Below are positions 1 through 64,000 of a stretch of DNA of 64,000 nucleotides, in pieces. The stretch lies in the sequence record PQ066597.1. One strand, written 5' to 3'. Each line of letters begins with the position of its first letter. Position 1 is the stretch's first letter. Position numbers and translations under genes: made by a program. The notes below the pieces were generated by a model, which made no database searches, was not told the origin of the DNA, and worked only from the letters and a program-made list of their open reading frames with translations.

Positions 1-1
1 T

Positions 2-145
2 ACTCCTTTCTATGAGATAGAAACCCCGGAAAACATGGATGTGATGAAAGAACTTGTTCAGACCATGAAATCCCATAGTTCTTCTGGTGGAGCACAGATG
101 GAAGCTCTTGTCAAGAAATTTATGTTGAAAGCTAACAAAGTTTAA
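2..145 (+). CDS. 3' end of hypothetical protein (starts before window)
   Basis: Open frame from base 2 to TAA at 143-145 (TPFYEIETPENMDVMKEL...ANKV*). Confidence 0.6.
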   Translation, partial: TPFYEIETPENMDVMKELVQTMKSHSSSGGAQMEALVKKFMLKANKV

Positions 146-147
146 AA

Positions 148-180
148 TTAAAAACCGGAGATTATAGTGTTATAATCTCC
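148..180 (+). promoter_or_regulatory. sigma70-type promoter overlapped by a palindrome
   Basis: TTAAAA-N17-TATAAT with extended TGn; GGAGATTATA (157-166)/TATAATCTCC (171-180) inverted repeat. Confidence 0.55.
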
Positions 181-206
181 TTATAAAATAACAAAAGGAA
201 AGATAA

Positions 207-431
207 ATGATTTTTATTGCTGATATTGTGGATCCGTCTGAATTTGGTGGTGCGTCTCGTACCGTTATTGACACCAAACTGATCAAAGGTCTCTCTGAGA
301 AGAACGGTGTTTCTTATATCACCTTTGATGTTCGTGGAACCGATAAGCAAAAAACGATTGCAGTCCATCAGGATTTCGAAGCAATTTTCTCATATATGCA
401 GTTTGATGAACGGATCAAACTTAGCCAGTAA
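207..431 (+). CDS. hypothetical protein
   Basis: ORF track; AAGGA RBS upstream; followed by terminator. Confidence 0.75.
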   Translation: MIFIADIVDPSEFGGASRTVIDTKLIKGLSEKNGVSYITFDVRGTDKQKTIAVHQDFEAIFSYMQFDERIKLSQ

Positions 432-442
432 AACGTATTAAC

Positions 443-475
443 ACCCCTAGCGATTTTCGTTAGGGGTTTATTTTT
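443..475 (+). terminator. rho-independent terminator
   Basis: ACCCCTA/TAGGGGT stem followed by T tract. Confidence 0.7.
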
Positions 476-488
476 GATAGGATGGTTT

Positions 489-626
489 ATGAAAGTAGTT
501 CTTAAAAATGGTCAAGAAATCGAAGCGAAAGATGTAGTAAAATCAAAATACGATCACCTTGTTGTTACTGAACGTGTTGCATTTTGGATTGATAACAAAG
601 AAATCAAAACCGTGGTTTGGTGGTGA
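489..626 (+). CDS. small hypothetical protein (45 aa)
   Basis: MKVVLKNGQEIEAKDVV...VVWW*; GGATGG RBS; abuts next ATG. Confidence 0.55.
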   Translation: MKVVLKNGQEIEAKDVVKSKYDHLVVTERVAFWIDNKEIKTVVWW

Positions 627-627
627 T

Positions 628-1617
628 ATGGGTAGTTTTAATACTGTTTGTTCTGTTAGTCGTCAAATCGTTCAAGGTGGTGATAAAGTTCGCTTGATCC
701 CAGTTGCTGGTAAACACTGTATTAGTGCTTTCCCACTTACTGCGGTGTATGACGATTATGGTGAGTTTGACATTGATGATAATCTTGCGTTAGAATGCTT
801 AATGAAAAACGTATCCATGTTTAACGATGGTGTCTCTAAAGAGAACTTAGCCCATGGATTTTATCCATACGATGAAAATCGTTGGACAATCCCAGACCTA
901 TGGAGCAAAACAAAATACGAGACTTCTTTTATTGTAGTAAAGTCTGATGTATACGATCTCGTTTCGGAGTTTGGTATTACTTGTTGGTGGGAGAAACCTG
1001 TATACGACGTTTCTGATGCAGATGACTGGCTACCGGTAACACCGGAACGAGTCGCTAGACATCTTAAAACTCTCCAAGAAAGACTGAAAGAGTTGGTCGA
1101 AGATAGTGAAGACCCAGAAGATGATATCCTTGTGAATCATGTTAAGATCATGATTGATAATGTTCATATTGGTAATGCAAAACATTATGAACTTAGCAGA
1201 TTGATTAAAACTCAAGATCAGATTAATGATTATGCTCATCACGACGATACAACTTATGCAATCTTCAAAAATATTGAAGAATTTGCAAAATTAGAAAATT
1301 TTTATGCTGGTTGTAATAACTTGGATATTGTGCTAACATCACAGGAATATGGTCGTCAGACATGCAAGCAGTTTGAAAAGGTTCGTATGATGACAAAAAT
1401 CCAGATTGTTGGGTTTAACCAAACAGAAAAAATTCAGTTGACTCCGGTTGAATGGGATGTTAAGATTCCTTACTCTATGGTTGTGGAATCAACTAAACCA
1501 AATTGGTCAAATGAAGTTGATTTGATTCGAGTTGGTGACTGTCTTGAAATTACGGACTCTAAATACAATGAGTTCAAAGAGTATAAGCACGATGATGTTT
1601 ATCTGAGTGAGAAATGA
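628..1617 (+). CDS. hypothetical protein
   Basis: ORF track 559-1617; likelier start ATG 628 (MGSFNTVCSVS), directly after the stop of the upstream ORF. Confidence 0.75.
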   Translation: MGSFNTVCSVSRQIVQGGDKVRLIPVAGKHCISAFPLTAVYDDYGEFDIDDNLALECLMKNVSMFNDGVSKENLAHGFYPYDENRWTIPDLWSKTKYETSFIVVKSDVYDLVSEFGITCWWEKPVYDVSDADDWLPVTPERVARHLKTLQERLKELVEDSEDPEDDILVNHVKIMIDNVHIGNAKHYELSRLIKTQDQINDYAHHDDTTYAIFKNIEEFAKLENFYAGCNNLDIVLTSQEYGRQTCKQFEKVRMMTKIQIVGFNQTEKIQLTPVEWDVKIPYSMVVESTKPNWSNEVDLIRVGDCLEITDSKYNEFKEYKHDDVYLSEK

Positions 1618-1861
1618 TATTATGTTTTTAGAAACAGAAAAAGTAAATTGTGCGGGAAGAATATACCCGCTAGATATCGCAAACCAAATATGTTCTGTTC
1701 AGCCTATAGACCCAGAGCCATTTCGAAAACTATATGAGCGGGCTAAAGAGAACGAACGTATTAAGATTCGGCTTTCTAAAGCTTTTATGGTCCCGGTATC
1801 AAGGATCGACGCATACTGTGTAGAAGCATATCGACTTGGTATAAAAGAAAATAAAAGTTAA
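1607..1861 (+). CDS. hypothetical protein, N-x-x-GRIYP motif reminiscent of prohead protease N-terminus
   Basis: EKVNCAGRIYP motif; function not supported. Confidence 0.55.
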   Translation: MRNDIMFLETEKVNCAGRIYPLDIANQICSVQPIDPEPFRKLYERAKENERIKIRLSKAFMVPVSRIDAYCVEAYRLGIKENKS

Positions 1862-1898
1862 ACATCCTTTCTAACTGTGATATGATGTTTATATAAAT
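1849..1898 (+). promoter_or_regulatory. tRNA promoter, copy 1 of a 50-bp perfect direct repeat
   Basis: TTAAAC-N17-TATGAT with TGn, then TATAAAT; identical to 3010-3059. Confidence 0.8.
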
Positions 1899-1900
1899 GA

Positions 1901-1993
1901 GCGTGAGTGGCGAAGTTGGTTGAAACGCATCGGACTTAAAATCCGATACTGCATAATGGCACATCGTGGGTTCGATTCCCACCTCACGCACCA
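1901..1993 (+). tRNA. trnL: tRNA-Leu (TAA)
   Basis: GCGTGAG/CTCACGC acceptor, TCGGA-cTTAAAa-TCCGA anticodon arm, long variable arm, TTCGATT T-loop, CCA. Confidence 0.95.
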
Positions 1994-2082
1994 AAATACG
2001 AGATGATAAACTCAAATTCCTTTTTGTTGAATGAGCTTTTTGGACGTTAAACGAGTTTATCATCTCACAAATTCAATATGAG

Positions 2083-2229
2083 ATGCTTAATATGAACGTA
2101 TATATCAGAAATTACATGTGTGGAGTCCTTTGGGGTAGTATCTTCAACGAAGATCACTGTAAAGGTAAATTTGTAAAGATTATGCGTGGTAAACATTTGA
2201 AGCCTTTCTATCAAAAATCGAGATATTAA
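2083..2229 (+). CDS. small hypothetical protein (48 aa)
   Basis: Open frame MLNMNVYIRNY...SRY* abutting next ATG; below ORF-track cutoff. Confidence 0.4.
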   Translation: MLNMNVYIRNYMCGVLWGSIFNEDHCKGKFVKIMRGKHLKPFYQKSRY

Positions 2230-2230
2230 A

Positions 2231-2620
2231 ATGAAAGTGAAGCTTGGGGCCTATAACCTTAATGAAAAAAGTTCATTGGTTAATACGAATGGTGTAAAAT
2301 TCATTTTGAATGAACAAGTTATAGATGAGTTTTCTAAAAAACTACCTATTCTAATCAATTTTGGTCAAAAATGTTTTAACATCGATAATGTCAGAGATAC
2401 ACCAGACCCGGTTGGTATTCTAAATTCCATAGAAACTTACAAGAAAGATAATATCATTATTGTTACTGGTGATATAGAAATAACCAATGACAAAGTGTAT
2501 GATGTTCATGGATGCCTTCCTTCTTTTTGTGTTCGGTCTCTGGCTAATGGTGACGGTGATACTTATAAAGTTATCGAGATCGTTGCGTGGGATATGGAAA
2601 TATATGAAGGTTTATCATGA
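2231..2620 (+). CDS. hypothetical protein, possible degenerate prohead-protease-like fold
   Basis: ORF track; N-x-NG and VRSL-x-NG...V-x-EIVAWD patterns. Confidence 0.6.
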   Translation: MKVKLGAYNLNEKSSLVNTNGVKFILNEQVIDEFSKKLPILINFGQKCFNIDNVRDTPDPVGILNSIETYKKDNIIIVTGDIEITNDKVYDVHGCLPSFCVRSLANGDGDTYKVIEIVAWDMEIYEGLS

Positions 2621-3015
2621 ATAAACATGATATTCATCTCATTGGTATTAGTAAGTTTATAAAGAAAGGTCTTACTGTGGTTCAATCAAGTTTGATCTTC
2701 AAACAAACCAGTGAAGAATGGAAAAATATCCATGATGTTGATGTAGACAAGATTTATTGCTATATTAACAACGAGGGAAAGGATATCTACGCAATTGGTA
2801 GACTAAAATCCTGTTGCGGACCTTGGTTGAGTGTTAGTTGTCGGTCTCTCCGTAAAAAAGGTTATATAGCATTTGACTTTAACGATGAAATTGAGATACC
2901 ATATGGTTCAGGGATGAAAACTGCTTATAGGGTATTGTTTTCTGACACCCCTAAATACGAGTATGATGAAGAAGCTAGACATCCAGTCGCTTACTTCGAA
3001 AAATACTTCAAATAA
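2617..3015 (+). CDS. hypothetical protein
   Basis: ORF track; ATGA overlap with upstream ORF. Confidence 0.7.
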   Translation: MNKHDIHLIGISKFIKKGLTVVQSSLIFKQTSEEWKNIHDVDVDKIYCYINNEGKDIYAIGRLKSCCGPWLSVSCRSLRKKGYIAFDFNDEIEIPYGSGMKTAYRVLFSDTPKYEYDEEARHPVAYFEKYFK

Positions 3016-3059
3016 AAGTTAAACATCCTTTCTAACTGTGATATGATGTTTATATAAAT
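3010..3059 (+). promoter_or_regulatory. tRNA promoter, copy 2 of the 50-bp direct repeat
   Basis: Identical to 1849-1898; immediately upstream of tRNA-Arg. Confidence 0.8.
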
Positions 3060-3060
3060 T

Positions 3061-3137
3061 GCGCTGTTAGCTCAGTTGGATAGAGCAACGTTCTTCTAAA
3101 GCGTGGGTCACTGGTTCGAATCCAGTACGGCGCACCA
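3061..3137 (+). tRNA. trnR: tRNA-Arg (TCT)
   Basis: Cloverleaf, loop CT-TCT-AA, TTCGAAT, CCA. Confidence 0.95.
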
Positions 3138-3221
3138 CGGGATGTGGTGAAATTGGCAGACACACTAGATTTAGGTTCTAGCGCCATAGGCGTGACGGTT
3201 CGAGTCCGTCCATCCCGACCA
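3138..3221 (+). tRNA. trnL: tRNA-Leu (TAG)
   Basis: CGGGATG/CATCCCG acceptor, CTAGA-TTTAGGT-TCTAG, variable arm, CCA. Confidence 0.95.
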
Positions 3222-3222
3222 A

Positions 3223-3298
3223 GCGGGTAAGGTGTTTATGGATACATGCAAGCCTTCCAAGTTTGAGTAGACCGGATCGTTACCGGCTACCCGCTCCA
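3223..3298 (+). tRNA. trnG: tRNA-Gly (TCC), atypical T-loop
   Basis: GCGGGTA/TACCCGC acceptor, loop CT-TCC-AA, T-loop ATCGTTA, CCA. Confidence 0.85.
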
Positions 3299-3309
3299 AG
3301 ATTTAAAAT

Positions 3310-3379
3310 TGATGTGTTACAGCTATCAGCTCACCGTTGAAAGAATACGGATAAGTCGGCTCGACTAAAGAACATATCA
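3310..3379 (+). ncRNA. candidate ~70-nt structured RNA between tRNA-Gly and tRNA-Ile
   Basis: TGATGTGTT/AACATATCA closing stem with two inner hairpins (CCGT/ACGG, AGTCG/CGACT). Confidence 0.45.
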
Positions 3380-3382
3380 TTT

Positions 3383-3459
3383 GGCCCCTTAGCTCAGTAG
3401 GTTAGAGCAGCCGACTCATAATCGGTTGGTCACTGGTTCGAGTCCAGTAGGGGCCACCA
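3383..3459 (+). tRNA. trnI: tRNA-Ile2 (CAT, lysidine type)
   Basis: GGCCCCT/AGGGGCC acceptor and body closely resembling enterobacterial ileX; anticodon CAT; CCA. Confidence 0.85.
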
Positions 3460-3481
3460 AATTTTTGATGAGAGCTATATT

Positions 3482-3676
3482 ATGTCTGGTATAAAATCCA
3501 TAATTGAAAATTGGTCAGTTGGTGATGGTATAATCCACTGGAAAAATGGACGCCATAGTTTAGTAGTCTTTGGGTTTGCTCCAAATGGAGAACCTGCCTT
3601 TAAGTTTAAAGGTAAGAATAAACTTACGTCAGTAAGACAGATTGAAAAATCCATAGTTAATGCATATATTCTATAG
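3482..3676 (+). CDS. hypothetical protein within tRNA cluster
   Basis: ORF track; GATGAG RBS-like sequence upstream. Confidence 0.6.
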   Translation: MSGIKSIIENWSVGDGIIHWKNGRHSLVVFGFAPNGEPAFKFKGKNKLTSVRQIEKSIVNAYIL

Positions 3677-3836
3677 TCGTAAGCTCTCACTAATTTAATG
3701 GTCGTTGACCTTACGATAATAATGAAGCGATACAGAGTCCCATCGCTTCTAAAAATATCAAAAGGGATGTTGATGCGCGTATGTAGCCGGGTTATAATGA
3801 CCAAGATTCATGAAGGGTGAAAGACCACCCTAAATA
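3677..3836 (+). ncRNA. candidate structured RNA
   Basis: Stems TCGTAAG/CTTACGA, GAAGCGAT/ATCGCTTC, AGGGTG/CACCCT; ends at CTAAATA (3830-3836). Confidence 0.35.
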
Positions 3837-3841
3837 TTCAT

Positions 3842-3919
3842 AGCGGGGTGGAGAAGTCAGGAGTTCTCACCAGACTCATTATCTGGAAATCGGTGGTTCA
3901 AATCCACCCCCCGCTTCCA
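3842..3919 (+). tRNA. trnM: tRNA-Met (CAT), initiator-like body with atypical anticodon arm
   Basis: AGCGGGG/CCCCGCT acceptor, CCAGA-CTCATTA-TCTGG, TTCAAAT, CCA. Confidence 0.85.
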
Positions 3920-3920
3920 A

Positions 3921-3997
3921 TGGCGTGTAACTCAGTAGGTTAGAGTGGCGGACTGTTAATCCGTATGTCGTGGGTTCGAATCCCACCTCGCCAGCCA
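3921..3997 (+). tRNA. trnN: tRNA-Asn (GTT)
   Basis: Cloverleaf, loop CT-GTT-AA, CCA. Confidence 0.95.
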
Positions 3998-4003
3998 AAT
4001 TCT

Positions 4004-4094
4004 GGATGTTCGGCTACGATGGCGGTGTAGCGGCGGACTGTAAATCCGTTCCCTCTGGGTAAACAAGTTGGTTCGAATCCAACAACATCCACCA
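4004..4094 (+). tRNA. trnY: tRNA-Tyr (GTA)
   Basis: GGATGTT/AACATCC acceptor, loop CT-GTA-AA, long variable arm, CCA. Confidence 0.95.
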
Positions 4095-4101
4095 AATAGA
4101 A

Positions 4102-4246
4102 GAAGTTAGAAGACGTTCTGATAAAATCCTCGGAGACGATGCCCCCTTGCGGTTTTAAACCGTTACGGATAAGCACGGGGTAATCCAAATCAACCATTAT
4201 AGGGATGTGGTCATCTGGTATGTAAAATACAGTTGATTTGGAACTT
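4102..4246 (+). ncRNA. candidate ~145-nt structured RNA
   Basis: AAGTT/AACTT closure, perfect TCCAAATCAAC/GTTGATTTGGA stem, CCCC/GGGG stem enclosing CGGTTTTAAACCG. Confidence 0.5.
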
Positions 4247-4248
4247 TT

Positions 4249-4324
4249 CGGTGATTAGCGCAGTTGGTAGCGCGTCTGGTTTGGGACCAGAGGGTCACAG
4301 GTTCGAGTCCTGTATCACCGACCA
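4249..4324 (+). tRNA. trnP: tRNA-Pro (TGG)
   Basis: CGGTGAT/ATCACCG acceptor, loop TT-TGG-GA, CCA. Confidence 0.95.
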
Positions 4325-4337
4325 CTTAGCACAAAGA

Positions 4338-4599
4338 ACGGGTAACGACGTATGCCCCGGAATAAGCCAGCCATAGAGAATCTGGATATCCTGAAACGTG
4401 CCTTTAGGTTTCAGGCGGGATTGGTAGTACAAAGACGATATGGTAACTACCCCTTGACAAGCAGGGTTGAACTTGAGGTAACTGTCCTTTACCAAACAAC
4501 GAACAGATGGACAAAATCGGTTGAACGTCCTTCCTCGATATGATAGCATGTCAACCACATTAGGATATAATCACAGTCTAACGATCCTGATTATAATCC
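4338..4599 (+). ncRNA. candidate ~260-nt structured RNA
   Basis: Five or more hairpins: CCTGAAAC/GTTTCAGG, GGTAGT/ACTACC, CCCT/AGGG, GGTTGA/TCAACC, GGATATAATCA/TGATTATAATCC. Confidence 0.45.
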
Positions 4600-4602
4600 G
4601 CT

Positions 4603-4678
4603 GCCGAATTAGCTCATCTGGTAGAGCACAGCCTTTGTAACGCTGGGGTGGTCCGTTCGAGTCGGACATTCGGCACCA
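4603..4678 (+). tRNA. trnT: tRNA-Thr (TGT)
   Basis: GCCGAAT/ATTCGGC acceptor, loop TT-TGT-AA, CCA; C.C mismatch at base of anticodon loop. Confidence 0.9.
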
Positions 4679-4684
4679 AATTTT

Positions 4685-5165
4685 GGATTCTCGTCAATAG
4701 TCCGGTCTATGAGAATCGACGCTTTAAGTAGCCCACCGGTATTTGTAAAAAATCTAGTGAAAGCTAGAAAATAAAAACCGAACCCCGACCTCTCCCATTA
4801 CTCGAATGGTGATGTAGGTTCCTTCCCTGTAATAAGGTTCTAGTCCGTGACGGGTAAAAGGTTACATAGGGAGTATTGCTTGTGAATGACCACTGATTCA
4901 AGCCATCACATAAGCGCGTCCGTTATGACGTTAAATATAAGGCTTAGATTCCCATAAGGGCCTAAGCGTAAAAGTAACGAGCAAGACCGTTTTGCAGGCG
5001 TAGCCCATTGGGGTGATGATGTTTGTATGTTGGGCTCGGATAGCCAATGCTATTAAGTCCGGTGATGGTGCGACCGGATCGATTTACGGAACCACATCAA
5101 CAAGTATGTGCCTTGGTGGTTCGACCTGCTTTGCAGCCGCACATGAAGCTAAAACTTAAAAAGAG
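4685..5165 (+). ncRNA. candidate large ornate ncRNA (~480 nt)
   Basis: No ORF >=60 aa in the track; more than 10 local hairpins, long-range TTTAAGT-AGC/GCT-ACTTAAA and CATCAC/GTGATG helices, pseudoknot. Confidence 0.65.
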
Positions 5166-5302
5166 AGGTTGTATATGTCACCGCTAAACGCAAGCCGTTA
5201 GGACGTAAAGGTAAAAATAGTGTTTTTGTAAATGGTTATACCAATAATGGTATTCCGGTTTTATGTAATGTATTTTATCAGTTTGAAACAAATGGTATTC
5301 CA

Positions 5303-5497
5303 TTGGATATTCTGATAGAGAAATTTTATAATTCCGGTTATATTATTGATTGGGTTTCTTTCGTTAATGATGCTTTCAAGATCGGATGGAAGAAAGAAAC
5401 TGTAATAAAAAAGATAAAGTATGCATTTGATGATATTGAGATAAATGATTCAAATGAAATACTAAACCGTGTGATTAAATACATAGAAAGCCTGTAA
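5303..5497 (+). CDS. hypothetical protein (YQFETNGIPLD motif); true start probably upstream
   Basis: Frame open from 5153; RBS+ATG at 5175 is out of frame (see findings). Confidence 0.6.
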   Translation: MDILIEKFYNSGYIIDWVSFVNDAFKIGWKKETVIKKIKYAFDDIEINDSNEILNRVIKYIESL

Positions 5498-5507
5498 GGA
5501 ATGATAT

Positions 5508-5759
5508 ATGGGTAAGACATTTCGTCGTAAAAATGAAAAACATCTGGACAGTTGGTATGGTGATGAACTTAAAGTGAATCGGGATCTGGGAGATAAATAT
5601 CCTAGTTATCCAGAATCGGGTGTCAAAGATCGTTATAATACATTGAGTCGTCAGCGAGATCGTAAATTGAAACATGATATCATGCACGGTAATCACGATG
5701 TTTTTGTTGATGATGATTACGAAATGAAAAAGGCTAACGCCGGTTATCAATATAGTTAA
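5508..5759 (+). CDS. T4-like hypothetical protein (MGKT-x-RRK...YQYS)
   Basis: AAGGA RBS; N- and C-terminal patterns recalled from a T4-type hypothetical family. Confidence 0.7.
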   Translation: MGKTFRRKNEKHLDSWYGDELKVNRDLGDKYPSYPESGVKDRYNTLSRQRDRKLKHDIMHGNHDVFVDDDYEMKKANAGYQYS

Positions 5760-5768
5760 GATTTTAAA

Positions 5769-6010
5769 GTGTACGCGCCCCAAGAGTGGCGCAGCGGCGT
5801 CAAACAATACGAGTCAAGGGTAAAGGTGATACCCTGTATTGTCACTAGACGAAAAGAGACCATATTGCCTCGATTATGGTCCCCGTTTTAAAGAGGGTGG
5901 TGTGACCTACCACTATCACAAGGTTGTTGTCTGACACCAAAGACAACGTTCGGCAACGGGGACTTTATCTTGCTTTGACTGGCTTGATATAGTCCCCGTT
6001 TTTCTTTTTA
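5769..6010 (+). ncRNA. structured element with terminator/antiterminator architecture
   Basis: Multiple hairpins; AACGGGGAC (5956-5964) can pair with GTCCCCGTT at either 5879-5887 or 5993-6001 (the latter followed by a T tract). Confidence 0.6.
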
Positions 6011-6027
6011 TTAACGGAGAATTTGAT

Positions 6028-6213
6028 ATGTTGACTGGAATTTTTATTGTGTATTTGATTGGTGTTCTGGTATTCATTACCGCATTTGGGATTACCGATC
6101 ATCAAGACCGAGAAGAGGATAGGACCCCTACTTTTAAAGAAGTTATGGATTATCTTTCTGTATCAGCAATTTGGCCCGTTTTGATTGCTATGTCGATTAT
6201 TCGTAGTCTTTAA
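6028..6213 (+). CDS. small membrane protein
   Basis: Two hydrophobic segments; GGAGA RBS. Confidence 0.7.
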   Translation: MLTGIFIVYLIGVLVFITAFGITDHQDREEDRTPTFKEVMDYLSVSAIWPVLIAMSIIRSL

Positions 6214-6216
6214 TCC

Positions 6217-6223
6217 CTAAATA
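6217..6223 (+). promoter_or_regulatory. late promoter (CTAAATA)
   Basis: Variant of T4 TATAAATA; recurs before late-type genes at 7770, 8664, 9516, 15113(-), 15843(-). Confidence 0.65.
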
Positions 6224-6252
6224 TGTTCATATCAACTATAGGAGAGTTTTAA

Positions 6253-6462
6253 ATGGCTAAGAATATTCATGAGAAAAGTCATGCCCGTGAGGGTCGTGGT
6301 GGTGCCAATGGTGGTAATGAAAAATGGTATAACTCCAAACTGTGGGAAAACGTAGAAGCCAAACAGGTTAGTCTGGATGCAAAGCCGGATGAACTGTTGA
6401 AAGAGAAAGAAGGTGAAGACCTTCGAGCAAAACAGCGTCGTATGTTCGCGATGGCTTATTAA
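6253..6462 (+). CDS. hypothetical protein (late)
   Basis: ORF track; GGAGAG RBS; late promoter upstream. Confidence 0.75.
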   Translation: MAKNIHEKSHAREGRGGANGGNEKWYNSKLWENVEAKQVSLDAKPDELLKEKEGEDLRAKQRRMFAMAY

Positions 6463-6490
6463 AATAAACTAATAAGAAGGTAAAACAGAT

Positions 6491-7045
6491 ATGATGATAT
6501 CGCCAAACAGTTTCTTTAGAGACGAATATGTTAGTATGGTAAACAAAAAATTAAAATTATTTAAAAGTTCCGAATATCTAGACAGGAGTCGATTGATGAT
6601 ATCTCCTGATGCATTCCAACAAGAGTTGGGGACTATATGCTTGGATATGGGAAGACAAACAGGAAAAACATCTGCTGCTATTATGTTGTTAGAAGAACAT
6701 AAAGACGCTTTGTATGTTGTTCACAACCATCCTACTATCAGATCTATATTGTCGGTGGCACCACATTTAAAAGACCAAGTGTTGTCAATTAGCGACTTTG
6801 TTAATAGGTTTTATTCTCGTGGTACATACAATCATGTTATTCATGGAAGTAGGATTGAAAAATATAGTATGATCATTATTGATGAACCTTATTTCACATG
6901 TACCAATGGTCAGAGACAATTCACTAATCGTAGTAGTTGTTCATATCACTTGGATGGTGGTAAACAAATAAATACCACATACGGTCTAATTAGTTATGCC
7001 GCATTCAGGATGGAATCATTAATCGTTAAATTAGGAATGCAATGA
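6491..7045 (+). CDS. P-loop NTPase-like protein
   Basis: Walker A DMGRQTGKTS; Walker B-like IIIDEP. Confidence 0.65.
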   Translation: MMISPNSFFRDEYVSMVNKKLKLFKSSEYLDRSRLMISPDAFQQELGTICLDMGRQTGKTSAAIMLLEEHKDALYVVHNHPTIRSILSVAPHLKDQVLSISDFVNRFYSRGTYNHVIHGSRIEKYSMIIIDEPYFTCTNGQRQFTNRSSCSYHLDGGKQINTTYGLISYAAFRMESLIVKLGMQ

Positions 7046-7443
7046 AAATAGCTTATAAATATGATATGAAACGAATCTCAGATAGAGTATCTAGATTTGT
7101 GACTCTTGGATTAAAGACGGTTGCAAAGATCCACTATCTCCATCTTACAACCAACAATTATGCGCTCCATATGGCACTTGATGAGTTCTATAAGGAATTC
7201 CCAGATGACTACCTAGATTCGGTTGCAGAGAGCGCCTTGGCTAACGACATCGAGTTGGTATACAACCACTTCGAAGTTGCGTCAGACGACGCTCTGGGTG
7301 TGTTACAGGGGCTTTACGACAACGGCTCTGAGTTGGCTGAGTTACTTGATGGAAAACCAGAGTTCAAAGGAACCCTAAACGCACTTGAGGATTCGTTGGA
7401 ATTCATCAAGTTGGTGATCTACAAGGTAAAACGTTTCAAATAA
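7042..7443 (+). CDS. ferritin/Dps-like helical protein
   Basis: HYLH...YALHMALDEFY...D-x-x-AE pattern. Confidence 0.55.
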   Translation: MKIAYKYDMKRISDRVSRFVTLGLKTVAKIHYLHLTTNNYALHMALDEFYKEFPDDYLDSVAESALANDIELVYNHFEVASDDALGVLQGLYDNGSELAELLDGKPEFKGTLNALEDSLEFIKLVIYKVKRFK

Positions 7444-7459
7444 AAACATCCCCTGTCTA

Positions 7460-7488
7460 TTGACGGGGGATTTTCGTTTGTGTATAGT
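7460..7488 (+). promoter_or_regulatory. sigma70-type promoter overlapping upstream terminator hairpin
   Basis: TTGACG-N17-TATAGT with TGn; hairpin ATCCCC..GTC/GACGGGGGAT. Confidence 0.7.
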
Positions 7489-7521
7489 GAAGAAACTATA
7501 AGAATAAAAAGGAATAAAAAG

Positions 7522-7773
7522 ATGTACGATGTAAAACGTGTTATTGAAATCTGCGAAGAAGCTTACGAAAAGGTAGAGGTTGTTGATATGGGTAACTATA
7601 CCAAGATCAAAACTTTCTATACTAAAGCTTGCTTTATTGATGAACCATGTGAAATGGTATGTGAATATATTGTTGGTGTTATGGAATCCGGTATTGTTGT
7701 TACTAGATTCAAAGACAAACGGATGATGGTATTCAAGACGATTGAAGAGTTTTCTTATTGGGTAGATGCCTAA
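7522..7773 (+). CDS. hypothetical protein
   Basis: ORF track 7480-7773; ATG 7522 lies downstream of the promoter and AAGGA RBS. Confidence 0.7.
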   Translation: MYDVKRVIEICEEAYEKVEVVDMGNYTKIKTFYTKACFIDEPCEMVCEYIVGVMESGIVVTRFKDKRMMVFKTIEEFSYWVDA

Positions 7774-7776
7774 ATA
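7770..7776 (+). promoter_or_regulatory. late promoter (CTAAATA)
   Basis: Upstream of the P-loop kinase gene. Confidence 0.65.
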
Positions 7777-7806
7777 CCAAGGTAATCAACCTATAGGAAA
7801 ATTAAA

Positions 7807-8658
7807 ATGAAAATGAAATTTAGTGAATTCGTTCAATTGGAAGAAAAATTGATGGTATTCGGAAAGAAGGCATATCCTAAGTTTAACAACGTCTTGATCT
7901 TGGCTGGTGGGGCCGGTTCAGGAAAGGGATTTGTTACTTCTAAACTAGTTGGTCTGGAAGGTATTACCCTAGACGTAGACCGTGTAAAAGAGCTTGCTAT
8001 GGCTTCCACAAAGCTCGCTGGACGCATTAAAGCAGAAACCGGGCACGATATATCCAAGTTTGACTTGAAGAAGCCAGAAAACGTTTCTACTCTGCATAGC
8101 CTTCTATCTGATGTATACAAGACAACCAAGAACATGGATAAACGTGTTTTTAATGGTGTATTGGCTGCACCAGAGGATCGTAAACCTAATTTGATCTTTG
8201 ACGTTACCCTTAAAGATATGGGTAAGATGGCTCAAATTGCAAAACAGGTTCGTGAACTAGGTTATAACAAGGAAAACGTTCATATCGTGTGGGTGATGAA
8301 TGATATCAACGTTGCTATGAAACAAAACGCCGAACGTTCCCGTACTGTACCGGTTGAAATTCTTGTTGCAACCCATGAGGGTGCAAGTATGACCTTCAAA
8401 AACCTAATGGCTATGGGTGAAGGTGCCCGGAGTTATGCCGATGGTGATTGGTATATTGCATTCAATAAAATTGGTGTTGACTCTTCTATTGCTAAATCTG
8501 GTAAAGGTGGTTCTTATGTTAAAGAAGCAAACTACATAAGAGTTAAACAACAGGGTAAAGCTCCGATGAAAGCAACTGAACTTGATAAACAGATTGTGAA
8601 TAAGATTTCTGATTATATTCCAAACCCAGAAACATGGGCTATGGTAATGAAGAAATAA
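7807..8658 (+). CDS. P-loop kinase (zeta-toxin/AAA_33-like) with capsid-targeting-like N-terminus
   Basis: Walker A AGGAGSGKG, NLIFDVT, NAERSRTVP lid; N-terminus MKMKFSEFVQLEE. Confidence 0.7.
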   Translation: MKMKFSEFVQLEEKLMVFGKKAYPKFNNVLILAGGAGSGKGFVTSKLVGLEGITLDVDRVKELAMASTKLAGRIKAETGHDISKFDLKKPENVSTLHSLLSDVYKTTKNMDKRVFNGVLAAPEDRKPNLIFDVTLKDMGKMAQIAKQVRELGYNKENVHIVWVMNDINVAMKQNAERSRTVPVEILVATHEGASMTFKNLMAMGEGARSYADGDWYIAFNKIGVDSSIAKSGKGGSYVKEANYIRVKQQGKAPMKATELDKQIVNKISDYIPNPETWAMVMKK

Positions 8659-8663
8659 AGGTA

Positions 8664-8691
8664 CTAAATAAAAGGGGCATAATGCCCCTTT
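8664..8691 (+). promoter_or_regulatory. late promoter CTAAATA plus hairpin/terminator
   Basis: CTAAATA 8664-8670; AAAGGGGCAT/ATGCCCCTTT 8671-8691. Confidence 0.6.
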
Positions 8692-8711
8692 ATCGTTTTG
8701 AGGTATTATAA

Positions 8712-9479
8712 ATGAAATTTTATTCTAAAGGTTCGTCTGTCACCTTGAGTTCAGAAATTACCACAGAAGGTGCAACCTATGTGTGGAAAAAGGGATCTAC
8801 CGTCATTTCCGGTAAAACAGAAAAAGACCTTATTCTTAGTTCTTTCGGTGCTTCTGATGTTGCCACTTATACAGTAACTGCAACGGTAGATACTACCGAC
8901 ACAGACACTGTTTTTGAAATCGGTATGGCTGAATTGGACCTTACACCACAACCACTACAGACCATTACCCTTGAGGAAGGTGATAGTTTTTCGTCTACTA
9001 TGACAGCAGTCGTTAAATTTACCCCGGATACTGCTGGTGATAACAAGTCTGATTTTACGATCAAATATCAATGGAAGAAAGGACCCATTAACGTATCCGG
9101 TGCAACTTCTGCGGTATTAACAAAAAGCAACGTCGTTGTTGCGGACTCTGGTAATTATCTGGTCGAAACGACTCTTATGGATAAAACTACTTCTGGGCAA
9201 ATGATTTCGACTAGAATGGTTGACCTAACCGTTATTACGAAGGTTCTTGAGTCTTTATGGAAAGTTATCCCTCTTGAGTATAGAGGAACTAGCTTTACTT
9301 GGATTGGGTACTGGGTTATTGACGAAATAAAGAAAAATCCATCTTGGTTTACAGACTATAGCTCTCTGAAATATAAAGACGAAATAGAAACTATAGTTAA
9401 AGCGTTTGATGAATATGGGGAAGTTGAACTTCAAGAATCCAGAAATGGTCGGATTCTAAAGGTAAGTGACTTAAAATAA
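8712..9479 (+). CDS. hoc: Hoc-like head outer capsid protein (Ig domains + capsid-binding domain)
   Basis: Two Ig-like repeats (Y-x-WKKG...D-x-G/A-x-Y) and C-terminal ESRNG motif of T4 Hoc. Confidence 0.85.
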   Translation: MKFYSKGSSVTLSSEITTEGATYVWKKGSTVISGKTEKDLILSSFGASDVATYTVTATVDTTDTDTVFEIGMAELDLTPQPLQTITLEEGDSFSSTMTAVVKFTPDTAGDNKSDFTIKYQWKKGPINVSGATSAVLTKSNVVVADSGNYLVETTLMDKTTSGQMISTRMVDLTVITKVLESLWKVIPLEYRGTSFTWIGYWVIDEIKKNPSWFTDYSSLKYKDEIETIVKAFDEYGEVELQESRNGRILKVSDLK

Positions 9480-9480
9480 A

Positions 9481-9502
9481 AAGAGCCTTCGGGCTCTTTT
9501 TT
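9481..9502 (+). terminator. UUCG-loop terminator
   Basis: AAGAGCC-TTCG-GGCTCTT followed by T tract. Confidence 0.85.
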
Positions 9503-9515
9503 CATTTCCTAATCT

Positions 9516-9522
9516 CTAAATA
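9516..9522 (+). promoter_or_regulatory. late promoter (CTAAATA)
   Basis: Upstream of the ParB-like gene. Confidence 0.65.
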
Positions 9523-9544
9523 TGTTATATTAAGGAGAATTGAA

Positions 9545-9961
9545 ATGAAATATGAAAACAGTAAAGGTATAGATAGACAAAATATGCCTCAAATTGCAGC
9601 CGAGAACGTCCCCGGATTTTTGGATTGGTGTACAACAAACGGGGTTGGGTTTATTAAGGAAAGGGTTAAAGTAAAGACTTTACTTCCGACTCAATCAGAG
9701 TATAATGAAGAAAAAGTGGAAAAGATGAGAAGTGCACCATATAGTGTGTTATCAAAACCTATTGTTGTTTCTGATGATAACTACATTCTAGACGGACACC
9801 ATCGGTATAGTGCATTGTTAGCCAATGATGGTGATAACCTGATTGAAATATATCGGGTTCGTTGTGATATTGTGGATCTATTGATTGCGGCTCATAAGTT
9901 TCCATTAACATTTTATAAAGGGCTCAAAGAGAGTCGTAAAAAGTTTTCTGATTTTATCTGA
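9545..9961 (+). CDS. ParB/sulfiredoxin-like N-terminal domain protein
   Basis: LLPTQ and PIVVS..NYILDGHHRY motifs. Confidence 0.75.
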   Translation: MKYENSKGIDRQNMPQIAAENVPGFLDWCTTNGVGFIKERVKVKTLLPTQSEYNEEKVEKMRSAPYSVLSKPIVVSDDNYILDGHHRYSALLANDGDNLIEIYRVRCDIVDLLIAAHKFPLTFYKGLKESRKKFSDFI

Positions 9962-9969
9962 GGTATGAT

Positions 9970-10545
9970 ATGTCTAGTTTGCATTTCCATCATTCCGCAA
10001 TGAATGCGGGAAAGAGTTCTCATTTATTGCAAGTTGCTTATAATTATGAAGAACGAGGAATGGGAGTTTTAGTTTTAAAACCTTGCATTGATACTCGTGA
10101 TGGGGAAATGGTTTCTTCACGATTGGGGGTTTCTCGTCCATCAATTATGTTTTCTGATAAGGAGAATTTAACTGATCTTTATTTGAGTTATAAGATCGGA
10201 AAGAAAATAGATTGTATTCTTATCGATGAAGCCCAATTTATGACGGTCGAACAAGTAAAGCAACTGGCTTTTATTGTTGATAACTACGATGTTCCTGTTA
10301 TGTGTTATGGTCTTATGTCTGACTCCAATGGAGAGATGTTTGATGCAAGTCGTCAACTTGTGGTTATGGCTGAACAAATTGTGGAACATAAAACAATTTG
10401 TTGGTGTGGTTCTAAAGCAACAATGAACCTTCGTGTTGATGAGAACGGTAAAAAAGTTATTGGTGATCAGGTTTGTATTGGTGGAAACGATAGATATATT
10501 TCTGTTTGTCGTAAACACTGGGTTGCTGGTATGAGTGGAAAATAA
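9970..10545 (+). CDS. tk: thymidine kinase
   Basis: SAMNAGKS Walker A, ILIDEAQF, CYGL, C-x-CG and GGNDRYISVCRKH Zn motifs. Confidence 0.95.
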   Translation: MSSLHFHHSAMNAGKSSHLLQVAYNYEERGMGVLVLKPCIDTRDGEMVSSRLGVSRPSIMFSDKENLTDLYLSYKIGKKIDCILIDEAQFMTVEQVKQLAFIVDNYDVPVMCYGLMSDSNGEMFDASRQLVVMAEQIVEHKTICWCGSKATMNLRVDENGKKVIGDQVCIGGNDRYISVCRKHWVAGMSGK

Positions 10546-10573
10546 AAAGGGATCCCGATATGGGATCCCTTTT
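10545..10573. terminator. bidirectional terminator between convergent tk and e
   Basis: AAAAGGGATCCC/GGGATCCCTTTT. Confidence 0.85.
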
Positions 10574-10576
10574 GTT

Positions 10577-11077
10577 TTATGCGAATGGATAACCTTTGTA
10601 AGTACCAGTCTCAATAACGTCTGTAACTCTCTTAGCGCGATTTGGCGTTTGTCTCGCCCAAGCACTAGCAAGCCCATGTTTCTTGGCTTCTGCCCAGTTC
10701 TTGGAGCGCATAGCGCGAAGCATTGATGGGAAACCATTTACACCTTTAGCCCCCATCTGAAAAACCATATTTTCCAATGCGGTTTTTCTGACTTCATCTA
10801 ATCCAACATATGTAGACCATAAATCGACATACCCTTTCATAGAATTTCTAACTACCTCAAGGTCTTTAGCAAAAAGTTGACTTTCTTCTGATTGAGTAAT
10901 CTTACCGTCGGTAATAACCCTCCCAACATGGGAACTTAACTCACGGTTAATTTCCCCCATATCTTTCGTACGAAGTTTCTTTATTAAATGACCAATACCG
11001 ATAGTCGGATATCCTTCGGTATCCCAATAAACAGTAAGCTTCGAACCCTCGTCGAATTTAAGCATTTTTTCTAACAT
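10577..11077 (-). CDS. e: T4-type lysozyme (endolysin)
   Basis: DEG..L.VYWDTEGYPTIGIGH; ENMVFQMG; WARQTPNRAKRV. Confidence 0.93.
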   Translation of the reverse strand: MLEKMLKFDEGSKLTVYWDTEGYPTIGIGHLIKKLRTKDMGEINRELSSHVGRVITDGKITQSEESQLFAKDLEVVRNSMKGYVDLWSTYVGLDEVRKTALENMVFQMGAKGVNGFPSMLRAMRSKNWAEAKKHGLASAWARQTPNRAKRVTDVIETGTYKGYPFA

Positions 11078-11099
11078 ATAATATTCTCTCTAAAATTAT

Positions 11100-11117
11100 G
11101 GACTCCCGAAGGAGTCC
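11100..11117 (-). terminator. UUCG hairpin between tail fibre and lysozyme (weak U tract)
   Basis: GGACTCC-TTCG-GGAGTCC on - strand. Confidence 0.55.
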
Positions 11118-11123
11118 AAATTA

Positions 11124-14100
11124 TTAAGTTATCCGCTGTGCCAATGTTACGTTCCAAGAACCCCAACCGTCGCCGTTTTGGGAATTTGCTCTAGAAACAC
11201 CCATCAGACGCCATGTACCATAGTTACAAGCAACCATATTAGTACCTTCCGCGTTCGAGAATGCAATCTGAGTACCTTGGAGAACAGTCCCCGGACCTTG
11301 TGGACCAAGGTTGGATTTGACTGTGACCATCGCATATGAACCAATATCCATATTGCCGCCGCCATTGACGACTGATCTCAGTATTACACCATCTGGAATT
11401 GGGTTACTTGGTGAATAAACTCGTTGACCTACGTCGTGAACACCACCATTAGCGTTAACAGAACCTGCTATTCCGGTATTACCATTGTTATCAATAGACA
11501 TTCTGAGTTTAGTTTCACCACCGGCACCATTACTTGATGTAAATCGAAGTTGACCGTCTGTGTTCATGTAAATCATTGTTGCCCAAAATCCGGGACGATG
11601 AAATTCTAGTCTGTTATTATTATTGCTAATGATAGAGGCATAACCACTATTAACACCTACAGATCCACCAACCTCAATGTTTCCATTAACACTTAGGGAA
11701 CCAGACATTGTTCCGCTGGTTGTGTTGAAACCAGTACTCATAGTAACCACACCGTTCGAACCTATCATAAATGGTTGGAGATTCCATACACCATCTTGAT
11801 AACGATGGATACCAAGGTTACCATTAGATAGATCCATACCCATCCCCCAAGACAAACCTTGTTTGTTTTCGAACGGGGTGAATATCAGACCAGCATTATT
11901 GATAACCCGGAAAGATGGTGCAGCAATTCTGTCTTGGTTAGCAATAATCTCGCCATCATTAAACGTCATTACACGTATGTTTGCAGTGTCTCCAGATCTT
12001 CTTACATATATGTATGGGTTTATACCAGAAGATTCTTGTGCTCCAAGCCCAAATACCCTAGTACCATCTGCACCACTTACAAACATTGCAGTTCTTGCAC
12101 TCAATTGGTTTTGTAATTCTGTTACTGTTGTGCTAACTTGTATTATCTGGTTTTCACCTGAGTTACCATGTTTTAGTTTAAATGTGTTTCCTTCTGCTAA
12201 TATATGAAATCTAGCATTAGAACCATCTTGAAAACTAATCGATGCACCATTATTAATCATAACAGCATTCTTTATGGTTGCAGTAGTTACCGTTCCAGTT
12301 AGAGTACCACCAGACAGATTTAATTTAGTATTAAGTAAATTATCTGTTTCAGTTTTTGTGTATGCATTAAAATCACCAGCAGTAGGTTTATTACCAGTGT
12401 GATATATGGTGTAATCGTTACTTCCAATCCTTACCATTGGGTTATTTTTGCTTTCAAGATATACAGTACCAGTCTTAGCAGCCAGATATATATTGTTGCT
12501 CGCGGCGTTGATATATTCATCTGTTGCATCCCAACGAATTGCACCAGTCATGATACCACCAGACAGATTAAGCTTTTTGTTAAGCTCTGTGTTTATCTGT
12601 GCAGTTGTTAATGTACCAACATCAGCGGCGGACGGTTTGTTCCCAACATGATAGATATCATAATCTGTGTTATTAACTCTAACCTTTGGATTAATAGTAC
12701 CAGAAGCTAATGTTAAACCAGATGGAGAACGTTCTATATAGTAATCAGACCCACTACCAAGAGTCAATCTAGTTGTGTTACCAGAGTTAAATCTAACGTC
12801 GCCGGTTACAGTACCACCAGTTAAAGACAAAGCTCCAACGTCTGCGGAAGTAGGTTTAAACTCTTCGTTATAATCACGATACCATGGTTTCCATGCACCC
12901 GTATTATATTGAGCACGAGACCAAACCTCGGATGAGTTATATACCCAATATTTTTGAATTACACCAGCAGAAGTAGTAACAATCAAGTTTCCGGCTTTTT
13001 CAACTGGATAGTTCAAACTAGTTAATGCTTTAGCGTTAGCAACTTGGCTATATATACCAGCGGTTTTAATATCGTTGAGGTTATCTGTATCTCTCAGTGT
13101 GATAATAGAACTAAAACCACCAAGAGCAACACCATCAACATAAGCCTTGTTTGTTAAATGCATTGCTAATGTTGGTGCTTGGTTATTTGAAATAGTACCA
13201 TTTGGATTAAAGACAGTTTCCCCAGTTACCGTTCCCGAACCATTTGGACGAACCACAACACCAGATGAACCACCCCCAATAATTGTTCTATTATCTAAGT
13301 AGATTCCTTGGCTTGCATTACCGGAATATTGAAGTGCATAACCAGATGTAGTTGCAATAAACTTCTCTGCATTTACATTACCATTTTCGATTTGTACTTT
13401 CTTACCAGCATGGGTGAATTCAGCACCAACATCTCTACTTATTCTTAGTGTACTAGTATCAGCAGTCGAACCATCAGACCCTCTGCGATACCTAGAAGCT
13501 AAGAACAAAGTACCTTCATATTCACCGGAGGTGGATGTGTTGGTGGCTTGACCTATAATTCTAGATAATTGGTCGCCAGTATGAGGATCATATCTATTTG
13601 TAGAACCAGCTCTAAAGCTAATTTCTCCAATAGTATATGGAATACCAACAGCAACTCCATCGCGATATTTTTCCTTGGTATAAGATACGTAAGGATAAAC
13701 ACTATCGTCATTAGTAGAGTTGTTGTGTCTCAGAATACCAGTTCTGTATGTGTTTACCTGTTCCCACACACCAGATGGTAACCATGGTTGCCAACCTTCA
13801 ACTGCGTTGATCCATACCCTTGTAAACTCTCTTGGTTCTACGAATCCACCAACAGTCACCCAATTACTGAATTTCTGAATTGTTAGGTTGTCAATAGAAC
13901 GTTGTTTAACTTCTACAATACCAGTATGAGCGGTTGCGGTTGTGGTATTATCTGTTCCATTAGACCAGTTGCCATCAACGGTAAACACCCCATTAGTCTT
14001 AATTAGATTAAAGTCACGAACACCACCAGTTACAGTGATTGCGTTGGGGCTATCACCAACACCAAGACCCATACCACCCACCGGCTGTTTGTTCAGAGAG

Positions 14101-15074
14101 GTATACATTTCAGCCCATGGCTGCCAAACACCGATATATTGTCTGCGCACCCATACACGGTTTTCAGTATAAGAAAAGAATATTTGTGCGTTTGCCCCAT
14201 TACCCCAACGAGTAACAAGGAGGGTTGAACCACTAGGTCCTATACCACCAGCAACGGGAGTATTTTTTGTGTTGGCGAAAACACCATAGTTACCGGGAAT
14301 AATTGCTTTATCGCAATCATCTTCTGGTGGACGATCATATACCGCCATTGCCTTTACTTCTTCCGCACTAGGCAAATTACCTTTATGGAAAATATCATAG
14401 TTTGTATTTCCATAAGACACTTGAGGATTAACCCCGGCAGCCATATTAAATCTTACTTGAGTTAGTGGTGTACCATACCAACCACTAAAAGCAATTCGTT
14501 GATCCGTAACGTCTCTATCTACTTTACCACCTTGGAAATAAAGTAAGGAACCAGATGCAACTAGACGTTGTGCATATGTATTGGTAGCAGAATCATAAAC
14601 TTCAACTTGACCGTTGGACTTAATTCTATTTGCTTCAACCTGACCATTAACCATTAGGTTTCCAGTCATGGTATCACCATCTCTATTAACAGCTCGAACA
14701 GGCAAACCGTCAAGTTTTGTTTTGTCTTCTTTACTCATTGCCCCATGGGCGGATTGCGTTGCGTTATTAATTGAAACTCGCGGACTTACACCAGTAGTAA
14801 CGACGATTGGGAGAGTCCCGGTTACAGATTTCACCGATGTACTATCTAGGTTATCAACATAACCTTTAATGGCAACTTCATTAGAATTGACAGGAGTTTT
14901 ATATGTCAATGTTCCGGTAAAGGTTTTATCCCCACCAATAGATTGATTACTAACACTATCAATAACCTCATTACCATTATAAAACAGCTTAACGTCTTGC
15001 GGGGAAAATGGTAGGTTAGTCTGTGTCCAAACTAATCCACCCCCAGCGGTAGACGAACTCTTAAGGTCTGCCAT
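11124..15074 (-). CDS. long tail fibre protein, gp36-type N-terminus with distal-fibre body
   Basis: MADLKSSSTAGGGLVW resembles T4 gp36 N-terminus; repeated YH-x-GNKP-x-A-x-D segments, knob repeats (W-x-PW), GTWRLMG...TLAQRI C-terminus. Confidence 0.85.
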   Translation of the reverse strand: MADLKSSSTAGGGLVWTQTNLPFSPQDVKLFYNGNEVIDSVSNQSIGGDKTFTGTLTYKTPVNSNEVAIKGYVDNLDSTSVKSVTGTLPIVVTTGVSPRVSINNATQSAHGAMSKEDKTKLDGLPVRAVNRDGDTMTGNLMVNGQVEANRIKSNGQVEVYDSATNTYAQRLVASGSLLYFQGGKVDRDVTDQRIAFSGWYGTPLTQVRFNMAAGVNPQVSYGNTNYDIFHKGNLPSAEEVKAMAVYDRPPEDDCDKAIIPGNYGVFANTKNTPVAGGIGPSGSTLLVTRWGNGANAQIFFSYTENRVWVRRQYIGVWQPWAEMYTSLNKQPVGGMGLGVGDSPNAITVTGGVRDFNLIKTNGVFTVDGNWSNGTDNTTTATAHTGIVEVKQRSIDNLTIQKFSNWVTVGGFVEPREFTRVWINAVEGWQPWLPSGVWEQVNTYRTGILRHNNSTNDDSVYPYVSYTKEKYRDGVAVGIPYTIGEISFRAGSTNRYDPHTGDQLSRIIGQATNTSTSGEYEGTLFLASRYRRGSDGSTADTSTLRISRDVGAEFTHAGKKVQIENGNVNAEKFIATTSGYALQYSGNASQGIYLDNRTIIGGGSSGVVVRPNGSGTVTGETVFNPNGTISNNQAPTLAMHLTNKAYVDGVALGGFSSIITLRDTDNLNDIKTAGIYSQVANAKALTSLNYPVEKAGNLIVTTSAGVIQKYWVYNSSEVWSRAQYNTGAWKPWYRDYNEEFKPTSADVGALSLTGGTVTGDVRFNSGNTTRLTLGSGSDYYIERSPSGLTLASGTINPKVRVNNTDYDIYHVGNKPSAADVGTLTTAQINTELNKKLNLSGGIMTGAIRWDATDEYINAASNNIYLAAKTGTVYLESKNNPMVRIGSNDYTIYHTGNKPTAGDFNAYTKTETDNLLNTKLNLSGGTLTGTVTTATIKNAVMINNGASISFQDGSNARFHILAEGNTFKLKHGNSGENQIIQVSTTVTELQNQLSARTAMFVSGADGTRVFGLGAQESSGINPYIYVRRSGDTANIRVMTFNDGEIIANQDRIAAPSFRVINNAGLIFTPFENKQGLSWGMGMDLSNGNLGIHRYQDGVWNLQPFMIGSNGVVTMSTGFNTTSGTMSGSLSVNGNIEVGGSVGVNSGYASIISNNNNRLEFHRPGFWATMIYMNTDGQLRFTSSNGAGGETKLRMSIDNNGNTGIAGSVNANGGVHDVGQRVYSPSNPIPDGVILRSVVNGGGNMDIGSYAMVTVKSNLGPQGPGTVLQGTQIAFSNAEGTNMVACNYGTWRLMGVSRANSQNGDGWGSWNVTLAQRIT

Positions 15075-15112
15075 TTTTAAATTCCTCTATTTTGAAATTG
15101 TTTCTACTCTTT

Positions 15113-15119
15113 TATTTAG
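15113..15119 (-). promoter_or_regulatory. late promoter (CTAAATA)
   Basis: Upstream of the tail fibre gene. Confidence 0.65.
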
Positions 15120-15135
15120 GTAACAAAAAAGTCCC

Positions 15136-15435
15136 TTATTTGGGGACTTTTTGACATTGTGGTTCTTTCAGATCCTTTCTATAAGAACATAACATTCTAT
15201 TTTGTGAATCTATATAAACACCTATTTTTTCAAGCCAAGCCCTATACCTTAAACTGTCCTCATATGTCATCCCGACATAAGTTGTTTCACCTTCCTTAAT
15301 AACAGTCCATTTAGGAATATAAGTTTTTACAGGGATTGGTCTATTTGGATGAAACACTAATACCGGGTCTGGTCTCGGTGGTGTTGAACATGCAGCAAGA
15401 ACCACTATACACATCATAATTAGAATTTTTTTCAT
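15136..15435 (-). CDS. outer-membrane spanin (o-spanin, Rz1/pseT.2-like lipoprotein)
   Basis: Lipobox VLAAC, Pro-rich PPRPDP, overlaps i-spanin by 4 nt. Confidence 0.8.
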   Translation of the reverse strand: MKKILIMMCIVVLAACSTPPRPDPVLVFHPNRPIPVKTYIPKWTVIKEGETTYVGMTYEDSLRYRAWLEKIGVYIDSQNRMLCSYRKDLKEPQCQKVPK

Positions 15436-15809
15436 TTACATTCCCCCAGAGTAAGGCAATCCATTCTGCTTCCAAACTCTTCATAATCATTCTGGATTAT
15501 CTTCTCTACTAGCTTAGGTTTCTTGTCTATTGCATCCTTACCGCGACTAGCATTAGATTCCAGCGTACCAATGCGCTTAGAAAGCTCTCTATTCGATTTC
15601 TCTTCCGTCTGACTATACTCGCTGGACTGTTGTTTGAAATCGCTTATACTCAATTCCATGGCGGATAATTTGGATGTCATTGTTTCTAGTTGTTGGGTCA
15701 TCTCTCCGATTGTTATTGCCTGTGATTCGATCTTGTTGAACATATACCAAACAGACCCACCAGCCAAAATAAGAAGAATCCCAAATATAATTGCCTTGTA
15801 TCTTACCAT
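15432..15809 (-). CDS. inner-membrane spanin (i-spanin, Rz/pseT.3-like)
   Basis: N-terminal TM, coiled coil, C-terminal Cys; start ATG 15809 after GGAGAG RBS. Confidence 0.8.
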   Translation of the reverse strand: MVRYKAIIFGILLILAGGSVWYMFNKIESQAITIGEMTQQLETMTSKLSAMELSISDFKQQSSEYSQTEEKSNRELSKRIGTLESNASRGKDAIDKKPKLVEKIIQNDYEEFGSRMDCLTLGECK

Positions 15810-15828
15810 TGTTAATCTCTCCAAATAA

Positions 15829-15861
15829 AAAGGCTCCAACCTTATTTAGGATGGAGCCTTT
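15829..15861 (-). terminator. terminator hairpin with late promoter CTAAATA (15843-15849) in its loop
   Basis: AAAGGCTCCA/TGGAGCCTTT. Confidence 0.7.
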
Positions 15862-15874
15862 GGGAGATTAATGA

Positions 15875-16369
15875 TTACTTTTTATCCCATTCGACACAAA
15901 TCAATTCTTCAAAGTCGTCTTCGTCAAAACAATTTTCAATTACTTGTGAGATAACATCCCAATCCCCACCGGCAACACCAGCCCCAATCTTTGGGAATAT
16001 AAGTCGATACCCTTCATATCCAAAATCTTCCGCTAAGTGGACGAAACCATTCTCTAATGCATCCAAACGAAGATCTCGACCGGGGAAATATTGTGTGTAT
16101 AGGTTAATCAATCGAGAGTCATAATCTAAGGGAGTCCAGCTATATTGACCCAACATTCCAATATCCACTTGACCGTTTGTCTTAAACAGCCGTTGGAAAT
16201 GTGCATCTACAATTGGTGCGTCTGGGAAGTTCATTGCAATACCAGCCGCAATACCAGATCCCATAGCAGTATGACAATTACACCCATGAACGAACAGAGT
16301 TGGGATCTTCAATTCTTCTGGGTCTTTCATCATGGCGATCATATCACCTTTAACATAACGAATTTTCAT
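15875..16369 (-). CDS. macrodomain (ADP-ribose binding/hydrolase, T4 tk.4-like)
   Basis: KGD, VHGCNC..AMGSGIA, NLYTQ, PKIGAGVAGGDW. Confidence 0.9.
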   Translation of the reverse strand: MKIRYVKGDMIAMMKDPEELKIPTLFVHGCNCHTAMGSGIAAGIAMNFPDAPIVDAHFQRLFKTNGQVDIGMLGQYSWTPLDYDSRLINLYTQYFPGRDLRLDALENGFVHLAEDFGYEGYRLIFPKIGAGVAGGDWDVISQVIENCFDEDDFEELICVEWDKK

Positions 16370-17025
16370 TTTTCTATATCTCTTTGCTTTGGATATTGTT
16401 TTTGTTCCATCTTGTTAACTTTATCAAGTTTTTTAATGTGAACTAACGGATAAACATAACTATGTTTTCCCGGTACTACCACTTCTTCTAGAAGACCATC
16501 ATTTTTCATATCTTGTAATCTTTGTGCAAAAGGTTTCAACATACCTTTATATTTCGTTCTCATTGCCCTACTGTGATATAACTTACCATCTGGTGTCTTT
16601 AGTAGTTTATCTTTGGGAGTTTCCCCAACGTATATCCAGTTTGTTGCTTGATATATAATACCAACATGGTCATGAAACGGATCTGCATAACTAATTACAA
16701 CTTTATGAGTTTTTAATTTTTTTAATATTCTCAAACACGAACCAATAACCCATGATTCGGAATTATGAGGTAATTCATCCAATAATACAAGACGTCGTAA
16801 TTCCAAGACGTCACATTCTTTATCAGAAAATTTTTTCCATGCAGTTGTACTTAATTGTCCAAATATAACAGCACCAACCAACTTCCCGTTTTTATCAGTA
16901 ATACGAAAACAATAAGAAGTTTTTAGACCATTTATATTATGAGAATAATGATGAGTTTCCACAAAATCTTTTATTTCTTTTCTCTCGCAGAGAGATAGTT
17001 CGTAATCCCTCCATTTTATGGTCAT
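16366..17025 (-). CDS. Mom-like DNA adenine modification enzyme (GNAT fold)
   Basis: HHYSH, LELRRL, NSESWVIG, VISYAD..H.GIIYQATNW.Y.G as in Mu Mom family. Confidence 0.8.
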   Translation of the reverse strand: MTIKWRDYELSLCERKEIKDFVETHHYSHNINGLKTSYCFRITDKNGKLVGAVIFGQLSTTAWKKFSDKECDVLELRRLVLLDELPHNSESWVIGSCLRILKKLKTHKVVISYADPFHDHVGIIYQATNWIYVGETPKDKLLKTPDGKLYHSRAMRTKYKGMLKPFAQRLQDMKNDGLLEEVVVPGKHSYVYPLVHIKKLDKVNKMEQKQYPKQRDIEK

Positions 17026-17303
17026 TCGATAACCTCCTTATGAAATTCACCAATAACTTTTTCTGGTGAATGGCCCAACACCACCATATTGACTGGATGG
17101 GAAATGGTATGAACACCGCTAACAAAATAAAATTTAACTACGTTTGTTTCTGTAATTCCACGAGATTCGTCAAGGGTTACGAAATCATACATCCAATCGT
17201 TGAATCCGCGATATTTTGCATTGTTCAAAATAATTTCAGCAGCAAGCCCGAAAGACCGGGCTTTATCCTTCAATTCTTTAACTGTCATATTTAACACCGA
17301 CAC
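17022..17303 (-). CDS. hypothetical protein
   Basis: ORF track; packed - strand block. Confidence 0.65.
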   Translation of the reverse strand: MSVLNMTVKELKDKARSFGLAAEIILNNAKYRGFNDWMYDFVTLDESRGITETNVVKFYFVSGVHTISHPVNMVVLGHSPEKVIGEFHKEVIE

Positions 17304-17572
17304 GGAATAAAAAGAAAACTCTCTTTTTGGTTAATAAAAACGGTTCCATCATTGATATAGATTGGATTTTTCTTTTCTTTATCTTCAATATCACAAACCG
17401 CGATTACGTTTTCATCATCATCGATGTGAAATACAATGAATCCATTCTTAAGAATTTCATAATTATAAAAATTACGTTCACAACTGGTGCGATATTCTTG
17501 AGCCGCTTCGACAGACCGAAAACGGTAAATGGTATCAAAGTTCATACGTGGGTATTGATCATTTGGATACAC
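17291..17572 (-). CDS. divergent GoF-like hypothetical protein
   Basis: YRFRSVEA..EY...N pattern; start may be ATG 17545. Confidence 0.55.
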   Translation of the reverse strand: MYPNDQYPRMNFDTIYRFRSVEAAQEYRTSCERNFYNYEILKNGFIVFHIDDDENVIAVCDIEDKEKKNPIYINDGTVFINQKESFLFIPCRC

Positions 17573-18140
17573 TGAATGTCACCTTACCATTTTTAATGGA
17601 AATTTTGATTTCCATATCTTGAGAAAGTTTACCTTGTGTGTTAACTAGATTGAAAATTGCTTGATCGAGTGGTGTCAACTGACAATTACCAATTTTTAGG
17701 TTACCTGTTATGTTAAGACCTTCGTCGTTTTTCTTCAAAGGTTTAGTTACATCCCCAGAAAATGTGGGTTTGTTCCCCTCGAACTTAGAAACGACTGGTG
17801 TTTTATTGAGAATAATCTCATTACAGACCCCACCCATTAGTTCCTCATCACTAATCTGACGAGGCTTCGGAAGATCTTCAATTTCAATCTCTTTATCAAG
17901 TACGAAATATTTATAAAATTCGTCACTCTCAATAGTGTTGAATTCGTCCACCTTCAATACACCATTAACAATAAAACGGCTAATATAACCATCGCTGTTA
18001 AGTCTGTTCAAGCTATCTTGGTTAACTGTCAGACGATAATCAACCAGATAATTAGAAACAATCCAATCATTAATTTTGGCTAGACCGATAAACTCTTTCC
18101 GGTCTTTTGGAGTTTTGAATTTATAAACAAATGCTTTCAT
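17559..18140 (-). CDS. GoF-like N-terminal domain protein
   Basis: YKFKTPKDRKEF..L..IN pattern. Confidence 0.55.
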   Translation of the reverse strand: MKAFVYKFKTPKDRKEFIGLAKINDWIVSNYLVDYRLTVNQDSLNRLNSDGYISRFIVNGVLKVDEFNTIESDEFYKYFVLDKEIEIEDLPKPRQISDEELMGGVCNEIILNKTPVVSKFEGNKPTFSGDVTKPLKKNDEGLNITGNLKIGNCQLTPLDQAIFNLVNTQGKLSQDMEIKISIKNGKVTFSVSK

Positions 18141-18154
18141 TCTTTTTCCTTTTA

Positions 18155-18721
18155 TTAGTCCATGTAAGAGCTGCGATATGCAACTTTTTCACCAACCACA
18201 CTATTAATTTCGTCACAAATGATCTGCATGATTTCCTCTTTGTAAGTCAAAGACTGATGACCACAATACGGAATTCTAAATTTTGGTTCCAAGAAAGATT
18301 CTTTACCTGATTTATACGCAATGTCAAACCCGAGACCCAAAACAAGGTCTTTCACTTTTTTCTTTCTTCCGAATTCAACATACACGGAGGAAAATCCACA
18401 ACAGTCCCAATCGTGGGGATGACGCTCAAGGTAATCCCGATGATAATCATTGATTTTCTCGATTACTTTTTCAACAAAAGAAACGTCATATCCAGATTCT
18501 GGTTGTACTACTTCCGGTAATGGTTTCTTCTCTTCTTTGTCAAGACAGATCAGTTCATTCTCTTCGTATGCACTGATAGTACCATTGGGCCAAGTAACCT
18601 CAACCCAAACCTCTGGGTTGTAGTATGAAACCACACCAACAACACCAAACAAATGACGCTGACTTTCATCATTCATCACATCATTATTGATCTGTACGTT
18701 GCTACCTTCTTTCATAGTCAT
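18155..18721 (-). CDS. hypothetical protein (SH3-like N-terminus; CGFSSV...QSL.YKE C-terminal domain)
   Basis: ORF track; early promoter 18746-18776 upstream. Confidence 0.7.
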   Translation of the reverse strand: MTMKEGSNVQINNDVMNDESQRHLFGVVGVVSYYNPEVWVEVTWPNGTISAYEENELICLDKEEKKPLPEVVQPESGYDVSFVEKVIEKINDYHRDYLERHPHDWDCCGFSSVYVEFGRKKKVKDLVLGLGFDIAYKSGKESFLEPKFRIPYCGHQSLTYKEEIMQIICDEINSVVGEKVAYRSSYMD

Positions 18722-18784
18722 TTCCTCGTTGTTGTTTACGAGATAGAGAATATCAGAGTGTGATTGGTTATGTCAATCACTTTA

Positions 18785-19300
18785 TTACATTAGTTTCAAT
18801 TTCAGAGACTTTAGTTGGTCTTGGTCGTTTCGGTTGATGAAGTATGATTTACCATTGTAATCAGTTGCCAGTGCAGAACCATCCAGACCAATAAACGAAA
18901 CAGAAATATCTTTTGGATTTTTGTTTCGACGAAGACCAATAGTAAGAAGGTCACCAACTTCCAGTTCCTTAAATTCTGTTACTTTCTCTTTCTTGGTTGT
19001 AAACAGATCACCGTTCAGAGTCATTCCAAACTCAGACACATCAGTTACATAAGTAACAGTACCACTGGAATGATGCTCTGTAACGCGAACACCACCAAGA
19101 ATATTAAACTGGTCTAAAATAACAGTTAACCCGGTAACACACGCAATAAGTTGCGACACAACACCATTCTTTTTGTTAATGACGGAGACAACTAGACGCT
19201 TGGATTTATGGTTGAATCCGCTACCCTCTTCAACAACAACCCCTTCAACGTCTTTCATGACTTGTTTTTCTACATGAAGTTTTTTCATTACATACCCCAT
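18785..19300 (-). CDS. hypothetical protein
   Basis: ORF track. Confidence 0.65.
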   Translation of the reverse strand: MGYVMKKLHVEKQVMKDVEGVVVEEGSGFNHKSKRLVVSVINKKNGVVSQLIACVTGLTVILDQFNILGGVRVTEHHSSGTVTYVTDVSEFGMTLNGDLFTTKKEKVTEFKELEVGDLLTIGLRRNKNPKDISVSFIGLDGSALATDYNGKSYFINRNDQDQLKSLKLKLM

Positions 19301-19665
19301 TCTTTTTCAATTACATCATTACAAAAATCAACAGAATTTTCGAAATCATACATTTTGTTCATCAAATCGCCAAATTTAGATTTGATAAGTTGTTCTGCCG
19401 CTTCTCGCACCCGTTGATCAAATGCTTCTACGTTGTATTGTTTTTTAACCCGATTTTCCATAACCTCATACTGGTATTTCATGAAGTTTTCGTAAGATTC
19501 GACATGTTCGATCTCGATGCCGTTGATCAAGACAGTCAGTTTGAAAGGTTCATCCTTGATATCACCCTTTCGAGTGTCCCGGATCTTTTCCAAAATTTCA
19601 TCTGATTGGTCAAGAAACAGGTGGTTCACAACAAGGTTAGCTTCATCAAGTCCAAATTTCATCAT
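19288..19665 (-). CDS. hypothetical protein
   Basis: ORF track; GAGG RBS. Confidence 0.7.
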   Translation of the reverse strand: MMKFGLDEANLVVNHLFLDQSDEILEKIRDTRKGDIKDEPFKLTVLINGIEIEHVESYENFMKYQYEVMENRVKKQYNVEAFDQRVREAAEQLIKSKFGDLMNKMYDFENSVDFCNDVIEKEWGM

Positions 19666-19674
19666 AATTTCCTC

Positions 19675-20013
19675 TTAATCACTAAGTTTACCGAACGGGA
19701 TTTGTTCAACAAAAGCCCAAGCGGCATGATAAACGGTAGCACCGGGGGTTTCACTCATAAACACAGTATCAACTGGAGCCACAACACGAAATAAAGTTGG
19801 TTCTCCACCAATCGAACGAGCCGCCCGCCGTGCGTATACTTTTGCCAGTCCACGGTCTTTAGTGAAGAACACACGGTCTAAGTTTTTCTTACGACCTTTC
19901 TCTGAAATTGTATCAGTCATCTCAGGAGGAAGCAACATATTACCTTTCAAACCAAGAGTACAGGAACCATGATAGAACTCAACATAATCTGGTTTGCAGT
20001 GAATGGTTGTCAT
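19675..20013 (-). CDS. ADP-ribosyltransferase-fold protein (Arr/H-Y-x class-like)
   Basis: FYHGS ... VFFTKD..LAKVYA ... LFRV. Confidence 0.6.
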   Translation of the reverse strand: MTTIHCKPDYVEFYHGSCTLGLKGNMLLPPEMTDTISEKGRKKNLDRVFFTKDRGLAKVYARRAARSIGGEPTLFRVVAPVDTVFMSETPGATVYHAAWAFVEQIPFGKLSD

Positions 20014-20040
20014 ATCTTCTCTCCATCAACGTTACAACCC

Positions 20041-20412
20041 TTATTCTACACTTTCTTCGTCTGGTGTCAATATGTTTTTAGAAATAAAATTTATTACCCC
20101 ATCATCTGGACGTTCAAACAACCAAATGCAATTTAGATATCCCAGTGAACTGGGATCTTCATGGTCAACACGACCCACTGGGATCTCACTGTCGTAACAA
20201 AACCCTTTGTAATCATCACATACATAGAAACCACACTGTTTACTGTAAACAATACCAACACAAACGCAAGATTCGGGCCAAAGTTCAACCAGACCATCAT
20301 TGTTTACAGTTACAGCAAATTTGTCATATTTGTGTTCGTTTACTGGGAGGTCGAGAACCAAATTATCAATTATAACAGGAATGTTAAAACTCTTAAAAGG
20401 TGGTGTATACAT
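20041..20412 (-). CDS. hypothetical protein
   Basis: ORF track. Confidence 0.6.
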   Translation of the reverse strand: MYTPPFKSFNIPVIIDNLVLDLPVNEHKYDKFAVTVNNDGLVELWPESCVCVGIVYSKQCGFYVCDDYKGFCYDSEIPVGRVDHEDPSSLGYLNCIWLFERPDDGVINFISKNILTPDEESVE

Positions 20413-20471
20413 TTTAGTACCCTAAATATAAATGAGCAACTGATGATATATATTATCAGTTTACATAAAAC

Positions 20472-20500
20472 AAAAGGGATCCTCACGGGATCCCTTTTTT
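20472..20500. terminator. terminator after asiA
   Basis: AAAAGGGATCC/GGATCCCTTTT. Confidence 0.8.
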
Positions 20501-20771
20501 ATTCGTCAACCATACAGTTAATCAAATGGTCAATTCTACCAGCATCAAATTCTTTTATAATCTCTTTTTTCTGATATGGGGTTAGACTACTAACCATAAC
20601 TCTGAAATTAAAAATCGTTAATGGTTTACCTCGCACGGTAGTAAACCCCAGTTCATTTAGAAAATCTACAAACCCAGATTGAGTATCTAGAATATCATCA
20701 CAGCCATACTTTGCCAAGATAGATGCGGTAGCTACAATATCTTTCATCAATTCAACTTTTGTAATTTTCAT
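20499..20771 (-). CDS. asiA: anti-sigma70 factor AsiA
   Basis: DIVATASILAKY..DDI.....FVDFLNELG aligns by eye with T4 AsiA (EIITVASILIKF..EDI...FIAFLNEIG); 90 aa. Confidence 0.9.
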   Translation of the reverse strand: MKITKVELMKDIVATASILAKYGCDDILDTQSGFVDFLNELGFTTVRGKPLTIFNFRVMVSSLTPYQKKEIIKEFDAGRIDHLINCMVDE

Positions 20772-21016
20772 ATTTTATAATCTTTATCTCTTAGGATCAC
20801 ATCAGTTCGATTTCGAACATCACCAATAAATCTTGCAGTACTACCACATGGAAAAATAATAATACTTACTTCATACCCAAACACATCTTTTTGGATAGAC
20901 AGTTTGACCGTTTCCATTGAATGGTCTTTAAGGTTGATATGGGTAGGTTTTCCATCTTTTGTAAGACCAGACACTACCCCACCACCAAATAATGTCATAT
21001 CAATCATAATCACCAA
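20768..21016 (-). CDS. hypothetical protein
   Basis: ORF track. Confidence 0.6.
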   Translation of the reverse strand: MVIMIDMTLFGGGVVSGLTKDGKPTHINLKDHSMETVKLSIQKDVFGYEVSIIIFPCGSTARFIGDVRNRTDVILRDKDYKI

Positions 21017-21120
21017 CCTTCCGATTTCTTATGCTTTTTACCACGAATTTTCTTGGAATTCTCTTTCTTATCCTTCATAACAGAAGGACGGTTGAAATTA
21101 TGTTTAGCTACTGGATTCAT
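21010..21120 (-). CDS. small basic protein (36 aa; VAKHNFNRPS family seen in T4-like phages)
   Basis: MNPVAKHNFNRPSVMKDKKENSKKIRGKKHKKSEGW*; AAGGA RBS. Confidence 0.65.
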   Translation of the reverse strand: MNPVAKHNFNRPSVMKDKKENSKKIRGKKHKKSEGW

Positions 21121-21143
21121 TTCTATTCCTTATGTTATGAAAG

Positions 21144-21160
21144 AGGGGGCGAACCCCCCT
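21144..21160 (-). terminator. UUCG-loop terminator
   Basis: GGGGG-TTCG-CCCCC on - strand followed by TCTTT. Confidence 0.7.
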
Positions 21161-21204
21161 TGATGTGGTTATAGTCTCATAACCAATACATGTTTGCAAG
21201 TGGT

Positions 21205-21654
21205 TTATACTGGAAGAAGCCAGAAAAGACCACAGAAGAAGCCAGAAACGGCAGCAATGAGAGCCAAAAGAGCCACAACCGTAATCACATTGATTCGTTT
21301 GTTGGCGGCTTCTCGCTCATCGTCGGTCATTGCTTCCCACTTCCGAATTGACTCTTCGAGGTCTTTAACCCCATCAATACCACTCTCGATGTAGATCAGT
21401 GCCATTGGGTTAGCATACGCTTTACCAAGATAACCTACCCGTTCTTTAGCATAAGAGATCATGGTCAGATACTGGAACATCACCATCACGATAGCACCTA
21501 TGATAATAGGGCCATACATAGTGGATGCAGGGATTGATGCAAGGGCTGCTGCCATGAAGAGCAGGCCCCAAGTAACAATTGCATTCGATTTAACCCGTTG
21601 GGTTTCTTCATGAATACGTTGTTTTACTTTTGTTACACGAGTTTCAATAGACAT
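21205..21654 (-). CDS. membrane protein
   Basis: Three hydrophobic segments. Confidence 0.7.
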   Translation of the reverse strand: MSIETRVTKVKQRIHEETQRVKSNAIVTWGLLFMAAALASIPASTMYGPIIIGAIVMVMFQYLTMISYAKERVGYLGKAYANPMALIYIESGIDGVKDLEESIRKWEAMTDDEREAANKRINVITVVALLALIAAVSGFFCGLFWLLPV

Positions 21655-21681
21655 TTCATTTTCCTTTTTACAAAACTATAT

Positions 21682-22110
21682 TTAGAGGAACAACCAAGAT
21701 GATACCATTACAGGGACACCAACTATTACCGAATAAAATACAAAAACACCAACGAATATTACGATTCCAGCAAGAGTAATTCGTAGATTAAAGTTTGATG
21801 TATTTTTATAAATATGGAGATATTCCCCAACATTATTATCACAGAAGGAATAAAGCATACACATAGATAGAGGATGTTTAAACTCTTTACCATAATCTGG
21901 TCGTTTAATCCAGTTTACTACCATTATTCCAAGATCAACGAGGGCATAACAAAGTGCACACAAAAACACATATGTAGGAATATCGGGTATATACCCACAA
22001 CCAACAAGCACACTTGCTATCAATGCTCCCATACAAGATGGGATAATCATTGGTAACATTGCATTTGTTTCTTCTTTTGCTTGTTTTATAATATTTATCT
22101 CTATGGTCAT
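21682..22110 (-). CDS. membrane protein
   Basis: Three hydrophobic segments. Confidence 0.7.
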   Translation of the reverse strand: MTIEINIIKQAKEETNAMLPMIIPSCMGALIASVLVGCGYIPDIPTYVFLCALCYALVDLGIMVVNWIKRPDYGKEFKHPLSMCMLYSFCDNNVGEYLHIYKNTSNFNLRITLAGIVIFVGVFVFYSVIVGVPVMVSSWLFL

Positions 22111-22113
22111 ATA

Positions 22114-23454
22114 TCAAACCTTCAATTTATTTTTCAAAGTAGTCAAATCTTTCAGATATTCTTTTTTGGAGTTTGTTGTTTTCCAATAAGCAAGGTCTTT
22201 TTCTGCTTGCTCATATTCTTTAACCAGTTTTTCTACTTCGTCTTCTGTCATGTTAAAGATTGGGAGGCCAACCACCTTATCAGAATAAACCGCAAGTTCT
22301 GGTTCCAGAAGAGTTTTAACTTGCTGGATCATAGACTTCTTAGGTTGATTATAACTGATTTTCCCATCTCTGGCTAGCCGAATAAATTCTGCTTTCGCTT
22401 TAAGTTCTGGGATCAAATCGGTTAGATTTTTGATCATGTTTTCAATACGACGTTCAACGACGGTCATACGATAATCGACAAATTCGCAAATGAGTTGACT
22501 AGTATTTTCGTATTTTCGCAGATCCATATCCCCTGTAACCATGTTGGAGTTTGGACCAATCACGTTGATATTCTGATAGATATTCTCAGACAGAGAGAAT
22601 TGTTTCATGATATTTTCATGAGAAGTATCAAAATCACGTTTCAAAGTGACCCTGAATGTAAAATCACCTTCACCTTCAATCTCATCATAACTAACAATCT
22701 GGTCTTTTTCAATAAGATTATTTAAAATCGCCACATATTTGATTCGATTGAAACTAACTGGGATCTCTGTGATCAGAAGTTTGGTTTTACCTTGAAGTTC
22801 GTAAACTCCTTCGTTTGTCCATTGTTCTCCGGTGGTGTTAACCTTCCCAATAAAAGACGGAAACTTGATTTGGGGTTCGTTGCACTTCCCAGTCTTCACA
22901 TAAGAAATACATTCGTCAATAACACTGTGAATATCATGTGGTAGGATATGAGTTGCATAACCAGTTGCAACACCACGAATCCCATTGATCAACACAAACG
23001 GAATGACAGGGAGATAAAATTTTGGAATAGAATAAGAATCGATTTCGCTAGGTAAAACCAAATCCAAATCTTTGAACAAAAGGTCAAAATTATCATCCAG
23101 TTTACCAAAGATGTAACGTGGTTCCGCTGCTGCTGGGTTTTGTCGTGAACCAAAGTTACCCCGCCCGGTGATCACAGGGAAGTTGTTTGCGTATTGTGTT
23201 GCCATACCAGCTAGAACATCATACCCACTTGCTTCACCATGGGGATATCCATAGTCAGAGATAACACCACAAAGGAATGCAGACTTCTTGAAGTCCTTAC
23301 TTGCGTTTTTGATTGTTGAGTACAAAACAAAACGCTGGGATGGTTTGAACCCATCTACCATAGAAGGTAATGCACGGTTTACGATGGTATAAAATGTATA
23401 TTCTTTTGCTTCATTATGAATATAACTTGAAATAGTACGATCTACGAATTTCAT
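22114..23454 (-). CDS. 52: DNA topoisomerase II medium subunit (GyrA/ParC-like)
   Basis: RALPSMVDGFKPSQRFVLY, YPHGE, GNFGSR..PAAAEPRY (catalytic Tyr); 446 aa. Confidence 0.95.
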   Translation of the reverse strand: MKFVDRTISSYIHNEAKEYTFYTIVNRALPSMVDGFKPSQRFVLYSTIKNASKDFKKSAFLCGVISDYGYPHGEASGYDVLAGMATQYANNFPVITGRGNFGSRQNPAAAEPRYIFGKLDDNFDLLFKDLDLVLPSEIDSYSIPKFYLPVIPFVLINGIRGVATGYATHILPHDIHSVIDECISYVKTGKCNEPQIKFPSFIGKVNTTGEQWTNEGVYELQGKTKLLITEIPVSFNRIKYVAILNNLIEKDQIVSYDEIEGEGDFTFRVTLKRDFDTSHENIMKQFSLSENIYQNINVIGPNSNMVTGDMDLRKYENTSQLICEFVDYRMTVVERRIENMIKNLTDLIPELKAKAEFIRLARDGKISYNQPKKSMIQQVKTLLEPELAVYSDKVVGLPIFNMTEDEVEKLVKEYEQAEKDLAYWKTTNSKKEYLKDLTTLKNKLKV

Positions 23455-23482
23455 ATCATTCCTTATTTTAATTTATTTTATG

Positions 23483-23534
23483 TATCATACCACATATGAA
23501 TATAAACTGTAAAGCCCATCAAAAGACGGGCTTT
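23483..23534 (-). promoter_or_regulatory. terminator plus T4-early-type promoter of gene 52
   Basis: AAAGCCC/GGGCTTT hairpin followed by TTTACA...TGTGG-TATGAT. Confidence 0.6.
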
Positions 23535-23537
23535 GTT

Positions 23538-23942
23538 CTAACTTACCATTCGACCATGGATGATAAATTTGTTTCGGATCTTGCCAGTCAACTCATGACC
23601 ATTATTCATCTGTCCGTATTCTTCGATCCCAAGAAGGTGACGGGCTTGGCTATATTTAAGGAAATAGAGTTTTACGGTTTTACCTGTCATCAGGTAATCG
23701 TGAACATCTTTAGCCTGACCAGTACGTGGTTTTCGAAGTCGGATCATGGTTTCACCAAAACCACGTTTTCGCTGTTGATTTCCAACATGGGTCATATAAA
23801 CAACAGAACTAGCAGGGGCAGATATGAAGTAAAACCCCTCTTTTGTTACATCACCAGTTTCGTTAAGGTTGATACCATTAAAGTTACCAACAACAACCGC
23901 ACCAGACTTGACAAGCTCCTTTGTAGTTAAATTCTTTTTCAT
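23538..23942 (-). CDS. hypothetical protein
   Basis: ORF track. Confidence 0.7.
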   Translation of the reverse strand: MKKNLTTKELVKSGAVVVGNFNGINLNETGDVTKEGFYFISAPASSVVYMTHVGNQQRKRGFGETMIRLRKPRTGQAKDVHDYLMTGKTVKLYFLKYSQARHLLGIEEYGQMNNGHELTGKIRNKFIIHGRMVS

Positions 23943-24133
23943 TATTTCACCATATTAAAAATTAAAAACAAGACAATACCAAGACCCAATATTTTAATAA
24001 ACCAACCGGTGGGAGTGGTCATCATTGATTCCGGGTGATACATTTCTTCTGGTATATCTCTTTTATTGCCATAACGGTCGTGAGTATCCATCAGCCTAGG
24101 GCCTTCATCCTCATCGTATGGTTGATATCTCAT
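23942..24133 (-). CDS. small protein with C-terminal TM
   Basis: ORF track. Confidence 0.65.
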   Translation of the reverse strand: MRYQPYDEDEGPRLMDTHDRYGNKRDIPEEMYHPESMMTTPTGWFIKILGLGIVLFLIFNMVK

Positions 24134-24435
24134 TCACCCACCCGAAAAAATTTTCCGTCTCGAACCAGTACATGATCCAAATTATAAATGATGAACCCTT
24201 TGGTTTCATATGGGGTAACAACACGATATTCGACGTCTTTGGTATCGTGATTCACATGAAAGGAATATACCCAGTCTTTAACCTTTAATTGAAGGCTTGT
24301 ATAACCAGACACAAACGGTATTACTTCCTTATAGCCTTCACTTTTCTTAATGTTTACGAAACTCTCTATAGAAACCATGATTAAACCTCGTGTATGGTGT
24401 CTAGAATCAATTCCTATGGAGAATACAATAAACAT
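24130..24435 (-). CDS. hypothetical protein
   Basis: ORF track; real start probably internal MVSIESF. Confidence 0.55.
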   Translation of the reverse strand: MFIVFSIGIDSRHHTRGLIMVSIESFVNIKKSEGYKEVIPFVSGYTSLQLKVKDWVYSFHVNHDTKDVEYRVVTPYETKGFIIYNLDHVLVRDGKFFRVGE

Positions 24436-24577
24436 TGTATGAGATAACGAGGAATTGATTCTAGAAAGATTGGTGAGCTTTAGCGAACCGGCTACGCCGT
24501 ACTCGTTTCACTCGTTCTAATTATAGATCTTCTATATAAATACTTATAGGAAATCTATAATTTGATTTCATATGATA

Positions 24578-25057
24578 CTAGCCCAGTACCTTTTTGACAA
24601 GGGCACCATCAAACAAAAGACCTTTGGCAGAAGCTGCTTTCTTACAAGCGCCCATGACTTGACCGATGTTAGAACCACCAACGAGCTGACTAAGTACCTC
24701 TTTGATATGTTCTTCACCAAACACCTTCGGAAGATAGGAACTCAGCAGTTCACGTTCGATCATCAAGTCCGTGAATTTGATATCAGTTTTAAGAATATCC
24801 ATCACTTCTTGATTAGTCATATCGTTTGATACGGATACAACCCTTTTGCGGATCTCGGTAACTGCTTCGTCAATGTTTTTAACGAATTTGCGAATAACCG
24901 ATTGGACTTGTTCGTCAGTTACTACCTGATTACCGGAAGGACTTGCTTCACCAATTAGGGTTGTTAGAGCGTTGATACGAACTTTCCCGTGATGGGTAGA
25001 ACGGTCTTCTGATTTACGGGCTTTAATTTGGTCTTTCTTAATTTGTTCAAGCAGCAT
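24578..25057 (-). CDS. GatB/YqeY domain protein
   Basis: IKKDQIKARK..., VTDEQVQSVIRK, E.ELLSSYLPK, NIGQVMG, DGALVKK. Confidence 0.85.
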   Translation of the reverse strand: MLLEQIKKDQIKARKSEDRSTHHGKVRINALTTLIGEASPSGNQVVTDEQVQSVIRKFVKNIDEAVTEIRKRVVSVSNDMTNQEVMDILKTDIKFTDLMIERELLSSYLPKVFGEEHIKEVLSQLVGGSNIGQVMGACKKAASAKGLLFDGALVKKVLG

Positions 25058-25304
25058 TTAATACACCTTTCATATATTGGATAGTTGATTTGAGGATTTC
25101 TAGATCTTCTTTGCAAGAGTTGTTTTCAACCCAAGCAATAAACGCCATAACTTCCTTAGCTTCCATAACGTTTAGAGATTTCTTATGCATCATACGATTA
25201 TAAACCGCATTGATAGAATATTGGGAAGGGGATTCATTACAAACCCACTCTTGATAACACGGGTAAAGTTCATAAAACTCATGCATATTCAGACTAATAA
25301 TCAT
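25047..25304 (-). CDS. hypothetical protein
   Basis: ORF track. Confidence 0.6.
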   Translation of the reverse strand: MIISLNMHEFYELYPCYQEWVCNESPSQYSINAVYNRMMHKKSLNVMEAKEVMAFIAWVENNSCKEDLEILKSTIQYMKGVLNAA

Positions 25305-25315
25305 AATTTTTCCTC

Positions 25316-25699
25316 TTAGCGAATCGCGATGAAACCGTAGATACCGGAGCGAGAACCAACATGCATAGCGTCTTTCCAGTTGCTCACGTTACCACGAACA
25401 TATTTGGATGCAGAAGCCCAACCGTTTGCCTTGTGGATATTACCGTTTTCCATGTTAACAAACCAGACAACGGAACCGGTAGTATCCTCACGTCCAAAGT
25501 CGTGACGGACGATTCGGGCAAACTTACGACCTTTCATGATGGAGTAAGAATTGCGATTCAGGTTTTGACTAACGAAAGACTCAACATGTTCCTCATCGAA
25601 ACGTTCTTTCATATCAGGGATAACCTTGTTGAAGTATACTTCTTCTGAGAAGGCCATCATTTCAGCAACCATTACTTCGATTTGATTCATCATAGTCAT
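25316..25699 (-). CDS. hypothetical protein (GNIHKANGWASA..RGN motif)
   Basis: ORF track; early promoter TTGATC-N17-GATACT upstream. Confidence 0.75.
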   Translation of the reverse strand: MTMMNQIEVMVAEMMAFSEEVYFNKVIPDMKERFDEEHVESFVSQNLNRNSYSIMKGRKFARIVRHDFGREDTTGSVVWFVNMENGNIHKANGWASASKYVRGNVSNWKDAMHVGSRSGIYGFIAIR

Positions 25700-25748
25700 T
25701 CTCCTAATTGGTGTCTCGTCTCAACAGGGATAGTATCTCATAACGTGA

Positions 25749-26060
25749 TTATTCGATCAAGTACTTTTCTACAAAAGTTTTAGCCAATTTTAGTTCAGAA
25801 ACGATTACATCAAAGTACGCTTGTCGTACATCCACATCTTGAACATTAAAAAATTCGTTTTCTGTTGCGATCTGGTACTTATTGAAAACTTCACTTGCCC
25901 GTACTAAAGCCTGAAAAGCAAATGTATGGTGTTCGAAATAAGGGCCGCCATTCAAAGAGAAAATCGTCACACCAATACAATCATTAGTACCTTTGAACCG
26001 AGATTCGTTTTCGAAAATATCGATTGCACTATTGATATCATCAATGATTTTCTTTTTCAT
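25749..26060 (-). CDS. hypothetical protein
   Basis: ORF track 25749-26114; start ATG 26060 after GAGG. Confidence 0.65.
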   Translation of the reverse strand: MKKKIIDDINSAIDIFENESRFKGTNDCIGVTIFSLNGGPYFEHHTFAFQALVRASEVFNKYQIATENEFFNVQDVDVRQAYFDVIVSELKLAKTFVEKYLIE

Positions 26061-26061
26061 A

Positions 26062-26289
26062 TCAGACCTCGTAATCCAGAACATCTTGAAAGTCAAAGGA
26101 TTCAACACCACCACCAGTCACTTTGTCATAGTAGCAATGTACATCACCCTCAAAATCTTCATCGTAATAGCTTTCATACACCATTTCGACACCAGATTCA
26201 AGAACAACAACGATCTTGTCCTCAAATTGAGTCAGATCAATATGCTTGAAACCTTTAACATCATGCAGAGCAAGCAATACGTTATCCAT
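26062..26289 (-). CDS. hypothetical acidic protein
   Basis: ORF track; GGAG RBS. Confidence 0.7.
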   Translation of the reverse strand: MDNVLLALHDVKGFKHIDLTQFEDKIVVVLESGVEMVYESYYDEDFEGDVHCYYDKVTGGGVESFDFQDVLDYEV

Positions 26290-26366
26290 CTTAATCTCCT
26301 TTGGGAACCATTTCCCGACACAGTTAGTATCTCATAGGCCGGAATACCGATCAACAACTTTTTAAA

Positions 26367-26684
26367 TTATTTTCCGAGGTTGATGTAAGCAGCCCGAAGA
26401 TTGGCAACAACCAGATCCATGTAAATGCTAAACACTTCGGTAATTTCTCCGTCGTGGGCCGCACACTCATTGTGGCAGTTTACAAACTCAACAGCCGCCT
26501 TCTCTACGTAGTCACGAGATACATATGGACCCAAATTTTTCATCAATTCTTGTATGTCGGTAGCAGTCTGTACGAAAGTAAAGTTGGAACTCGTTCCCGT
26601 AACCACTTTGGCATTAACCATTACCAGAGTGGATTGAATGTCCATAATGGATTCACGAAGGCTTTGCATAGTGATGTGAGTCAT
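26367..26684 (-). CDS. hypothetical protein, paralog of 49129-49422
   Basis: Shared YLRE/SLRE...D..V.NLRAA; early promoter upstream. Confidence 0.7.
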   Translation of the reverse strand: MTHITMQSLRESIMDIQSTLVMVNAKVVTGTSSNFTFVQTATDIQELMKNLGPYVSRDYVEKAAVEFVNCHNECAAHDGEITEVFSIYMDLVVANLRAAYINLGK

Positions 26685-26756
26685 AGTAATTCCTCATTAG
26701 ACGGGGAACCACTCCCCGTTTCGACAAGACCTATATTATCAGAATAAGACTGGATG

Positions 26757-26963
26757 TCAACGCTCTAATTGCGATTGTTTGCAAATATTTTTATATCGTG
26801 CTTCTAAGCAATCTAACCAGTGACGATGAACAGGGTCCGGATTCTTTTCCAGATGTTCTGTCAACATATCGATCATTAGCTGGAAATTATCAATCAGATA
26901 TGCTTGATCGTCAAATTCCAGTGGGATGAATGTAACCCCTTGATTCCACGAATATTGTTTCAT
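26757..26963 (-). CDS. hypothetical protein
   Basis: ORF track. Confidence 0.6.
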   Translation of the reverse strand: MKQYSWNQGVTFIPLEFDDQAYLIDNFQLMIDMLTEHLEKNPDPVHRHWLDCLEARYKNICKQSQLER

Positions 26964-27517
26964 ACAAATACATCTTCCATAGTGAAATTGATGGAACCCA
27001 ATGCTTCTTTGAGGATATCAACCGTTTTGTATACTGCTGGGATGGTTTGATGTTCCTCCAAACCCCGATGACGATACATGTGATGGCGAATCATCATATC
27101 AATGACACTACTGGTAATTGTCTTGATGTCACTGGGGTATTTGCTACCGATATACCGTTTGTATTCCTTGATGAACCATTCCTGAGAACGGAATTTAGTT
27201 CGTTTCAGAAATTCGGTTGGGATAGTGATACTCATTTCTGAGGTAATCCATACCTTGGTATATTCGCGACCTACAATATATTCTTTTTCTTCACGAACAA
27301 ATGCTTTATAAACGGTATCTCCAATAGGAGAGTTAGGTTCAAATTCCCAACGAGAGATAACACCATCGCTGTTTATCTCGATTATCCCGGCTTTGTGATC
27401 GACAACACAATCATCCGGATTGTACCTAACTGCGTCTTTGAATTCACCACTTTCACCGATCCAAACAGTCCATTGACTCATGAACGTGCTGTAGTGACAG
27501 TAACCAATCTTCATCAT
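26960..27517 (-). CDS. hypothetical protein
   Basis: ORF track. Confidence 0.7.
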   Translation of the reverse strand: MMKIGYCHYSTFMSQWTVWIGESGEFKDAVRYNPDDCVVDHKAGIIEINSDGVISRWEFEPNSPIGDTVYKAFVREEKEYIVGREYTKVWITSEMSITIPTEFLKRTKFRSQEWFIKEYKRYIGSKYPSDIKTITSSVIDMMIRHHMYRHRGLEEHQTIPAVYKTVDILKEALGSINFTMEDVFV

Positions 27518-27912
27518 TAACCCTCGATTTTGAACTCGTTGTAACCAACAAGAGAGATTTTACGTTCTTTCTTATGGTACACCAGTTGGCGAATCACATC
27601 AACTTCTTTAACGTGATTTCGAATATATACGTCGATGTCCATCATAGAATCTGCTGAGATTTTAACACCATTTACGACTCTCCCCAAGGGCATAGACACT
27701 GTGTCAAACACGTTAGTGCACAATGAGCGAGCTTCTTGCCAAGATAGGTTATTCATCGCCTTCTGTTGACCACCGCGAGTGTTGTAGTATCCTGTCCAAC
27801 CTTTCCCGTTGTTTGGACGATAACCAATCAACCACATAAGGTTATCCATATGTTCCATTACTACTTTAGCATTAGGCCATTTGTCAAAGTTTTTCATTTT
27901 ACTTGTACCCAT
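27517..27912 (-). CDS. hypothetical protein
   Basis: ORF track. Confidence 0.7.
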   Translation of the reverse strand: MGTSKMKNFDKWPNAKVVMEHMDNLMWLIGYRPNNGKGWTGYYNTRGGQQKAMNNLSWQEARSLCTNVFDTVSMPLGRVVNGVKISADSMMDIDVYIRNHVKEVDVIRQLVYHKKERKISLVGYNEFKIEG

Positions 27913-28313
27913 TCGTTGTTTTCGTGATAAATCGAGTCTGATTCACGGAAGAATACCGGAAGATCATTGAATTCTTGAACAAGATTTTCTGCGACCATCT
28001 TCATGATCTTGATACCTTCTTGGTTATGACCAATAGAGATGTAAACCTTATCACCCTCATAAACAAATCCATCGATTTCCTCTTTCTGAGAAACGGTACA
28101 CATAAACATGCTTCGTTTTCCGCTATCTGAATCAAAGACAATGGAAAAGCTTTGGAAGTCGTAAGAATGAATTGTTGCAATACAACCACCAACAACTTTT
28201 TGTTTTGCGTGAACCCGTTGAACAAGCTTATGAACAACGTGGCCGATGTTGGTGATGTTCATGTTGTGGTTGCTGATGTCAACAAAAATAGAAGTACATA
28301 CGCTCATAATCAA
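27894..28313 (-). CDS. hypothetical protein
   Basis: ORF track. Confidence 0.65.
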   Translation of the reverse strand: MIMSVCTSIFVDISNHNMNITNIGHVVHKLVQRVHAKQKVVGGCIATIHSYDFQSFSIVFDSDSGKRSMFMCTVSQKEEIDGFVYEGDKVYISIGHNQEGIKIMKMVAENLVQEFNDLPVFFRESDSIYHENNEWVQVK

Positions 28314-28381
28314 TTTCCTTTAAGTGTGTTTTGTTTCAACAAAGAGAGGATACCTTTATTGATATCCTCTTGTCAACATGT

Positions 28382-28816
28382 TTAATCAACAAATTTCAGA
28401 GAAGGACAGATTTTTTCTTTCTTCGCTTTCAGGAAAGATACAATCAACGATTCTTTGTATTCCCTGTTGGCGATTTCTTCTCGTTTCTTCTCGTTCCGCT
28501 GCCATTTCTTTTGACGGGCGTAACTCTTAACGTGGTCGTATAGAATGGCTACCCCAACCATAATTGCAACCATAATTGCAATCAATACAGTACCAATCAA
28601 AGGAGAAGTTACCAAAACAAGACCACTGGTGATACCAAATGCTTTTAAAGTAGCCAATCCAACACCCGCCATTGCAGAAATAAATAGGGTTGTTAATCCA
28701 GATACCATAACCAAAGCCCAAACAGTTTTCCAAAAATATGGACACAAACTAGTAGGGATTTTGTTGAACAATGTGTTAAGTAGTCGATAATGCCAGCTTG
28801 ATTTATTAATATTCAT
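28382..28816 (-). CDS. membrane protein (SWHYRL...SLCPYFW)
   Basis: Two TM segments plus basic tail. Confidence 0.7.
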   Translation of the reverse strand: MNINKSSWHYRLLNTLFNKIPTSLCPYFWKTVWALVMVSGLTTLFISAMAGVGLATLKAFGITSGLVLVTSPLIGTVLIAIMVAIMVGVAILYDHVKSYARQKKWQRNEKKREEIANREYKESLIVSFLKAKKEKICPSLKFVD

Positions 28817-28818
28817 TT

Positions 28819-29202
28819 TTATTCCTTTTCAATTTTCCAGTTGATGATGAGATTATCTAATGTACTCACCTTTTTGTCACCACGATCATAACCTATGTGA
28901 TCATAAAAGTCCCATACACTATCAAAATAAATTTCTTGATTTTTGTAGTAATCTGTTTCTCCAATAGATTTGTTCAGCCGTTCATTACTACCGGGATCGC
29001 TCGTATCATACCGACCGAATACACCCTTGTCAATGACACCCATATGTTTGTCATACCAACGGTTTAGGATACGACCAACAAACCCCTCGATAGAGGTGAG
29101 TTGACGATACCAGCCACCTTTTGGATGTCCGTCATAAATTCGGATCCGATATAGCTGTGTTATCGGGTGTTCATAAAATTTATAAGTATAAACCTTATCC
29201 AT
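28819..29202 (-). CDS. hypothetical protein
   Basis: ORF track. Confidence 0.7.
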   Translation of the reverse strand: MDKVYTYKFYEHPITQLYRIRIYDGHPKGGWYRQLTSIEGFVGRILNRWYDKHMGVIDKGVFGRYDTSDPGSNERLNKSIGETDYYKNQEIYFDSVWDFYDHIGYDRGDKKVSTLDNLIINWKIEKE

Positions 29203-29548
29203 TACTGAGTTCCTTTAGGATCCTCTGACTTTCATTAATCATATCTTGTTTCTGATTAAAAAACCAAGAACTCCACAAAGTATAGCATTGATTGGCTGCC
29301 TCAATCGCAATCTCTTCCGTATCAAACACATACAGAACTTTCCTAGAACTCACAAAAGAATCTTCCTCTAATTCAGTAGATTGTCGATTCAAACCTGCTG
29401 GGATTCGTCGTGAAATATAAACTCGATCCCCGGAAACTTTGGTTACAAGACGAGGTTTTGACGCAACAACACCACCGACATTAATGGATTCGGTTAAAAC
29501 CCATTTATCAACTAGATGTGCATGTGCTTCTACTTTTTCTTTAGCCAT
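29195..29548 (-). CDS. hypothetical protein
   Basis: ORF track. Confidence 0.65.
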   Translation of the reverse strand: MAKEKVEAHAHLVDKWVLTESINVGGVVASKPRLVTKVSGDRVYISRRIPAGLNRQSTELEEDSFVSSRKVLYVFDTEEIAIEAANQCYTLWSSWFFNQKQDMINESQRILKELSNG

Positions 29549-29550
29549 TA

Positions 29551-30003
29551 CTACCTCTTTTTATTGTTAATTTTTAAGAATATAGATGTAAATTTATCAC
29601 CACAACACGACCGATGTTGTGTATGTGGAACAACACCAAGAGATTCCCAAAATAAAACAGAATAAGAATATCCAGTATAAGCCCAATGACTTTCACCGTC
29701 AACCTTCAATCTGTTTACTAGTTCGGAACCGACACCCGAGTTACGAAATTCATCTTTGACGTAACACATCATAAAGTTTTTATAACCACTCATGAGCCCA
29801 CGGGTTGCTAGTCCAACGGGGTTACCGTCCTTGTACTTGATTGCAACTTTGGTGATAAACCTCTTTTCAAATTTGATAACTTGTACGAGATATGGTTTCA
29901 ATGACCACCCTTCAACATACATTTTCTTATCTAAAAGATATTGACAGATCTCTTTGATATGAGACCCAGAATAAACCTTTACATCACCATAGTCAACAAT
30001 CAT
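29551..30003 (-). CDS. GNAT-family acetyltransferase
   Basis: YVKDEFRNSGVGSEL acetyl-CoA motif A; FWESLG. Confidence 0.75.
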   Translation of the reverse strand: MIVDYGDVKVYSGSHIKEICQYLLDKKMYVEGWSLKPYLVQVIKFEKRFITKVAIKYKDGNPVGLATRGLMSGYKNFMMCYVKDEFRNSGVGSELVNRLKVDGESHWAYTGYSYSVLFWESLGVVPHTQHRSCCGDKFTSIFLKINNKKR

Positions 30004-30004
30004 G

Positions 30005-30319
30005 TTATACTTCCTTAAATCCGTCAGTGTTCATCTCTTCGAGATGACCCCATTCACTAGTACCCAAGGAGATTATTTTTCCTTCTTCTGTGACAATCAC
30101 GTAATCACGAGCACAAATATCTAAACAATCACCATCTACTGTTGGTGGATTATAAACCTCTTGACCATCAAACGGGATCTGTTTCAGAACATAAACCCAC
30201 CTGATGTTAGGAAACAACCCTTTCAGGTTAGCCAACGCATATTCACACTTAACATACTTATATGAATCTACATGCCAACTTTCGCCATAAAACTCGTTTA
30301 TATTATCAAAATCAATCAT
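30005..30319 (-). CDS. hypothetical protein
   Basis: ORF track. Confidence 0.65.
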   Translation of the reverse strand: MIDFDNINEFYGESWHVDSYKYVKCEYALANLKGLFPNIRWVYVLKQIPFDGQEVYNPPTVDGDCLDICARDYVIVTEEGKIISLGTSEWGHLEEMNTDGFKEV

Positions 30320-30327
30320 AAATCACC

Positions 30328-30615
30328 TTAAAATTGGATACTTGGGGAAACCATATAACTTTCGATATCCATATGTGGGAAGTACGTAATTGTCAAGGTA
30401 TCAACACCTTTAACCATTCGATCCTCAACAGGAACATGGCGGTTAATTTCCTTCCGAATCTCCTTGAGGTCATCTTTAACACTATGAGTTTTCCCACGAA
30501 CCTTTTTCCCAGAAAGGCTGATCGTGGTTTTCCCAAGTACATTACTATAATACGAAGTGATATAAACCATACTCTCTCCTTTGTCGGTGTATTGATATGG
30601 TCTCATCCAATACAC
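30328..30615 (-). CDS. hypothetical protein
   Basis: ORF track; start uncertain. Confidence 0.55.
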   Translation of the reverse strand: MYWMRPYQYTDKGESMVYITSYYSNVLGKTTISLSGKKVRGKTHSVKDDLKEIRKEINRHVPVEDRMVKGVDTLTITYFPHMDIESYMVSPSIQF

Positions 30616-30638
30616 CTTTTGTCAACTACTTATACTGT

Positions 30639-30824
30639 TTACAAACACCAAATATCTTGAGTCTCTGTGTCATCCCGAACTACATCTAGTTCACCCCAAC
30701 AATCAGTTTTCTTCGCAATGTCGATTGCTTCCTCTTCTGAGTTTGCATATACATAAGCAGTTTTGTGTCCGCGAACGTATCCACTGATCTCTTTTCTTAC
30801 CTCATATTCTTTCATCTGACTCAT
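30639..30824 (-). CDS. hypothetical protein (YVYANSEEEAI motif)
   Basis: ORF track. Confidence 0.65.
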   Translation of the reverse strand: MSQMKEYEVRKEISGYVRGHKTAYVYANSEEEAIDIAKKTDCWGELDVVRDDTETQDIWCL

Positions 30825-30827
30825 CTT

Positions 30828-31106
30828 TTACCCCTTATAATTCTTTTCAAGAATATCAATGATATGAGAAACCATAGCTTTGTTCTTATCCTTTTCCCAA
30901 CTAAAGTGTCTGATATCCATAGAAAAAAGACTTTTTGGGAGAGAAAATTTGCGCATTAAAAACCCATCACCGCGACTCGTTGGGTCATCAACAAAGAAAT
31001 CATATTCATCTTCCCACACACGAATTTCTTTCAGATATTTCTTGACAAATTGGGAAACTGTAATATCAATTGTTTTTGTTGTTACTACTTGGTATGTATG
31101 TTTCAT
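30828..31106 (-). CDS. hypothetical protein
   Basis: ORF track. Confidence 0.65.
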   Translation of the reverse strand: MKHTYQVVTTKTIDITVSQFVKKYLKEIRVWEDEYDFFVDDPTSRGDGFLMRKFSLPKSLFSMDIRHFSWEKDKNKAMVSHIIDILEKNYKG

Positions 31107-31822
31107 CAGTAAAATTCCGCTGTTGCTATTTCAACCATGGGACTTACACCACGCCACTCAGAAAGATAAATCGAAGTGTCTACACCACATCCCGGATCAA
31201 GGCGGATACCGGTTTGTTCGGTGAACTTCAAATACTTATTTGACGGCTCTTTGTCACAAAATGAACGTACACCACTGTATTTAAATCCAGCACTCATTTG
31301 GGGGATAATAAAGACCCCGAATTCAGATACCTTACTAGCGGCCTCTATTACCTTATATTCGAATTCTGCGCCAGTATACCGACCTTTATAACCAGATGTA
31401 TTGATGTTGCCAAAAGGTGGGTTGCTAATACAAAAATCGAACCGGTCATTAGTGCTATCACAGTATTCCAGTGCATCACCACGGATCCAGTTTGCATTAG
31501 GTACGACTCGTTTACCAACCTCAAAATATTCGTGGTTCAATTCAACGCAAGTAATGTCGTTGTCATACAACCAGAAAGACAGGCCACCAATACCAGCACA
31601 CAGGTCCAACACAGAACGGTCTTGGTTAACTTCGATCATAGCATCACGAGCTAACATAACTGGGGTGAAGAATGCACCAGCAAGGCCATTCATCTGGGTT
31701 GCTCCCTCTTGGTAATTCTCAAGGATAAAACGACGTTCATCCCATGAGAGGACTTTATCAGAGTGAACAAGATCCATAGCCTTATTATGGAGTTTCAACG
31801 CCTGTTTGCTGATCTTAGCCAT
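31106..31822 (-). CDS. DNA N6-adenine (amino) methyltransferase
   Basis: Motif I VLDLCAGIGGL; motif IV ISNPPFG. Confidence 0.85.
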   Translation of the reverse strand: MAKISKQALKLHNKAMDLVHSDKVLSWDERRFILENYQEGATQMNGLAGAFFTPVMLARDAMIEVNQDRSVLDLCAGIGGLSFWLYDNDITCVELNHEYFEVGKRVVPNANWIRGDALEYCDSTNDRFDFCISNPPFGNINTSGYKGRYTGAEFEYKVIEAASKVSEFGVFIIPQMSAGFKYSGVRSFCDKEPSNKYLKFTEQTGIRLDPGCGVDTSIYLSEWRGVSPMVEIATAEFY

Positions 31823-31825
31823 TGA

Positions 31826-32128
31826 TCATTTACTCCATCGCTTGTATTCAGTTGGGCAAATGTCTTGAACAGGACATTCATCGCAGTAACCGGAAGTATG
31901 CATTACTTCCTTACCGGGTACGGTTACATCTTCCCATTCATCTGGGTCAATTTCTTCATTATGAATACAACCCCAAATATCAGCCTCTTCCTTTCCCCAG
32001 TAGAAGATTGGCATTGTGTTAGCAATCTTGGTGCAAAGTTTTTGAAGCTTCTTCTTATTGTCCATCACATTACGTTTTTGAACGGATTTCAGTTCTTTGT
32101 ACTCTTCTTCTGTCAAAATATATTGCAT
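31826..32128 (-). CDS. Cys-containing hypothetical protein
   Basis: WGCIH...YCDECPV..ICP. Confidence 0.7.
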   Translation of the reverse strand: MQYILTEEEYKELKSVQKRNVMDNKKKLQKLCTKIANTMPIFYWGKEEADIWGCIHNEEIDPDEWEDVTVPGKEVMHTSGYCDECPVQDICPTEYKRWSK

Positions 32129-32358
32129 TACACAAACTCCAATTTAAGGAAAGACCCTTGGAGATGACCGACGTTTCGACCACCCATAGACGGAACACCC
32201 AGATATGCATCCCAATCAATTCCGTACTGAGATTTCTGTGGAAAAAGAACAACAATAATAGAGCGAATATCTGGCTTGTTCGTGGTTCCGCTATTCCACA
32301 AGTAGGTTCCGGGGGTTTTTGGTGTATGAGGTGAAAAATTACTCAGACTAATCTCCAT
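32128..32358 (-). CDS. hypothetical protein
   Basis: ORF track. Confidence 0.6.
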   Translation of the reverse strand: MEISLSNFSPHTPKTPGTYLWNSGTTNKPDIRSIIVVLFPQKSQYGIDWDAYLGVPSMGGRNVGHLQGSFLKLEFV

Positions 32359-32610
32359 TCACTTACCTTCTTTCAACATATCGGTAAACGCACCACGAAT
32401 CGATTCCTTGCATTCTTCTGTGTTTTGGTTGCTACCACACCAGATAGACTCAGCTACGCCTTTAATGCCCTGTTCCTGCACGTTAACGGCAGCATAACCT
32501 ACGAGAGCGATTTGTGCTGCAATCATCAAGAGAACACCGATAAAAAATACGGTAAAGATCTTGTTGAAGTGACGGAAGAACCAAGGTTGGTCGCTTTTAA
32601 AATTGCGCAT
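32359..32610 (-). CDS. membrane protein
   Basis: Single TM segment. Confidence 0.65.
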   Translation of the reverse strand: MRNFKSDQPWFFRHFNKIFTVFFIGVLLMIAAQIALVGYAAVNVQEQGIKGVAESIWCGSNQNTEECKESIRGAFTDMLKEGK

Positions 32611-32613
32611 ATT

Positions 32614-33099
32614 TTATTCCTCAAGATTAATATAAAAATTTGATGGTGTGATATGAGAACCAATCGACTTAAGTTCTTTGTAAATATCACGTTCTCGAAT
32701 CTTAAGTTGTTTGATCTCTTTTGTCAACATACTTTCTTTACTTTTAATATGACTACGAGTGAATTTATCCTTGATGTACTCAGATACTTCTGGGTCATTC
32801 ATAGCCCATTCCATCATCATAGTCTTTGTAAATTCAGGTTGTCCACCCAAAATAATTTCTTCTGAATCAAGAAAAGATTCCATCTCGGTTTTGGTAAATG
32901 GCATTCTGTACCCCGGATGATAATTCACGGTTTTTCGATCTTCACTAATGACAACCGGTCGAAATAATTCATCCTCTTCAATAGTAAACCATTTGGGGTA
33001 TTCACATACGGAAATGATACTATTGTACAAATCATCGTTATTGTTGATGACAAACAAATCCCAAGTGGCTTGACTTTTAAACTTATATTTCTTTTTCAT
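32614..33099 (-). CDS. GoF-like N-terminal domain plus coiled coil
   Basis: KYKFKSQAT..LF...N pattern. Confidence 0.55.
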   Translation of the reverse strand: MKKKYKFKSQATWDLFVINNNDDLYNSIISVCEYPKWFTIEEDELFRPVVISEDRKTVNYHPGYRMPFTKTEMESFLDSEEIILGGQPEFTKTMMMEWAMNDPEVSEYIKDKFTRSHIKSKESMLTKEIKQLKIRERDIYKELKSIGSHITPSNFYINLEE

Positions 33100-33100
33100 C

Positions 33101-33319
33101 TTATTTCCCGTTCAAAAATTGTTTCAGTTGTTCTTTGCATTGGTCAAGTTCGATACGAGCTTGAGCCTTGGCAGCCTTATTAACTTCTTCTCGGATAGTA
33201 TTGCTATAGATCCAATGGTTGTCTGTTCCACCAGAAGTTGTTACCGAAATACCGTTCTTGATAATATCTTCCAAAACTTTGATCTGATCAATGATTTTAT
33301 GGGATTGTTCGTAAGTCAT
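33101..33319 (-). CDS. hypothetical protein
   Basis: ORF track; GGAG RBS. Confidence 0.65.
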   Translation of the reverse strand: MTYEQSHKIIDQIKVLEDIIKNGISVTTSGGTDNHWIYSNTIREEVNKAAKAQARIELDQCKEQLKQFLNGK

Positions 33320-33333
33320 ATTGTATCTCCTAA

Positions 33334-33594
33334 TTATCCGAGGTCTTGAAGGATGAGAATGGTTCGGTTTGCTGGATCTGCGTGAACATCATAGAACCCT
33401 TTATACTGACCGTCTGTGATGACGAAAGAGTTACCCCACCCGATGGATACCTTTTGGTAATTGATATCGTGACGCTTGAAGAAACGTTCTGCCATTTCTT
33501 CGCAGTGTCCAGATAACCATTTGACTTCAACTGCATAAGCACCGGTAGGAAGGAGTTCGAAATTTTTCATGATATTACCTCTTAGTTGAACCAT
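33334..33594 (-). CDS. hypothetical protein
   Basis: ORF track. Confidence 0.6.
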   Translation of the reverse strand: MVQLRGNIMKNFELLPTGAYAVEVKWLSGHCEEMAERFFKRHDINYQKVSIGWGNSFVITDGQYKGFYDVHADPANRTILILQDLG

Positions 33595-33782
33595 GGGTCG
33601 TTAATCATTTCTTCTAAACGAGCTTGGATTTCTTTAATCTCTTGCTCGTAATCAGCGAGAAGACCAGCATATTCTTTTTTGGTGTTATTGTCAATTTCTT
33701 TTGACAACATACTTCGACAGTACGCGGCCTGTTTACCAAGTGATTCTAACTTTCTCATGTTCAGTTCAACGTAATGGTTCAT
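33582..33782 (-). CDS. hypothetical coiled-coil protein
   Basis: ORF track; GGAGG RBS. Confidence 0.65.
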   Translation of the reverse strand: MNHYVELNMRKLESLGKQAAYCRSMLSKEIDNNTKKEYAGLLADYEQEIKEIQARLEEMINDPWFN

Positions 33783-33846
33783 ATCGTTTCCTCCGAATCA
33801 ACAAAGCCCATTCTACACGAACGGGCTTATAATGCAACTACTATTT

Positions 33847-34089
33847 TTAGAAACTATCCGAATTCATATAAGCCTGATATAGATAAATTTTTGGACCATA
33901 ATGAGAATATTTCTCAACCCACAAAAATTCATGTTCCAGACCAAATTTATCTGATGCTTTCCAGATATACCCATCGTCTCTATTTGCATTGACTTTGGTA
34001 AATTCTGGTTTCTTTGTGCATTTGAATGGACCAAAACGACCATCCCAAAACTCAGTACCGATATCAATTTTTTCGATTATGTCTTTCAT
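33847..34089 (-). CDS. hypothetical protein
   Basis: ORF track. Confidence 0.65.
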   Translation of the reverse strand: MKDIIEKIDIGTEFWDGRFGPFKCTKKPEFTKVNANRDDGYIWKASDKFGLEHEFLWVEKYSHYGPKIYLYQAYMNSDSF

Positions 34090-34535
34090 AGTTGTACCTC
34101 TGAATATGACTGTATGATGTCATTGACTGTATCAATAGAACAAGACTTGATATTATCCTTACTGGTGTAGTATGTCATTACTAAAACATCTTCGCCTTGT
34201 ATGCACATTTCAGATACAAAGAAATCGTATACATCATCATATCCATATTCGGTTATTTTCCCGGTTGATCCTACTTTTAGTCTATTTGTTATCACCCTGT
34301 TTACAGCATGACCCGATGGAGTGTTGACCCCATGTTCTACATGTACGATATCATCACCGTATTTTTCTTGAAACTCGGTACTTGACATATAGACAGGTTT
34401 GTTTCCGAATGGATTAGGTGTGATTTGACGACCCTCGGAAACACGGACTAAAAGTTGTATATCACCTTTCATAAAAACAGTGTAATAACCGAAAGTCAAT
34501 TTCTTGACAAAATCATTTAGCTTTATATTCATCAC
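34086..34535 (-). CDS. hypothetical protein
   Basis: ORF track. Confidence 0.65.
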   Translation of the reverse strand: MMNIKLNDFVKKLTFGYYTVFMKGDIQLLVRVSEGRQITPNPFGNKPVYMSSTEFQEKYGDDIVHVEHGVNTPSGHAVNRVITNRLKVGSTGKITEYGYDDVYDFFVSEMCIQGEDVLVMTYYTSKDNIKSCSIDTVNDIIQSYSEVQL

Positions 34536-34541
34536 AAGTCC

Positions 34542-34772
34542 TTACAGAGTAACAAAGTAATAGATGCCGTAATACCAAAGGATCTCGGTAATAGTACCAA
34601 TTGGGTGTTGATTGATCGTCAGTTTTCCATCACCAAACAGCTTGTTGTTGATTATCGCAATACGAAGAATTGGGGAATTCCAATAGAAGTATGTACCAAT
34701 AACCATAAGTGCCAGAGAAAAACATTCCCAACCAGACAAAGTAAACAACCAAGTATTGATAGATTCGAACAT
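34542..34772 (-). CDS. membrane protein
   Basis: Hydrophobic segments; GAGG RBS. Confidence 0.65.
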   Translation of the reverse strand: MFESINTWLFTLSGWECFSLALMVIGTYFYWNSPILRIAIINNKLFGDGKLTINQHPIGTITEILWYYGIYYFVTL

Positions 34773-34782
34773 AATAATTTCC

Positions 34783-35166
34783 TCAGTTAAATTTGGCTAC
34801 AACAGCCATAAAGTTTTCGACGTTTTCATTAAAGAACTTGATTACTGCATCACATGCTTCGAGTTGGGTTTTCTTCTTACGAAGTACCGGCTTACCAACA
34901 CTACTCAAAAGGACTTTAAACTTTGTTTCATCTTCGTGCATGATGAATTGAATGATTCGCCCATTGAAGTATTCGACTCCAGTTTCAACCTCTTTACCAG
35001 TTGCAATGAATGCAACGGTAGTATCGGCTTGCCCAATACACCAGCTAGGATATGCCTGAATGTATGGGAGAAGAACAGGATCTACCTTAGAAAGGATATA
35101 ATCCGCATTCTTTTGCATTTCTGCGATACGGGTGGCCTTGTTTACTTCATATTCGTTAGCAGTCAT
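34783..35166 (-). CDS. hypothetical protein
   Basis: ORF track; early promoter leader upstream. Confidence 0.75.
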   Translation of the reverse strand: MTANEYEVNKATRIAEMQKNADYILSKVDPVLLPYIQAYPSWCIGQADTTVAFIATGKEVETGVEYFNGRIIQFIMHEDETKFKVLLSSVGKPVLRKKKTQLEACDAVIKFFNENVENFMAVVAKFN

Positions 35167-35335
35167 GGTTTCTTCCTCTGGTTTCGATATGGATAATGTA
35201 ATCTATCTATTTTCAAAAAGCAACAATAAATTATTATTTTTCCTTACGAACTTCAAGCCAGACCAACAGACCAAATATTACTACAACACCGATCACGGTT
35301 TCAAGAACAAAAACATTAAGAAATGTCATAAAATC

Positions 35336-35575
35336 TCACATATCCAAATAAATATTACTTGCTTTTTCTAGGTCTTCTTCACTGAAAAACCCATAAACAA
35401 GACCATCCAGCCCCATGGTGGATTCATCCCCCTCTCGTTCTTCCCATTCGTATTTTATTCCTGATAGTTCGAGATGAGTTTCAAACACAGAAGCTGAATT
35501 ATTCCAGTAGTCAAACCACAATGTATAATGCACTTTACACCCCATATTCTCTTTTGTAAAGTTCAATATCGTCAT
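35336..35575 (-). CDS. hypothetical protein
   Basis: ORF track. Confidence 0.55.
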   Translation of the reverse strand: MTILNFTKENMGCKVHYTLWFDYWNNSASVFETHLELSGIKYEWEEREGDESTMGLDGLVYGFFSEEDLEKASNIYLDM

Positions 35576-35724
35576 CGGTAACGTATGATGAACTACATTT
35601 CGTCATATAGCAAGCACTTTCTTTGTTCATCTTAAAGATTCTAGCCGAACCAATTGATACATAAGGAATTTTATTCAGGTTGAGGAATGAGTCAACCCAT
35701 TCCTCTTTACCTTCAACCTCAAGT

Positions 35725-36237
35725 TTAACAAGCCCGTCGTTCATCTCGGATCCTCTCAACCAGACCACCAACACCAACCTCAAGGTCGTTACAAAAATAA
35801 GAAGGTAGGTCGTCGTTGTAAAGTGTAATCAAATGACCATAACCGACCGTCAAGATCTCTTCATTACCTTCAATTTCAACGATAATAGAGTCGGACTTAA
35901 AGAAATCTTTTACCACAAAACACACATGTTTAAGACGGTCTGCGTCGTCATAATAAGAAGCTCGTACAACGTCACCAACCTTAAGTTCTTCACGTTCACC
36001 AAACGTATACAAACAGCCGTCAATAAAGGCGTAATGCCACTGCGTTGTGTTACAGTGAGATGTTTGTGTTTTGTAATAGTAACTGTGCACAGAATCAAAT
36101 TTGATCTCTACACCACTCTCTAGTTTGATCTGACCATACATATGGTTTATATCAACGATTTTAGACTTAAGGTTACCATCATTAAACGAGTCACCGATAG
36201 CTAACCGCCCCCAAGTATTCTTTTTCCAGAAAATCAT
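35725..36237 (-). CDS. hypothetical protein
   Basis: ORF track. Confidence 0.65.
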   Translation of the reverse strand: MIFWKKNTWGRLAIGDSFNDGNLKSKIVDINHMYGQIKLESGVEIKFDSVHSYYYKTQTSHCNTTQWHYAFIDGCLYTFGEREELKVGDVVRASYYDDADRLKHVCFVVKDFFKSDSIIVEIEGNEEILTVGYGHLITLYNDDLPSYFCNDLEVGVGGLVERIRDERRAC

Positions 36238-36593
36238 ACGTCTTCCCTCAATTTTTCGACGTCTTGTTCGATATCATCAATCTGCCCACGGAGTTTTTCC
36301 CGCTTCCAATAATGGTCAACCCCTGTCAATGCTTCAATATTAAAACATTCTTCAATTTCGCCATCAAGTTCACGAACTTTATAATACAGACTCATAATCT
36401 CCAACTCGTTTTTATGACCAATCGGAAGAAAACGAGTTGGGGATAATTGAATTTTAACCCCAGATAGTTGAACAAGGTCACCAGCCATAAGACTTATGTA
36501 TTTGTCAACAACATATGTTTTACCTACAACTAAAACACCTTCCATCTCAAGGTTATTAACACATACAATCTCTTGATTTTCTTTAAATTTCAT
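36234..36593 (-). CDS. hypothetical protein with SH3-like N-terminus
   Basis: VCVNN....LVVGKTY.V pattern. Confidence 0.65.
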   Translation of the reverse strand: MKFKENQEIVCVNNLEMEGVLVVGKTYVVDKYISLMAGDLVQLSGVKIQLSPTRFLPIGHKNELEIMSLYYKVRELDGEIEECFNIEALTGVDHYWKREKLRGQIDDIEQDVEKLREDV

Positions 36594-36832
36594 GATTACA
36601 CCTTTACTTTAGACATTGCAAACATAATGGCCGCACGACCAACAGGAGTTTTATCATTGATCTGCTTACCACACCACAAAACTTTGGCATCAAAGGATCC
36701 GAAGGTCAGTTTCTGATCTTCGATATGAGTGTTGAAAAACTCAGCAACTGCTTTTTTGAATTCTGCGTTAATCATCTTTTCTCTCCTTTGTTGGTACAGG
36801 GGTATAATCTCATACCCCCTAATCTACGTCAA

Positions 36833-37171
36833 CTACTTTTTATCTGTCATGTCGCGATTAAAACGAAAATCTTGATACAACCGGCCTTTCAGTTCCTCTT
36901 GGAGTTGATTAATCTGGTCTACAAGAGAGAATCGATGTGGAAGGTCACAAGGACTGTTGATAAACTTATCTACAACCCGTTGCGGTTCTTCCGGATCATC
37001 ATAATCTATTTCGCAATCGATGAATTCGTTTGTATCTTTTTTGAATAAATATGCAAAACCGTCATAAGTAAACCAACTAAGTTCACCACTACTAATATCT
37101 TTGATGTAAAACTCAAAGAAGTTTATATTTCGTACAGTCAACAGATTTGTTACAGTTGAAAACATTTTCAT
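36833..37171 (-). CDS. hypothetical protein
   Basis: ORF track. Confidence 0.65.
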   Translation of the reverse strand: MKMFSTVTNLLTVRNINFFEFYIKDISSGELSWFTYDGFAYLFKKDTNEFIDCEIDYDDPEEPQRVVDKFINSPCDLPHRFSLVDQINQLQEELKGRLYQDFRFNRDMTDKK

Positions 37172-37680
37172 TTTATACTCTCTACAAAATTAGCTGGAAT
37201 TTCTTTGATCTCAAATTCATCATGAATGAACCAAACATCAATATTTTCTACCACACGAATAAAATCACCGTCATAATAGGTTGCTTCATGAGTGATATTT
37301 TTCTTGATAGTTTCTAGGATAGTTACCCACATAGGCACCCCTTCATCTTCATCAATCACATTGTAATCAATATCAAGAAAGCGTTTGAACTGGTTAGCCA
37401 TATGCGGATTTTCTTCGAGTTTATCAAACAACTCAAAAACTAATGCATCTGTGTAAGGATCATTACCATAACCCGGCTCTTTCCAATCATTTGCGCTGTT
37501 AAAAAACGGAGCAATAACACGGAAGAAATCGACATCATCGCGAGTCAGACCAGTGTGGTAAATGGTATGGTAATAATCACCGTCGTTTTCCCAACTAGTG
37601 ATCCCCACAATGTAACCACGGGGGATCACAGTCCCGATTGGGAGTTCTAATTTTTTCATTTTAAAATTTCCGATTGTCAA
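37168..37680 (-). CDS. hypothetical protein (ITSWENDGDYYHT)
   Basis: ORF track. Confidence 0.7.
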   Translation of the reverse strand: MTIGNFKMKKLELPIGTVIPRGYIVGITSWENDGDYYHTIYHTGLTRDDVDFFRVIAPFFNSANDWKEPGYGNDPYTDALVFELFDKLEENPHMANQFKRFLDIDYNVIDEDEGVPMWVTILETIKKNITHEATYYDGDFIRVVENIDVWFIHDEFEIKEIPANFVESIK

Positions 37681-37918
37681 TTTTTGCTATTACCATACCG
37701 CACATATCTAGGTCTACTAGGTCATCACCAAGAGTCGAACAGTCGCTATCAATCCAAGTGTCTATCTGTTCTTCTTCTACATCAACAACCACACAAACGG
37801 CATGGTGAGATTTTACCATCATGTCCATAACTTCAATACGAGTAGGGGTACATTCTGTAATTTCAACCACATTCATATCATCATCAAAACCAATAAATAC
37901 GATCATAAAGTCCCTCAA
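37661..37918 (-). CDS. hypothetical protein
   Basis: ORF track. Confidence 0.55.
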   Translation of the reverse strand: MRDFMIVFIGFDDDMNVVEITECTPTRIEVMDMMVKSHHAVCVVVDVEEEQIDTWIDSDCSTLGDDLVDLDMCGMVIAKIDNRKF

Positions 37919-38376
37919 TCATTAATTTTTAGATACAAACCATCTTGAAGTAAATCAAGAACCGTGTCAACTACTTCGCGCTGTACATCCTCAACAGAAC
38001 CCCTCAGAAAGCCTTTCCAACCATCTTGACCAACTGCACCCATACTGATATCAATTGACCATGTGTCGTTGTTAAATCGCGTTATAGACACGTTATGATT
38101 GTCCATATGAAAAGGACGATATACGTAGTTCACGTAATACGTTTCTTTTGATGCGTTGTTGTCTTTCAACCATTCAGGATCCTTGGAGAAATGGATTGCA
38201 GAACGAACAGATTCCTTATGACATCCCTTCTCAAACTCTTCCTGATCACCCCAAGAATCCATCGCCGATTCGATTTCTGATTCAATCATATCATCAACTC
38301 GACGCGCTAGGTCTGGGGAGATCTCATCGATCATCCTAACCAGTTCATCCACTTTTAGATTATGTTGAATATACAT
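37915..38376 (-). CDS. hypothetical protein
   Basis: ORF track. Confidence 0.7.
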   Translation of the reverse strand: MYIQHNLKVDELVRMIDEISPDLARRVDDMIESEIESAMDSWGDQEEFEKGCHKESVRSAIHFSKDPEWLKDNNASKETYYVNYVYRPFHMDNHNVSITRFNNDTWSIDISMGAVGQDGWKGFLRGSVEDVQREVVDTVLDLLQDGLYLKIND

Positions 38377-38385
38377 ATCAAACCC

Positions 38386-38592
38386 TTATTTCAATGGAGT
38401 TCCGAAATCGAATTGCTCATCTTGTTGTTTCTTTTGTTCGTATTTTTTCCCAACACCAACACCAATGATAGTGATTACAACGATGATCGTAATCCATTCG
38501 ATACCATAAGCAGGAACCCAATAATAAATAGAGTTCAGAAAGGCGAACAGAAAAGAGGCGAACATATGACAGTAACGAATAATGAAATCCAT
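38386..38592 (-). CDS. small membrane protein
   Basis: Two hydrophobic segments. Confidence 0.6.
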   Translation of the reverse strand: MDFIIRYCHMFASFLFAFLNSIYYWVPAYGIEWITIIVVITIIGVGVGKKYEQKKQQDEQFDFGTPLK

Positions 38593-38594
38593 AA

Positions 38595-38834
38595 TTATTC
38601 CTCGATTACAAAATATTTTACGTCAGTCCAGTCCTTGAAATAAAGCGAATCGGTAATATCATGTTCCCATGTGTCATATTCATTTTCATATTCAAAAATA
38701 CGACCTTCCCCATTTGCATAATAAGATTCACCAAACGGGAACGGAGTTTCTTGAAAATTACTGATACCAGTAACAACAAAGTAACCTTTTTCCGGAATAC
38801 CATCAACTTGAACAAGTTTCATTCTTAACCTCAA
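38595..38834 (-). CDS. hypothetical protein
   Basis: ORF track. Confidence 0.6.
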   Translation of the reverse strand: MRLRMKLVQVDGIPEKGYFVVTGISNFQETPFPFGESYYANGEGRIFEYENEYDTWEHDITDSLYFKDWTDVKYFVIEE

Positions 38835-39100
38835 AATAAGTGTGTAAGGGTTTGAGACTGTTTCGGGGTCTCTACATAATCAATATACTTTTTGTTTAGG
38901 TCTTTGTCAAACACTAAGATCTGTCCATTGATACTATCATGTTGGGAGATCATCGACCTCCCATACTTCAACAGAGCCTCGTTGTGATTATCAGTGATAA
39001 TATCCTGATAGTCAATCCAAAATCCAGTATTTCTATCTTTGAACCTTGAATGTCGATAGTTTGACATTAAAAAAAATCTAAGTTCTTCCTTCGAACACAT
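38831..39100 (-). CDS. hypothetical protein
   Basis: ORF track. Confidence 0.6.
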   Translation of the reverse strand: MCSKEELRFFLMSNYRHSRFKDRNTGFWIDYQDIITDNHNEALLKYGRSMISQHDSINGQILVFDKDLNKKYIDYVETPKQSQTLTHLF

Positions 39101-39735
39101 CAGATGTAATCCTTTACCAATCGGCGCATCATACCCTTTGCCTCTTCGAGTTGAGAGTTAAGGAAAATTACTTTGTTTTCTGCAATCGCTTTCTCTTTGA
39201 TGATATTATCGATTGTATCTTTGATGTATTCAAACTCTGATTTACTTTGATGAGGTACGGTAATGGCGACATTGATGACATCAACCGTCTTTTTGACATG
39301 AAATTTGTTAACCTTGTCACCAATATCCTGATTCAAAAGAATACTAATTCGAGACTCACCAATGGTTTCAAAATTATACTTGATATCAATCAGGTCTAGA
39401 AACTTTAAGAATTCTTTACTATGCCCATAAACGAATAGGAATGGTCCATTCACCATACACTTTGAAAAATTAAAAAGTTTTGTATCTATCCCTTTCTTTG
39501 TGCAAAGCGTATTAATCTTTTTACCAATACCTATGGATTTCTCATATTCACATAGAACATCTCCCCCACACATGTTTGAATGGATAATAAGATCTTTAAA
39601 TCGATCCCTTGCGGAAATGTAACTAAATTCACCATCATAGCCACAGAGAAGATATTTCTTGATAAGGCGACTTGTATTCCTCTCCCATCTCACTTGCTTC
39701 GCTGCGTTGCGTAATACTGCTTTTCCACTACTCAT
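39100..39735 (-). CDS. hypothetical protein
   Basis: ORF track. Confidence 0.7.
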   Translation of the reverse strand: MSSGKAVLRNAAKQVRWERNTSRLIKKYLLCGYDGEFSYISARDRFKDLIIHSNMCGGDVLCEYEKSIGIGKKINTLCTKKGIDTKLFNFSKCMVNGPFLFVYGHSKEFLKFLDLIDIKYNFETIGESRISILLNQDIGDKVNKFHVKKTVDVINVAITVPHQSKSEFEYIKDTIDNIIKEKAIAENKVIFLNSQLEEAKGMMRRLVKDYI

Positions 39736-39737
39736 TT

Positions 39738-40337
39738 TTATCCCTCAACAATAGATTCATAACTAAACAAACGACCACACGGAACATCTGGTTTTGTTGA
39801 GCTAAATTTCAACAGATATCGTTTCCCATTGTACCAAACTTTAATGTCTGTGTAATACAAATCACAGTCTGGTCGTGGACGTCCATCGTTACTAATAGAT
39901 CCTTTCTTGATAACAGTCTGTTTCCTACTTAGTTCCTCTACGATACCATACTTGATTGCGATCTCCAACGATTCACCCTCTTGGAAAGGGAAAATATCAG
40001 TCACTCCAAACGCATCATTATATTCGTGGAAGTAAGCCCACTTGTCACCTTCCTCAAGTTGGTTCTCCATATCATCAATATAGAGATATGGGGTATGGGG
40101 ATATCCTTCTTCGTTAAAGAACTGTTCATCACAGTCGGCCCAATCGATTTCACCGTAAAAGTAATCATCGCGGTCTTCATCACCGGGCTTACAGGCTACA
40201 CCAACAATACCCATTTTAAGATGGTCGTTCACAAAACCAAACGAATAACCACGATCCAAATAACAGATCTCTAAACCGGGGATTGGTGGTTCGTCCACCC
40301 CGATTTCATAAATGTTAAGAGTTCGCATTATCATCAT
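39738..40337 (-). CDS. hypothetical protein
   Basis: ORF track. Confidence 0.7.
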   Translation of the reverse strand: MMIMRTLNIYEIGVDEPPIPGLEICYLDRGYSFGFVNDHLKMGIVGVACKPGDEDRDDYFYGEIDWADCDEQFFNEEGYPHTPYLYIDDMENQLEEGDKWAYFHEYNDAFGVTDIFPFQEGESLEIAIKYGIVEELSRKQTVIKKGSISNDGRPRPDCDLYYTDIKVWYNGKRYLLKFSSTKPDVPCGRLFSYESIVEG

Positions 40338-40776
40338 CCCAATCTTTAATTGCTACATCGAAAGTCAGTTTGTTATAACCTGTTTTGTTCCAGTTCTCCT
40401 TGACAAATTCTTTTGTCAGTTCTTCCCTAAGACGATTGACAGATGCGATAACAAACTCTTTTCGCGAATATGTCTCTGGGCTTTCATAAAGAACACCATC
40501 GATAAGAGCAACAATATCATACGGTTCATCAGCCTTGAGATTAGTTGCCCAGATTCGGGGTTGGATGTTGACTTGTGGAGCAGAAACAAACCAATTTTTC
40601 CCATCTACATCAATAAACATAGTCCCTGATTGATCTTCAAAGAAATCAGCGGCACCATCGACACCACGATAAAAATTGTATTCAGTTTGGTTGCGAATTT
40701 GTTCCAGAAGATCAATATGGATGCTTGCATTTTCTTTTGATTTATATTCTTCGTAAACTTCTTTGATAGTCTTCAT
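40315..40776 (-). CDS. hypothetical protein
   Basis: ORF track; AAGGA RBS. Confidence 0.75.
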   Translation of the reverse strand: MKTIKEVYEEYKSKENASIHIDLLEQIRNQTEYNFYRGVDGAADFFEDQSGTMFIDVDGKNWFVSAPQVNIQPRIWATNLKADEPYDIVALIDGVLYESPETYSRKEFVIASVNRLREELTKEFVKENWNKTGYNKLTFDVAIKDWDDDNANS

Positions 40777-40827
40777 AATATTTCCTTATGTATCTTTATT
40801 TGGTTAATTCTTACGAATGTAACTATA

Positions 40828-41169
40828 TCAAGGTACTTTTGTGTATGTCCACTTGTTTACAACACGTTTGAGATCGACCTTGGTGTAGTGCATATATTCA
40901 TATTTTTTGAGGTAACGAAGAGGGAGATTCATTACCTTGATGTTGCATTGAATCCCCATTGGGACCCGCGACATCAATTCTTTTACTCGCCAATAACTTG
41001 TCTTTGGTACATACAGATCAACAACTCCAATTTTATTGGTTTCTGTGATTGCCCGCCACACACCATTCAAAACAAGAGCAGTTTCCAAATCATGAACTGA
41101 ACTAATCATTTTTAAATCCTCTTTTAAATTTTCGGGAGTATTGTTACACACTCCCGAATTCTTTGTCAA
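40828..41169 (-). CDS. hypothetical protein
   Basis: ORF track; real start probably MISSVHD. Confidence 0.55.
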   Translation of the reverse strand: MTKNSGVCNNTPENLKEDLKMISSVHDLETALVLNGVWRAITETNKIGVVDLYVPKTSYWRVKELMSRVPMGIQCNIKVMNLPLRYLKKYEYMHYTKVDLKRVVNKWTYTKVP

Positions 41170-41172
41170 CTA

Positions 41173-42078
41173 TCAATCGTGCATTTTAGGACGCTGGATT
41201 ACAGTCTGGTTGACCCCTTTATATTCTTCGTGAGCCTTGATAGAGAATGACATCACGGCGGTATTTCCCTTAGTTGGGATGGACTTCAAAGATGAACCCA
41301 TGTATTTGTAAGTCCGACCTTCCGAGTCAATCAACACAGCGAGGTAAACATCATAATCACCGTAATATTGAGCTTGTTTAACACACATCTCAAAGGTGGT
41401 GGTGAGTTCTACTTTCTTCACTCGGTCACCAACAGCACCAAAGAATTCATTCAACTGATTTTTCTTGAACTCAAAGTCAGCAATACCGTTTTCAATTGCA
41501 GTCTTTTGGGCCTCGGACATGGAGCAGTAATGGATACAGGACTCGATGATCTCTTCAATCCATTCGTAACCAGTAGCCAACCCAGCATCGAACAGTTCTT
41601 TGTTGGTCTCACGATAAACTTTACGCTTTGCGTCCCATTCGTCCTGTACGGCCTTCTGAGCCATTTCTTTATCAGTTAGACCACCATTACGCGCTCGTTC
41701 CTCTTCGTTGCGTTTGCGAGTTTCTGCGGCCTTCTGTGCGTTGTTGAAAGCTTTACGCTCGGCCTTGACAGCATCAATCAATGTAGTGTCGTTGGTGTAG
41801 TTCACACACTCACAACCAACCACAAATTTCTGGCCGTCTGCATCGTGGATCATGTAGTTGTAAATGATACCAGTACCACACACATGACAGGAGCCAGCAC
41901 CATAACCTTGAGGAAGCGCCGCATAGTCCTGCATGGTAGCAGTATCCTTGTTAGGCATCTTGAACATACCAACACAACGGAACGGAGCCTTACCAACACC
42001 TTGAGATTCCCATTTGTTCATAGTCATGATTTCTTCCTCAATAGTTATGTCCCAATCGACGAAGAGAGTATCCCACAT
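41173..42078 (-). CDS. hypothetical protein with Cys cluster, coiled coil and OB-fold-like C-terminus
   Basis: CHVCG...VGCECV; C-terminal beta-rich KAHEEYKGVNQTVIQRPK; likely start MTMNKW. Confidence 0.7.
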   Translation of the reverse strand: MWDTLFVDWDITIEEEIMTMNKWESQGVGKAPFRCVGMFKMPNKDTATMQDYAALPQGYGAGSCHVCGTGIIYNYMIHDADGQKFVVGCECVNYTNDTTLIDAVKAERKAFNNAQKAAETRKRNEEERARNGGLTDKEMAQKAVQDEWDAKRKVYRETNKELFDAGLATGYEWIEEIIESCIHYCSMSEAQKTAIENGIADFEFKKNQLNEFFGAVGDRVKKVELTTTFEMCVKQAQYYGDYDVYLAVLIDSEGRTYKYMGSSLKSIPTKGNTAVMSFSIKAHEEYKGVNQTVIQRPKMHD

Positions 42079-42095
42079 ATGAGATACCCCGTCAA

Positions 42096-42506
42096 CTAAA
42101 TTTCGTCATTCATTTCCAAGTTTTTGAATGGATTTTGTTTATAAACATCTTTGTCCATATACAGTTCCATCAGGTCATACATGAACTTAGAAATGTTACG
42201 GTTTTGTTTACTTTCAAGTGTAGCGCGGTTACACAGATTACAACCGGATTGATTGCAATAGGAATTCCACTTGGCGAGATACAAATCCTTATAAAACAGA
42301 TAGATAACTCCATCCACCTTATGAAGAACAATGTTTTTCTCTACCCAAATTTCGGCGGCAATGAAGTCCTCAAACACACAATCATTAATACCAAGCTTGG
42401 TTAAGACATTATGAAAGCCCGATTGGTCAACCAAAACCTCAGACTGTCCACTACTAACAATCTCAATCAGTTCAATTAGTTTCATCATTACCCCCTTAGT
42501 TGGCAT
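42096..42506 (-). CDS. hypothetical protein
   Basis: ORF track. Confidence 0.6.
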   Translation of the reverse strand: MPTKGVMMKLIELIEIVSSGQSEVLVDQSGFHNVLTKLGINDCVFEDFIAAEIWVEKNIVLHKVDGVIYLFYKDLYLAKWNSYCNQSGCNLCNRATLESKQNRNISKFMYDLMELYMDKDVYKQNPFKNLEMNDEI

Positions 42507-42843
42507 AGTTGTTACGACGGTTCAGTTTCAGAGCGGTTTTCATTTCAGATTTATTGAAAGAGTAATGAACAGAACCATCCTCATAGGTAGTTTTCTTAAC
42601 AGTGACTTCCAGCTTATCACCAGCTTTAGCATAGCAACCAAGGCAGTTTGTACCCTTCTGAGAAACAACGTGGTTGTTCATCTCGATACCTTCGGAAGTG
42701 GTAACACTCACGCGCTGGCTATCAGAATGCTTCTTAACGAACTTGGTAACAGTCACGGTGTCAACGAAAGAAACTTCGCTAACTTCTTTCTTGCAACCAA
42801 CCAGAACGAACAAAGCAATCAGAGCAATCAGTACGTGTTTCAT
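42496..42843 (-). CDS. lipoprotein, CxxC family copy 1
   Basis: Lipobox LVGC; CLGCY..GDK. Confidence 0.75.
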   Translation of the reverse strand: MKHVLIALIALFVLVGCKKEVSEVSFVDTVTVTKFVKKHSDSQRVSVTTSEGIEMNNHVVSQKGTNCLGCYAKAGDKLEVTVKKTTYEDGSVHYSFNKSEMKTALKLNRRNNYAN

Positions 42844-42914
42844 AATCTTTCCTCAGTTAGGTATCTCGTTTCGATGTAGATATAATACCATAACCAAAGA
42901 CCGATGCAACTACT

Positions 42915-43148
42915 TTATTCCATTCTCAGTGAATCCAGCATCTCATTAATACGGTCTTTGAATACATATGAACAACCTCTCCAAGCAAAAAACATTTTAC
43001 CAGTACAAGGCTCACGAAACAATGGAAAAGAAATCTTACCCAAGTCAGAGAGCATCTTGTCAGTTGCTTCAATCTGGTCACCAGCTTTGATACCCTTTGC
43101 AAGTTTAAGTAGCGCGTTTATCTCTTTCTGGCTATATTTCTTCTTCAT
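42915..43148 (-). CDS. hypothetical protein
   Basis: ORF track. Confidence 0.6.
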   Translation of the reverse strand: MKKKYSQKEINALLKLAKGIKAGDQIEATDKMLSDLGKISFPLFREPCTGKMFFAWRGCSYVFKDRINEMLDSLRME

Positions 43149-43456
43149 TTAAACTTTCTCATCTGTTTTCCGACCTCGTTTGAATCTACAACAAGTTCGG
43201 TTGTATTGTCGCTTTTCACCTGTTGGGTGATAGTAACATCCATCTTGTCACCAATGATAGAATAACACCCTTCACACGCTTTCCAGATATAAACGTCAGT
43301 CACCACTAACCCACTATCAGAAACAAAACTAATAAACCGATTAGTTGGATCCCATTTGATAACGGTTACTGATTCCCTAACGCTAAAAGTGTTAACCACA
43401 GAAACAGGCATACACCCAACCAACAGCAAAGTTAGACCAACAATTAGTGCTTTCAC
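43145..43456 (-). CDS. lipoprotein, CxxC family copy 2
   Basis: Lipobox LVGC; CEGCY..IGDK. Confidence 0.75.
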   Translation of the reverse strand: MKALIVGLTLLLVGCMPVSVVNTFSVRESVTVIKWDPTNRFISFVSDSGLVVTDVYIWKACEGCYSIIGDKMDVTITQQVKSDNTTELVVDSNEVGKQMRKFK

Positions 43457-43752
43457 ACAATTTCCCCCGATTGATATGCATCATAAGCTTTCCAGCGATC
43501 ATCATTGTCATCATCCATATAATCAGCAGCAGCAAGAACAACACCCTCAAGAGGCTTATAGTAATCAGAGCTGTTAATCAGTTCCTCAACCTTATCCCAT
43601 GACTCAGCCTTGATGAAGGTAGCCAGTGCACAATGGTTAAGATAGTTAACATAATTGGGAGTAGTGTGTGAACGTTCAACACAAGCACATGCATAAGCGT
43701 TAGGATACATTTTGATATAGTCAATAACTTTCATATTACTCTCCAAGTGCAT
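43453..43752 (-). CDS. hypothetical protein
   Basis: ORF track. Confidence 0.6.
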   Translation of the reverse strand: MHLESNMKVIDYIKMYPNAYACACVERSHTTPNYVNYLNHCALATFIKAESWDKVEELINSSDYYKPLEGVVLAAADYMDDDNDDRWKAYDAYQSGEIV

Positions 43753-44041
43753 TAATCTCTACATAGTTTTTACCATCTTCCCAGACAGCAGAGAAACCAT
43801 TCTTAACAAACAACGGGATGATGTCATCGCGGATAAGATCATAGAACATAACCCCATCAAGTTCAACATTACAAATGCGCTCGATATCATAAATACTGAG
43901 GTCTGTTTCTAATTCATCTAGATTCAGCATGGATTCAACCGTCTCATCATAAATCCCTTGCACAATAGCCTTACGAAGTTCTACACGAGCTTGTTCTTTC
44001 TCGCGAACGGCCTTTACTAATTCAGCAGCAGTCATAATCAC
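43736..44041 (-). CDS. hypothetical protein
   Basis: ORF track. Confidence 0.65.
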   Translation of the reverse strand: MIMTAAELVKAVREKEQARVELRKAIVQGIYDETVESMLNLDELETDLSIYDIERICNVELDGVMFYDLIRDDIIPLFVKNGFSAVWEDGKNYVEINALGE

Positions 44042-44346
44042 TTCCTCAAAAATTCTTTAGTCTCATAACGGTTGATACTATAAGTAACATCACCATCATC
44101 CCAAGTTTTCTTAGTAACAGTCACAGAGAACTTATCACCCTTATAAGCATAACACCCACTACAGCGTTTAGCAACATATTGATTAATCGAAATACCATCA
44201 GATGTTAGTACCTTAATCCGCTGTCGCTTATGCCTCTTCACAAACTCAGTAACAACAACAGTATCTCGATAAGTTTCTTCGCGAACTACTTTAGGGACAC
44301 AACCAACCAATCCAATAACAGCCAACACCGCAATAAGTTTCTTCAT
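44038..44346 (-). CDS. lipoprotein, CxxC family copy 3
   Basis: Lipobox LVGC; CSGCY..KGDK. Confidence 0.75.
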   Translation of the reverse strand: MKKLIAVLAVIGLVGCVPKVVREETYRDTVVVTEFVKRHKRQRIKVLTSDGISINQYVAKRCSGCYAYKGDKFSVTVTKKTWDDGDVTYSINRYETKEFLRK

Positions 44347-44706
44347 CTAATCCTTCCAAAAATCTTTCTTCTCACGCTCTATACGTTTAACAACCATACC
44401 ATTAACCAACGTATTCAGTTTCTTAATAGTATCTTCACGACTCAATTTCTTTCGGCGGATATTATAAAGTTTCCAGTACACAATCCAAGAAAAACATTTA
44501 TCACATCGAGTTGTACCACCAAGACGAACCATTTGGCAACTATCAAGAAGAAAGTCATTGCGATGAATATGAACACCAAATCCATGATACTTCAACCAAT
44601 CACGAATAGAATCCCGTTCGTTCCTAAACTTGTTTTCGGTGATATAAGAAAACATCAAGAAACACCATACCAGAGAAACAACAACACCAATCACAATATA
44701 TTCCAT
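44347..44706 (-). CDS. membrane-anchored hypothetical protein
   Basis: N-terminal TM. Confidence 0.65.
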   Translation of the reverse strand: MEYIVIGVVVSLVWCFLMFSYITENKFRNERDSIRDWLKYHGFGVHIHRNDFLLDSCQMVRLGGTTRCDKCFSWIVYWKLYNIRRKKLSREDTIKKLNTLVNGMVVKRIEREKKDFWKD

Positions 44707-44712
44707 ATCATC

Positions 44713-45006
44713 TCACTCCACGTAATCGATACAGCACTTCAACACACGAACCAACTCAGCTTCACTAGTCGGATCTTCAAAGTCAACTGAATCATAGCAA
44801 AATTCTTCTACGATAACAATAGAATGAATACCACGAACCAACGCAAAATCACGCGCTACCTTTTCCAACTCACGGCCTTTGATAACCATCATAGCATTGT
44901 TATCAAGATACATACCAAAAACAGAAGTAATACCATAACCGCGAGAGTTCAACAAAGTTTTCATTTCAGCAGCAATTTCACGAATGTTTTTCATATCTAT
45001 CTCCAA
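44713..45006 (-). CDS. hypothetical protein
   Basis: ORF track. Confidence 0.65.
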   Translation of the reverse strand: MEIDMKNIREIAAEMKTLLNSRGYGITSVFGMYLDNNAMMVIKGRELEKVARDFALVRGIHSIVIVEEFCYDSVDFEDPTSEAELVRVLKCCIDYVE

Positions 45007-45104
45007 TCAGTCAGTAAGAACATGGTACTACATCACCTAATGTATGTCCACACTTTTTTGTTCTAGAATCAAACTTTTTAATTTAAGAACCAAACATTAT
45101 CAAA

Positions 45105-45164
45105 ATATGAAAGAATGTTAACAGATATGAAAAGTTATGAAAAAATGTGAAAGAATATTAACAG
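45105..45164. repeat. six tandem degenerate 10-bp AT-rich repeats (iteron-like)
   Basis: ATATGAAAGA ATGTTAACAG ATATGAAAAG TTATGAAAAA ATGTGAAAGA ATATTAACAG. Confidence 0.7.
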
Positions 45165-45251
45165 AATCCCTTATACCACAAGGGATAGAGAGAAAATGTT
45201 TTAAAATGGTGTATAAAAGAAAATGCACCAAAAAAGTGCATTTTACCCCTC

Positions 45252-45605
45252 TCATGATCGTTTGATGATTCGATTGTATATTTTGGATGCTTCTCGATAG
45301 TAAAGCGCCAAACTACGTTCGTATTCAGCTTTCTTTTCTTGTACATCATTCCATAGAGCTTCTACACCCTCAATGGACATGGTAGTGTCTTCAATAACAT
45401 CAAAATACTTCATTTCACTTTTACGAATAAAAGCATAACAGTAATCAACCCTCAATAGTTCACCATCCTTAGAGAGGAAATAATCATCACCATCTAAGAT
45501 TACTTCATGTGGTTCATTACCAATATGGTTTTCGATAACTTTGTTAAACCGCTCAATCTGGCGGAACTCATGACGGGACTGTTCGTCTTTAAACTTAATC
45601 TTCAT
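45252..45605 (-). CDS. GoF/ComC-alpha-like protein with KKAEY tail
   Basis: Start ATG 45605 MKIKFKDEQSRHEF; ORF-track 5' extension overlaps the neighbour. Confidence 0.7.
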   Translation of the reverse strand: MKIKFKDEQSRHEFRQIERFNKVIENHIGNEPHEVILDGDDYFLSKDGELLRVDYCYAFIRKSEMKYFDVIEDTTMSIEGVEALWNDVQEKKAEYERSLALYYREASKIYNRIIKRS

Positions 45606-45855
45606 AATGCATCTCCAAATATTGAGTTTCATCTTCAAAGAAGCAAGCATTCCATCCATTATCCGGAACAGCTTTACCATACGTATTGAGAGTAATATTA
45701 TTCCCTTTACTATCCACGAGTTCGATGCTTCCATCAAAGCACGATTGAGCTTCATGGAAATCGTTACCCATGTATTCTGCGATGGACATATTAGCTCGTC
45801 CACCAGTGGTAAACGCATATTTGGATTCGATATTTTTAAATCTCACTTTCATCAA
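45595..45855 (-). CDS. GoF/ComC-alpha-like protein
   Basis: MKVRFKN...AN..IAEYMG. Confidence 0.7.
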   Translation of the reverse strand: MMKVRFKNIESKYAFTTGGRANMSIAEYMGNDFHEAQSCFDGSIELVDSKGNNITLNTYGKAVPDNGWNACFFEDETQYLEMHYED

Positions 45856-46207
45856 GCTTCTCCATCACTGCTTTGTTGTATTCAGTCATAGCATCATCAT
45901 ACTCTGCTTTCTTCTGTTGTGCGATATCCCAGAGTTCTTTGATAGATTTTTTCTTTTCTACCGGGAGAATATCCCATTCGAAAAATTGGTATTCAGATGG
46001 GTGAATGGATGGGGCTACATCAATACCATCAATAACCACATCCTCATTGTTCTCATCCACCAGAGACCAACGACGACCATTGAAGGATACACGATTCCAG
46101 CCCATACCCATATGGTTTGCGATGTGGGTGTTTGCGTGTACACTGCGGGATACAAAATGTTCTTTGTCCTCTTCACTGAGGAAACGAATACGCATAATAT
46201 CTGTCAT
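45836..46207 (-). CDS. GoF/ComC-alpha-like protein with KKAEY tail
   Basis: MRIRFLSEE...AN..IANHMGM. Confidence 0.7.
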   Translation of the reverse strand: MTDIMRIRFLSEEDKEHFVSRSVHANTHIANHMGMGWNRVSFNGRRWSLVDENNEDVVIDGIDVAPSIHPSEYQFFEWDILPVEKKKSIKELWDIAQQKKAEYDDAMTEYNKAVMEKLDESEI

Positions 46208-46210
46208 GAT

Positions 46211-46486
46211 TTATTCTCCTTTACTATTTTGGATGGGAGAGAAATCTACTTTCCCATCAATGTACACGTTGAGAATACCTGAATCGTCCTCGTAAGTAAA
46301 GGCTAGATTTGAGCTGGTATTTGCAACTTTCATTTTTACTTTGTGTCCGGTAGAGGAAAGATTCTCAATAGGGACAAATAGGTTATGTTGTGGATTAGCG
46401 TAACCTTTATCAACGAATGAGTAATAGATAGACTTAATGGTTTGAGTCTCACCCAGAAGTGGTTCGATGAAAGATGTAGTATCCAT
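46211..46486 (-). CDS. hypothetical protein, paralog of 55737-55952
   Basis: YY.FVDKGYANPQ.NLF...EDxSGIL.VY. Confidence 0.7.
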   Translation of the reverse strand: MDTTSFIEPLLGETQTIKSIYYSFVDKGYANPQHNLFVPIENLSSTGHKVKMKVANTSSNLAFTYEDDSGILNVYIDGKVDFSPIQNSKGE

Positions 46487-46547
46487 TTAAATTCCCCTTA
46501 CCTAAGATTTTTGACAAGTCCCAATATACAGATAACCGTCTCAACGG

Positions 46548-46844
46548 TCAACTGTTTTCTTTAACCGATTGGATATAGTCGTTGAAAGCCTTGTCGTATT
46601 CAGCCTTCTTTTCTAACATGATATCGAAAAGGGTTTTGGGATCATCTTCAATCCAATCAAAGAAATCGTGTTCGGATTCAAGGATAACAGTATACCCCGG
46701 TTTGGTTCCGCTTATAAAATAATACATACCACTTTTGATAACTTTGTGTGTATCCATCCCCATATATTCCGCAAGTTCGTAGTTCTCACTTCCCATAGCA
46801 CGAAACTTGCGCATATGTTGTTCTGACTTGAAACGGATCTTCAT
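46548..46844 (-). CDS. GoF/ComC-alpha-like protein with KKAEY tail
   Basis: MKIRFKSEQHMRKF...N..LAEYMGM. Confidence 0.7.
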   Translation of the reverse strand: MKIRFKSEQHMRKFRAMGSENYELAEYMGMDTHKVIKSGMYYFISGTKPGYTVILESEHDFFDWIEDDPKTLFDIMLEKKAEYDKAFNDYIQSVKENS

Positions 46845-46847
46845 ATC

Positions 46848-47096
46848 TTATTCCCCTTCAATAACAAAGTAACGACGCTCACCCTTATGGATAACCGCAT
46901 TCCACCCTTCAAACCCAGAGATATATGGATCTGGAATAGTGATACCACAATTATTATCATCTATCAGCCCAATATCCCCGCTACAATAATTGTATGCTTC
47001 GTGTGTATCCATTCCCATATAGTTTGCAATAGCAACGTTAGCACGACAATTGGAGAAGTCCTGATGGGCTTGTTCATCTTTAAAACGAATCTTCAT
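46848..47096 (-). CDS. GoF/ComC-alpha-like protein
   Basis: MKIRFKDEQAHQDF...AN..IANYMGM. Confidence 0.7.
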   Translation of the reverse strand: MKIRFKDEQAHQDFSNCRANVAIANYMGMDTHEAYNYCSGDIGLIDDNNCGITIPDPYISGFEGWNAVIHKGERRYFVIEGE

Positions 47097-47099
47097 AAT

Positions 47100-47315
47100 T
47101 TATTCCTCAACAATAGTGAAGTAATGGCTTTCGTCTTCAATTTGGATAGTGAAATCTCCATCAATAGTATCCCAGAAATCACCGGTATCGTCAATCTCTA
47201 CTTTGAAGGTTTTCATACCAAAATTCTTAACCATGTTGTGGTTGTGGCGGTGGAAAGACGGATCCCGTTTAGAAAACTCTTCCATGGCTTTTTCATCTTT
47301 AAAACGAATTTTCAT
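47100..47315 (-). CDS. GoF/ComC-alpha-like protein
   Basis: MKIRFKDEKAMEEF...N..MVKNFGMKTFKV. Confidence 0.7.
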   Translation of the reverse strand: MKIRFKDEKAMEEFSKRDPSFHRHNHNMVKNFGMKTFKVEIDDTGDFWDTIDGDFTIQIEDESHYFTIVEE

Positions 47316-47555
47316 TTACTTAATCTCCACCAGACGCCACGGGATCATACCAATGGTGTAGAAGCACCAAGACATTGAGCTATCTTGGATATTGTAGATA
47401 GTACCATCATCCATTTCAATCACCGTAATCCCTTCGGTATATCCAGATTTGAGGGTTTCTTTTACTGTGAAATAGTTACCAACTACCATCAACGGAAACT
47501 CTGATTTCATGATAGGGCTTACTTCTTCGATGATTTTGAATTTCTTGTTCAGCAT
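47316..47555 (-). CDS. Pin-like SH3-type domain protein
   Basis: FP..VVG.YFTV.E...GI..IEMDDG..YNI....WCF, like the N-terminal domain of T4 Pin. Confidence 0.6.
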   Translation of the reverse strand: MLNKKFKIIEEVSPIMKSEFPLMVVGNYFTVKETLKSGYTEGITVIEMDDGTIYNIQDSSMSWCFYTIGMIPWRLVEIK

Positions 47556-47769
47556 ATCTTTATTCCTCTAATAGTTGGCGAACAGTATTCACCCCTTGAA
47601 TTCAATTCCGAAATCTCTCTTTAGTGCTACAATAGCCTTGCGCCTTACCTCACTAGTTGAACCACTTCGTGCTAATGATTCAAGGCCAATGATTCGTGAG
47701 TTTGCTGGATGACGGCCTTGGTCCCAGACGCTTTTTATGCTCGGAATGTGATTGGTCTTTGACACTAAA

Positions 47770-48012
47770 TTATTCCTCAATGATAAAGAACTGTTGTTCA
47801 CCTTGATGTACCTGTGCTTCCCACTGGTCAAATTCACCAACAGTGATTGGGTCGCCGTTAACGTCTACCAGAGCAATGATGGTCTTACCACACTCTTCAT
47901 ACGAAATGGCGTCATGGGTATCCATACCCATATAGTCTGCAATTGCCGCGTTTGCATCGATCTTGCACATGAATTCGTATTGAGCGTCGGTATCTTTAAA
48001 ATGGATTTTCAT
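47770..48012 (-). CDS. GoF/ComC-alpha-like protein
   Basis: MKIHFKDTDAQYEF...AN..IADYMGM. Confidence 0.7.
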   Translation of the reverse strand: MKIHFKDTDAQYEFMCKIDANAAIADYMGMDTHDAISYEECGKTIIALVDVNGDPITVGEFDQWEAQVHQGEQQFFIIEE

Positions 48013-48021
48013 AATAGCTCC

Positions 48022-48258
48022 TTAATGAACCAGAGTTTTTGCTTTCTTGGTGATGATGGTAACGGCCTTGTGACCGTTCTTGCGAACACCACGACCAACA
48101 GACAGGGTTTTGTTTCCAGTAGAGTTCACATCGACAGTACGAGCCCAGCGATTAGTGGCCTGAGTACCATTGTCAGTCATTTTACCAAAACCAGCAACAC
48201 GAGCAGCGGAACGAGTGGCGAAGAAGATTTGTGCAGTCATGATGATTTCCTTTTTCAA
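48022..48258 (-). CDS. small basic early protein (F-x-TRSAAR...K..D.G...NRW)
   Basis: ORF track; early promoter TTGACT-N17-GATACT upstream. Confidence 0.7.
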   Translation of the reverse strand: MKKEIIMTAQIFFATRSAARVAGFGKMTDNGTQATNRWARTVDVNSTGNKTLSVGRGVRKNGHKAVTIITKKAKTLVH

Positions 48259-48311
48259 GAGAGGGTTTCTGTCTACGGGATTAGTATCTCAAAACATGAT
48301 TTCTAAGTCAA

Positions 48312-48572
48312 TCAGTTTTTCAAAAGATTTTTGATTTCTTCCATCTCATCTTTCAGATCGCTAATCCAGTATTGAGCAGGGAAGCAATTCAGGAACTCCA
48401 TATAAGCCCGGATAACTTCGATACACTCTTCCACATCACCGAGATAAATCATTTCGCAAGCCCAGTCATAATCGACACCACAAACGGTTTGAGCTGCATC
48501 ATACACTTCATCAGTGATATTGTTCTCTGCAACGTTGATAACTTTCTTGGCAAGGGAAGCGACGTAGTTCAT
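48312..48572 (-). CDS. hypothetical acidic protein
   Basis: ORF track; early promoter upstream. Confidence 0.7.
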   Translation of the reverse strand: MNYVASLAKKVINVAENNITDEVYDAAQTVCGVDYDWACEMIYLGDVEECIEVIRAYMEFLNCFPAQYWISDLKDEMEEIKNLLKN

Positions 48573-48608
48573 GGCAATTTCCTTTTCTTCCTCAGTGGGT
48601 ATATGTGT

Positions 48609-48636
48609 ATATTACCAGATCACCAAATGGAGTCAA
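48609..48636 (-). promoter_or_regulatory. early promoter
   Basis: TTGACT-N16-TAATAT with TCTGG before the -10. Confidence 0.7.
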
Positions 48637-49119
48637 TCAATTCCGAAAAAGATTTTCCATTTCTTGTACTGACAAACCAGCTTTATTAGCAACTTCCTGT
48701 TTCTTGATCCGCTTATCGATTTGAGATTTTACCGATTCATCCATCTTGACCTCGCTGATGGACACATAAAGCTCACCATCAATACGAGTAAATGGAACTT
48801 CCACCATCGGGGTTTTGTTGGTGATGGAATAGTGTTCTGCAACCTTCTCGTCTGTGGTTGTAACAGCTCCATATTCATTAGCAATCAACCAAGCTTTTCC
48901 ATCAGATTCACCAACTTCAAAATAATGAACACTTTCAATAATGGTCAGATAGTCAGCACCAAACGAGTAATCCCGTGTGTAATAACCATCATATTTCAAT
49001 TCCTTCTGCCAATTAGCACCATTCTCAATGGCATCGATAACTTTCTTACCCCATTCAGTCAATCCAAAACGAGAAATGAATTTGGAGCGGATAATAGGTG
49101 ATTTGAATTTCAGTTTCAT
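48637..49119 (-). CDS. hypothetical protein, GoF-like start
   Basis: MKLKFKS; AAGGA RBS. Confidence 0.6.
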   Translation of the reverse strand: MKLKFKSPIIRSKFISRFGLTEWGKKVIDAIENGANWQKELKYDGYYTRDYSFGADYLTIIESVHYFEVGESDGKAWLIANEYGAVTTTDEKVAEHYSITNKTPMVEVPFTRIDGELYVSISEVKMDESVKSQIDKRIKKQEVANKAGLSVQEMENLFRN

Positions 49120-49128
49120 ATTGATTCC

Positions 49129-49422
49129 TTACTTGGAAGCGTAATAAATTGCAGCTCGGAGATTTACCAGAGCCATATCAAGGTGGATACCAATCAGATC
49201 ATCCTCATAAGAATCACCACGGTCAAAAACAGTTTTTGCATCATCGATATTACGAATGGCGGAATCAATATAACCCCGGATCTCATCCTCACCCATAGGA
49301 ACAGCGATGTAGATGTTGGAGAGGGTATTCATGTTATCAACATAATCCCAGTCAGAAACATCAAATTTCTTGGACAAACATTTAACGGATTCGAAAGCTT
49401 CACGCAAGTAAGAAACGTTCAT
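49129..49422 (-). CDS. hypothetical protein, paralog of 26367-26684
   Basis: Start ATG 49422 after GGAGA; DMALVNLRAA. Confidence 0.7.
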   Translation of the reverse strand: MNVSYLREAFESVKCLSKKFDVSDWDYVDNMNTLSNIYIAVPMGEDEIRGYIDSAIRNIDDAKTVFDRGDSYEDDLIGIHLDMALVNLRAAIYYASK

Positions 49423-49432
49423 AATATTCTCC

Positions 49433-49723
49433 TTAGACTTCAACACGAACAACAGTATAACCGTAACCAAGATAACCCAGCTCTGTTTGCATCACATCAG
49501 CTCGGCGTTGGGCTTCATCACGCGCTTTTCCATCATATTCATCGGTAGACTCTACGTGGACCGAAACAACATAGTCAGAACTATCCGGGCCGTTTTCCAG
49601 TACCGCATATGCGTTGCGATAAACCAGACCTTGACGCTTTTTGGATTTTGCTTCTTCCAGCTTGATAGTGATTGCATTCATCATTTCGTTTACCATAAGA
49701 ACCTCCCGTTTCGATATACACAT
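49433..49723 (-). CDS. hypothetical protein
   Basis: ORF track; likely start MVNEMM. Confidence 0.6.
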   Translation of the reverse strand: MCISKREVLMVNEMMNAITIKLEEAKSKKRQGLVYRNAYAVLENGPDSSDYVVSVHVESTDEYDGKARDEAQRRADVMQTELGYLGYGYTVVRVEV

Positions 49724-49769
49724 AGTAAAACAAATGACTCACCGAAGTAAGCCATTTTTCATTTTATTT

Positions 49770-49991
49770 TCAACCCAGAATCTTGCTGAAATCCATAATT
49801 TTCAGAAGTTCCACATACCCGGTTATTGACAAACCACACGTAAGAAAATGAAGAACATAGCAAAGAACTTTATCCAACATCCCACCTTTCCGCGTGTCAT
49901 TATAGGTTGCAACACCGTTGAACACGATACCACACAGGAACATAGTGGTGATGAGAACGAAACCAAGTTGGCTATTAATAAAATCCATCAT
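49770..49991 (-). CDS. membrane protein
   Basis: Two TM segments. Confidence 0.65.
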   Translation of the reverse strand: MMDFINSQLGFVLITTMFLCGIVFNGVATYNDTRKGGMLDKVLCYVLHFLTCGLSITGYVELLKIMDFSKILG

Positions 49992-50200
49992 ATAATTTCC
50001 TCTACCAGAATTTCACACTGTTCACCATAAAAAGCTTCTTTAGCAATTTTCTTACCGAAGTTCAAAGCCCCTTTATGAGTCTTGTAAACATCATAAGAAA
50101 TAGAACCGGTAGAGCCTTTAACAGTCACTTTGAAATCTTTCATGATACTTCCCTCGTGTTTTCCAACAAGGAAAGTATCCCATAAATCAATTACTATCAC
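49988..50200 (-). CDS. hypothetical protein
   Basis: ORF track; likely start MKDFKV. Confidence 0.55.
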   Translation of the reverse strand: MIVIDLWDTFLVGKHEGSIMKDFKVTVKGSTGSISYDVYKTHKGALNFGKKIAKEAFYGEQCEILVEEII

Positions 50201-50382
50201 AAGTGGTTTTTGAGAAAATTATACTCATCAGAGTTCAATTGCACATATGGAACTAGGTTACTATCAAGAGATAAAATTAACTCGATGATAGCCGACCGGT
50301 CGTGGTGTAATTCACCAATCTTTTCTGGCGTCATCCATTTCAACGACAGTTGGGCATTCTTTGTATCAATCAAAACCATCAT
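50197..50382 (-). CDS. hypothetical protein
   Basis: ORF track. Confidence 0.55.
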   Translation of the reverse strand: MMVLIDTKNAQLSLKWMTPEKIGELHHDRSAIIELILSLDSNLVPYVQLNSDEYNFLKNHL

Positions 50383-50391
50383 ACTATCCCC

Positions 50392-50814
50392 TTAGAAAGT
50401 GTTGTCTACATCATCATAATCGGTTGGGCTCCACATATCGTCATCATCTTCCCACCACTCCTGTTTCTTGGGGAGCGATTTAACGTGCTCAGACCAGCGT
50501 TTAGCAGCGTTGTAAGTGTAGAAGGTGCGATTAGTACCACCCGGATGACTACCATCAATACCAGCGTCAGTGAGGCTGAAATCATCATTAAAGAAGTCAT
50601 TCACTTCCCGAACAACACCGAATTTGTAACTACTGGTTTTGAACCACTTTCGATAGTTCACCCACAGAGTACCATTCAGTACAGAATCTTTTTTCTTGTA
50701 AGCGAACGGACGTGATGTGATAAGAATCTTAGTGATAGAACCAGTAGGGCCGCATACACGATATACAGTCTGACCAGCGCGGAGAGATTTTGCAGTTACT
50801 TTACCTTTAGCCAT
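50392..50814 (-). CDS. hypothetical protein
   Basis: ORF track; GGAG RBS. Confidence 0.7.
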   Translation of the reverse strand: MAKGKVTAKSLRAGQTVYRVCGPTGSITKILITSRPFAYKKKDSVLNGTLWVNYRKWFKTSSYKFGVVREVNDFFNDDFSLTDAGIDGSHPGGTNRTFYTYNAAKRWSEHVKSLPKKQEWWEDDDDMWSPTDYDDVDNTF

Positions 50815-51372
50815 GATTATTGCTCCTGATATACTTTGACCAAATTCATGAGGAACTTAATTTCCTCATCAGTGATATATGGTGTGGCTTCAATCCATTT
50901 ACCCAAAGCCACTAGTGCCATTCGATGACCATTAGATTTTATCAGATCACTGGTTTGTTTTGCAACTAGTTCTACAAGAATTTTATTTTTCATACTATCC
51001 CCTTAGATGGCAAGTTTTGCTTTAGCGTGATAAACGCCAACGTATTTTTCTTGGATCTTCTCGACTGCACATTTCGGGGTGTATGCCCAAACGTATTCAG
51101 TAAGGACTTTATCACCAAATGCATTTTGAATTTTGAAGGAAACGATAAAACTTTTCATAATACTCTCCATATCCCAGATTGAATGTTTTTGTAAAGGCCA
51201 CGAGCTGTTACCAGCATAACACGCCATTTGTTACCTTGACAATATTTTATCACAAGCCCGCGACGAGTTACCGACAGTGTACCAACCCAATGATATTCCC
51301 CACATTGGCTAGACCCAACACCATAGATAATACAAAGAAATATTACTCGGGTAAATGCGACCATGATATCCC

Positions 51373-51612
51373 TTAATAATTCTTAACAACGATATGAGAG
51401 ATGGAATCACCGTAAGTTTCCAGCGCTTGTTTGGTGTACATACGGCCTTTATTCTCTACACCATTTTCGGTGGTGATGCTCACATCAACAACAAAGTCCA
51501 TACCACCATTATCAAGCGCGGCCTTCATGGTAATGGTTCCGATTGTGGAAGTACAAACCAGAGTTTGATTACCAAGCATGTTATTCAGGCGATTGCGGAG
51601 TTTGGTGTTCAT
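51373..51612 (-). CDS. hypothetical protein
   Basis: ORF track; early promoter 51642-51669 upstream. Confidence 0.7.
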   Translation of the reverse strand: MNTKLRNRLNNMLGNQTLVCTSTIGTITMKAALDNGGMDFVVDVSITTENGVENKGRMYTKQALETYGDSISHIVVKNY

Positions 51613-51641
51613 GGTATTTCCTTCTCAGTTGGTGTACAGAC

Positions 51642-51669
51642 ATATTACCAGAACCATTTATCGAGTCAA
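51642..51669 (-). promoter_or_regulatory. early promoter
   Basis: TTGACT-N16-TAATAT with TCTGG. Confidence 0.7.
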
Positions 51670-51672
51670 ACG

Positions 51673-51996
51673 TTATTTGACAAATTCTTTGCTCAGACGG
51701 TAAATATTTTCTTCGTAATAGTTGTCACCATAAACACGGTCACGACCATAGTTGTATTTCTTCAAAGTGGGTTCTTTGACACTGAACTTGTGGTCAACAA
51801 TCAGAACACCGGCCTTAATGAGAGCGCGAACAGTAGCACGGTTAACAGCACCCAGACGGAAAGTCATCTCTTCTTTGGTCTTACCCTTGGGAGTGTTTTC
51901 CCAGCGAACCAAATCAACTTGATACTGGTTCCAAAGACGCTCAACTTCCGCAACACAAATAGCAACTACTTCGTTTTGGGCTTTGCTGAGTTTCAT
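51673..51996 (-). CDS. hypothetical protein
   Basis: ORF track; early promoter and conserved leader upstream. Confidence 0.75.
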   Translation of the reverse strand: MKLSKAQNEVVAICVAEVERLWNQYQVDLVRWENTPKGKTKEEMTFRLGAVNRATVRALIKAGVLIVDHKFSVKEPTLKKYNYGRDRVYGDNYYEENIYRLSKEFVK

Positions 51997-52004
51997 GATT
52001 TCTT

Positions 52005-52060
52005 CCTTTCCGTCTCTCGTTTCGATATGGATATAATACCAGAACTGGACTACGATGCAA
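52005..52060 (-). promoter_or_regulatory. early promoter plus conserved 31-bp leader (copy at 53111-53141)
   Basis: TTGCAT-N16-TATTAT; CCTTTCCGTCTCTCGTTTCGATATGGATATA repeated exactly. Confidence 0.75.
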
Positions 52061-52268
52061 CAACTATTTCAAAATATTTTCCTTCACCTTCTTTATGAAT
52101 AGTGAAATCACCATCTACTGTATCCCACCAAGATTCGGTAATATCAACCTCAACATCGAAAGGGTTCATACCATGACGACGAACCAGATCTTTATTATGG
52201 GAAGACCAACCAAGGTTGATATTTGCGAACTCGTTCATATGTGCTTCGGATTTGAATTTGATTTTCAT
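52050..52268 (-). CDS. GoF/ComC-alpha-like protein
   Basis: MKIKFKSEAHMNEF...N..LVRRHGMNPFDV. Confidence 0.7.
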   Translation of the reverse strand: MKIKFKSEAHMNEFANINLGWSSHNKDLVRRHGMNPFDVEVDITESWWDTVDGDFTIHKEGEGKYFEIVVAS

Positions 52269-52277
52269 AATAGATCC

Positions 52278-52505
52278 TTAAACATAAAGGGTTTTGATGT
52301 CAGAGCGATTTTTCATTTCTTCCACTTGTGAATCTGCAACTCGCATGGTTTCATTTCTCGGATAGGAACAACTGAACGGAATGCATTCGTCAACCAAGTA
52401 ATCCATAACCTTTTTCTTGGCCTTAGAAGGATCCATAGCAGAGACCAGAAAGCTTTCCATACCGTTAACAGTTTTCATCACAACAATATAATTAAAGAAG
52501 TTCAT
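52278..52505 (-). CDS. hypothetical protein
   Basis: Start ATG 52505 downstream of promoter 52537-52564. Confidence 0.65.
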   Translation of the reverse strand: MNFFNYIVVMKTVNGMESFLVSAMDPSKAKKKVMDYLVDECIPFSCSYPRNETMRVADSQVEEMKNRSDIKTLYV

Positions 52506-52700
52506 GTTAATTCCCTCGGCTAATTTCGATATGGATATCTTACCAGAACAGATCACTGAGTCAACCAATAATTTCAGCGGAACCACAATTAACACGAACT
52601 ATCATATCCGACAAACTTGACATACAGGGTTCACCAGATTCATAAACCCCATATTCCCCAGTGAAAGTGATGATGTCGTTACCGTCTTTGATTTTCATGA

Positions 52701-53102
52701 TTAACCCCTTTGAACTTTAGCAACGTTTTTCTTGAACTCTTCAACATTCTTTTCCATCAACTCAACAAAAGCAACCGGTGCCTTGCGAGCTTTAGCAGCA
52801 TCAAGCTGGTCTTCCAGATCAAACAGCTCACGAGTGACGTAGAGTTGAGCAATGGTTAGGGTGTATTTGTCGGCCTGTTCGTCAGTCATATCAGCAACAA
52901 CACCATAGTTCCGACCATTGGCGATATCAACACCGTGCTCAGGACGGAAGTGGTTACCGAGCATTGCACCAGTCTCTGGATGACACAGGGTCATTTGCTT
53001 CTTACCACAGGATTTCACAACAGCTCGGAACCAAGAGAAGGTGCCTTTACCGTCTACGCTTGCAACCTGAATAACAACCTGACCTTTGGTGAATGCTTTC
53101 AT
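52701..53102 (-). CDS. hypothetical protein
   Basis: Start ATG 53102 downstream of the conserved leader. Confidence 0.75.
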   Translation of the reverse strand: MKAFTKGQVVIQVASVDGKGTFSWFRAVVKSCGKKQMTLCHPETGAMLGNHFRPEHGVDIANGRNYGVVADMTDEQADKYTLTIAQLYVTRELFDLEDQLDAAKARKAPVAFVELMEKNVEEFKKNVAKVQRG

Positions 53103-53171
53103 GATTTTTCCCTTTCCGTCTCTCGTTTCGATATGGATATAGTAGCACAACCAGTTTTCAAAACAACTAAT

Positions 53172-53699
53172 TTATCGGTATATCTTCAACAAATCTCCAT
53201 TCCAGTTTCTCATTTTGCTGCTGTCTCGTTCCGCACGGAGTTCACACTGGCGATTGTGATAAGCTCGAACTTCTTGATTATGCATATCCAGTTCCAGATT
53301 TGCAACACGCACCAGAGTAGAAAGAGTCGAGTCCGGAATAGTACACTCTTTACGTGCGTTATCCATATGGTTTTCGTAAAGGTCATCAAACGGGATATCG
53401 CAGTAGCCATTAGCTACATTACTAATATTGGCATAGTGTCCTGCTACGGATTTCATATGGCGATTGACTTCATATGAACTATTACTCTGTAGTAGCCAAC
53501 ATTTGTTAACAGGGTCGAAAACAATCATATTGCTTGAATGACGATCCGAATAATGAATCTGCTGTTCAGATGTTTTGTTCAACCAAGACCAACATTGGGC
53601 AGGAACATTACCAATACGATCAGGGAATTTCTGGTTTACATAGTCACATGCGATAGCAATATCAACCGGATGAGACAATCGAAAACACCAATACTTCAT
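53172..53699 (-). CDS. hypothetical protein
   Basis: ORF track. Confidence 0.65.
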   Translation of the reverse strand: MKYWCFRLSHPVDIAIACDYVNQKFPDRIGNVPAQCWSWLNKTSEQQIHYSDRHSSNMIVFDPVNKCWLLQSNSSYEVNRHMKSVAGHYANISNVANGYCDIPFDDLYENHMDNARKECTIPDSTLSTLVRVANLELDMHNQEVRAYHNRQCELRAERDSSKMRNWNGDLLKIYR

Positions 53700-53712
53700 A
53701 GCTTATATCCTT

Positions 53713-53934
53713 TTATTTCAGAACGAATTTAACGATTTCATAATCGTCTGGTTTGATGTATGTGTATATGTCATCATTACTATTAGCTAGCGCATCCTTT
53801 ACATCGTTGATGTTGGATTCTGTATAGGGAAACAAAGCGGTATCGGTATCATCCACCAAATAAGTGCAATCACCACACACATCCAGTTGAGCCAACTTAC
53901 CAGTCTTCTTATGTTTTAACGCATAGAGAATCAT
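53713..53934 (-). CDS. hypothetical protein, paralog of 53987-54214
   Basis: YALK.K.TGK.A...VCG...YLVDD. Confidence 0.7.
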   Translation of the reverse strand: MILYALKHKKTGKLAQLDVCGDCTYLVDDTDTALFPYTESNINDVKDALANSNDDIYTYIKPDDYEIVKFVLK

Positions 53935-53986
53935 ATTTTATCCTTGATTGAAAGTAACAACAATTCCCATTTTACAAAATCATCTT

Positions 53987-54214
53987 CTAAATTTGAATTT
54001 CCACGATATCGTATTGTTCTGGATCGATTTGGACAAACAGATTGTCGTTGACACCATCCAACGTATCTTGAATTTTCTGTGAGGTGGTTTCGGTGTAGAC
54101 AAAAGCAACTGCATGGTCTCCAATTGCTTCATCATCTACCAAATAAACAGCTTCACCACACACCTCTACCATAGCAACTTTACCAGTATATTTGTTTTTC
54201 AGTGCATAGAACAT
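53987..54214 (-). CDS. hypothetical protein, paralog of 53713-53934
   Basis: YALK.K.TGK.A...VCG...YLVDD. Confidence 0.7.
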   Translation of the reverse strand: MFYALKNKYTGKVAMVEVCGEAVYLVDDEAIGDHAVAFVYTETTSQKIQDTLDGVNDNLFVQIDPEQYDIVEIQI

Positions 54215-54217
54215 ATT

Positions 54218-54442
54218 TTATCCTTGGTTGAAAGTAACAACAATTTCCATCTCATGTAACGCCTTACCATACAGCTCGATAGCGTTATAACCGGTTGGGT
54301 CAAAATGTACTAACCCTTCAACGTCAAAATGATTACCGAAGAAAACAAATTCTACTTTTGCATTTGGATCTCGTTCTTGGAGAATCTTAATCAAATCACA
54401 ATTTTTCAAACTTAATTTCTCCCACCAGAGATTCAGAAACAC
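54218..54442 (-). CDS. hypothetical protein
   Basis: ORF track; start uncertain. Confidence 0.5.
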   Translation of the reverse strand: MFLNLWWEKLSLKNCDLIKILQERDPNAKVEFVFFGNHFDVEGLVHFDPTGYNAIELYGKALHEMEIVVTFNQG

Positions 54443-54626
54443 GGTCGTAAATCATAATTGTTTTTGCGTTGTATGGGCTATCGAGAGAATCCACTAGTTT
54501 CAACCAGCAAGGGAAATCAGCTTCTTCATAATAGGTATAACTCTCTTCCCATGGACCGATAGTAGCAACAAAATCGCCACGGGTTTCGAACCAAACATAT
54601 CCCAGAGCTTCCATAATCTTTTTCAT
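54396..54626 (-). CDS. hypothetical protein
   Basis: ORF track. Confidence 0.65.
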   Translation of the reverse strand: MKKIMEALGYVWFETRGDFVATIGPWEESYTYYEEADFPCWLKLVDSLDSPYNAKTIMIYDRVSESLVGEIKFEKL

Positions 54627-54629
54627 ATC

Positions 54630-54911
54630 TTATTCCTCAAACAGCCAGTTGCGAACTTGGTCACGCATAACCCCGTACATGTATTTGGTCATTTCATCAG
54701 CAGCGATATCATTATCACATGCATCATAATCGATGACCCGACCGAAGAAGTTGCGGAGAGCAATACACTGAGAATTGCACAACTCTTGTCCTTCCATCAT
54801 ATCGCGAAATGCGCGAGACTCAGGGGAAATTGTCAGAGCGATACGACTGTCGTGATAAGCCTTGATGCGGTTGATTAGTTCGGCTTGGTGGTCGGTAAAA
54901 AGAATTTTCAT
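54630..54911 (-). CDS. hypothetical protein
   Basis: ORF track; early promoter 54942-54969 upstream. Confidence 0.7.
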   Translation of the reverse strand: MKILFTDHQAELINRIKAYHDSRIALTISPESRAFRDMMEGQELCNSQCIALRNFFGRVIDYDACDNDIAADEMTKYMYGVMRDQVRNWLFEE

Positions 54912-54941
54912 TTCAATTTCCTCATCAGTGGGTACATAGGT

Positions 54942-54969
54942 ATATTACCAGAACTAGCTATAGAGTCAA
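54942..54969 (-). promoter_or_regulatory. early promoter
   Basis: TTGACT-N16-TAATAT with TCTGG. Confidence 0.7.
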
Positions 54970-55205
54970 AGACTTTTTGAAATTATTTTAGCCATCAGAC
55001 AAGTAAGAATGTTCGTTTGACAAATCCAAAACAATACCACCGGGTTTGTTCCATATTTCAGGGTAATCGTGGTGGTGCAGACTACTAGAACGATAGTAAA
55101 GACCATGAGAATATAAGATAGAATCACATCACGATTGATCTTTTCCCCTAGCTGGACAATGAAGTATATCGGAGCATAACAAGATAATGCTACCAAAGAA
55201 ATCAT
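54966..55205 (-). CDS. membrane protein
   Basis: Hydrophobic throughout. Confidence 0.55.
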   Translation of the reverse strand: MISLVALSCYAPIYFIVQLGEKINRDVILSYILMVFTIVLVVCTTTITLKYGTNPVVLFWICQTNILTCLMAKIISKSL

Positions 55206-55206
55206 A

Positions 55207-55593
55207 TCAAACCTCCGGCTTATTTTTGCGATGGTTTTCCAGAGCTTCGATCAACTCCTTCTCTTTCTTCTCCCAATTTGCCAACAACAAAGCTTTCTTT
55301 TCTTCCATCTCCTTTTCTTTCTTCTTCAAATTGGCAACCATCAGCTCATTCTTTTCTTCGTCTGAGAGGTTTTCAACTGGGACAAGATATTCTTTTACCA
55401 TATCTTCTGTGTAGAAGCACCAACACCAAGGATATGAGTCGATGTTATATTCAGTTCCACTATCCATGATGATGGATATGATACCGGGTCCGTCCGTCTC
55501 TGTTACCGTGAAAGAAGAACCCAACACAAGTTCGGGAAATTCTTTGTGGAAATCTTCAAAATCTTTTTTTACAGTATAACGTTGGTTCAGCAT
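55207..55593 (-). CDS. Pin-like SH3-type domain plus coiled coil
   Basis: FPELVLGSSFTV.E...GII.I.MDSG..YNI...WCWCF. Confidence 0.65.
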   Translation of the reverse strand: MLNQRYTVKKDFEDFHKEFPELVLGSSFTVTETDGPGIISIIMDSGTEYNIDSYPWCWCFYTEDMVKEYLVPVENLSDEEKNELMVANLKKKEKEMEEKKALLLANWEKKEKELIEALENHRKNKPEV

Positions 55594-55736
55594 AATATCT
55601 CCTTAACCGTTCAACATCGGGATGATAACGAAAAGAACAACACCAACAATACCAGCACAGATCAAAGTCTCTTTGTGCTTGGTGATTTGGAACTTAGCGC
55701 GTTTCATAGCAAATTCAAAGTTGGTCATGTCATTCC

Positions 55737-55952
55737 TTAGATAGATACTTTGGGGATAAAATCGTAATCCGCCCCACCACGGTATACATAGAGTATACCA
55801 GAACCATCCTCAAACTTGCAATAGGTTCCGTCAAGTTTAGTATGTGGTGTGTACACAACGTTCGGGATCTTACTAACTGGGTCAAACAGATTTGACTGTG
55901 GGTTTGCATAACCTTTGTCAACGAAAGCATAGTAAGTGGTTTCGATATCCAT
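55737..55952 (-). CDS. hypothetical protein, paralog of 46211-46486
   Basis: YYAFVDKGYANPQSNLF. Confidence 0.7.
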   Translation of the reverse strand: MDIETTYYAFVDKGYANPQSNLFDPVSKIPNVVYTPHTKLDGTYCKFEDGSGILYVYRGGADYDFIPKVSI

Positions 55953-56069
55953 AAATTTATCCTCGGTTTGTTTTGGAAAGAAGGAAAGTACCAGTTTGTC
56001 CTTCTTTCATCTCTCGTTTCAACAAGGATAGAATAACAAAACGCTTACCCGAGAGCAAGCGTTTTTGAA

Positions 56070-56282
56070 TTATTTTTCCAAAATTTCGAAAAAATGGGAT
56101 TCGTCGGAGATGTTGATGGTGTAGCAAAGTACCCCTTTCCCATTAAAAATATCCCACCATTCTTCATCTACAAATCCAACAGGGATGGGGTTCATTCCAT
56201 ACGCATCCACGAGTTCTTTGTTGTTGCGATCTATCGTCGCATACACATTCATAGCTTCTTCTGATTTAAAACGGACTTTCAT
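56070..56282 (-). CDS. GoF/ComC-alpha-like protein
   Basis: MKVRFKSEEAMN.Y...N..LV..YGMNP. Confidence 0.7.
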   Translation of the reverse strand: MKVRFKSEEAMNVYATIDRNNKELVDAYGMNPIPVGFVDEEWWDIFNGKGVLCYTINISDESHFFEILEK

Positions 56283-56291
56283 AATTTTTCC

Positions 56292-56501
56292 TTAAATGTT
56301 GGTTAAAAAGTAATGATGTTCGAATTGTGGGAAGACGAATTCAATATCCCCATTCTCATCTAGATAGTCCCACCAAGCACAATCTGGATCTGTATCTACC
56401 TCAAATGGGCTCATACCAAAACGTTCTACCACAAGCTTGTTATGACGGTCTTTTTCACCATATTCGTTCATGGCTTTTTCTGACACAAAACGGACTTTCA
56501 T
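56292..56501 (-). CDS. GoF/ComC-alpha-like protein
   Basis: MKVRFVSEKAMNEY...N..VVERFGMSPFEV. Confidence 0.7.
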   Translation of the reverse strand: MKVRFVSEKAMNEYGEKDRHNKLVVERFGMSPFEVDTDPDCAWWDYLDENGDIEFVFPQFEHHYFLTNI

Positions 56502-56510
56502 AATTTTTCC

Positions 56511-56834
56511 TTATTCTACTTTGAAAGTAACAACAATCGCACTACCCATAGAACCATTCCATTCTACCTTGGTGTCTTCTATGGAACCAATCTTTTCTAC
56601 CAGATCAATTACATTCTCTTTTGGTTGGTTGTACTTGAAGTCGATATACATTTTGTGATATCCGGTTTCTTCAACTGTACGATACATTGCATAGTTGTAC
56701 TCGCGGTATGCATCAGTCAAATCGGTTTTACGGAAGATAGCAATCTTTGCTGTATCCACCTTGCGAATGGCCTTGCGAAGTTTAACCACTTCACGATGAG
56801 CCTTGTTAGATGTTTCTGTGATAAATTCTGTCAT
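56511..56834 (-). CDS. hypothetical protein
   Basis: ORF track; promoter 56867-56895 upstream. Confidence 0.7.
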   Translation of the reverse strand: MTEFITETSNKAHREVVKLRKAIRKVDTAKIAIFRKTDLTDAYREYNYAMYRTVEETGYHKMYIDFKYNQPKENVIDLVEKIGSIEDTKVEWNGSMGSAIVVTFKVE

Positions 56835-56866
56835 GGTAATTTCCTCTTCTTTGTTTCAACATAGAT

Positions 56867-56903
56867 AGGATAGCAAAGGGCTTGAACGATTACAAGCCCT
56901 TTT
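56867..56903 (-). promoter_or_regulatory. early promoter embedded in a terminator-like inverted repeat
   Basis: TTGTAA-N17-TATCCT within AAAGGGCTTG/CAAGCCCTTT. Confidence 0.65.
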
Positions 56904-56907
56904 TAAA

Positions 56908-57144
56908 TTATCCTCTTATCTTCATCAAGAAACGGTCTTCGTCAAATGGAGATACAACATACCGCCAACCAAAACAATCTGGATAACGATTATAGATGAT
57001 TTCTTCAACTTTGTTCTCAGAAGATTCCAACCATTCCCAATTTTCATCAGAATTGTTTTCTTTTACAGCTTTATTTGCTTCGTCAGACTCTTTCAACAGA
57101 ACAAACAGCGGGTCATTACTTACCACTTCAAAATATTGATTCAT
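56908..57144 (-). CDS. hypothetical protein
   Basis: ORF track. Confidence 0.65.
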   Translation of the reverse strand: MNQYFEVVSNDPLFVLLKESDEANKAVKENNSDENWEWLESSENKVEEIIYNRYPDCFGWRYVVSPFDEDRFLMKIRG

Positions 57145-57145
57145 T

Positions 57146-57400
57146 TTAAACCTTCTTTTCCGATTTACTCAACGGCCATGTTAGTCCATTCTTTGTTTTC
57201 TTGATGGACATCTCTCTTATGACCCGGTTTTCTCTTTCGTTGCGTATGTTACATTGAGGACACCCATATTCGTAATACCTAACTCGGTGTTCTTCGCAAT
57301 ACTTGACTGGTGTCATTTTAACCTTCGATTTTACAATATCCACTGTACCATGGTTTCCAACCGAAATCGCTATCATTAAACCATACCTCAACATTATCAT
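57146..57400 (-). CDS. small Cys/His (Zn-finger-like) protein
   Basis: YCEEH...CPQC; likely start MTPVKY. Confidence 0.5.
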   Translation of the reverse strand: MIMLRYGLMIAISVGNHGTVDIVKSKVKMTPVKYCEEHRVRYYEYGCPQCNIRNERENRVIREMSIKKTKNGLTWPLSKSEKKV

Positions 57401-57653
57401 GACCTGTGCCTTGTACTGAGTCTAGACCCCACCCAAGACCACACGAATATTGTTTGAGAACCGGCTTTTTGGAATATGCGTAGAACAATCCATCGGAATC
57501 CATAACAACATATTTGTATTTCTTTGGAAAGTAACAACCTATCCAATCTCGTTCACATGTCATAATTTCTTTTCTGGTGGAACACTTTTCGTTAAACTTA
57601 CTCAGGTAAAAGTCAATACCACAACGAGTTTCAACGATCTCTTTCTTTGCCAT
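57318..57653 (-). CDS. hypothetical protein
   Basis: ORF track. Confidence 0.65.
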   Translation of the reverse strand: MAKKEIVETRCGIDFYLSKFNEKCSTRKEIMTCERDWIGCYFPKKYKYVVMDSDGLFYAYSKKPVLKQYSCGLGWGLDSVQGTGHDNVEVWFNDSDFGWKPWYSGYCKIEG

Positions 57654-57654
57654 T

Positions 57655-58212
57655 TTAAGCCTTCTCTTTCCATTTTACAATTTTCTTTTCCATAGTAGAA
57701 AGGAAAAGATTTTCGATAGCTTGCTTGTTCATATCACCACAGGCAAGAGCGAACATATCCATAGCAGAAATAGCCAAATCTACAGCTTCACCGCGAATAC
57801 CATCCTCACCCGGTTCCTTGTAAGACAAACCGTTTTCGATCTGTACCTCCAAAGACAATTCCCCGAGTTCTTCCATACATTTGGAGAGAACGTAATCATA
57901 GGATCGCTTTTTGGAAGTATCAACCCGACCAAGTTCAACCGAGGTAGTGAAGATGGTTGACAAGCTTGGTTCTGGTTCATATTCTTCCAAAATAATTTCT
58001 GGATCTGATGGGGCAGCGAAACACCATGCACCATGATCATAATAAGGATTTACCTGTTTACCATAACAATAAACGTCGCGAGTCCACAAATAACCATTTT
58101 GATCGTCGATGTAATGACATTCAATCACATCACCGGTAGATACGCCGAATTCATCTGATGCATCTGCATGAATGTACACGATTTTATATTTCTTACCAAG
58201 TTCATATTTCAT
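57655..58212 (-). CDS. SH3-like domain fused to MazG-like NTP pyrophosphohydrolase
   Basis: KCMEELGEL...IRGEAVDL..SAMD (EExxE...ExxD). Confidence 0.8.
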   Translation of the reverse strand: MKYELGKKYKIVYIHADASDEFGVSTGDVIECHYIDDQNGYLWTRDVYCYGKQVNPYYDHGAWCFAAPSDPEIILEEYEPEPSLSTIFTTSVELGRVDTSKKRSYDYVLSKCMEELGELSLEVQIENGLSYKEPGEDGIRGEAVDLAISAMDMFALACGDMNKQAIENLFLSTMEKKIVKWKEKA

Positions 58213-58222
58213 TTTCTGATTC

Positions 58223-59785
58223 TCATTTATAAAGATGATCTAAGATTACCTTAGCCATTTGGTCTTTGTCAAGCTTAATCAACTTGTTGTAAAGTCGTTT
58301 ACCAACTTCTATTTCAGGAGTGTATCCTTTCTCCCTGATCGTGTCAATCAGTTCTGGGAGAATTTTAATAATATCAATCCAGTTTTGAAGGATTTCTGTC
58401 GTACCATCAGCAAACTCGTCGGGTGTGATGATAGGATGCTCCATATCCTGTCTGTATGGCTTTGTGAGACGTTCCAGTTCTTGTGGGATAGAACCGTCCT
58501 CGAACTTGAATACAATTAGCTGGTGAGGCTTGTACGACGTTTTACGAGCTTGTTGTTTGATACGTTGATCTAAGAAGTTTGTGATACCTATTTTGAAAAA
58601 CTCGTTTGTATCTTTATCGTAGTTTGTCCAGTTGGTTACGTAAAGGTATCCGGGTTTCACTGGTCTATATCCATATTCCGCACAAGAAGGACAACCACGA
58701 TCACCATGAACAAGGTCATTATAAGAAATCTGATAATATCCGTGATGAGGACACCACAATTTTACTTTAGATTGTGCGTTTTTATATCCATTTGGTAGAC
58801 CCTCAAATTCATGACCTTCAAATTTTTCAGTTTTTAAAACAGATAGAATCTTGCCAACTGGGTCTTGTTCTTTCAGTTTATCTTTGGTTGATTCCACTCC
58901 ACAACTAGAGCACCCCTTACCACCATGAATTAAGTCAGAAAACCTAATATTATAGTATCCGTGATGAGGACACCACAATTTTACTTTAGATTGTATGTTT
59001 TTATATCCGTCGAGAATACCCCCAAATCTATGACCTTTATATTTTTCGTTTTCTGTTAAGTGACGTTCCACAAGAATACAAATTTGGAATTTTTCATACT
59101 TATGATTTTTTGCACATCCACAAGGGATATAACCCATTTCTAATTGATACTTTGTTGTTGTAAACGGCTCTGGGTATAAATCTTCGTCACTATTACAAAC
59201 CGAACAGTATATCTTAAAATGTAGTTTGTTATCTGCATAACCTAAACATTTGTGAGTTTTTAATGCTGTATTCTTTTTTAAAATCCGATTTATTAATACT
59301 ATATCCTGTTCTTCTGTCTTAGTTTTTGCCCTATTGGAACACCCACATGGAATCCGTCCAGACATTAAATGGCCTTTTGTTGTTGTAAAAGGATTGGGGT
59401 ATAATTCTTTATCATGGGAATGTATTGGACAATATATTGAAAATATTTCGTTACCACCGACAATAACACCAGTCGAACCTTCACATTTATGACCATACAA
59501 ACCAACAGTCGGTAATATTCTGTTGATCAAAATAATATTTTGTTTTTCTGTGTATCTTTTTCTAGAAGAACATCCACACGGTATTTGTTTCTTGTTTAGG
59601 TTTCCTTTTCTACTTTCAAACAGATGGGGGAACAATTCTAAATCGCGGGAGCATATTGAGCATGATAGTTTGTACATCTTTTTACTACCCTTCAACCCAT
59701 TGTCACCAACAACAGTCAACACCCCACCTTTCGGAGTAGGAAAAGTTTGTCCAATGAAATCATCTACAGGGTACTGACCACACAT
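58223..59785 (-). mobile_element. free-standing homing endonuclease (repeated Cys/His Zn modules plus C-terminal GIY-YIG-like domain)
   Basis: Repeats CS-x-C..D.ELY...PCGC and KVKLWCPHHGYY..DL.HG..GC..C; C-terminal GYLYV...FKIGITN...RI. Confidence 0.75.
58737..58994. repeat. 39-bp direct repeat inside the endonuclease gene
   Basis: TATCCGTGATGAGGACACCACAATTTTACTTTAGATTGT at 58737-58775 and 58956-58994. Confidence 0.85.
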
Positions 59786-59852
59786 AATCTATTCCTCAGA
59801 AACAACAAAAGCCTATATCAGCTAAGATACAGGCTTTGGATTATGAAGTCAA

Positions 59853-60587
59853 CTATTTCAAATTGTTAAAGTAACGAAGATGTTTGGGATTATCCACATC
59901 CACCGGACGAACTCGTTTACTCTTCTTTTGATCTACATCAGCTACGTAAGTATAACCGTCAATAACCATAATATTTTTCAGCCTGTCGTCATGGGTGCTA
60001 TTTTCGAACTTAACGACGTTTGGAGATACGTAGATGAACTTATCCAACTCACAGAAGATTGGATATCCCCCAGCTTCTACAATCGATGTGATTGTACTAT
60101 CAAACATATCTTTAACATAACCGTCGAACCGTCCATCAATAATATTTGTATTTTTGTAAACTGCGGTAAAGAATGAATTCACTACAATACGGGAAATGAT
60201 TTCTACCCCATATACGCCCCGCATATGCTCGCGTACTTCATTAAGGGTATCAATGACATCCTTGATTTTCATACCGTACACAATTTCATCACCATAATGT
60301 TTACTGAGAATCTGATTGAACATGTGGCGATAACTAGATTCCCAGATCTTGTTTTCTTTACCACCTACAATCAATCGACCTTTACAACTGGTGATTTTAG
60401 AATATTGTTTACCAACTGGAAACATGAGAAGTTTTGCTGGGTATTCTTTTACCTGTTCGAGATACAAAGGAGAAGCCGGATTATTATAGAAGTTATTCAT
60501 CACCAAACTATATTCGTCTTTTCCAATCTTGTTTACGAAACCACTTTCAGCCAGTTCATTAACAAATTTAACAATTTTATCAAACAT
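59853..60587 (-). CDS. hypothetical protein, possible degenerate family-B polymerase palm
   Basis: RIVVNSFF (cf. KxxxNSxYG) and YPIFCELDK (cf. YGDTDS). Confidence 0.5.
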   Translation of the reverse strand: MFDKIVKFVNELAESGFVNKIGKDEYSLVMNNFYNNPASPLYLEQVKEYPAKLLMFPVGKQYSKITSCKGRLIVGGKENKIWESSYRHMFNQILSKHYGDEIVYGMKIKDVIDTLNEVREHMRGVYGVEIISRIVVNSFFTAVYKNTNIIDGRFDGYVKDMFDSTITSIVEAGGYPIFCELDKFIYVSPNVVKFENSTHDDRLKNIMVIDGYTYVADVDQKKSKRVRPVDVDNPKHLRYFNNLK

Positions 60588-60651
60588 CTTTCATTTCCTC
60601 ACTTAGTTTAGGTAAAGCCCAGTCGGAACATCCTATGGGCTATTTTCTTTT

Positions 60652-60894
60652 TCACTTTACAATATATTTTACATTACATTCTTCAAACACACAACGATGA
60701 TAATAATCACTGAGGTTTACTTCAATCCATTCGGAAAGTGACGTATCCATATCTGGAATATCCCATGCATGAAGAACGTTGTCAATATATTTGAAACTAT
60801 CACTGTGTAGTTCGTCATCCCATTCCAATACCATAACGAATGCACCATTTTGGGGCATAGTATCAACTATTTTCATTTGGTAGTTCCCACACAA
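60652..60894 (-). CDS. hypothetical protein
   Basis: ORF track; likely start MKIVDT. Confidence 0.6.
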   Translation of the reverse strand: MCGNYQMKIVDTMPQNGAFVMVLEWDDELHSDSFKYIDNVLHAWDIPDMDTSLSEWIEVNLSDYYHRCVFEECNVKYIVK

Positions 60895-61063
60895 CGCAAA
60901 CTCGACCCATCTCTATGAAATCATGAGAATCCGTATAAAACCCATTTACATCAAAATCATAATAAATACCAAGAAAGAAACACCCACGAGAATCCTTAAA
61001 TAAATACTCTCGACCTTCCTCTAATTCATAATGGTTCGCCACTTTAAAAGACATGCGGATCAT
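60863..61063 (-). CDS. hypothetical protein
   Basis: ORF track. Confidence 0.6.
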   Translation of the reverse strand: MIRMSFKVANHYELEEGREYLFKDSRGCFFLGIYYDFDVNGFYTDSHDFIEMGRVCVVWELPNENS

Positions 61064-61219
61064 CCTTCTCAGAAACTAAGGATGGAACAAACCCATCTTC
61101 TGCCATTTTCTGAAAGACTCCACCCTGTGCGATGGTTTCTTTTAGACGTAGTTCAAAATACTCATCATCCATCTCCAACAACTCATAAAATGCCTTTTCC
61201 ATAGCTTCATCTTTTGACA

Positions 61220-61522
61220 TCATTGTGTGTCCTTGTTTTCGCTTGGTAAAGTGGACGGGTCGGTAATAATACCGAACTTGAGATACTTACGGGCTGCCAG
61301 ATCTTTAGAATCACCAACCGGCGGTTTGCCATCAAGCAATTCATTAACCATTCGATCATACAGCTCGATGGACATCACTCGATGGAAGCGCCAAGCGTAA
61401 AGAGTACCATCAGTTTTCTCAATCCATTGGTAAGGCCCTACAGTCATCCCATCTTCTGTATGGGCTTCTTTAACAATCAGTTTCATTTTCCTATTCCATA
61501 TATTTTTTAACACGGTTGTCAC
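61220..61522 (-). CDS. hypothetical protein
   Basis: ORF track; likely start MKLIVK. Confidence 0.6.
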   Translation of the reverse strand: MTTVLKNIWNRKMKLIVKEAHTEDGMTVGPYQWIEKTDGTLYAWRFHRVMSIELYDRMVNELLDGKPPVGDSKDLAARKYLKFGIITDPSTLPSENKDTQ

Positions 61523-61787
61523 TAATACATACCAGTGTTTTACTTGGATGGATATCTGTCTCTACTTTTGCGACATAAATATCATCTCGGTGTGGATATG
61601 TATCAGACCAATACCCGTTATTGAATAACGGGGGATGTATGTAAGCCACAACGGTTCCATCATAATTCATAGCCAGAAAACCATAAAGGTATTTCATCGG
61701 CAAAGTCAACTTAACCCCGTGGAAATCAACCCCGAAAGTAGGGCATACTTTATTATGAGAAACTAGTTTCATAATAACAATCTCCAT
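61491..61787 (-). CDS. hypothetical protein
   Basis: ORF track; likely start MKLVSH. Confidence 0.6.
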   Translation of the reverse strand: MEIVIMKLVSHNKVCPTFGVDFHGVKLTLPMKYLYGFLAMNYDGTVVAYIHPPLFNNGYWSDTYPHRDDIYVAKVETDIHPSKTLVCISDNRVKKYME

Positions 61788-62187
61788 AAATCATATCACC
61801 TATAAATCGAACAACGACTATTAGAATACCAAGACACCATAAGATTGCAGCTATCCCAAGATTTTCCAAAAACTTTTTGGTCTCCAAAGTCTCTACGTTG
61901 ATCAAGAACTGATGACCCTTCATATCAACTTTTTTACGAACCTCTTGTCTTGGATATTCCTTGGTAATGTACTTACCATACTCAGCAATAAGCTTATCAG
62001 ACTCGTAATTACTGAATCCACTTATATCAAAGTCGCATACAAGCATACCCTTTTGTGTGTGCTCTGGTTCGTAATAACACTCTTCTAATGTAGCTGGAAT
62101 ATCAACATATTTTATTTCCGGACCTTCAACAATATACCCGAAAACTAAGAATGTGTAAATCCAGAACAGGATGGTAAATTTTTTCAT
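61753..62187 (-). CDS. membrane protein
   Basis: N- and C-terminal TM segments. Confidence 0.65.
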   Translation of the reverse strand: MKKFTILFWIYTFLVFGYIVEGPEIKYVDIPATLEECYYEPEHTQKGMLVCDFDISGFSNYESDKLIAEYGKYITKEYPRQEVRKKVDMKGHQFLINVETLETKKFLENLGIAAILWCLGILIVVVRFIGDMIYGDCYYETSFS

Positions 62188-62621
62188 TCGTGTCTGACCC
62201 TATACAAATCGTGGTAGTTTGCAATTATTTTTTCGACAACCAGCGGTGTTTTCTCTAACATCAAATCGATGAAGTTACACATTTCCTCATCGGCTTGGAT
62301 GAAAGGATCTGCGCCATCGATAACTACCATACTCTGATACAGAGATACTTTCTCGATATGAAGAATACCAATTTTTCGTAATAGATTTTTTGTTACCTCG
62401 GCACGGATATATTTCTCGGTATAGAATCCACCAGCAAAGCTGTTATCTTGAAAATATTGGCATGTATTGACACGACGCTTGAAAATCCATCCAACCACCA
62501 TAGTTTCATTCATTCGGAGATTAACCCGAATATCAACCGCGTCATTAACCATAGACATGATTTTGGTATAGTTTTCGAGCGCCCTTTCTAACTGGGATTG
62601 GTTTATAGTTTTTAGACTCAT
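62184..62621 (-). CDS. hypothetical protein
   Basis: ORF track; AAGGGA RBS. Confidence 0.7.
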   Translation of the reverse strand: MSLKTINQSQLERALENYTKIMSMVNDAVDIRVNLRMNETMVVGWIFKRRVNTCQYFQDNSFAGGFYTEKYIRAEVTKNLLRKIGILHIEKVSLYQSMVVIDGADPFIQADEEMCNFIDLMLEKTPLVVEKIIANYHDLYRVRHE

Positions 62622-62631
62622 GATATATCCC

Positions 62632-63249
62632 TTAGATGGTTACATCATATTTATTTTTTGCTTCGGTTCGGATCTTGTATGCTTCTTGTTGAAAACTGTG
62701 ATACGTAGTCCGATTACGGCGAGACAGATCACTAACTTCTCTCAACCGGATATCTAGATTTTTTTGTTCTTCGTCAAGTTCACGAAGCTTACAACTGATT
62801 TCAAACAGTTTATCTTTTGCTTCTTGAATAGCCGGTTCATTTTTGGTGAATGATGCATTACCGGATGGCTTACCAACCTTCACAACAAAGGTAATTAAAT
62901 CACCAACGTTTATGGTTGACACTTTGAATACCCGACCAAGAAGATCTGCAACATCTTTGGCGATATGTTTGTTCTTGGTTGTGATCCGCACACCGTATTT
63001 TTCTCGGATCAAAGTGCAATTGACAAAACGAGAAAACACATATTGGTTTCGTTCTGCTTTGTTCGCACAAGGGTAGTACAACGGCCCCAGAATAGACTGG
63101 ACGGATTTACCATCAATCAGAATATTTTTATTGATAACACCACACAGGAAGTCAAACAGTTCCATTGTGTTGGTAACGTGTTTTTCAATGAGGCTAATAC
63201 GCTTGGTGATAGCAACAGATTTATCAGTTTTGGTAGTTTTCTTAAACAT
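62632..63249 (-). CDS. hypothetical protein with C-terminal coiled coil
   Basis: ORF track. Confidence 0.7.
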   Translation of the reverse strand: MFKKTTKTDKSVAITKRISLIEKHVTNTMELFDFLCGVINKNILIDGKSVQSILGPLYYPCANKAERNQYVFSRFVNCTLIREKYGVRITTKNKHIAKDVADLLGRVFKVSTINVGDLITFVVKVGKPSGNASFTKNEPAIQEAKDKLFEISCKLRELDEEQKNLDIRLREVSDLSRRNRTTYHSFQQEAYKIRTEAKNKYDVTI

Positions 63250-63254
63250 GAGAT

Positions 63255-63471
63255 TATCCTTGATTAAATTTGGTCTTAATTGTCTTCATTTTACCACATT
63301 CTTTACAACATACAATAACAACTTGTTCTTTTTGTGTCATTTTAGAAGGGATTCTACATTTTTTGGTCGTTCCAAAAGTTCGGTCAATCTAGCAATTTGT
63401 TCTGCTGGACTTTCTGTCGTATACTCAAAGATCACCTTCATATCGTGTTTACAAAATAGGGATTTGAACAT
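63255..63471 (-). pseudogene. small Cys-rich gene apparently split by a frameshift
   Basis: MFKSLFCKHD...ESLLK* (stop 63337-63339), then second frame MTQKEQVVIVCCKECGKMKTIKTKFNQG*. Confidence 0.4.
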
Positions 63472-63938
63472 TAATTAATTTCCTTACCAGTGATAGCATC
63501 AACAAAATAGAAGTGATTGATATTATCATCTTCGATGATATGTTTCATAATGTTAGAAAACAAATCAGATTCCATATCAAATACATCAGAAGAATAACCA
63601 CCTTTGTAACTGGGTGCTCCCCACGAAAAAGACTCTTTAACAGGACGAACAATCATTCCGGTGGTTGTCACACAATAAATATACACATTATTGTGTGACT
63701 CCGATTCTTCCATCAACTTATCGATGTTATTAAAAACAAACTCTTCATCAACGACTACACCACGAGGAACAAAATGACACAGTTGACGATCCGACTTTAG
63801 GACAAAAATCCGATGGTCATTCGGGGAGAATGCGGTGCAAGTATAAAACAAAGGTGTTCCATCAATCTCAATCAAACGATGGTTTTGACCGAACATACCA
63901 ACAGTAGAGAATCCAGAATTAGTGATTTTAATATTCAT
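63471..63938 (-). CDS. hypothetical protein
   Basis: ORF track; GAGG RBS. Confidence 0.7.
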   Translation of the reverse strand: MNIKITNSGFSTVGMFGQNHRLIEIDGTPLFYTCTAFSPNDHRIFVLKSDRQLCHFVPRGVVVDEEFVFNNIDKLMEESESHNNVYIYCVTTTGMIVRPVKESFSWGAPSYKGGYSSDVFDMESDLFSNIMKHIIEDDNINHFYFVDAITGKEIN

Positions 63939-64000
63939 AATAAATTCCTCATTAGGATTGATTTCGTTGTATGGATACTATCTCATACCATCATTTTGAT

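Follow-up and report, generated by a model that had tools for sequence, protein, structure and literature searches.

A multigene family of GoF-type small proteins, probably old, in the Aeromonas phage vB_AdhaM_G2 and its relatives

Results

Ten genes of one family in the last 64 kb of the genome

The window analyzed here is the last 64 kb of the genome of Aeromonas phage vB_AdhaM_G2 (Ceceduovirus; T4-like; record PQ066597). Its minus strand carries ten open reading frames (ORFs), called G1 to G10 below, that the initial annotation had proposed as a single family of small proteins. All ten are real and lie where they had been placed, and profile and PHROG searches separate them clearly from the rest of the window. 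More specifically, each matches PHROG 2980 ('goF mRNA metabolism modulator') or PHROG 3089 with E-values of 1e-18 to 1e-30, and a profile derived from all ten finds its members at E <= 6e-26 versus 0.22 for the next ORF of the window. The alignable domain is 70-85 residues long, starts with MK(I/V)(R/K)FK and contains the invariant positions F5, N21, G29 and E61/64. All ten proteins are acidic (pI 4.2-5.5, net charge -4 to -13).

Seven of the ten consist of the domain alone. Four of these are short stand-alone domains matching PHROG 2980: G6 (47100..47315, 71 aa, E 2.3e-19), G8 (52050..52268, 72 aa, E 5.8e-26), G9 (56070..56282, 70 aa, E 1.6e-26) and G10 (56292..56501, 69 aa, E 2.5e-22). The other three form a long-hairpin subgroup of the PHROG 3089 type: gene G2 (45595..45852, 85 aa, E 1e-29; PHROG 2980 E 1.4e-3), which shares 11 nt with the start of G1, G5 (46848..47096, 82 aa, E 1.9e-28; PHROG 2980 E 2.8e-8) and G7 (47770..48012, 80 aa, E 3.4e-27). 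In the remaining three copies, all matching PHROG 2980, the domain is followed by the KKAEY tail that had been reported for three copies: G1 (45252..45605, 117 aa, E 1.3e-19; an annotated CDS in PQ066597), G3 (45836..46207, 119-123 aa, E 4.3e-21) and G4 (46548..46844, 98 aa, E 1.8e-18). This C-terminal tail is predicted by AF2 to be one long helix in G3 (residues 85-118).

The family name is already present in databases. RefSeq applies goF to six genes of phage CC2 (34 kb examined) and to several in AS-sw and AS-zj, and the three PHROG 3089-type copies are currently annotated as hypothetical. Because T4 GoF itself is a member of PHROG 622, the goF name on PHROG 2980 is a transfer by remote similarity. 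What is notable is the copy number and the exchange of single genes and gene pieces among related phages.

Distant members of the family

Three further members outside the ten were found at record positions 27979, 152022 and 60877 of the same genome. Four weaker copies in the window, all on the minus strand, had also been proposed, and they fared unequally. Two are marginal and are possible distant members. The 93-aa ORF at 17291..17572 matches a broad profile over the whole domain (E 1.3e-3), PHROG 8944 'goF' (E 6.6e-3) and PHROG 622 (E 0.023), and scores a probability of 3.9% in a single-sequence hhalign comparison. The 193-aa ORF at 17559..18140 would be a member in its N-terminal domain only (broad profile E 3.6e-3 over the whole domain; PHROG 3089 E 0.025). 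A third possible member, the 161-aa ORF at 32614..33099, is linked indirectly only: it gave no significant match to our own profiles (hhalign, broad profile) and matches PHROG 8464 alone (E 7.1e-5), a family that T4 GoF also matches and that scores best for the member at record position 152022. The fourth, the 160-aa ORF at 48637..49119, is unproven and its membership doubtful; it has an MKLKFKS start and a YFEV motif, matches PHROG 26499 only (broad profile E 0.22), and shares little beyond the N-terminal motif (hhalign 12% across 16 residues).

Homology to the N-terminal domain of T4 GoF

The likeness of the ten copies to GoF, also put forward by the initial annotation, holds over the whole domain. 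A profile of the copies aligns with the T4 GoF family at an hhalign probability of 90.1% (E 1.6e-6, 72 columns), with G9 residues 3-70 corresponding to GoF residues 11-91. T4 GoF matches PHROG 2980 over the same residues 11-91 (E 5.5e-6), and a six-frame search of the whole T4 genome with the copies' profile returned GoF as the sole match. These comparisons, with E-values of 1e-5 to 1e-6 that are not strong scores, indicate that the ten copies are homologous to the N-terminal SH3/LSm-like domain of T4 GoF (residues 1-91), with which they share acidity and the invariant F, N, G-M and E..FF positions. The C-terminal domain of GoF is absent from the seven copies that end at the barrel, and the helix of the other three does not align with it; we therefore file the copies as a GoF domain family and not as GoF orthologs. 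They also differ from GoF in number, with at least 10 copies here versus one per T4 genome, and a genetic link to Rho is known for GoF but not for these copies.

The fold is confidently modelled by AF2 as five strands and three helices, in an order shared by G9 (pLDDT 96.1, pTM 0.82) and G3 (pLDDT 85.5). Structural neighbours in BFVD are small proteins from T4-like phages (TM <= 0.97). Matches in the PDB are weak (SH3-like, FeoA and DtxR C-terminal domains; Z <= 4.0; Foldseek E >= 0.28) and say nothing about function. The same PDB neighbour set (FeoA, DtxR/ScaR C-terminal SH3-like domains, SH3 and LSm) was described for GoF and its family with an 'LSm-like fold' in Tevenvirinae, GoF/MotB.1/Frd.2, which in T4 are non-essential early accessory proteins (Kim et al. 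2025, PMC12152347); the predicted five-stranded small beta-barrel with helices is common to that family and to the copies studied here. That paper covers three single-copy T4 genes and makes no mention of Aeromonas phages, paralogs or duplication. MotB.1 has no detectable sequence similarity to the copies.

T4 GoF had been taken to be an established single-copy modulator of Rho-dependent mRNA fate, which overstates the published evidence, as the link to Rho is genetic only (PMC12152347). The known effect on mRNA level and on growth in rho mutants comes from the mutants D25Y and G84R (PMC12152347). GoF(D25Y) stabilizes gene 41 RNA, which is read as a gain of function, and wild-type GoF and MotB.1 have no clear RNA effect (PMC12152347). 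The stabilized gene 41 RNA, the description of the GoF N-terminal domain as an LSm-like fold (PMC12152347) and the presence of an LSm domain among the weak PDB neighbours (best Z 2.7) would fit RNA chaperones that bind RNA directly in the manner of Hfq/LSm and stabilize or remodel phage or host transcripts, each paralog with its own set of RNAs. We regard this as unlikely, given that the RNA effect belongs to the mutant and not to wild-type GoF, that every copy bears a net negative charge, that a Pfam search of the ten copies (E <= 0.1) returned chance-level hits only and no LSM match, and that AF3 gave no GoF rings with confidence (PMC12152347). Given the acidity of every copy and the lack of RNA stabilization by wild-type GoF, binding to host proteins is judged likelier than direct binding to RNA.

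Expression context

The copies belong to a hyperplastic block whose small ORFs share one strand and which, judging by its sequence, is probably transcribed early from sigma-70-type promoters. T4 GoF is an early protein. Strict promoter-like matches number four; each lies on the minus strand, within the interval from 48.6 to 55 kb, and they include an early-type site (TTGACT, 16 nt, TG-TAATAT; 48609..48636) upstream of the seven-copy cluster formed by G1 to G7; these calls are consensus matches, and the scan total of 46 is no higher than that of shuffled sequence (37.6 +/- 7.1). The late-promoter motif TATAAATA does not occur between 24.5 and 64 kb. None of the sequencing runs that contain reads or contigs from this phage is listed as RNA. 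A terminator-like hairpin ends the seven-copy cluster (45220..45244, minus strand), and another directly follows G9 (56038..56065, minus strand), after which comes a promoter-like repeat (56005-56042). The latter arrangement resembles a PeSL, defined as a stem-loop just upstream of a sigma-70-like promoter, followed by an SD and a start codon, that is repeated and adjoins indels between close relatives (PMC4122927). Here, the repeat families D2, D4, D5, D8 and D9 combine a promoter-like motif with an SD, and indel junctions adjoin the hairpins at 56038-56065 and 49732-49757.

Exchange of single genes and of domain centres

Exact repeats at gene starts had been pointed out as recombination substrates, and both the repeats and their location at cassette junctions are confirmed. 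A 27-bp repeat (minus strand) covers the G10 stop, the RBS and the first G9 codons at 56268..56294 and, identically, the stop of the upstream gene, the RBS and the first G10 codons at 56487..56513; a 16-mer occurs exactly at 47075 and 47294. Both repeats correspond to the RBS and first codons of adjacent copies. Cassette content differs among contigs of the four sequencing runs: contig joints fall at the 27-bp repeat, connecting 56294 to 56499 in runs X1-X3, and a contig of run X4 lacks G9, with 56066 joined to 56292. Single copies are gained, lost and replaced as one-gene cassettes with junctions at conserved stop-RBS-start repeats and at terminator/promoter (PeSL-like) repeats. In the PeSL shuffling described for hyperplastic regions of T4-like phages, too, close relatives differ by the insertion, deletion or replacement of one gene at a time, and the junctions lie in terminator, promoter and RBS sequences that are repeated (PMC2839356, PMC4122927). 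The present case differs in that the cargo is repeatedly one protein family, that some junctions have the stop-RBS-start repeat alone, and that exchange also takes place inside coding sequence, with the conserved initial 33 nt as its anchor.

This internal exchange is seen in G4, where a mosaic patch of 135 nt (46680..46814, minus strand; codons 11-55) contains 50 of the 105 mismatches between phage vB_AdhaM_G2 and P19 in the 41-kb block 14250-55200. The gene is identical to that of P19 in its first 33 nt and again from around nt 170, with roughly 50-60% identity between, and the patch allele was found in no other record among 50,697 phage records. In G9, a patch diverged from P19 forms a mismatch cluster at 56124-56272. 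In these two copies, exchange has affected the centre of the domain, from helix 1 to strand 3, and has left a mosaic patch there; with two cases only, this could be ordinary recombination with unsampled phages.

Age, constraint and copy number

Strong copies number ten here and 8-10 across five Ceceduovirus genomes, so the number is not fixed among relatives, as the initial annotation had supposed. Among the five Ceceduovirus relatives checked, the G8 ortholog was found in all and G10 in one (AS-sw), P19 having an unrelated 68-aa gene in its place; AS-zj lacks G6. Ishigurovirus phages 65 and ZPAH1 have about 5-7 matches at E < 1e-6 (12 and 9 at E <= 0.01), and elsewhere we found one match in T4, one in Aeh1 and none in KVP40. 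The paralogs share 19-49% amino-acid identity, and in the tree every one of them falls into a separate orthogroup that spans the genus, several with sisters in phage 65 and ZPAH1. These comparisons place the duplications before the Ceceduovirus/Ishigurovirus split and point to an old expansion in the Emmerichvirinae.

Estimated dN/dS over whole genes ranges from 0.04 to 0.33 across copies, which indicates purifying selection on every copy; a whole-gene dN/dS below 1 is no positive sign of an arms race. Such constraint bears on whether the copies are passenger ORFs, that is, cargo, selfish or neutral, that recombination-prone regulatory cassettes carry along and that is kept through turnover and not through any function in infection. 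The hyperplastic region with its many PeSL-like repeats, the dispensability of several copies in one or other relative and the non-essential status of T4 goF in the laboratory (PMC12152347) would agree with this. We hold it to be very unlikely, however, in view of the protein constraint, of orthogroups kept across two genera, of reading frames that are intact except for the split G1 ortholog in AS-sw, and of T4 GoF being present at about 20,000 copies per cell (PMC12152347).

Gene accordions are familiar from poxviruses, for example in the amplification of K3L. The arrangement here is alike in that a large dsDNA virus carries members of one family in tandem and that isolates differ in copy number, and unlike in having no near-identical copies, in its ancient duplications and in showing no within-population variation in assembled contigs. 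The proposal of the initial annotation, a recent tandem amplification under selection with fast expansion and contraction and copies now diversifying, draws on the tandem or nearly tandem placement, the short exact repeats at gene starts and the range of 8 to 10 copies among isolates, but is largely refuted and hardly credible, as the paralogs are so divergent, orthologs of each occur in further species of the genus and sisters of several in another genus, selection appears purifying, copy-number differences are due to distinct old paralogs that were lost, gained or replaced and never to near-identical duplicates, and no recently duplicated copy was found in 50,697 phage records and the assembled contigs of four sequencing runs.

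Discussion

The explanation that we favor, and consider probable, is that the copies belong to an old multigene family specific to the Emmerichvirinae lineage, made of small acidic GoF-type barrels that act as binding modules and are probably transcribed early. Each paralog would be one such module, with a conserved core and face (F5, N21, G29-M30, E61 and the aromatic positions 64-65), and the variable surface of the helix-loop and hairpin would determine specificity. In the alignment, one of the two suppressor sites of T4 GoF, D25, precedes the invariant N by four residues, and the other, G84, follows the invariant E by two, which would place both near the conserved face. Likely targets may be RNA-metabolism proteins or nuclease-type defenses.

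A further-reaching reading, which we offer tentatively and think unlikely to hold, is that the GoF barrel in Emmerichvirinae is an exchangeable scaffold that confers specificity in host takeover or counter-defense. Strand 1 and the C-terminal strands would make up a conserved frame on which recombination is anchored, and the segment from helix 1 to strand 3 would be the target-recognition part that is swapped between alleles and phages. Whole genes would be traded as cassettes, and each phage would therefore hold its own set of 8-13 binders. If this is true, these sets may be matched to the nucleases, RNA-metabolism proteins or defense systems of the Aeromonas hosts.

Ten ORFs share one GoF-like domain

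Window positions 45000-57000 hold a long run of small minus-strand ORFs, each named 'hypothetical protein' in the source record (Aeromonas phage vB_AdhaM_G2, PQ066597.1, 229,584 bp; window position 1 corresponds to record position 165585). The sequence of this stretch matches vB_AdhaM_G2 at 100% identity, phage P19 at 98.4% and the other Ceceduovirus phages (Straboviridae, Emmerichvirinae) at 84-93%. P19 is 98-99% identical elsewhere and has no counterpart for window positions 3062-3672 and 58658-59676, two vB_AdhaM_G2-specific insertions or replacements. Rfam searches over 44-58 kb returned zero family matches.

All ten GoF-like ORFs named in the initial annotation are present (10/10; minus strand, at 45252, 45595, 45836, 46548, 46848, 47100, 47770, 52050, 56070 and 56292, here G1 to G10 in that order). 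Their common domain is alignable over 70-85 residues, with the MK(I/V)(R/K)FK start kept and F5, N21, G29 and E61/64 invariant. Profiles independent of our alignment also matched every copy with E-values of 1e-18 to 1e-30, either PHROG 2980 ('goF mRNA metabolism modulator') or PHROG 3089 (without assigned function); the family already has a name, PHROG 2980. We also searched the 861 window ORFs with a profile derived from these ten sequences: its own members scored E <= 6e-26 and the best-ranked other ORF E 0.22. A Pfam search with all ten copies gave no family. The copies are all acidic (pI 4.2-5.5) and fall into three subgroups: G6, G8, G9 and G10; G2, G5 and G7, which have a longer hairpin; and G1, G3 and G4, the three that bear the KKAEY tail described initially. 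The reported repeats were also recovered, namely an exact 27-bp repeat at 56268-56294 and 56487-56513 and a 16-mer at 47075 and 47294, both being the stop-RBS-start region of neighbouring copies.

Scanning the whole record in six frames revealed the ten copies and further members at record positions 27979-28188 (PHROG 2980, E 2e-20; hhalign 96%), 152022-152231 (PHROG 8464 and 2980; hhalign 90%) and 60877-61155 (PHROG 10023; PHROG 2980, E 2.5e-6). Four weaker copies had been proposed in the window. Those at 17291 and 17559 are marginal, matching a broader profile over the whole domain at E 1.3e-3 and 3.6e-3; the one at 32614 is tied to the family solely through PHROG 8464, and the one at 48637 is a doubtful member.

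The shared part is the N-terminal domain of T4 GoF

GoF has been a puzzling protein since the 1970s, known only through gain-of-function mutants. We compared a 29-member family profile with one made from 12 GoF orthologs (T4 goF from NC_000866), a check proposed in the initial annotation, and obtained a match with 90.1% probability and E 1.6e-6 over 72 columns. The alignment pairs G9 residues 3-70 with GoF residues 11-91. T4 GoF belongs to its own family, PHROG 622, and is also matched by PHROG 2980 over residues 11-91 (E 5.5e-6). When the family profile was searched against the whole T4 genome in six frames, the single match lay within goF. The aligned part of GoF coincides exactly with the N-terminal domain, residues 1-91, of Kim et al. 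(PMC12152347), and what T4 GoF and the copies have in common is limited to this domain. The KKAEY tail had been suspected by eye to be a homolog of the GoF C-terminal helix, which we rejected, as hhalign aligned the N-terminal domain only. Within the alignment, the invariant F, N, G-M and E of the family correspond to GoF F13, N29, G37-M38 and E82. Of the GoF suppressor sites, D25 precedes the invariant N by four residues and G84 follows the invariant E by two.

The G9 model predicted by AF2 with the family alignment (pLDDT 96.1, pTM 0.82) has the order strand, two helices, three strands, helix, strand. In the G3 model (pLDDT 85.5) the same domain is followed by a linker and then a single long helix (residues 85-118). 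Structural neighbours in BFVD are small proteins of T4-like phages (Aeromonas, Escherichia, Morganella, Klebsiella; TM up to 0.97), and ESM Atlas matches are unnamed viral clusters only. Neighbours in the PDB are weak (SH3, InlB SH3-like, FeoA, the ScaR/DtxR C-terminal domain and one LSm; Foldseek E >= 0.28, Z <= 4.0) and, because these scores are so low, we give them no functional weight; the same kinds of domains are listed by Kim et al. (PMC12152347).

GoF is an abundant early protein, dispensable in the laboratory, for which a wild-type function is not established; RNA stabilisation is a property of the D25Y mutant (PMC12152347). For this reason the initial description of GoF as a 'single-copy modulator of Rho-dependent mRNA fate' is overstated. 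The label 'goF mRNA metabolism modulator' likewise overclaims for the copies, since these share the N-terminal domain alone with a protein whose own wild-type role is not established. RefSeq calls six CC2 genes goF (34 kb examined), and also several in AS-sw and AS-zj.

The array is old and maintained

By word-index protein search, close relatives of the copies were found only among Aeromonas phages and in a small number of metagenome contigs. The family profile matches once in T4, once in Aeh1 and not in KVP40. At E <= 0.01 it finds 12 matches in phage 65 and 9 in ZPAH1, both Ishigurovirus, and about 5-7 of them score below E 1e-6. Counted as strong matches within the plastic region, there are ten copies in vB_AdhaM_G2 and AS-sw, nine in P19, and eight each in Asswx_1, CC2 and AS-zj; copy number is therefore not fixed among the six phages counted (8-10), as had been anticipated. 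The G1 ortholog of AS-sw (L021 10983-11571) is broken into two frames, the sole broken copy in 53 orthologs.

The initial annotation had read the array as a gene accordion. As a recent amplification, this reading is contradicted by the divergence of the paralogs (19-49% identity), by dN/dS values of 0.04-0.33 between copies and their orthologs, and by a maximum-likelihood tree of 64 rows, built on a short alignment that leaves many deep forks without resolution, in which every paralog groups with its counterparts across the genus in a separate, well-supported orthogroup and members from phage 65 or ZPAH1 are sister to several orthogroups. Judged from these sequence comparisons, the GoF-like array is an old, maintained family rather than a recent amplification.

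Cassette turnover and mosaic patches

Gene order near 56 kb differs between phages. vB_AdhaM_G2 has a 107-aa gene followed by G10 (56292-56501, minus strand) and G9 (56070-56282, minus strand); P19 has the 107-aa gene, an unrelated 68-aa gene and a G9-like gene; and AS-sw has the 68-aa gene, a G9-like gene, the 107-aa gene and G10. A 5,501-nt stretch was compared with assembled contigs of relatives from four independent public sequencing runs (X1 to X4), and the contig joints fall exactly on cassette borders. A joint between 56066 and 56292 in X4 removes G9, and in X1-X3 the body of G10 is deleted or replaced at a joint between 56294 and 56499. X4 also joins 53931 to 54212, with 15 nt of shared sequence and loss of one member of a tandem paralog pair from another family. 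This tandem pair (53713-53934 and 53987-54214, minus strand; 73 and 75 aa) is 70% identical across 80 nt and has a near-exact 39-nt repeat at its starts.

Terminator, promoter and SD elements recur in the region and resemble the PeSLs of T4-like hyperplastic regions (PMC2839356, PMC4122927); we found no description of PeSL-like elements for Aeromonas phages in PMC4122927. Repeated intergenic elements of 40-90 nt carry TTGACT, 16 nt and TG-TAATAT ahead of an SD and start codon; a hairpin precedes some of them. Such PeSL-like elements lie at 48577-48656, 51616-51680, 51991-52081, 52512-52573, 53097-53187, 54910-54989 and 56005-56042. No late-promoter motif was found in 24.5-64 kb.

Other small families accompany the GoF-like copies. 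Paralogs of a second family at 47316-47555 and 55207-55593 (minus strand) match PHROG 10788 with E-values of 1e-36 and 2e-56. Their similarity to the PinA-like PHROG 2167 'inhibitor of host Lon protease' is weaker, with E-values of 3e-11 and 1e-9. Within the longer paralog, a 54-nt tandem repeat (55252-55359) codes for a K/E-rich stretch. Third-family paralogs at 46211-46486 and 55737-55952 (minus strand; PHROG 14361, without function) each lie directly downstream of a GoF-like copy, so the two clusters look like sister segments. The copy at 55737 is missing in the X3 and X4 contigs (joints of 55728/55731 to 56012). Between G7 and the PinA-like gene, 214 nt without annotated gene (47556-47769) are about 95% conserved in AS-zj and include the tail of a G7-overlapping frame, 47589-47840, that is not annotated; they have no Rfam match.

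Over window positions 14250-55200, vB_AdhaM_G2 and P19 differ at 105 positions in all, and 50 of these lie in a 135-nt patch of G4 (46680-46814, codons 11-55); the two phages are identical over the opening 33 nt of G4 and again from about nt 170 to its end. Gene conversion by a neighbouring paralog was considered as the source of this patch and rejected: it is G5-like over about 20 nt only and occurs at a single site in its own genome. The allele is absent from all others of 50,697 phage records. G9 has a milder mismatch cluster against P19 at 56124-56272, and both patches span helix 1 to strand 3.

Discussion

We read the array as putative small binding modules on a GoF barrel. The proteins are probably made early in infection and were probably kept by selection; we read single members as traded between phages, with the central segment exchanged occasionally. 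Host proteins would be likelier targets than RNA, because the copies are acidic and wild-type GoF is without RNA effect.

Our literature search found no paper describing the GoF-like expansion; new here are the orthogroup structure, estimates of constraint, the junctions of the cassettes and the mosaic patches. At least ten diverged copies, under purifying selection and traded as cassettes, show that the domain is useful, and their being both kept and traded suggests that it can be adapted to different targets. As a natural panel of variants, these phages could reveal the binding partners of the domain through pull-downs or screens against defence systems.
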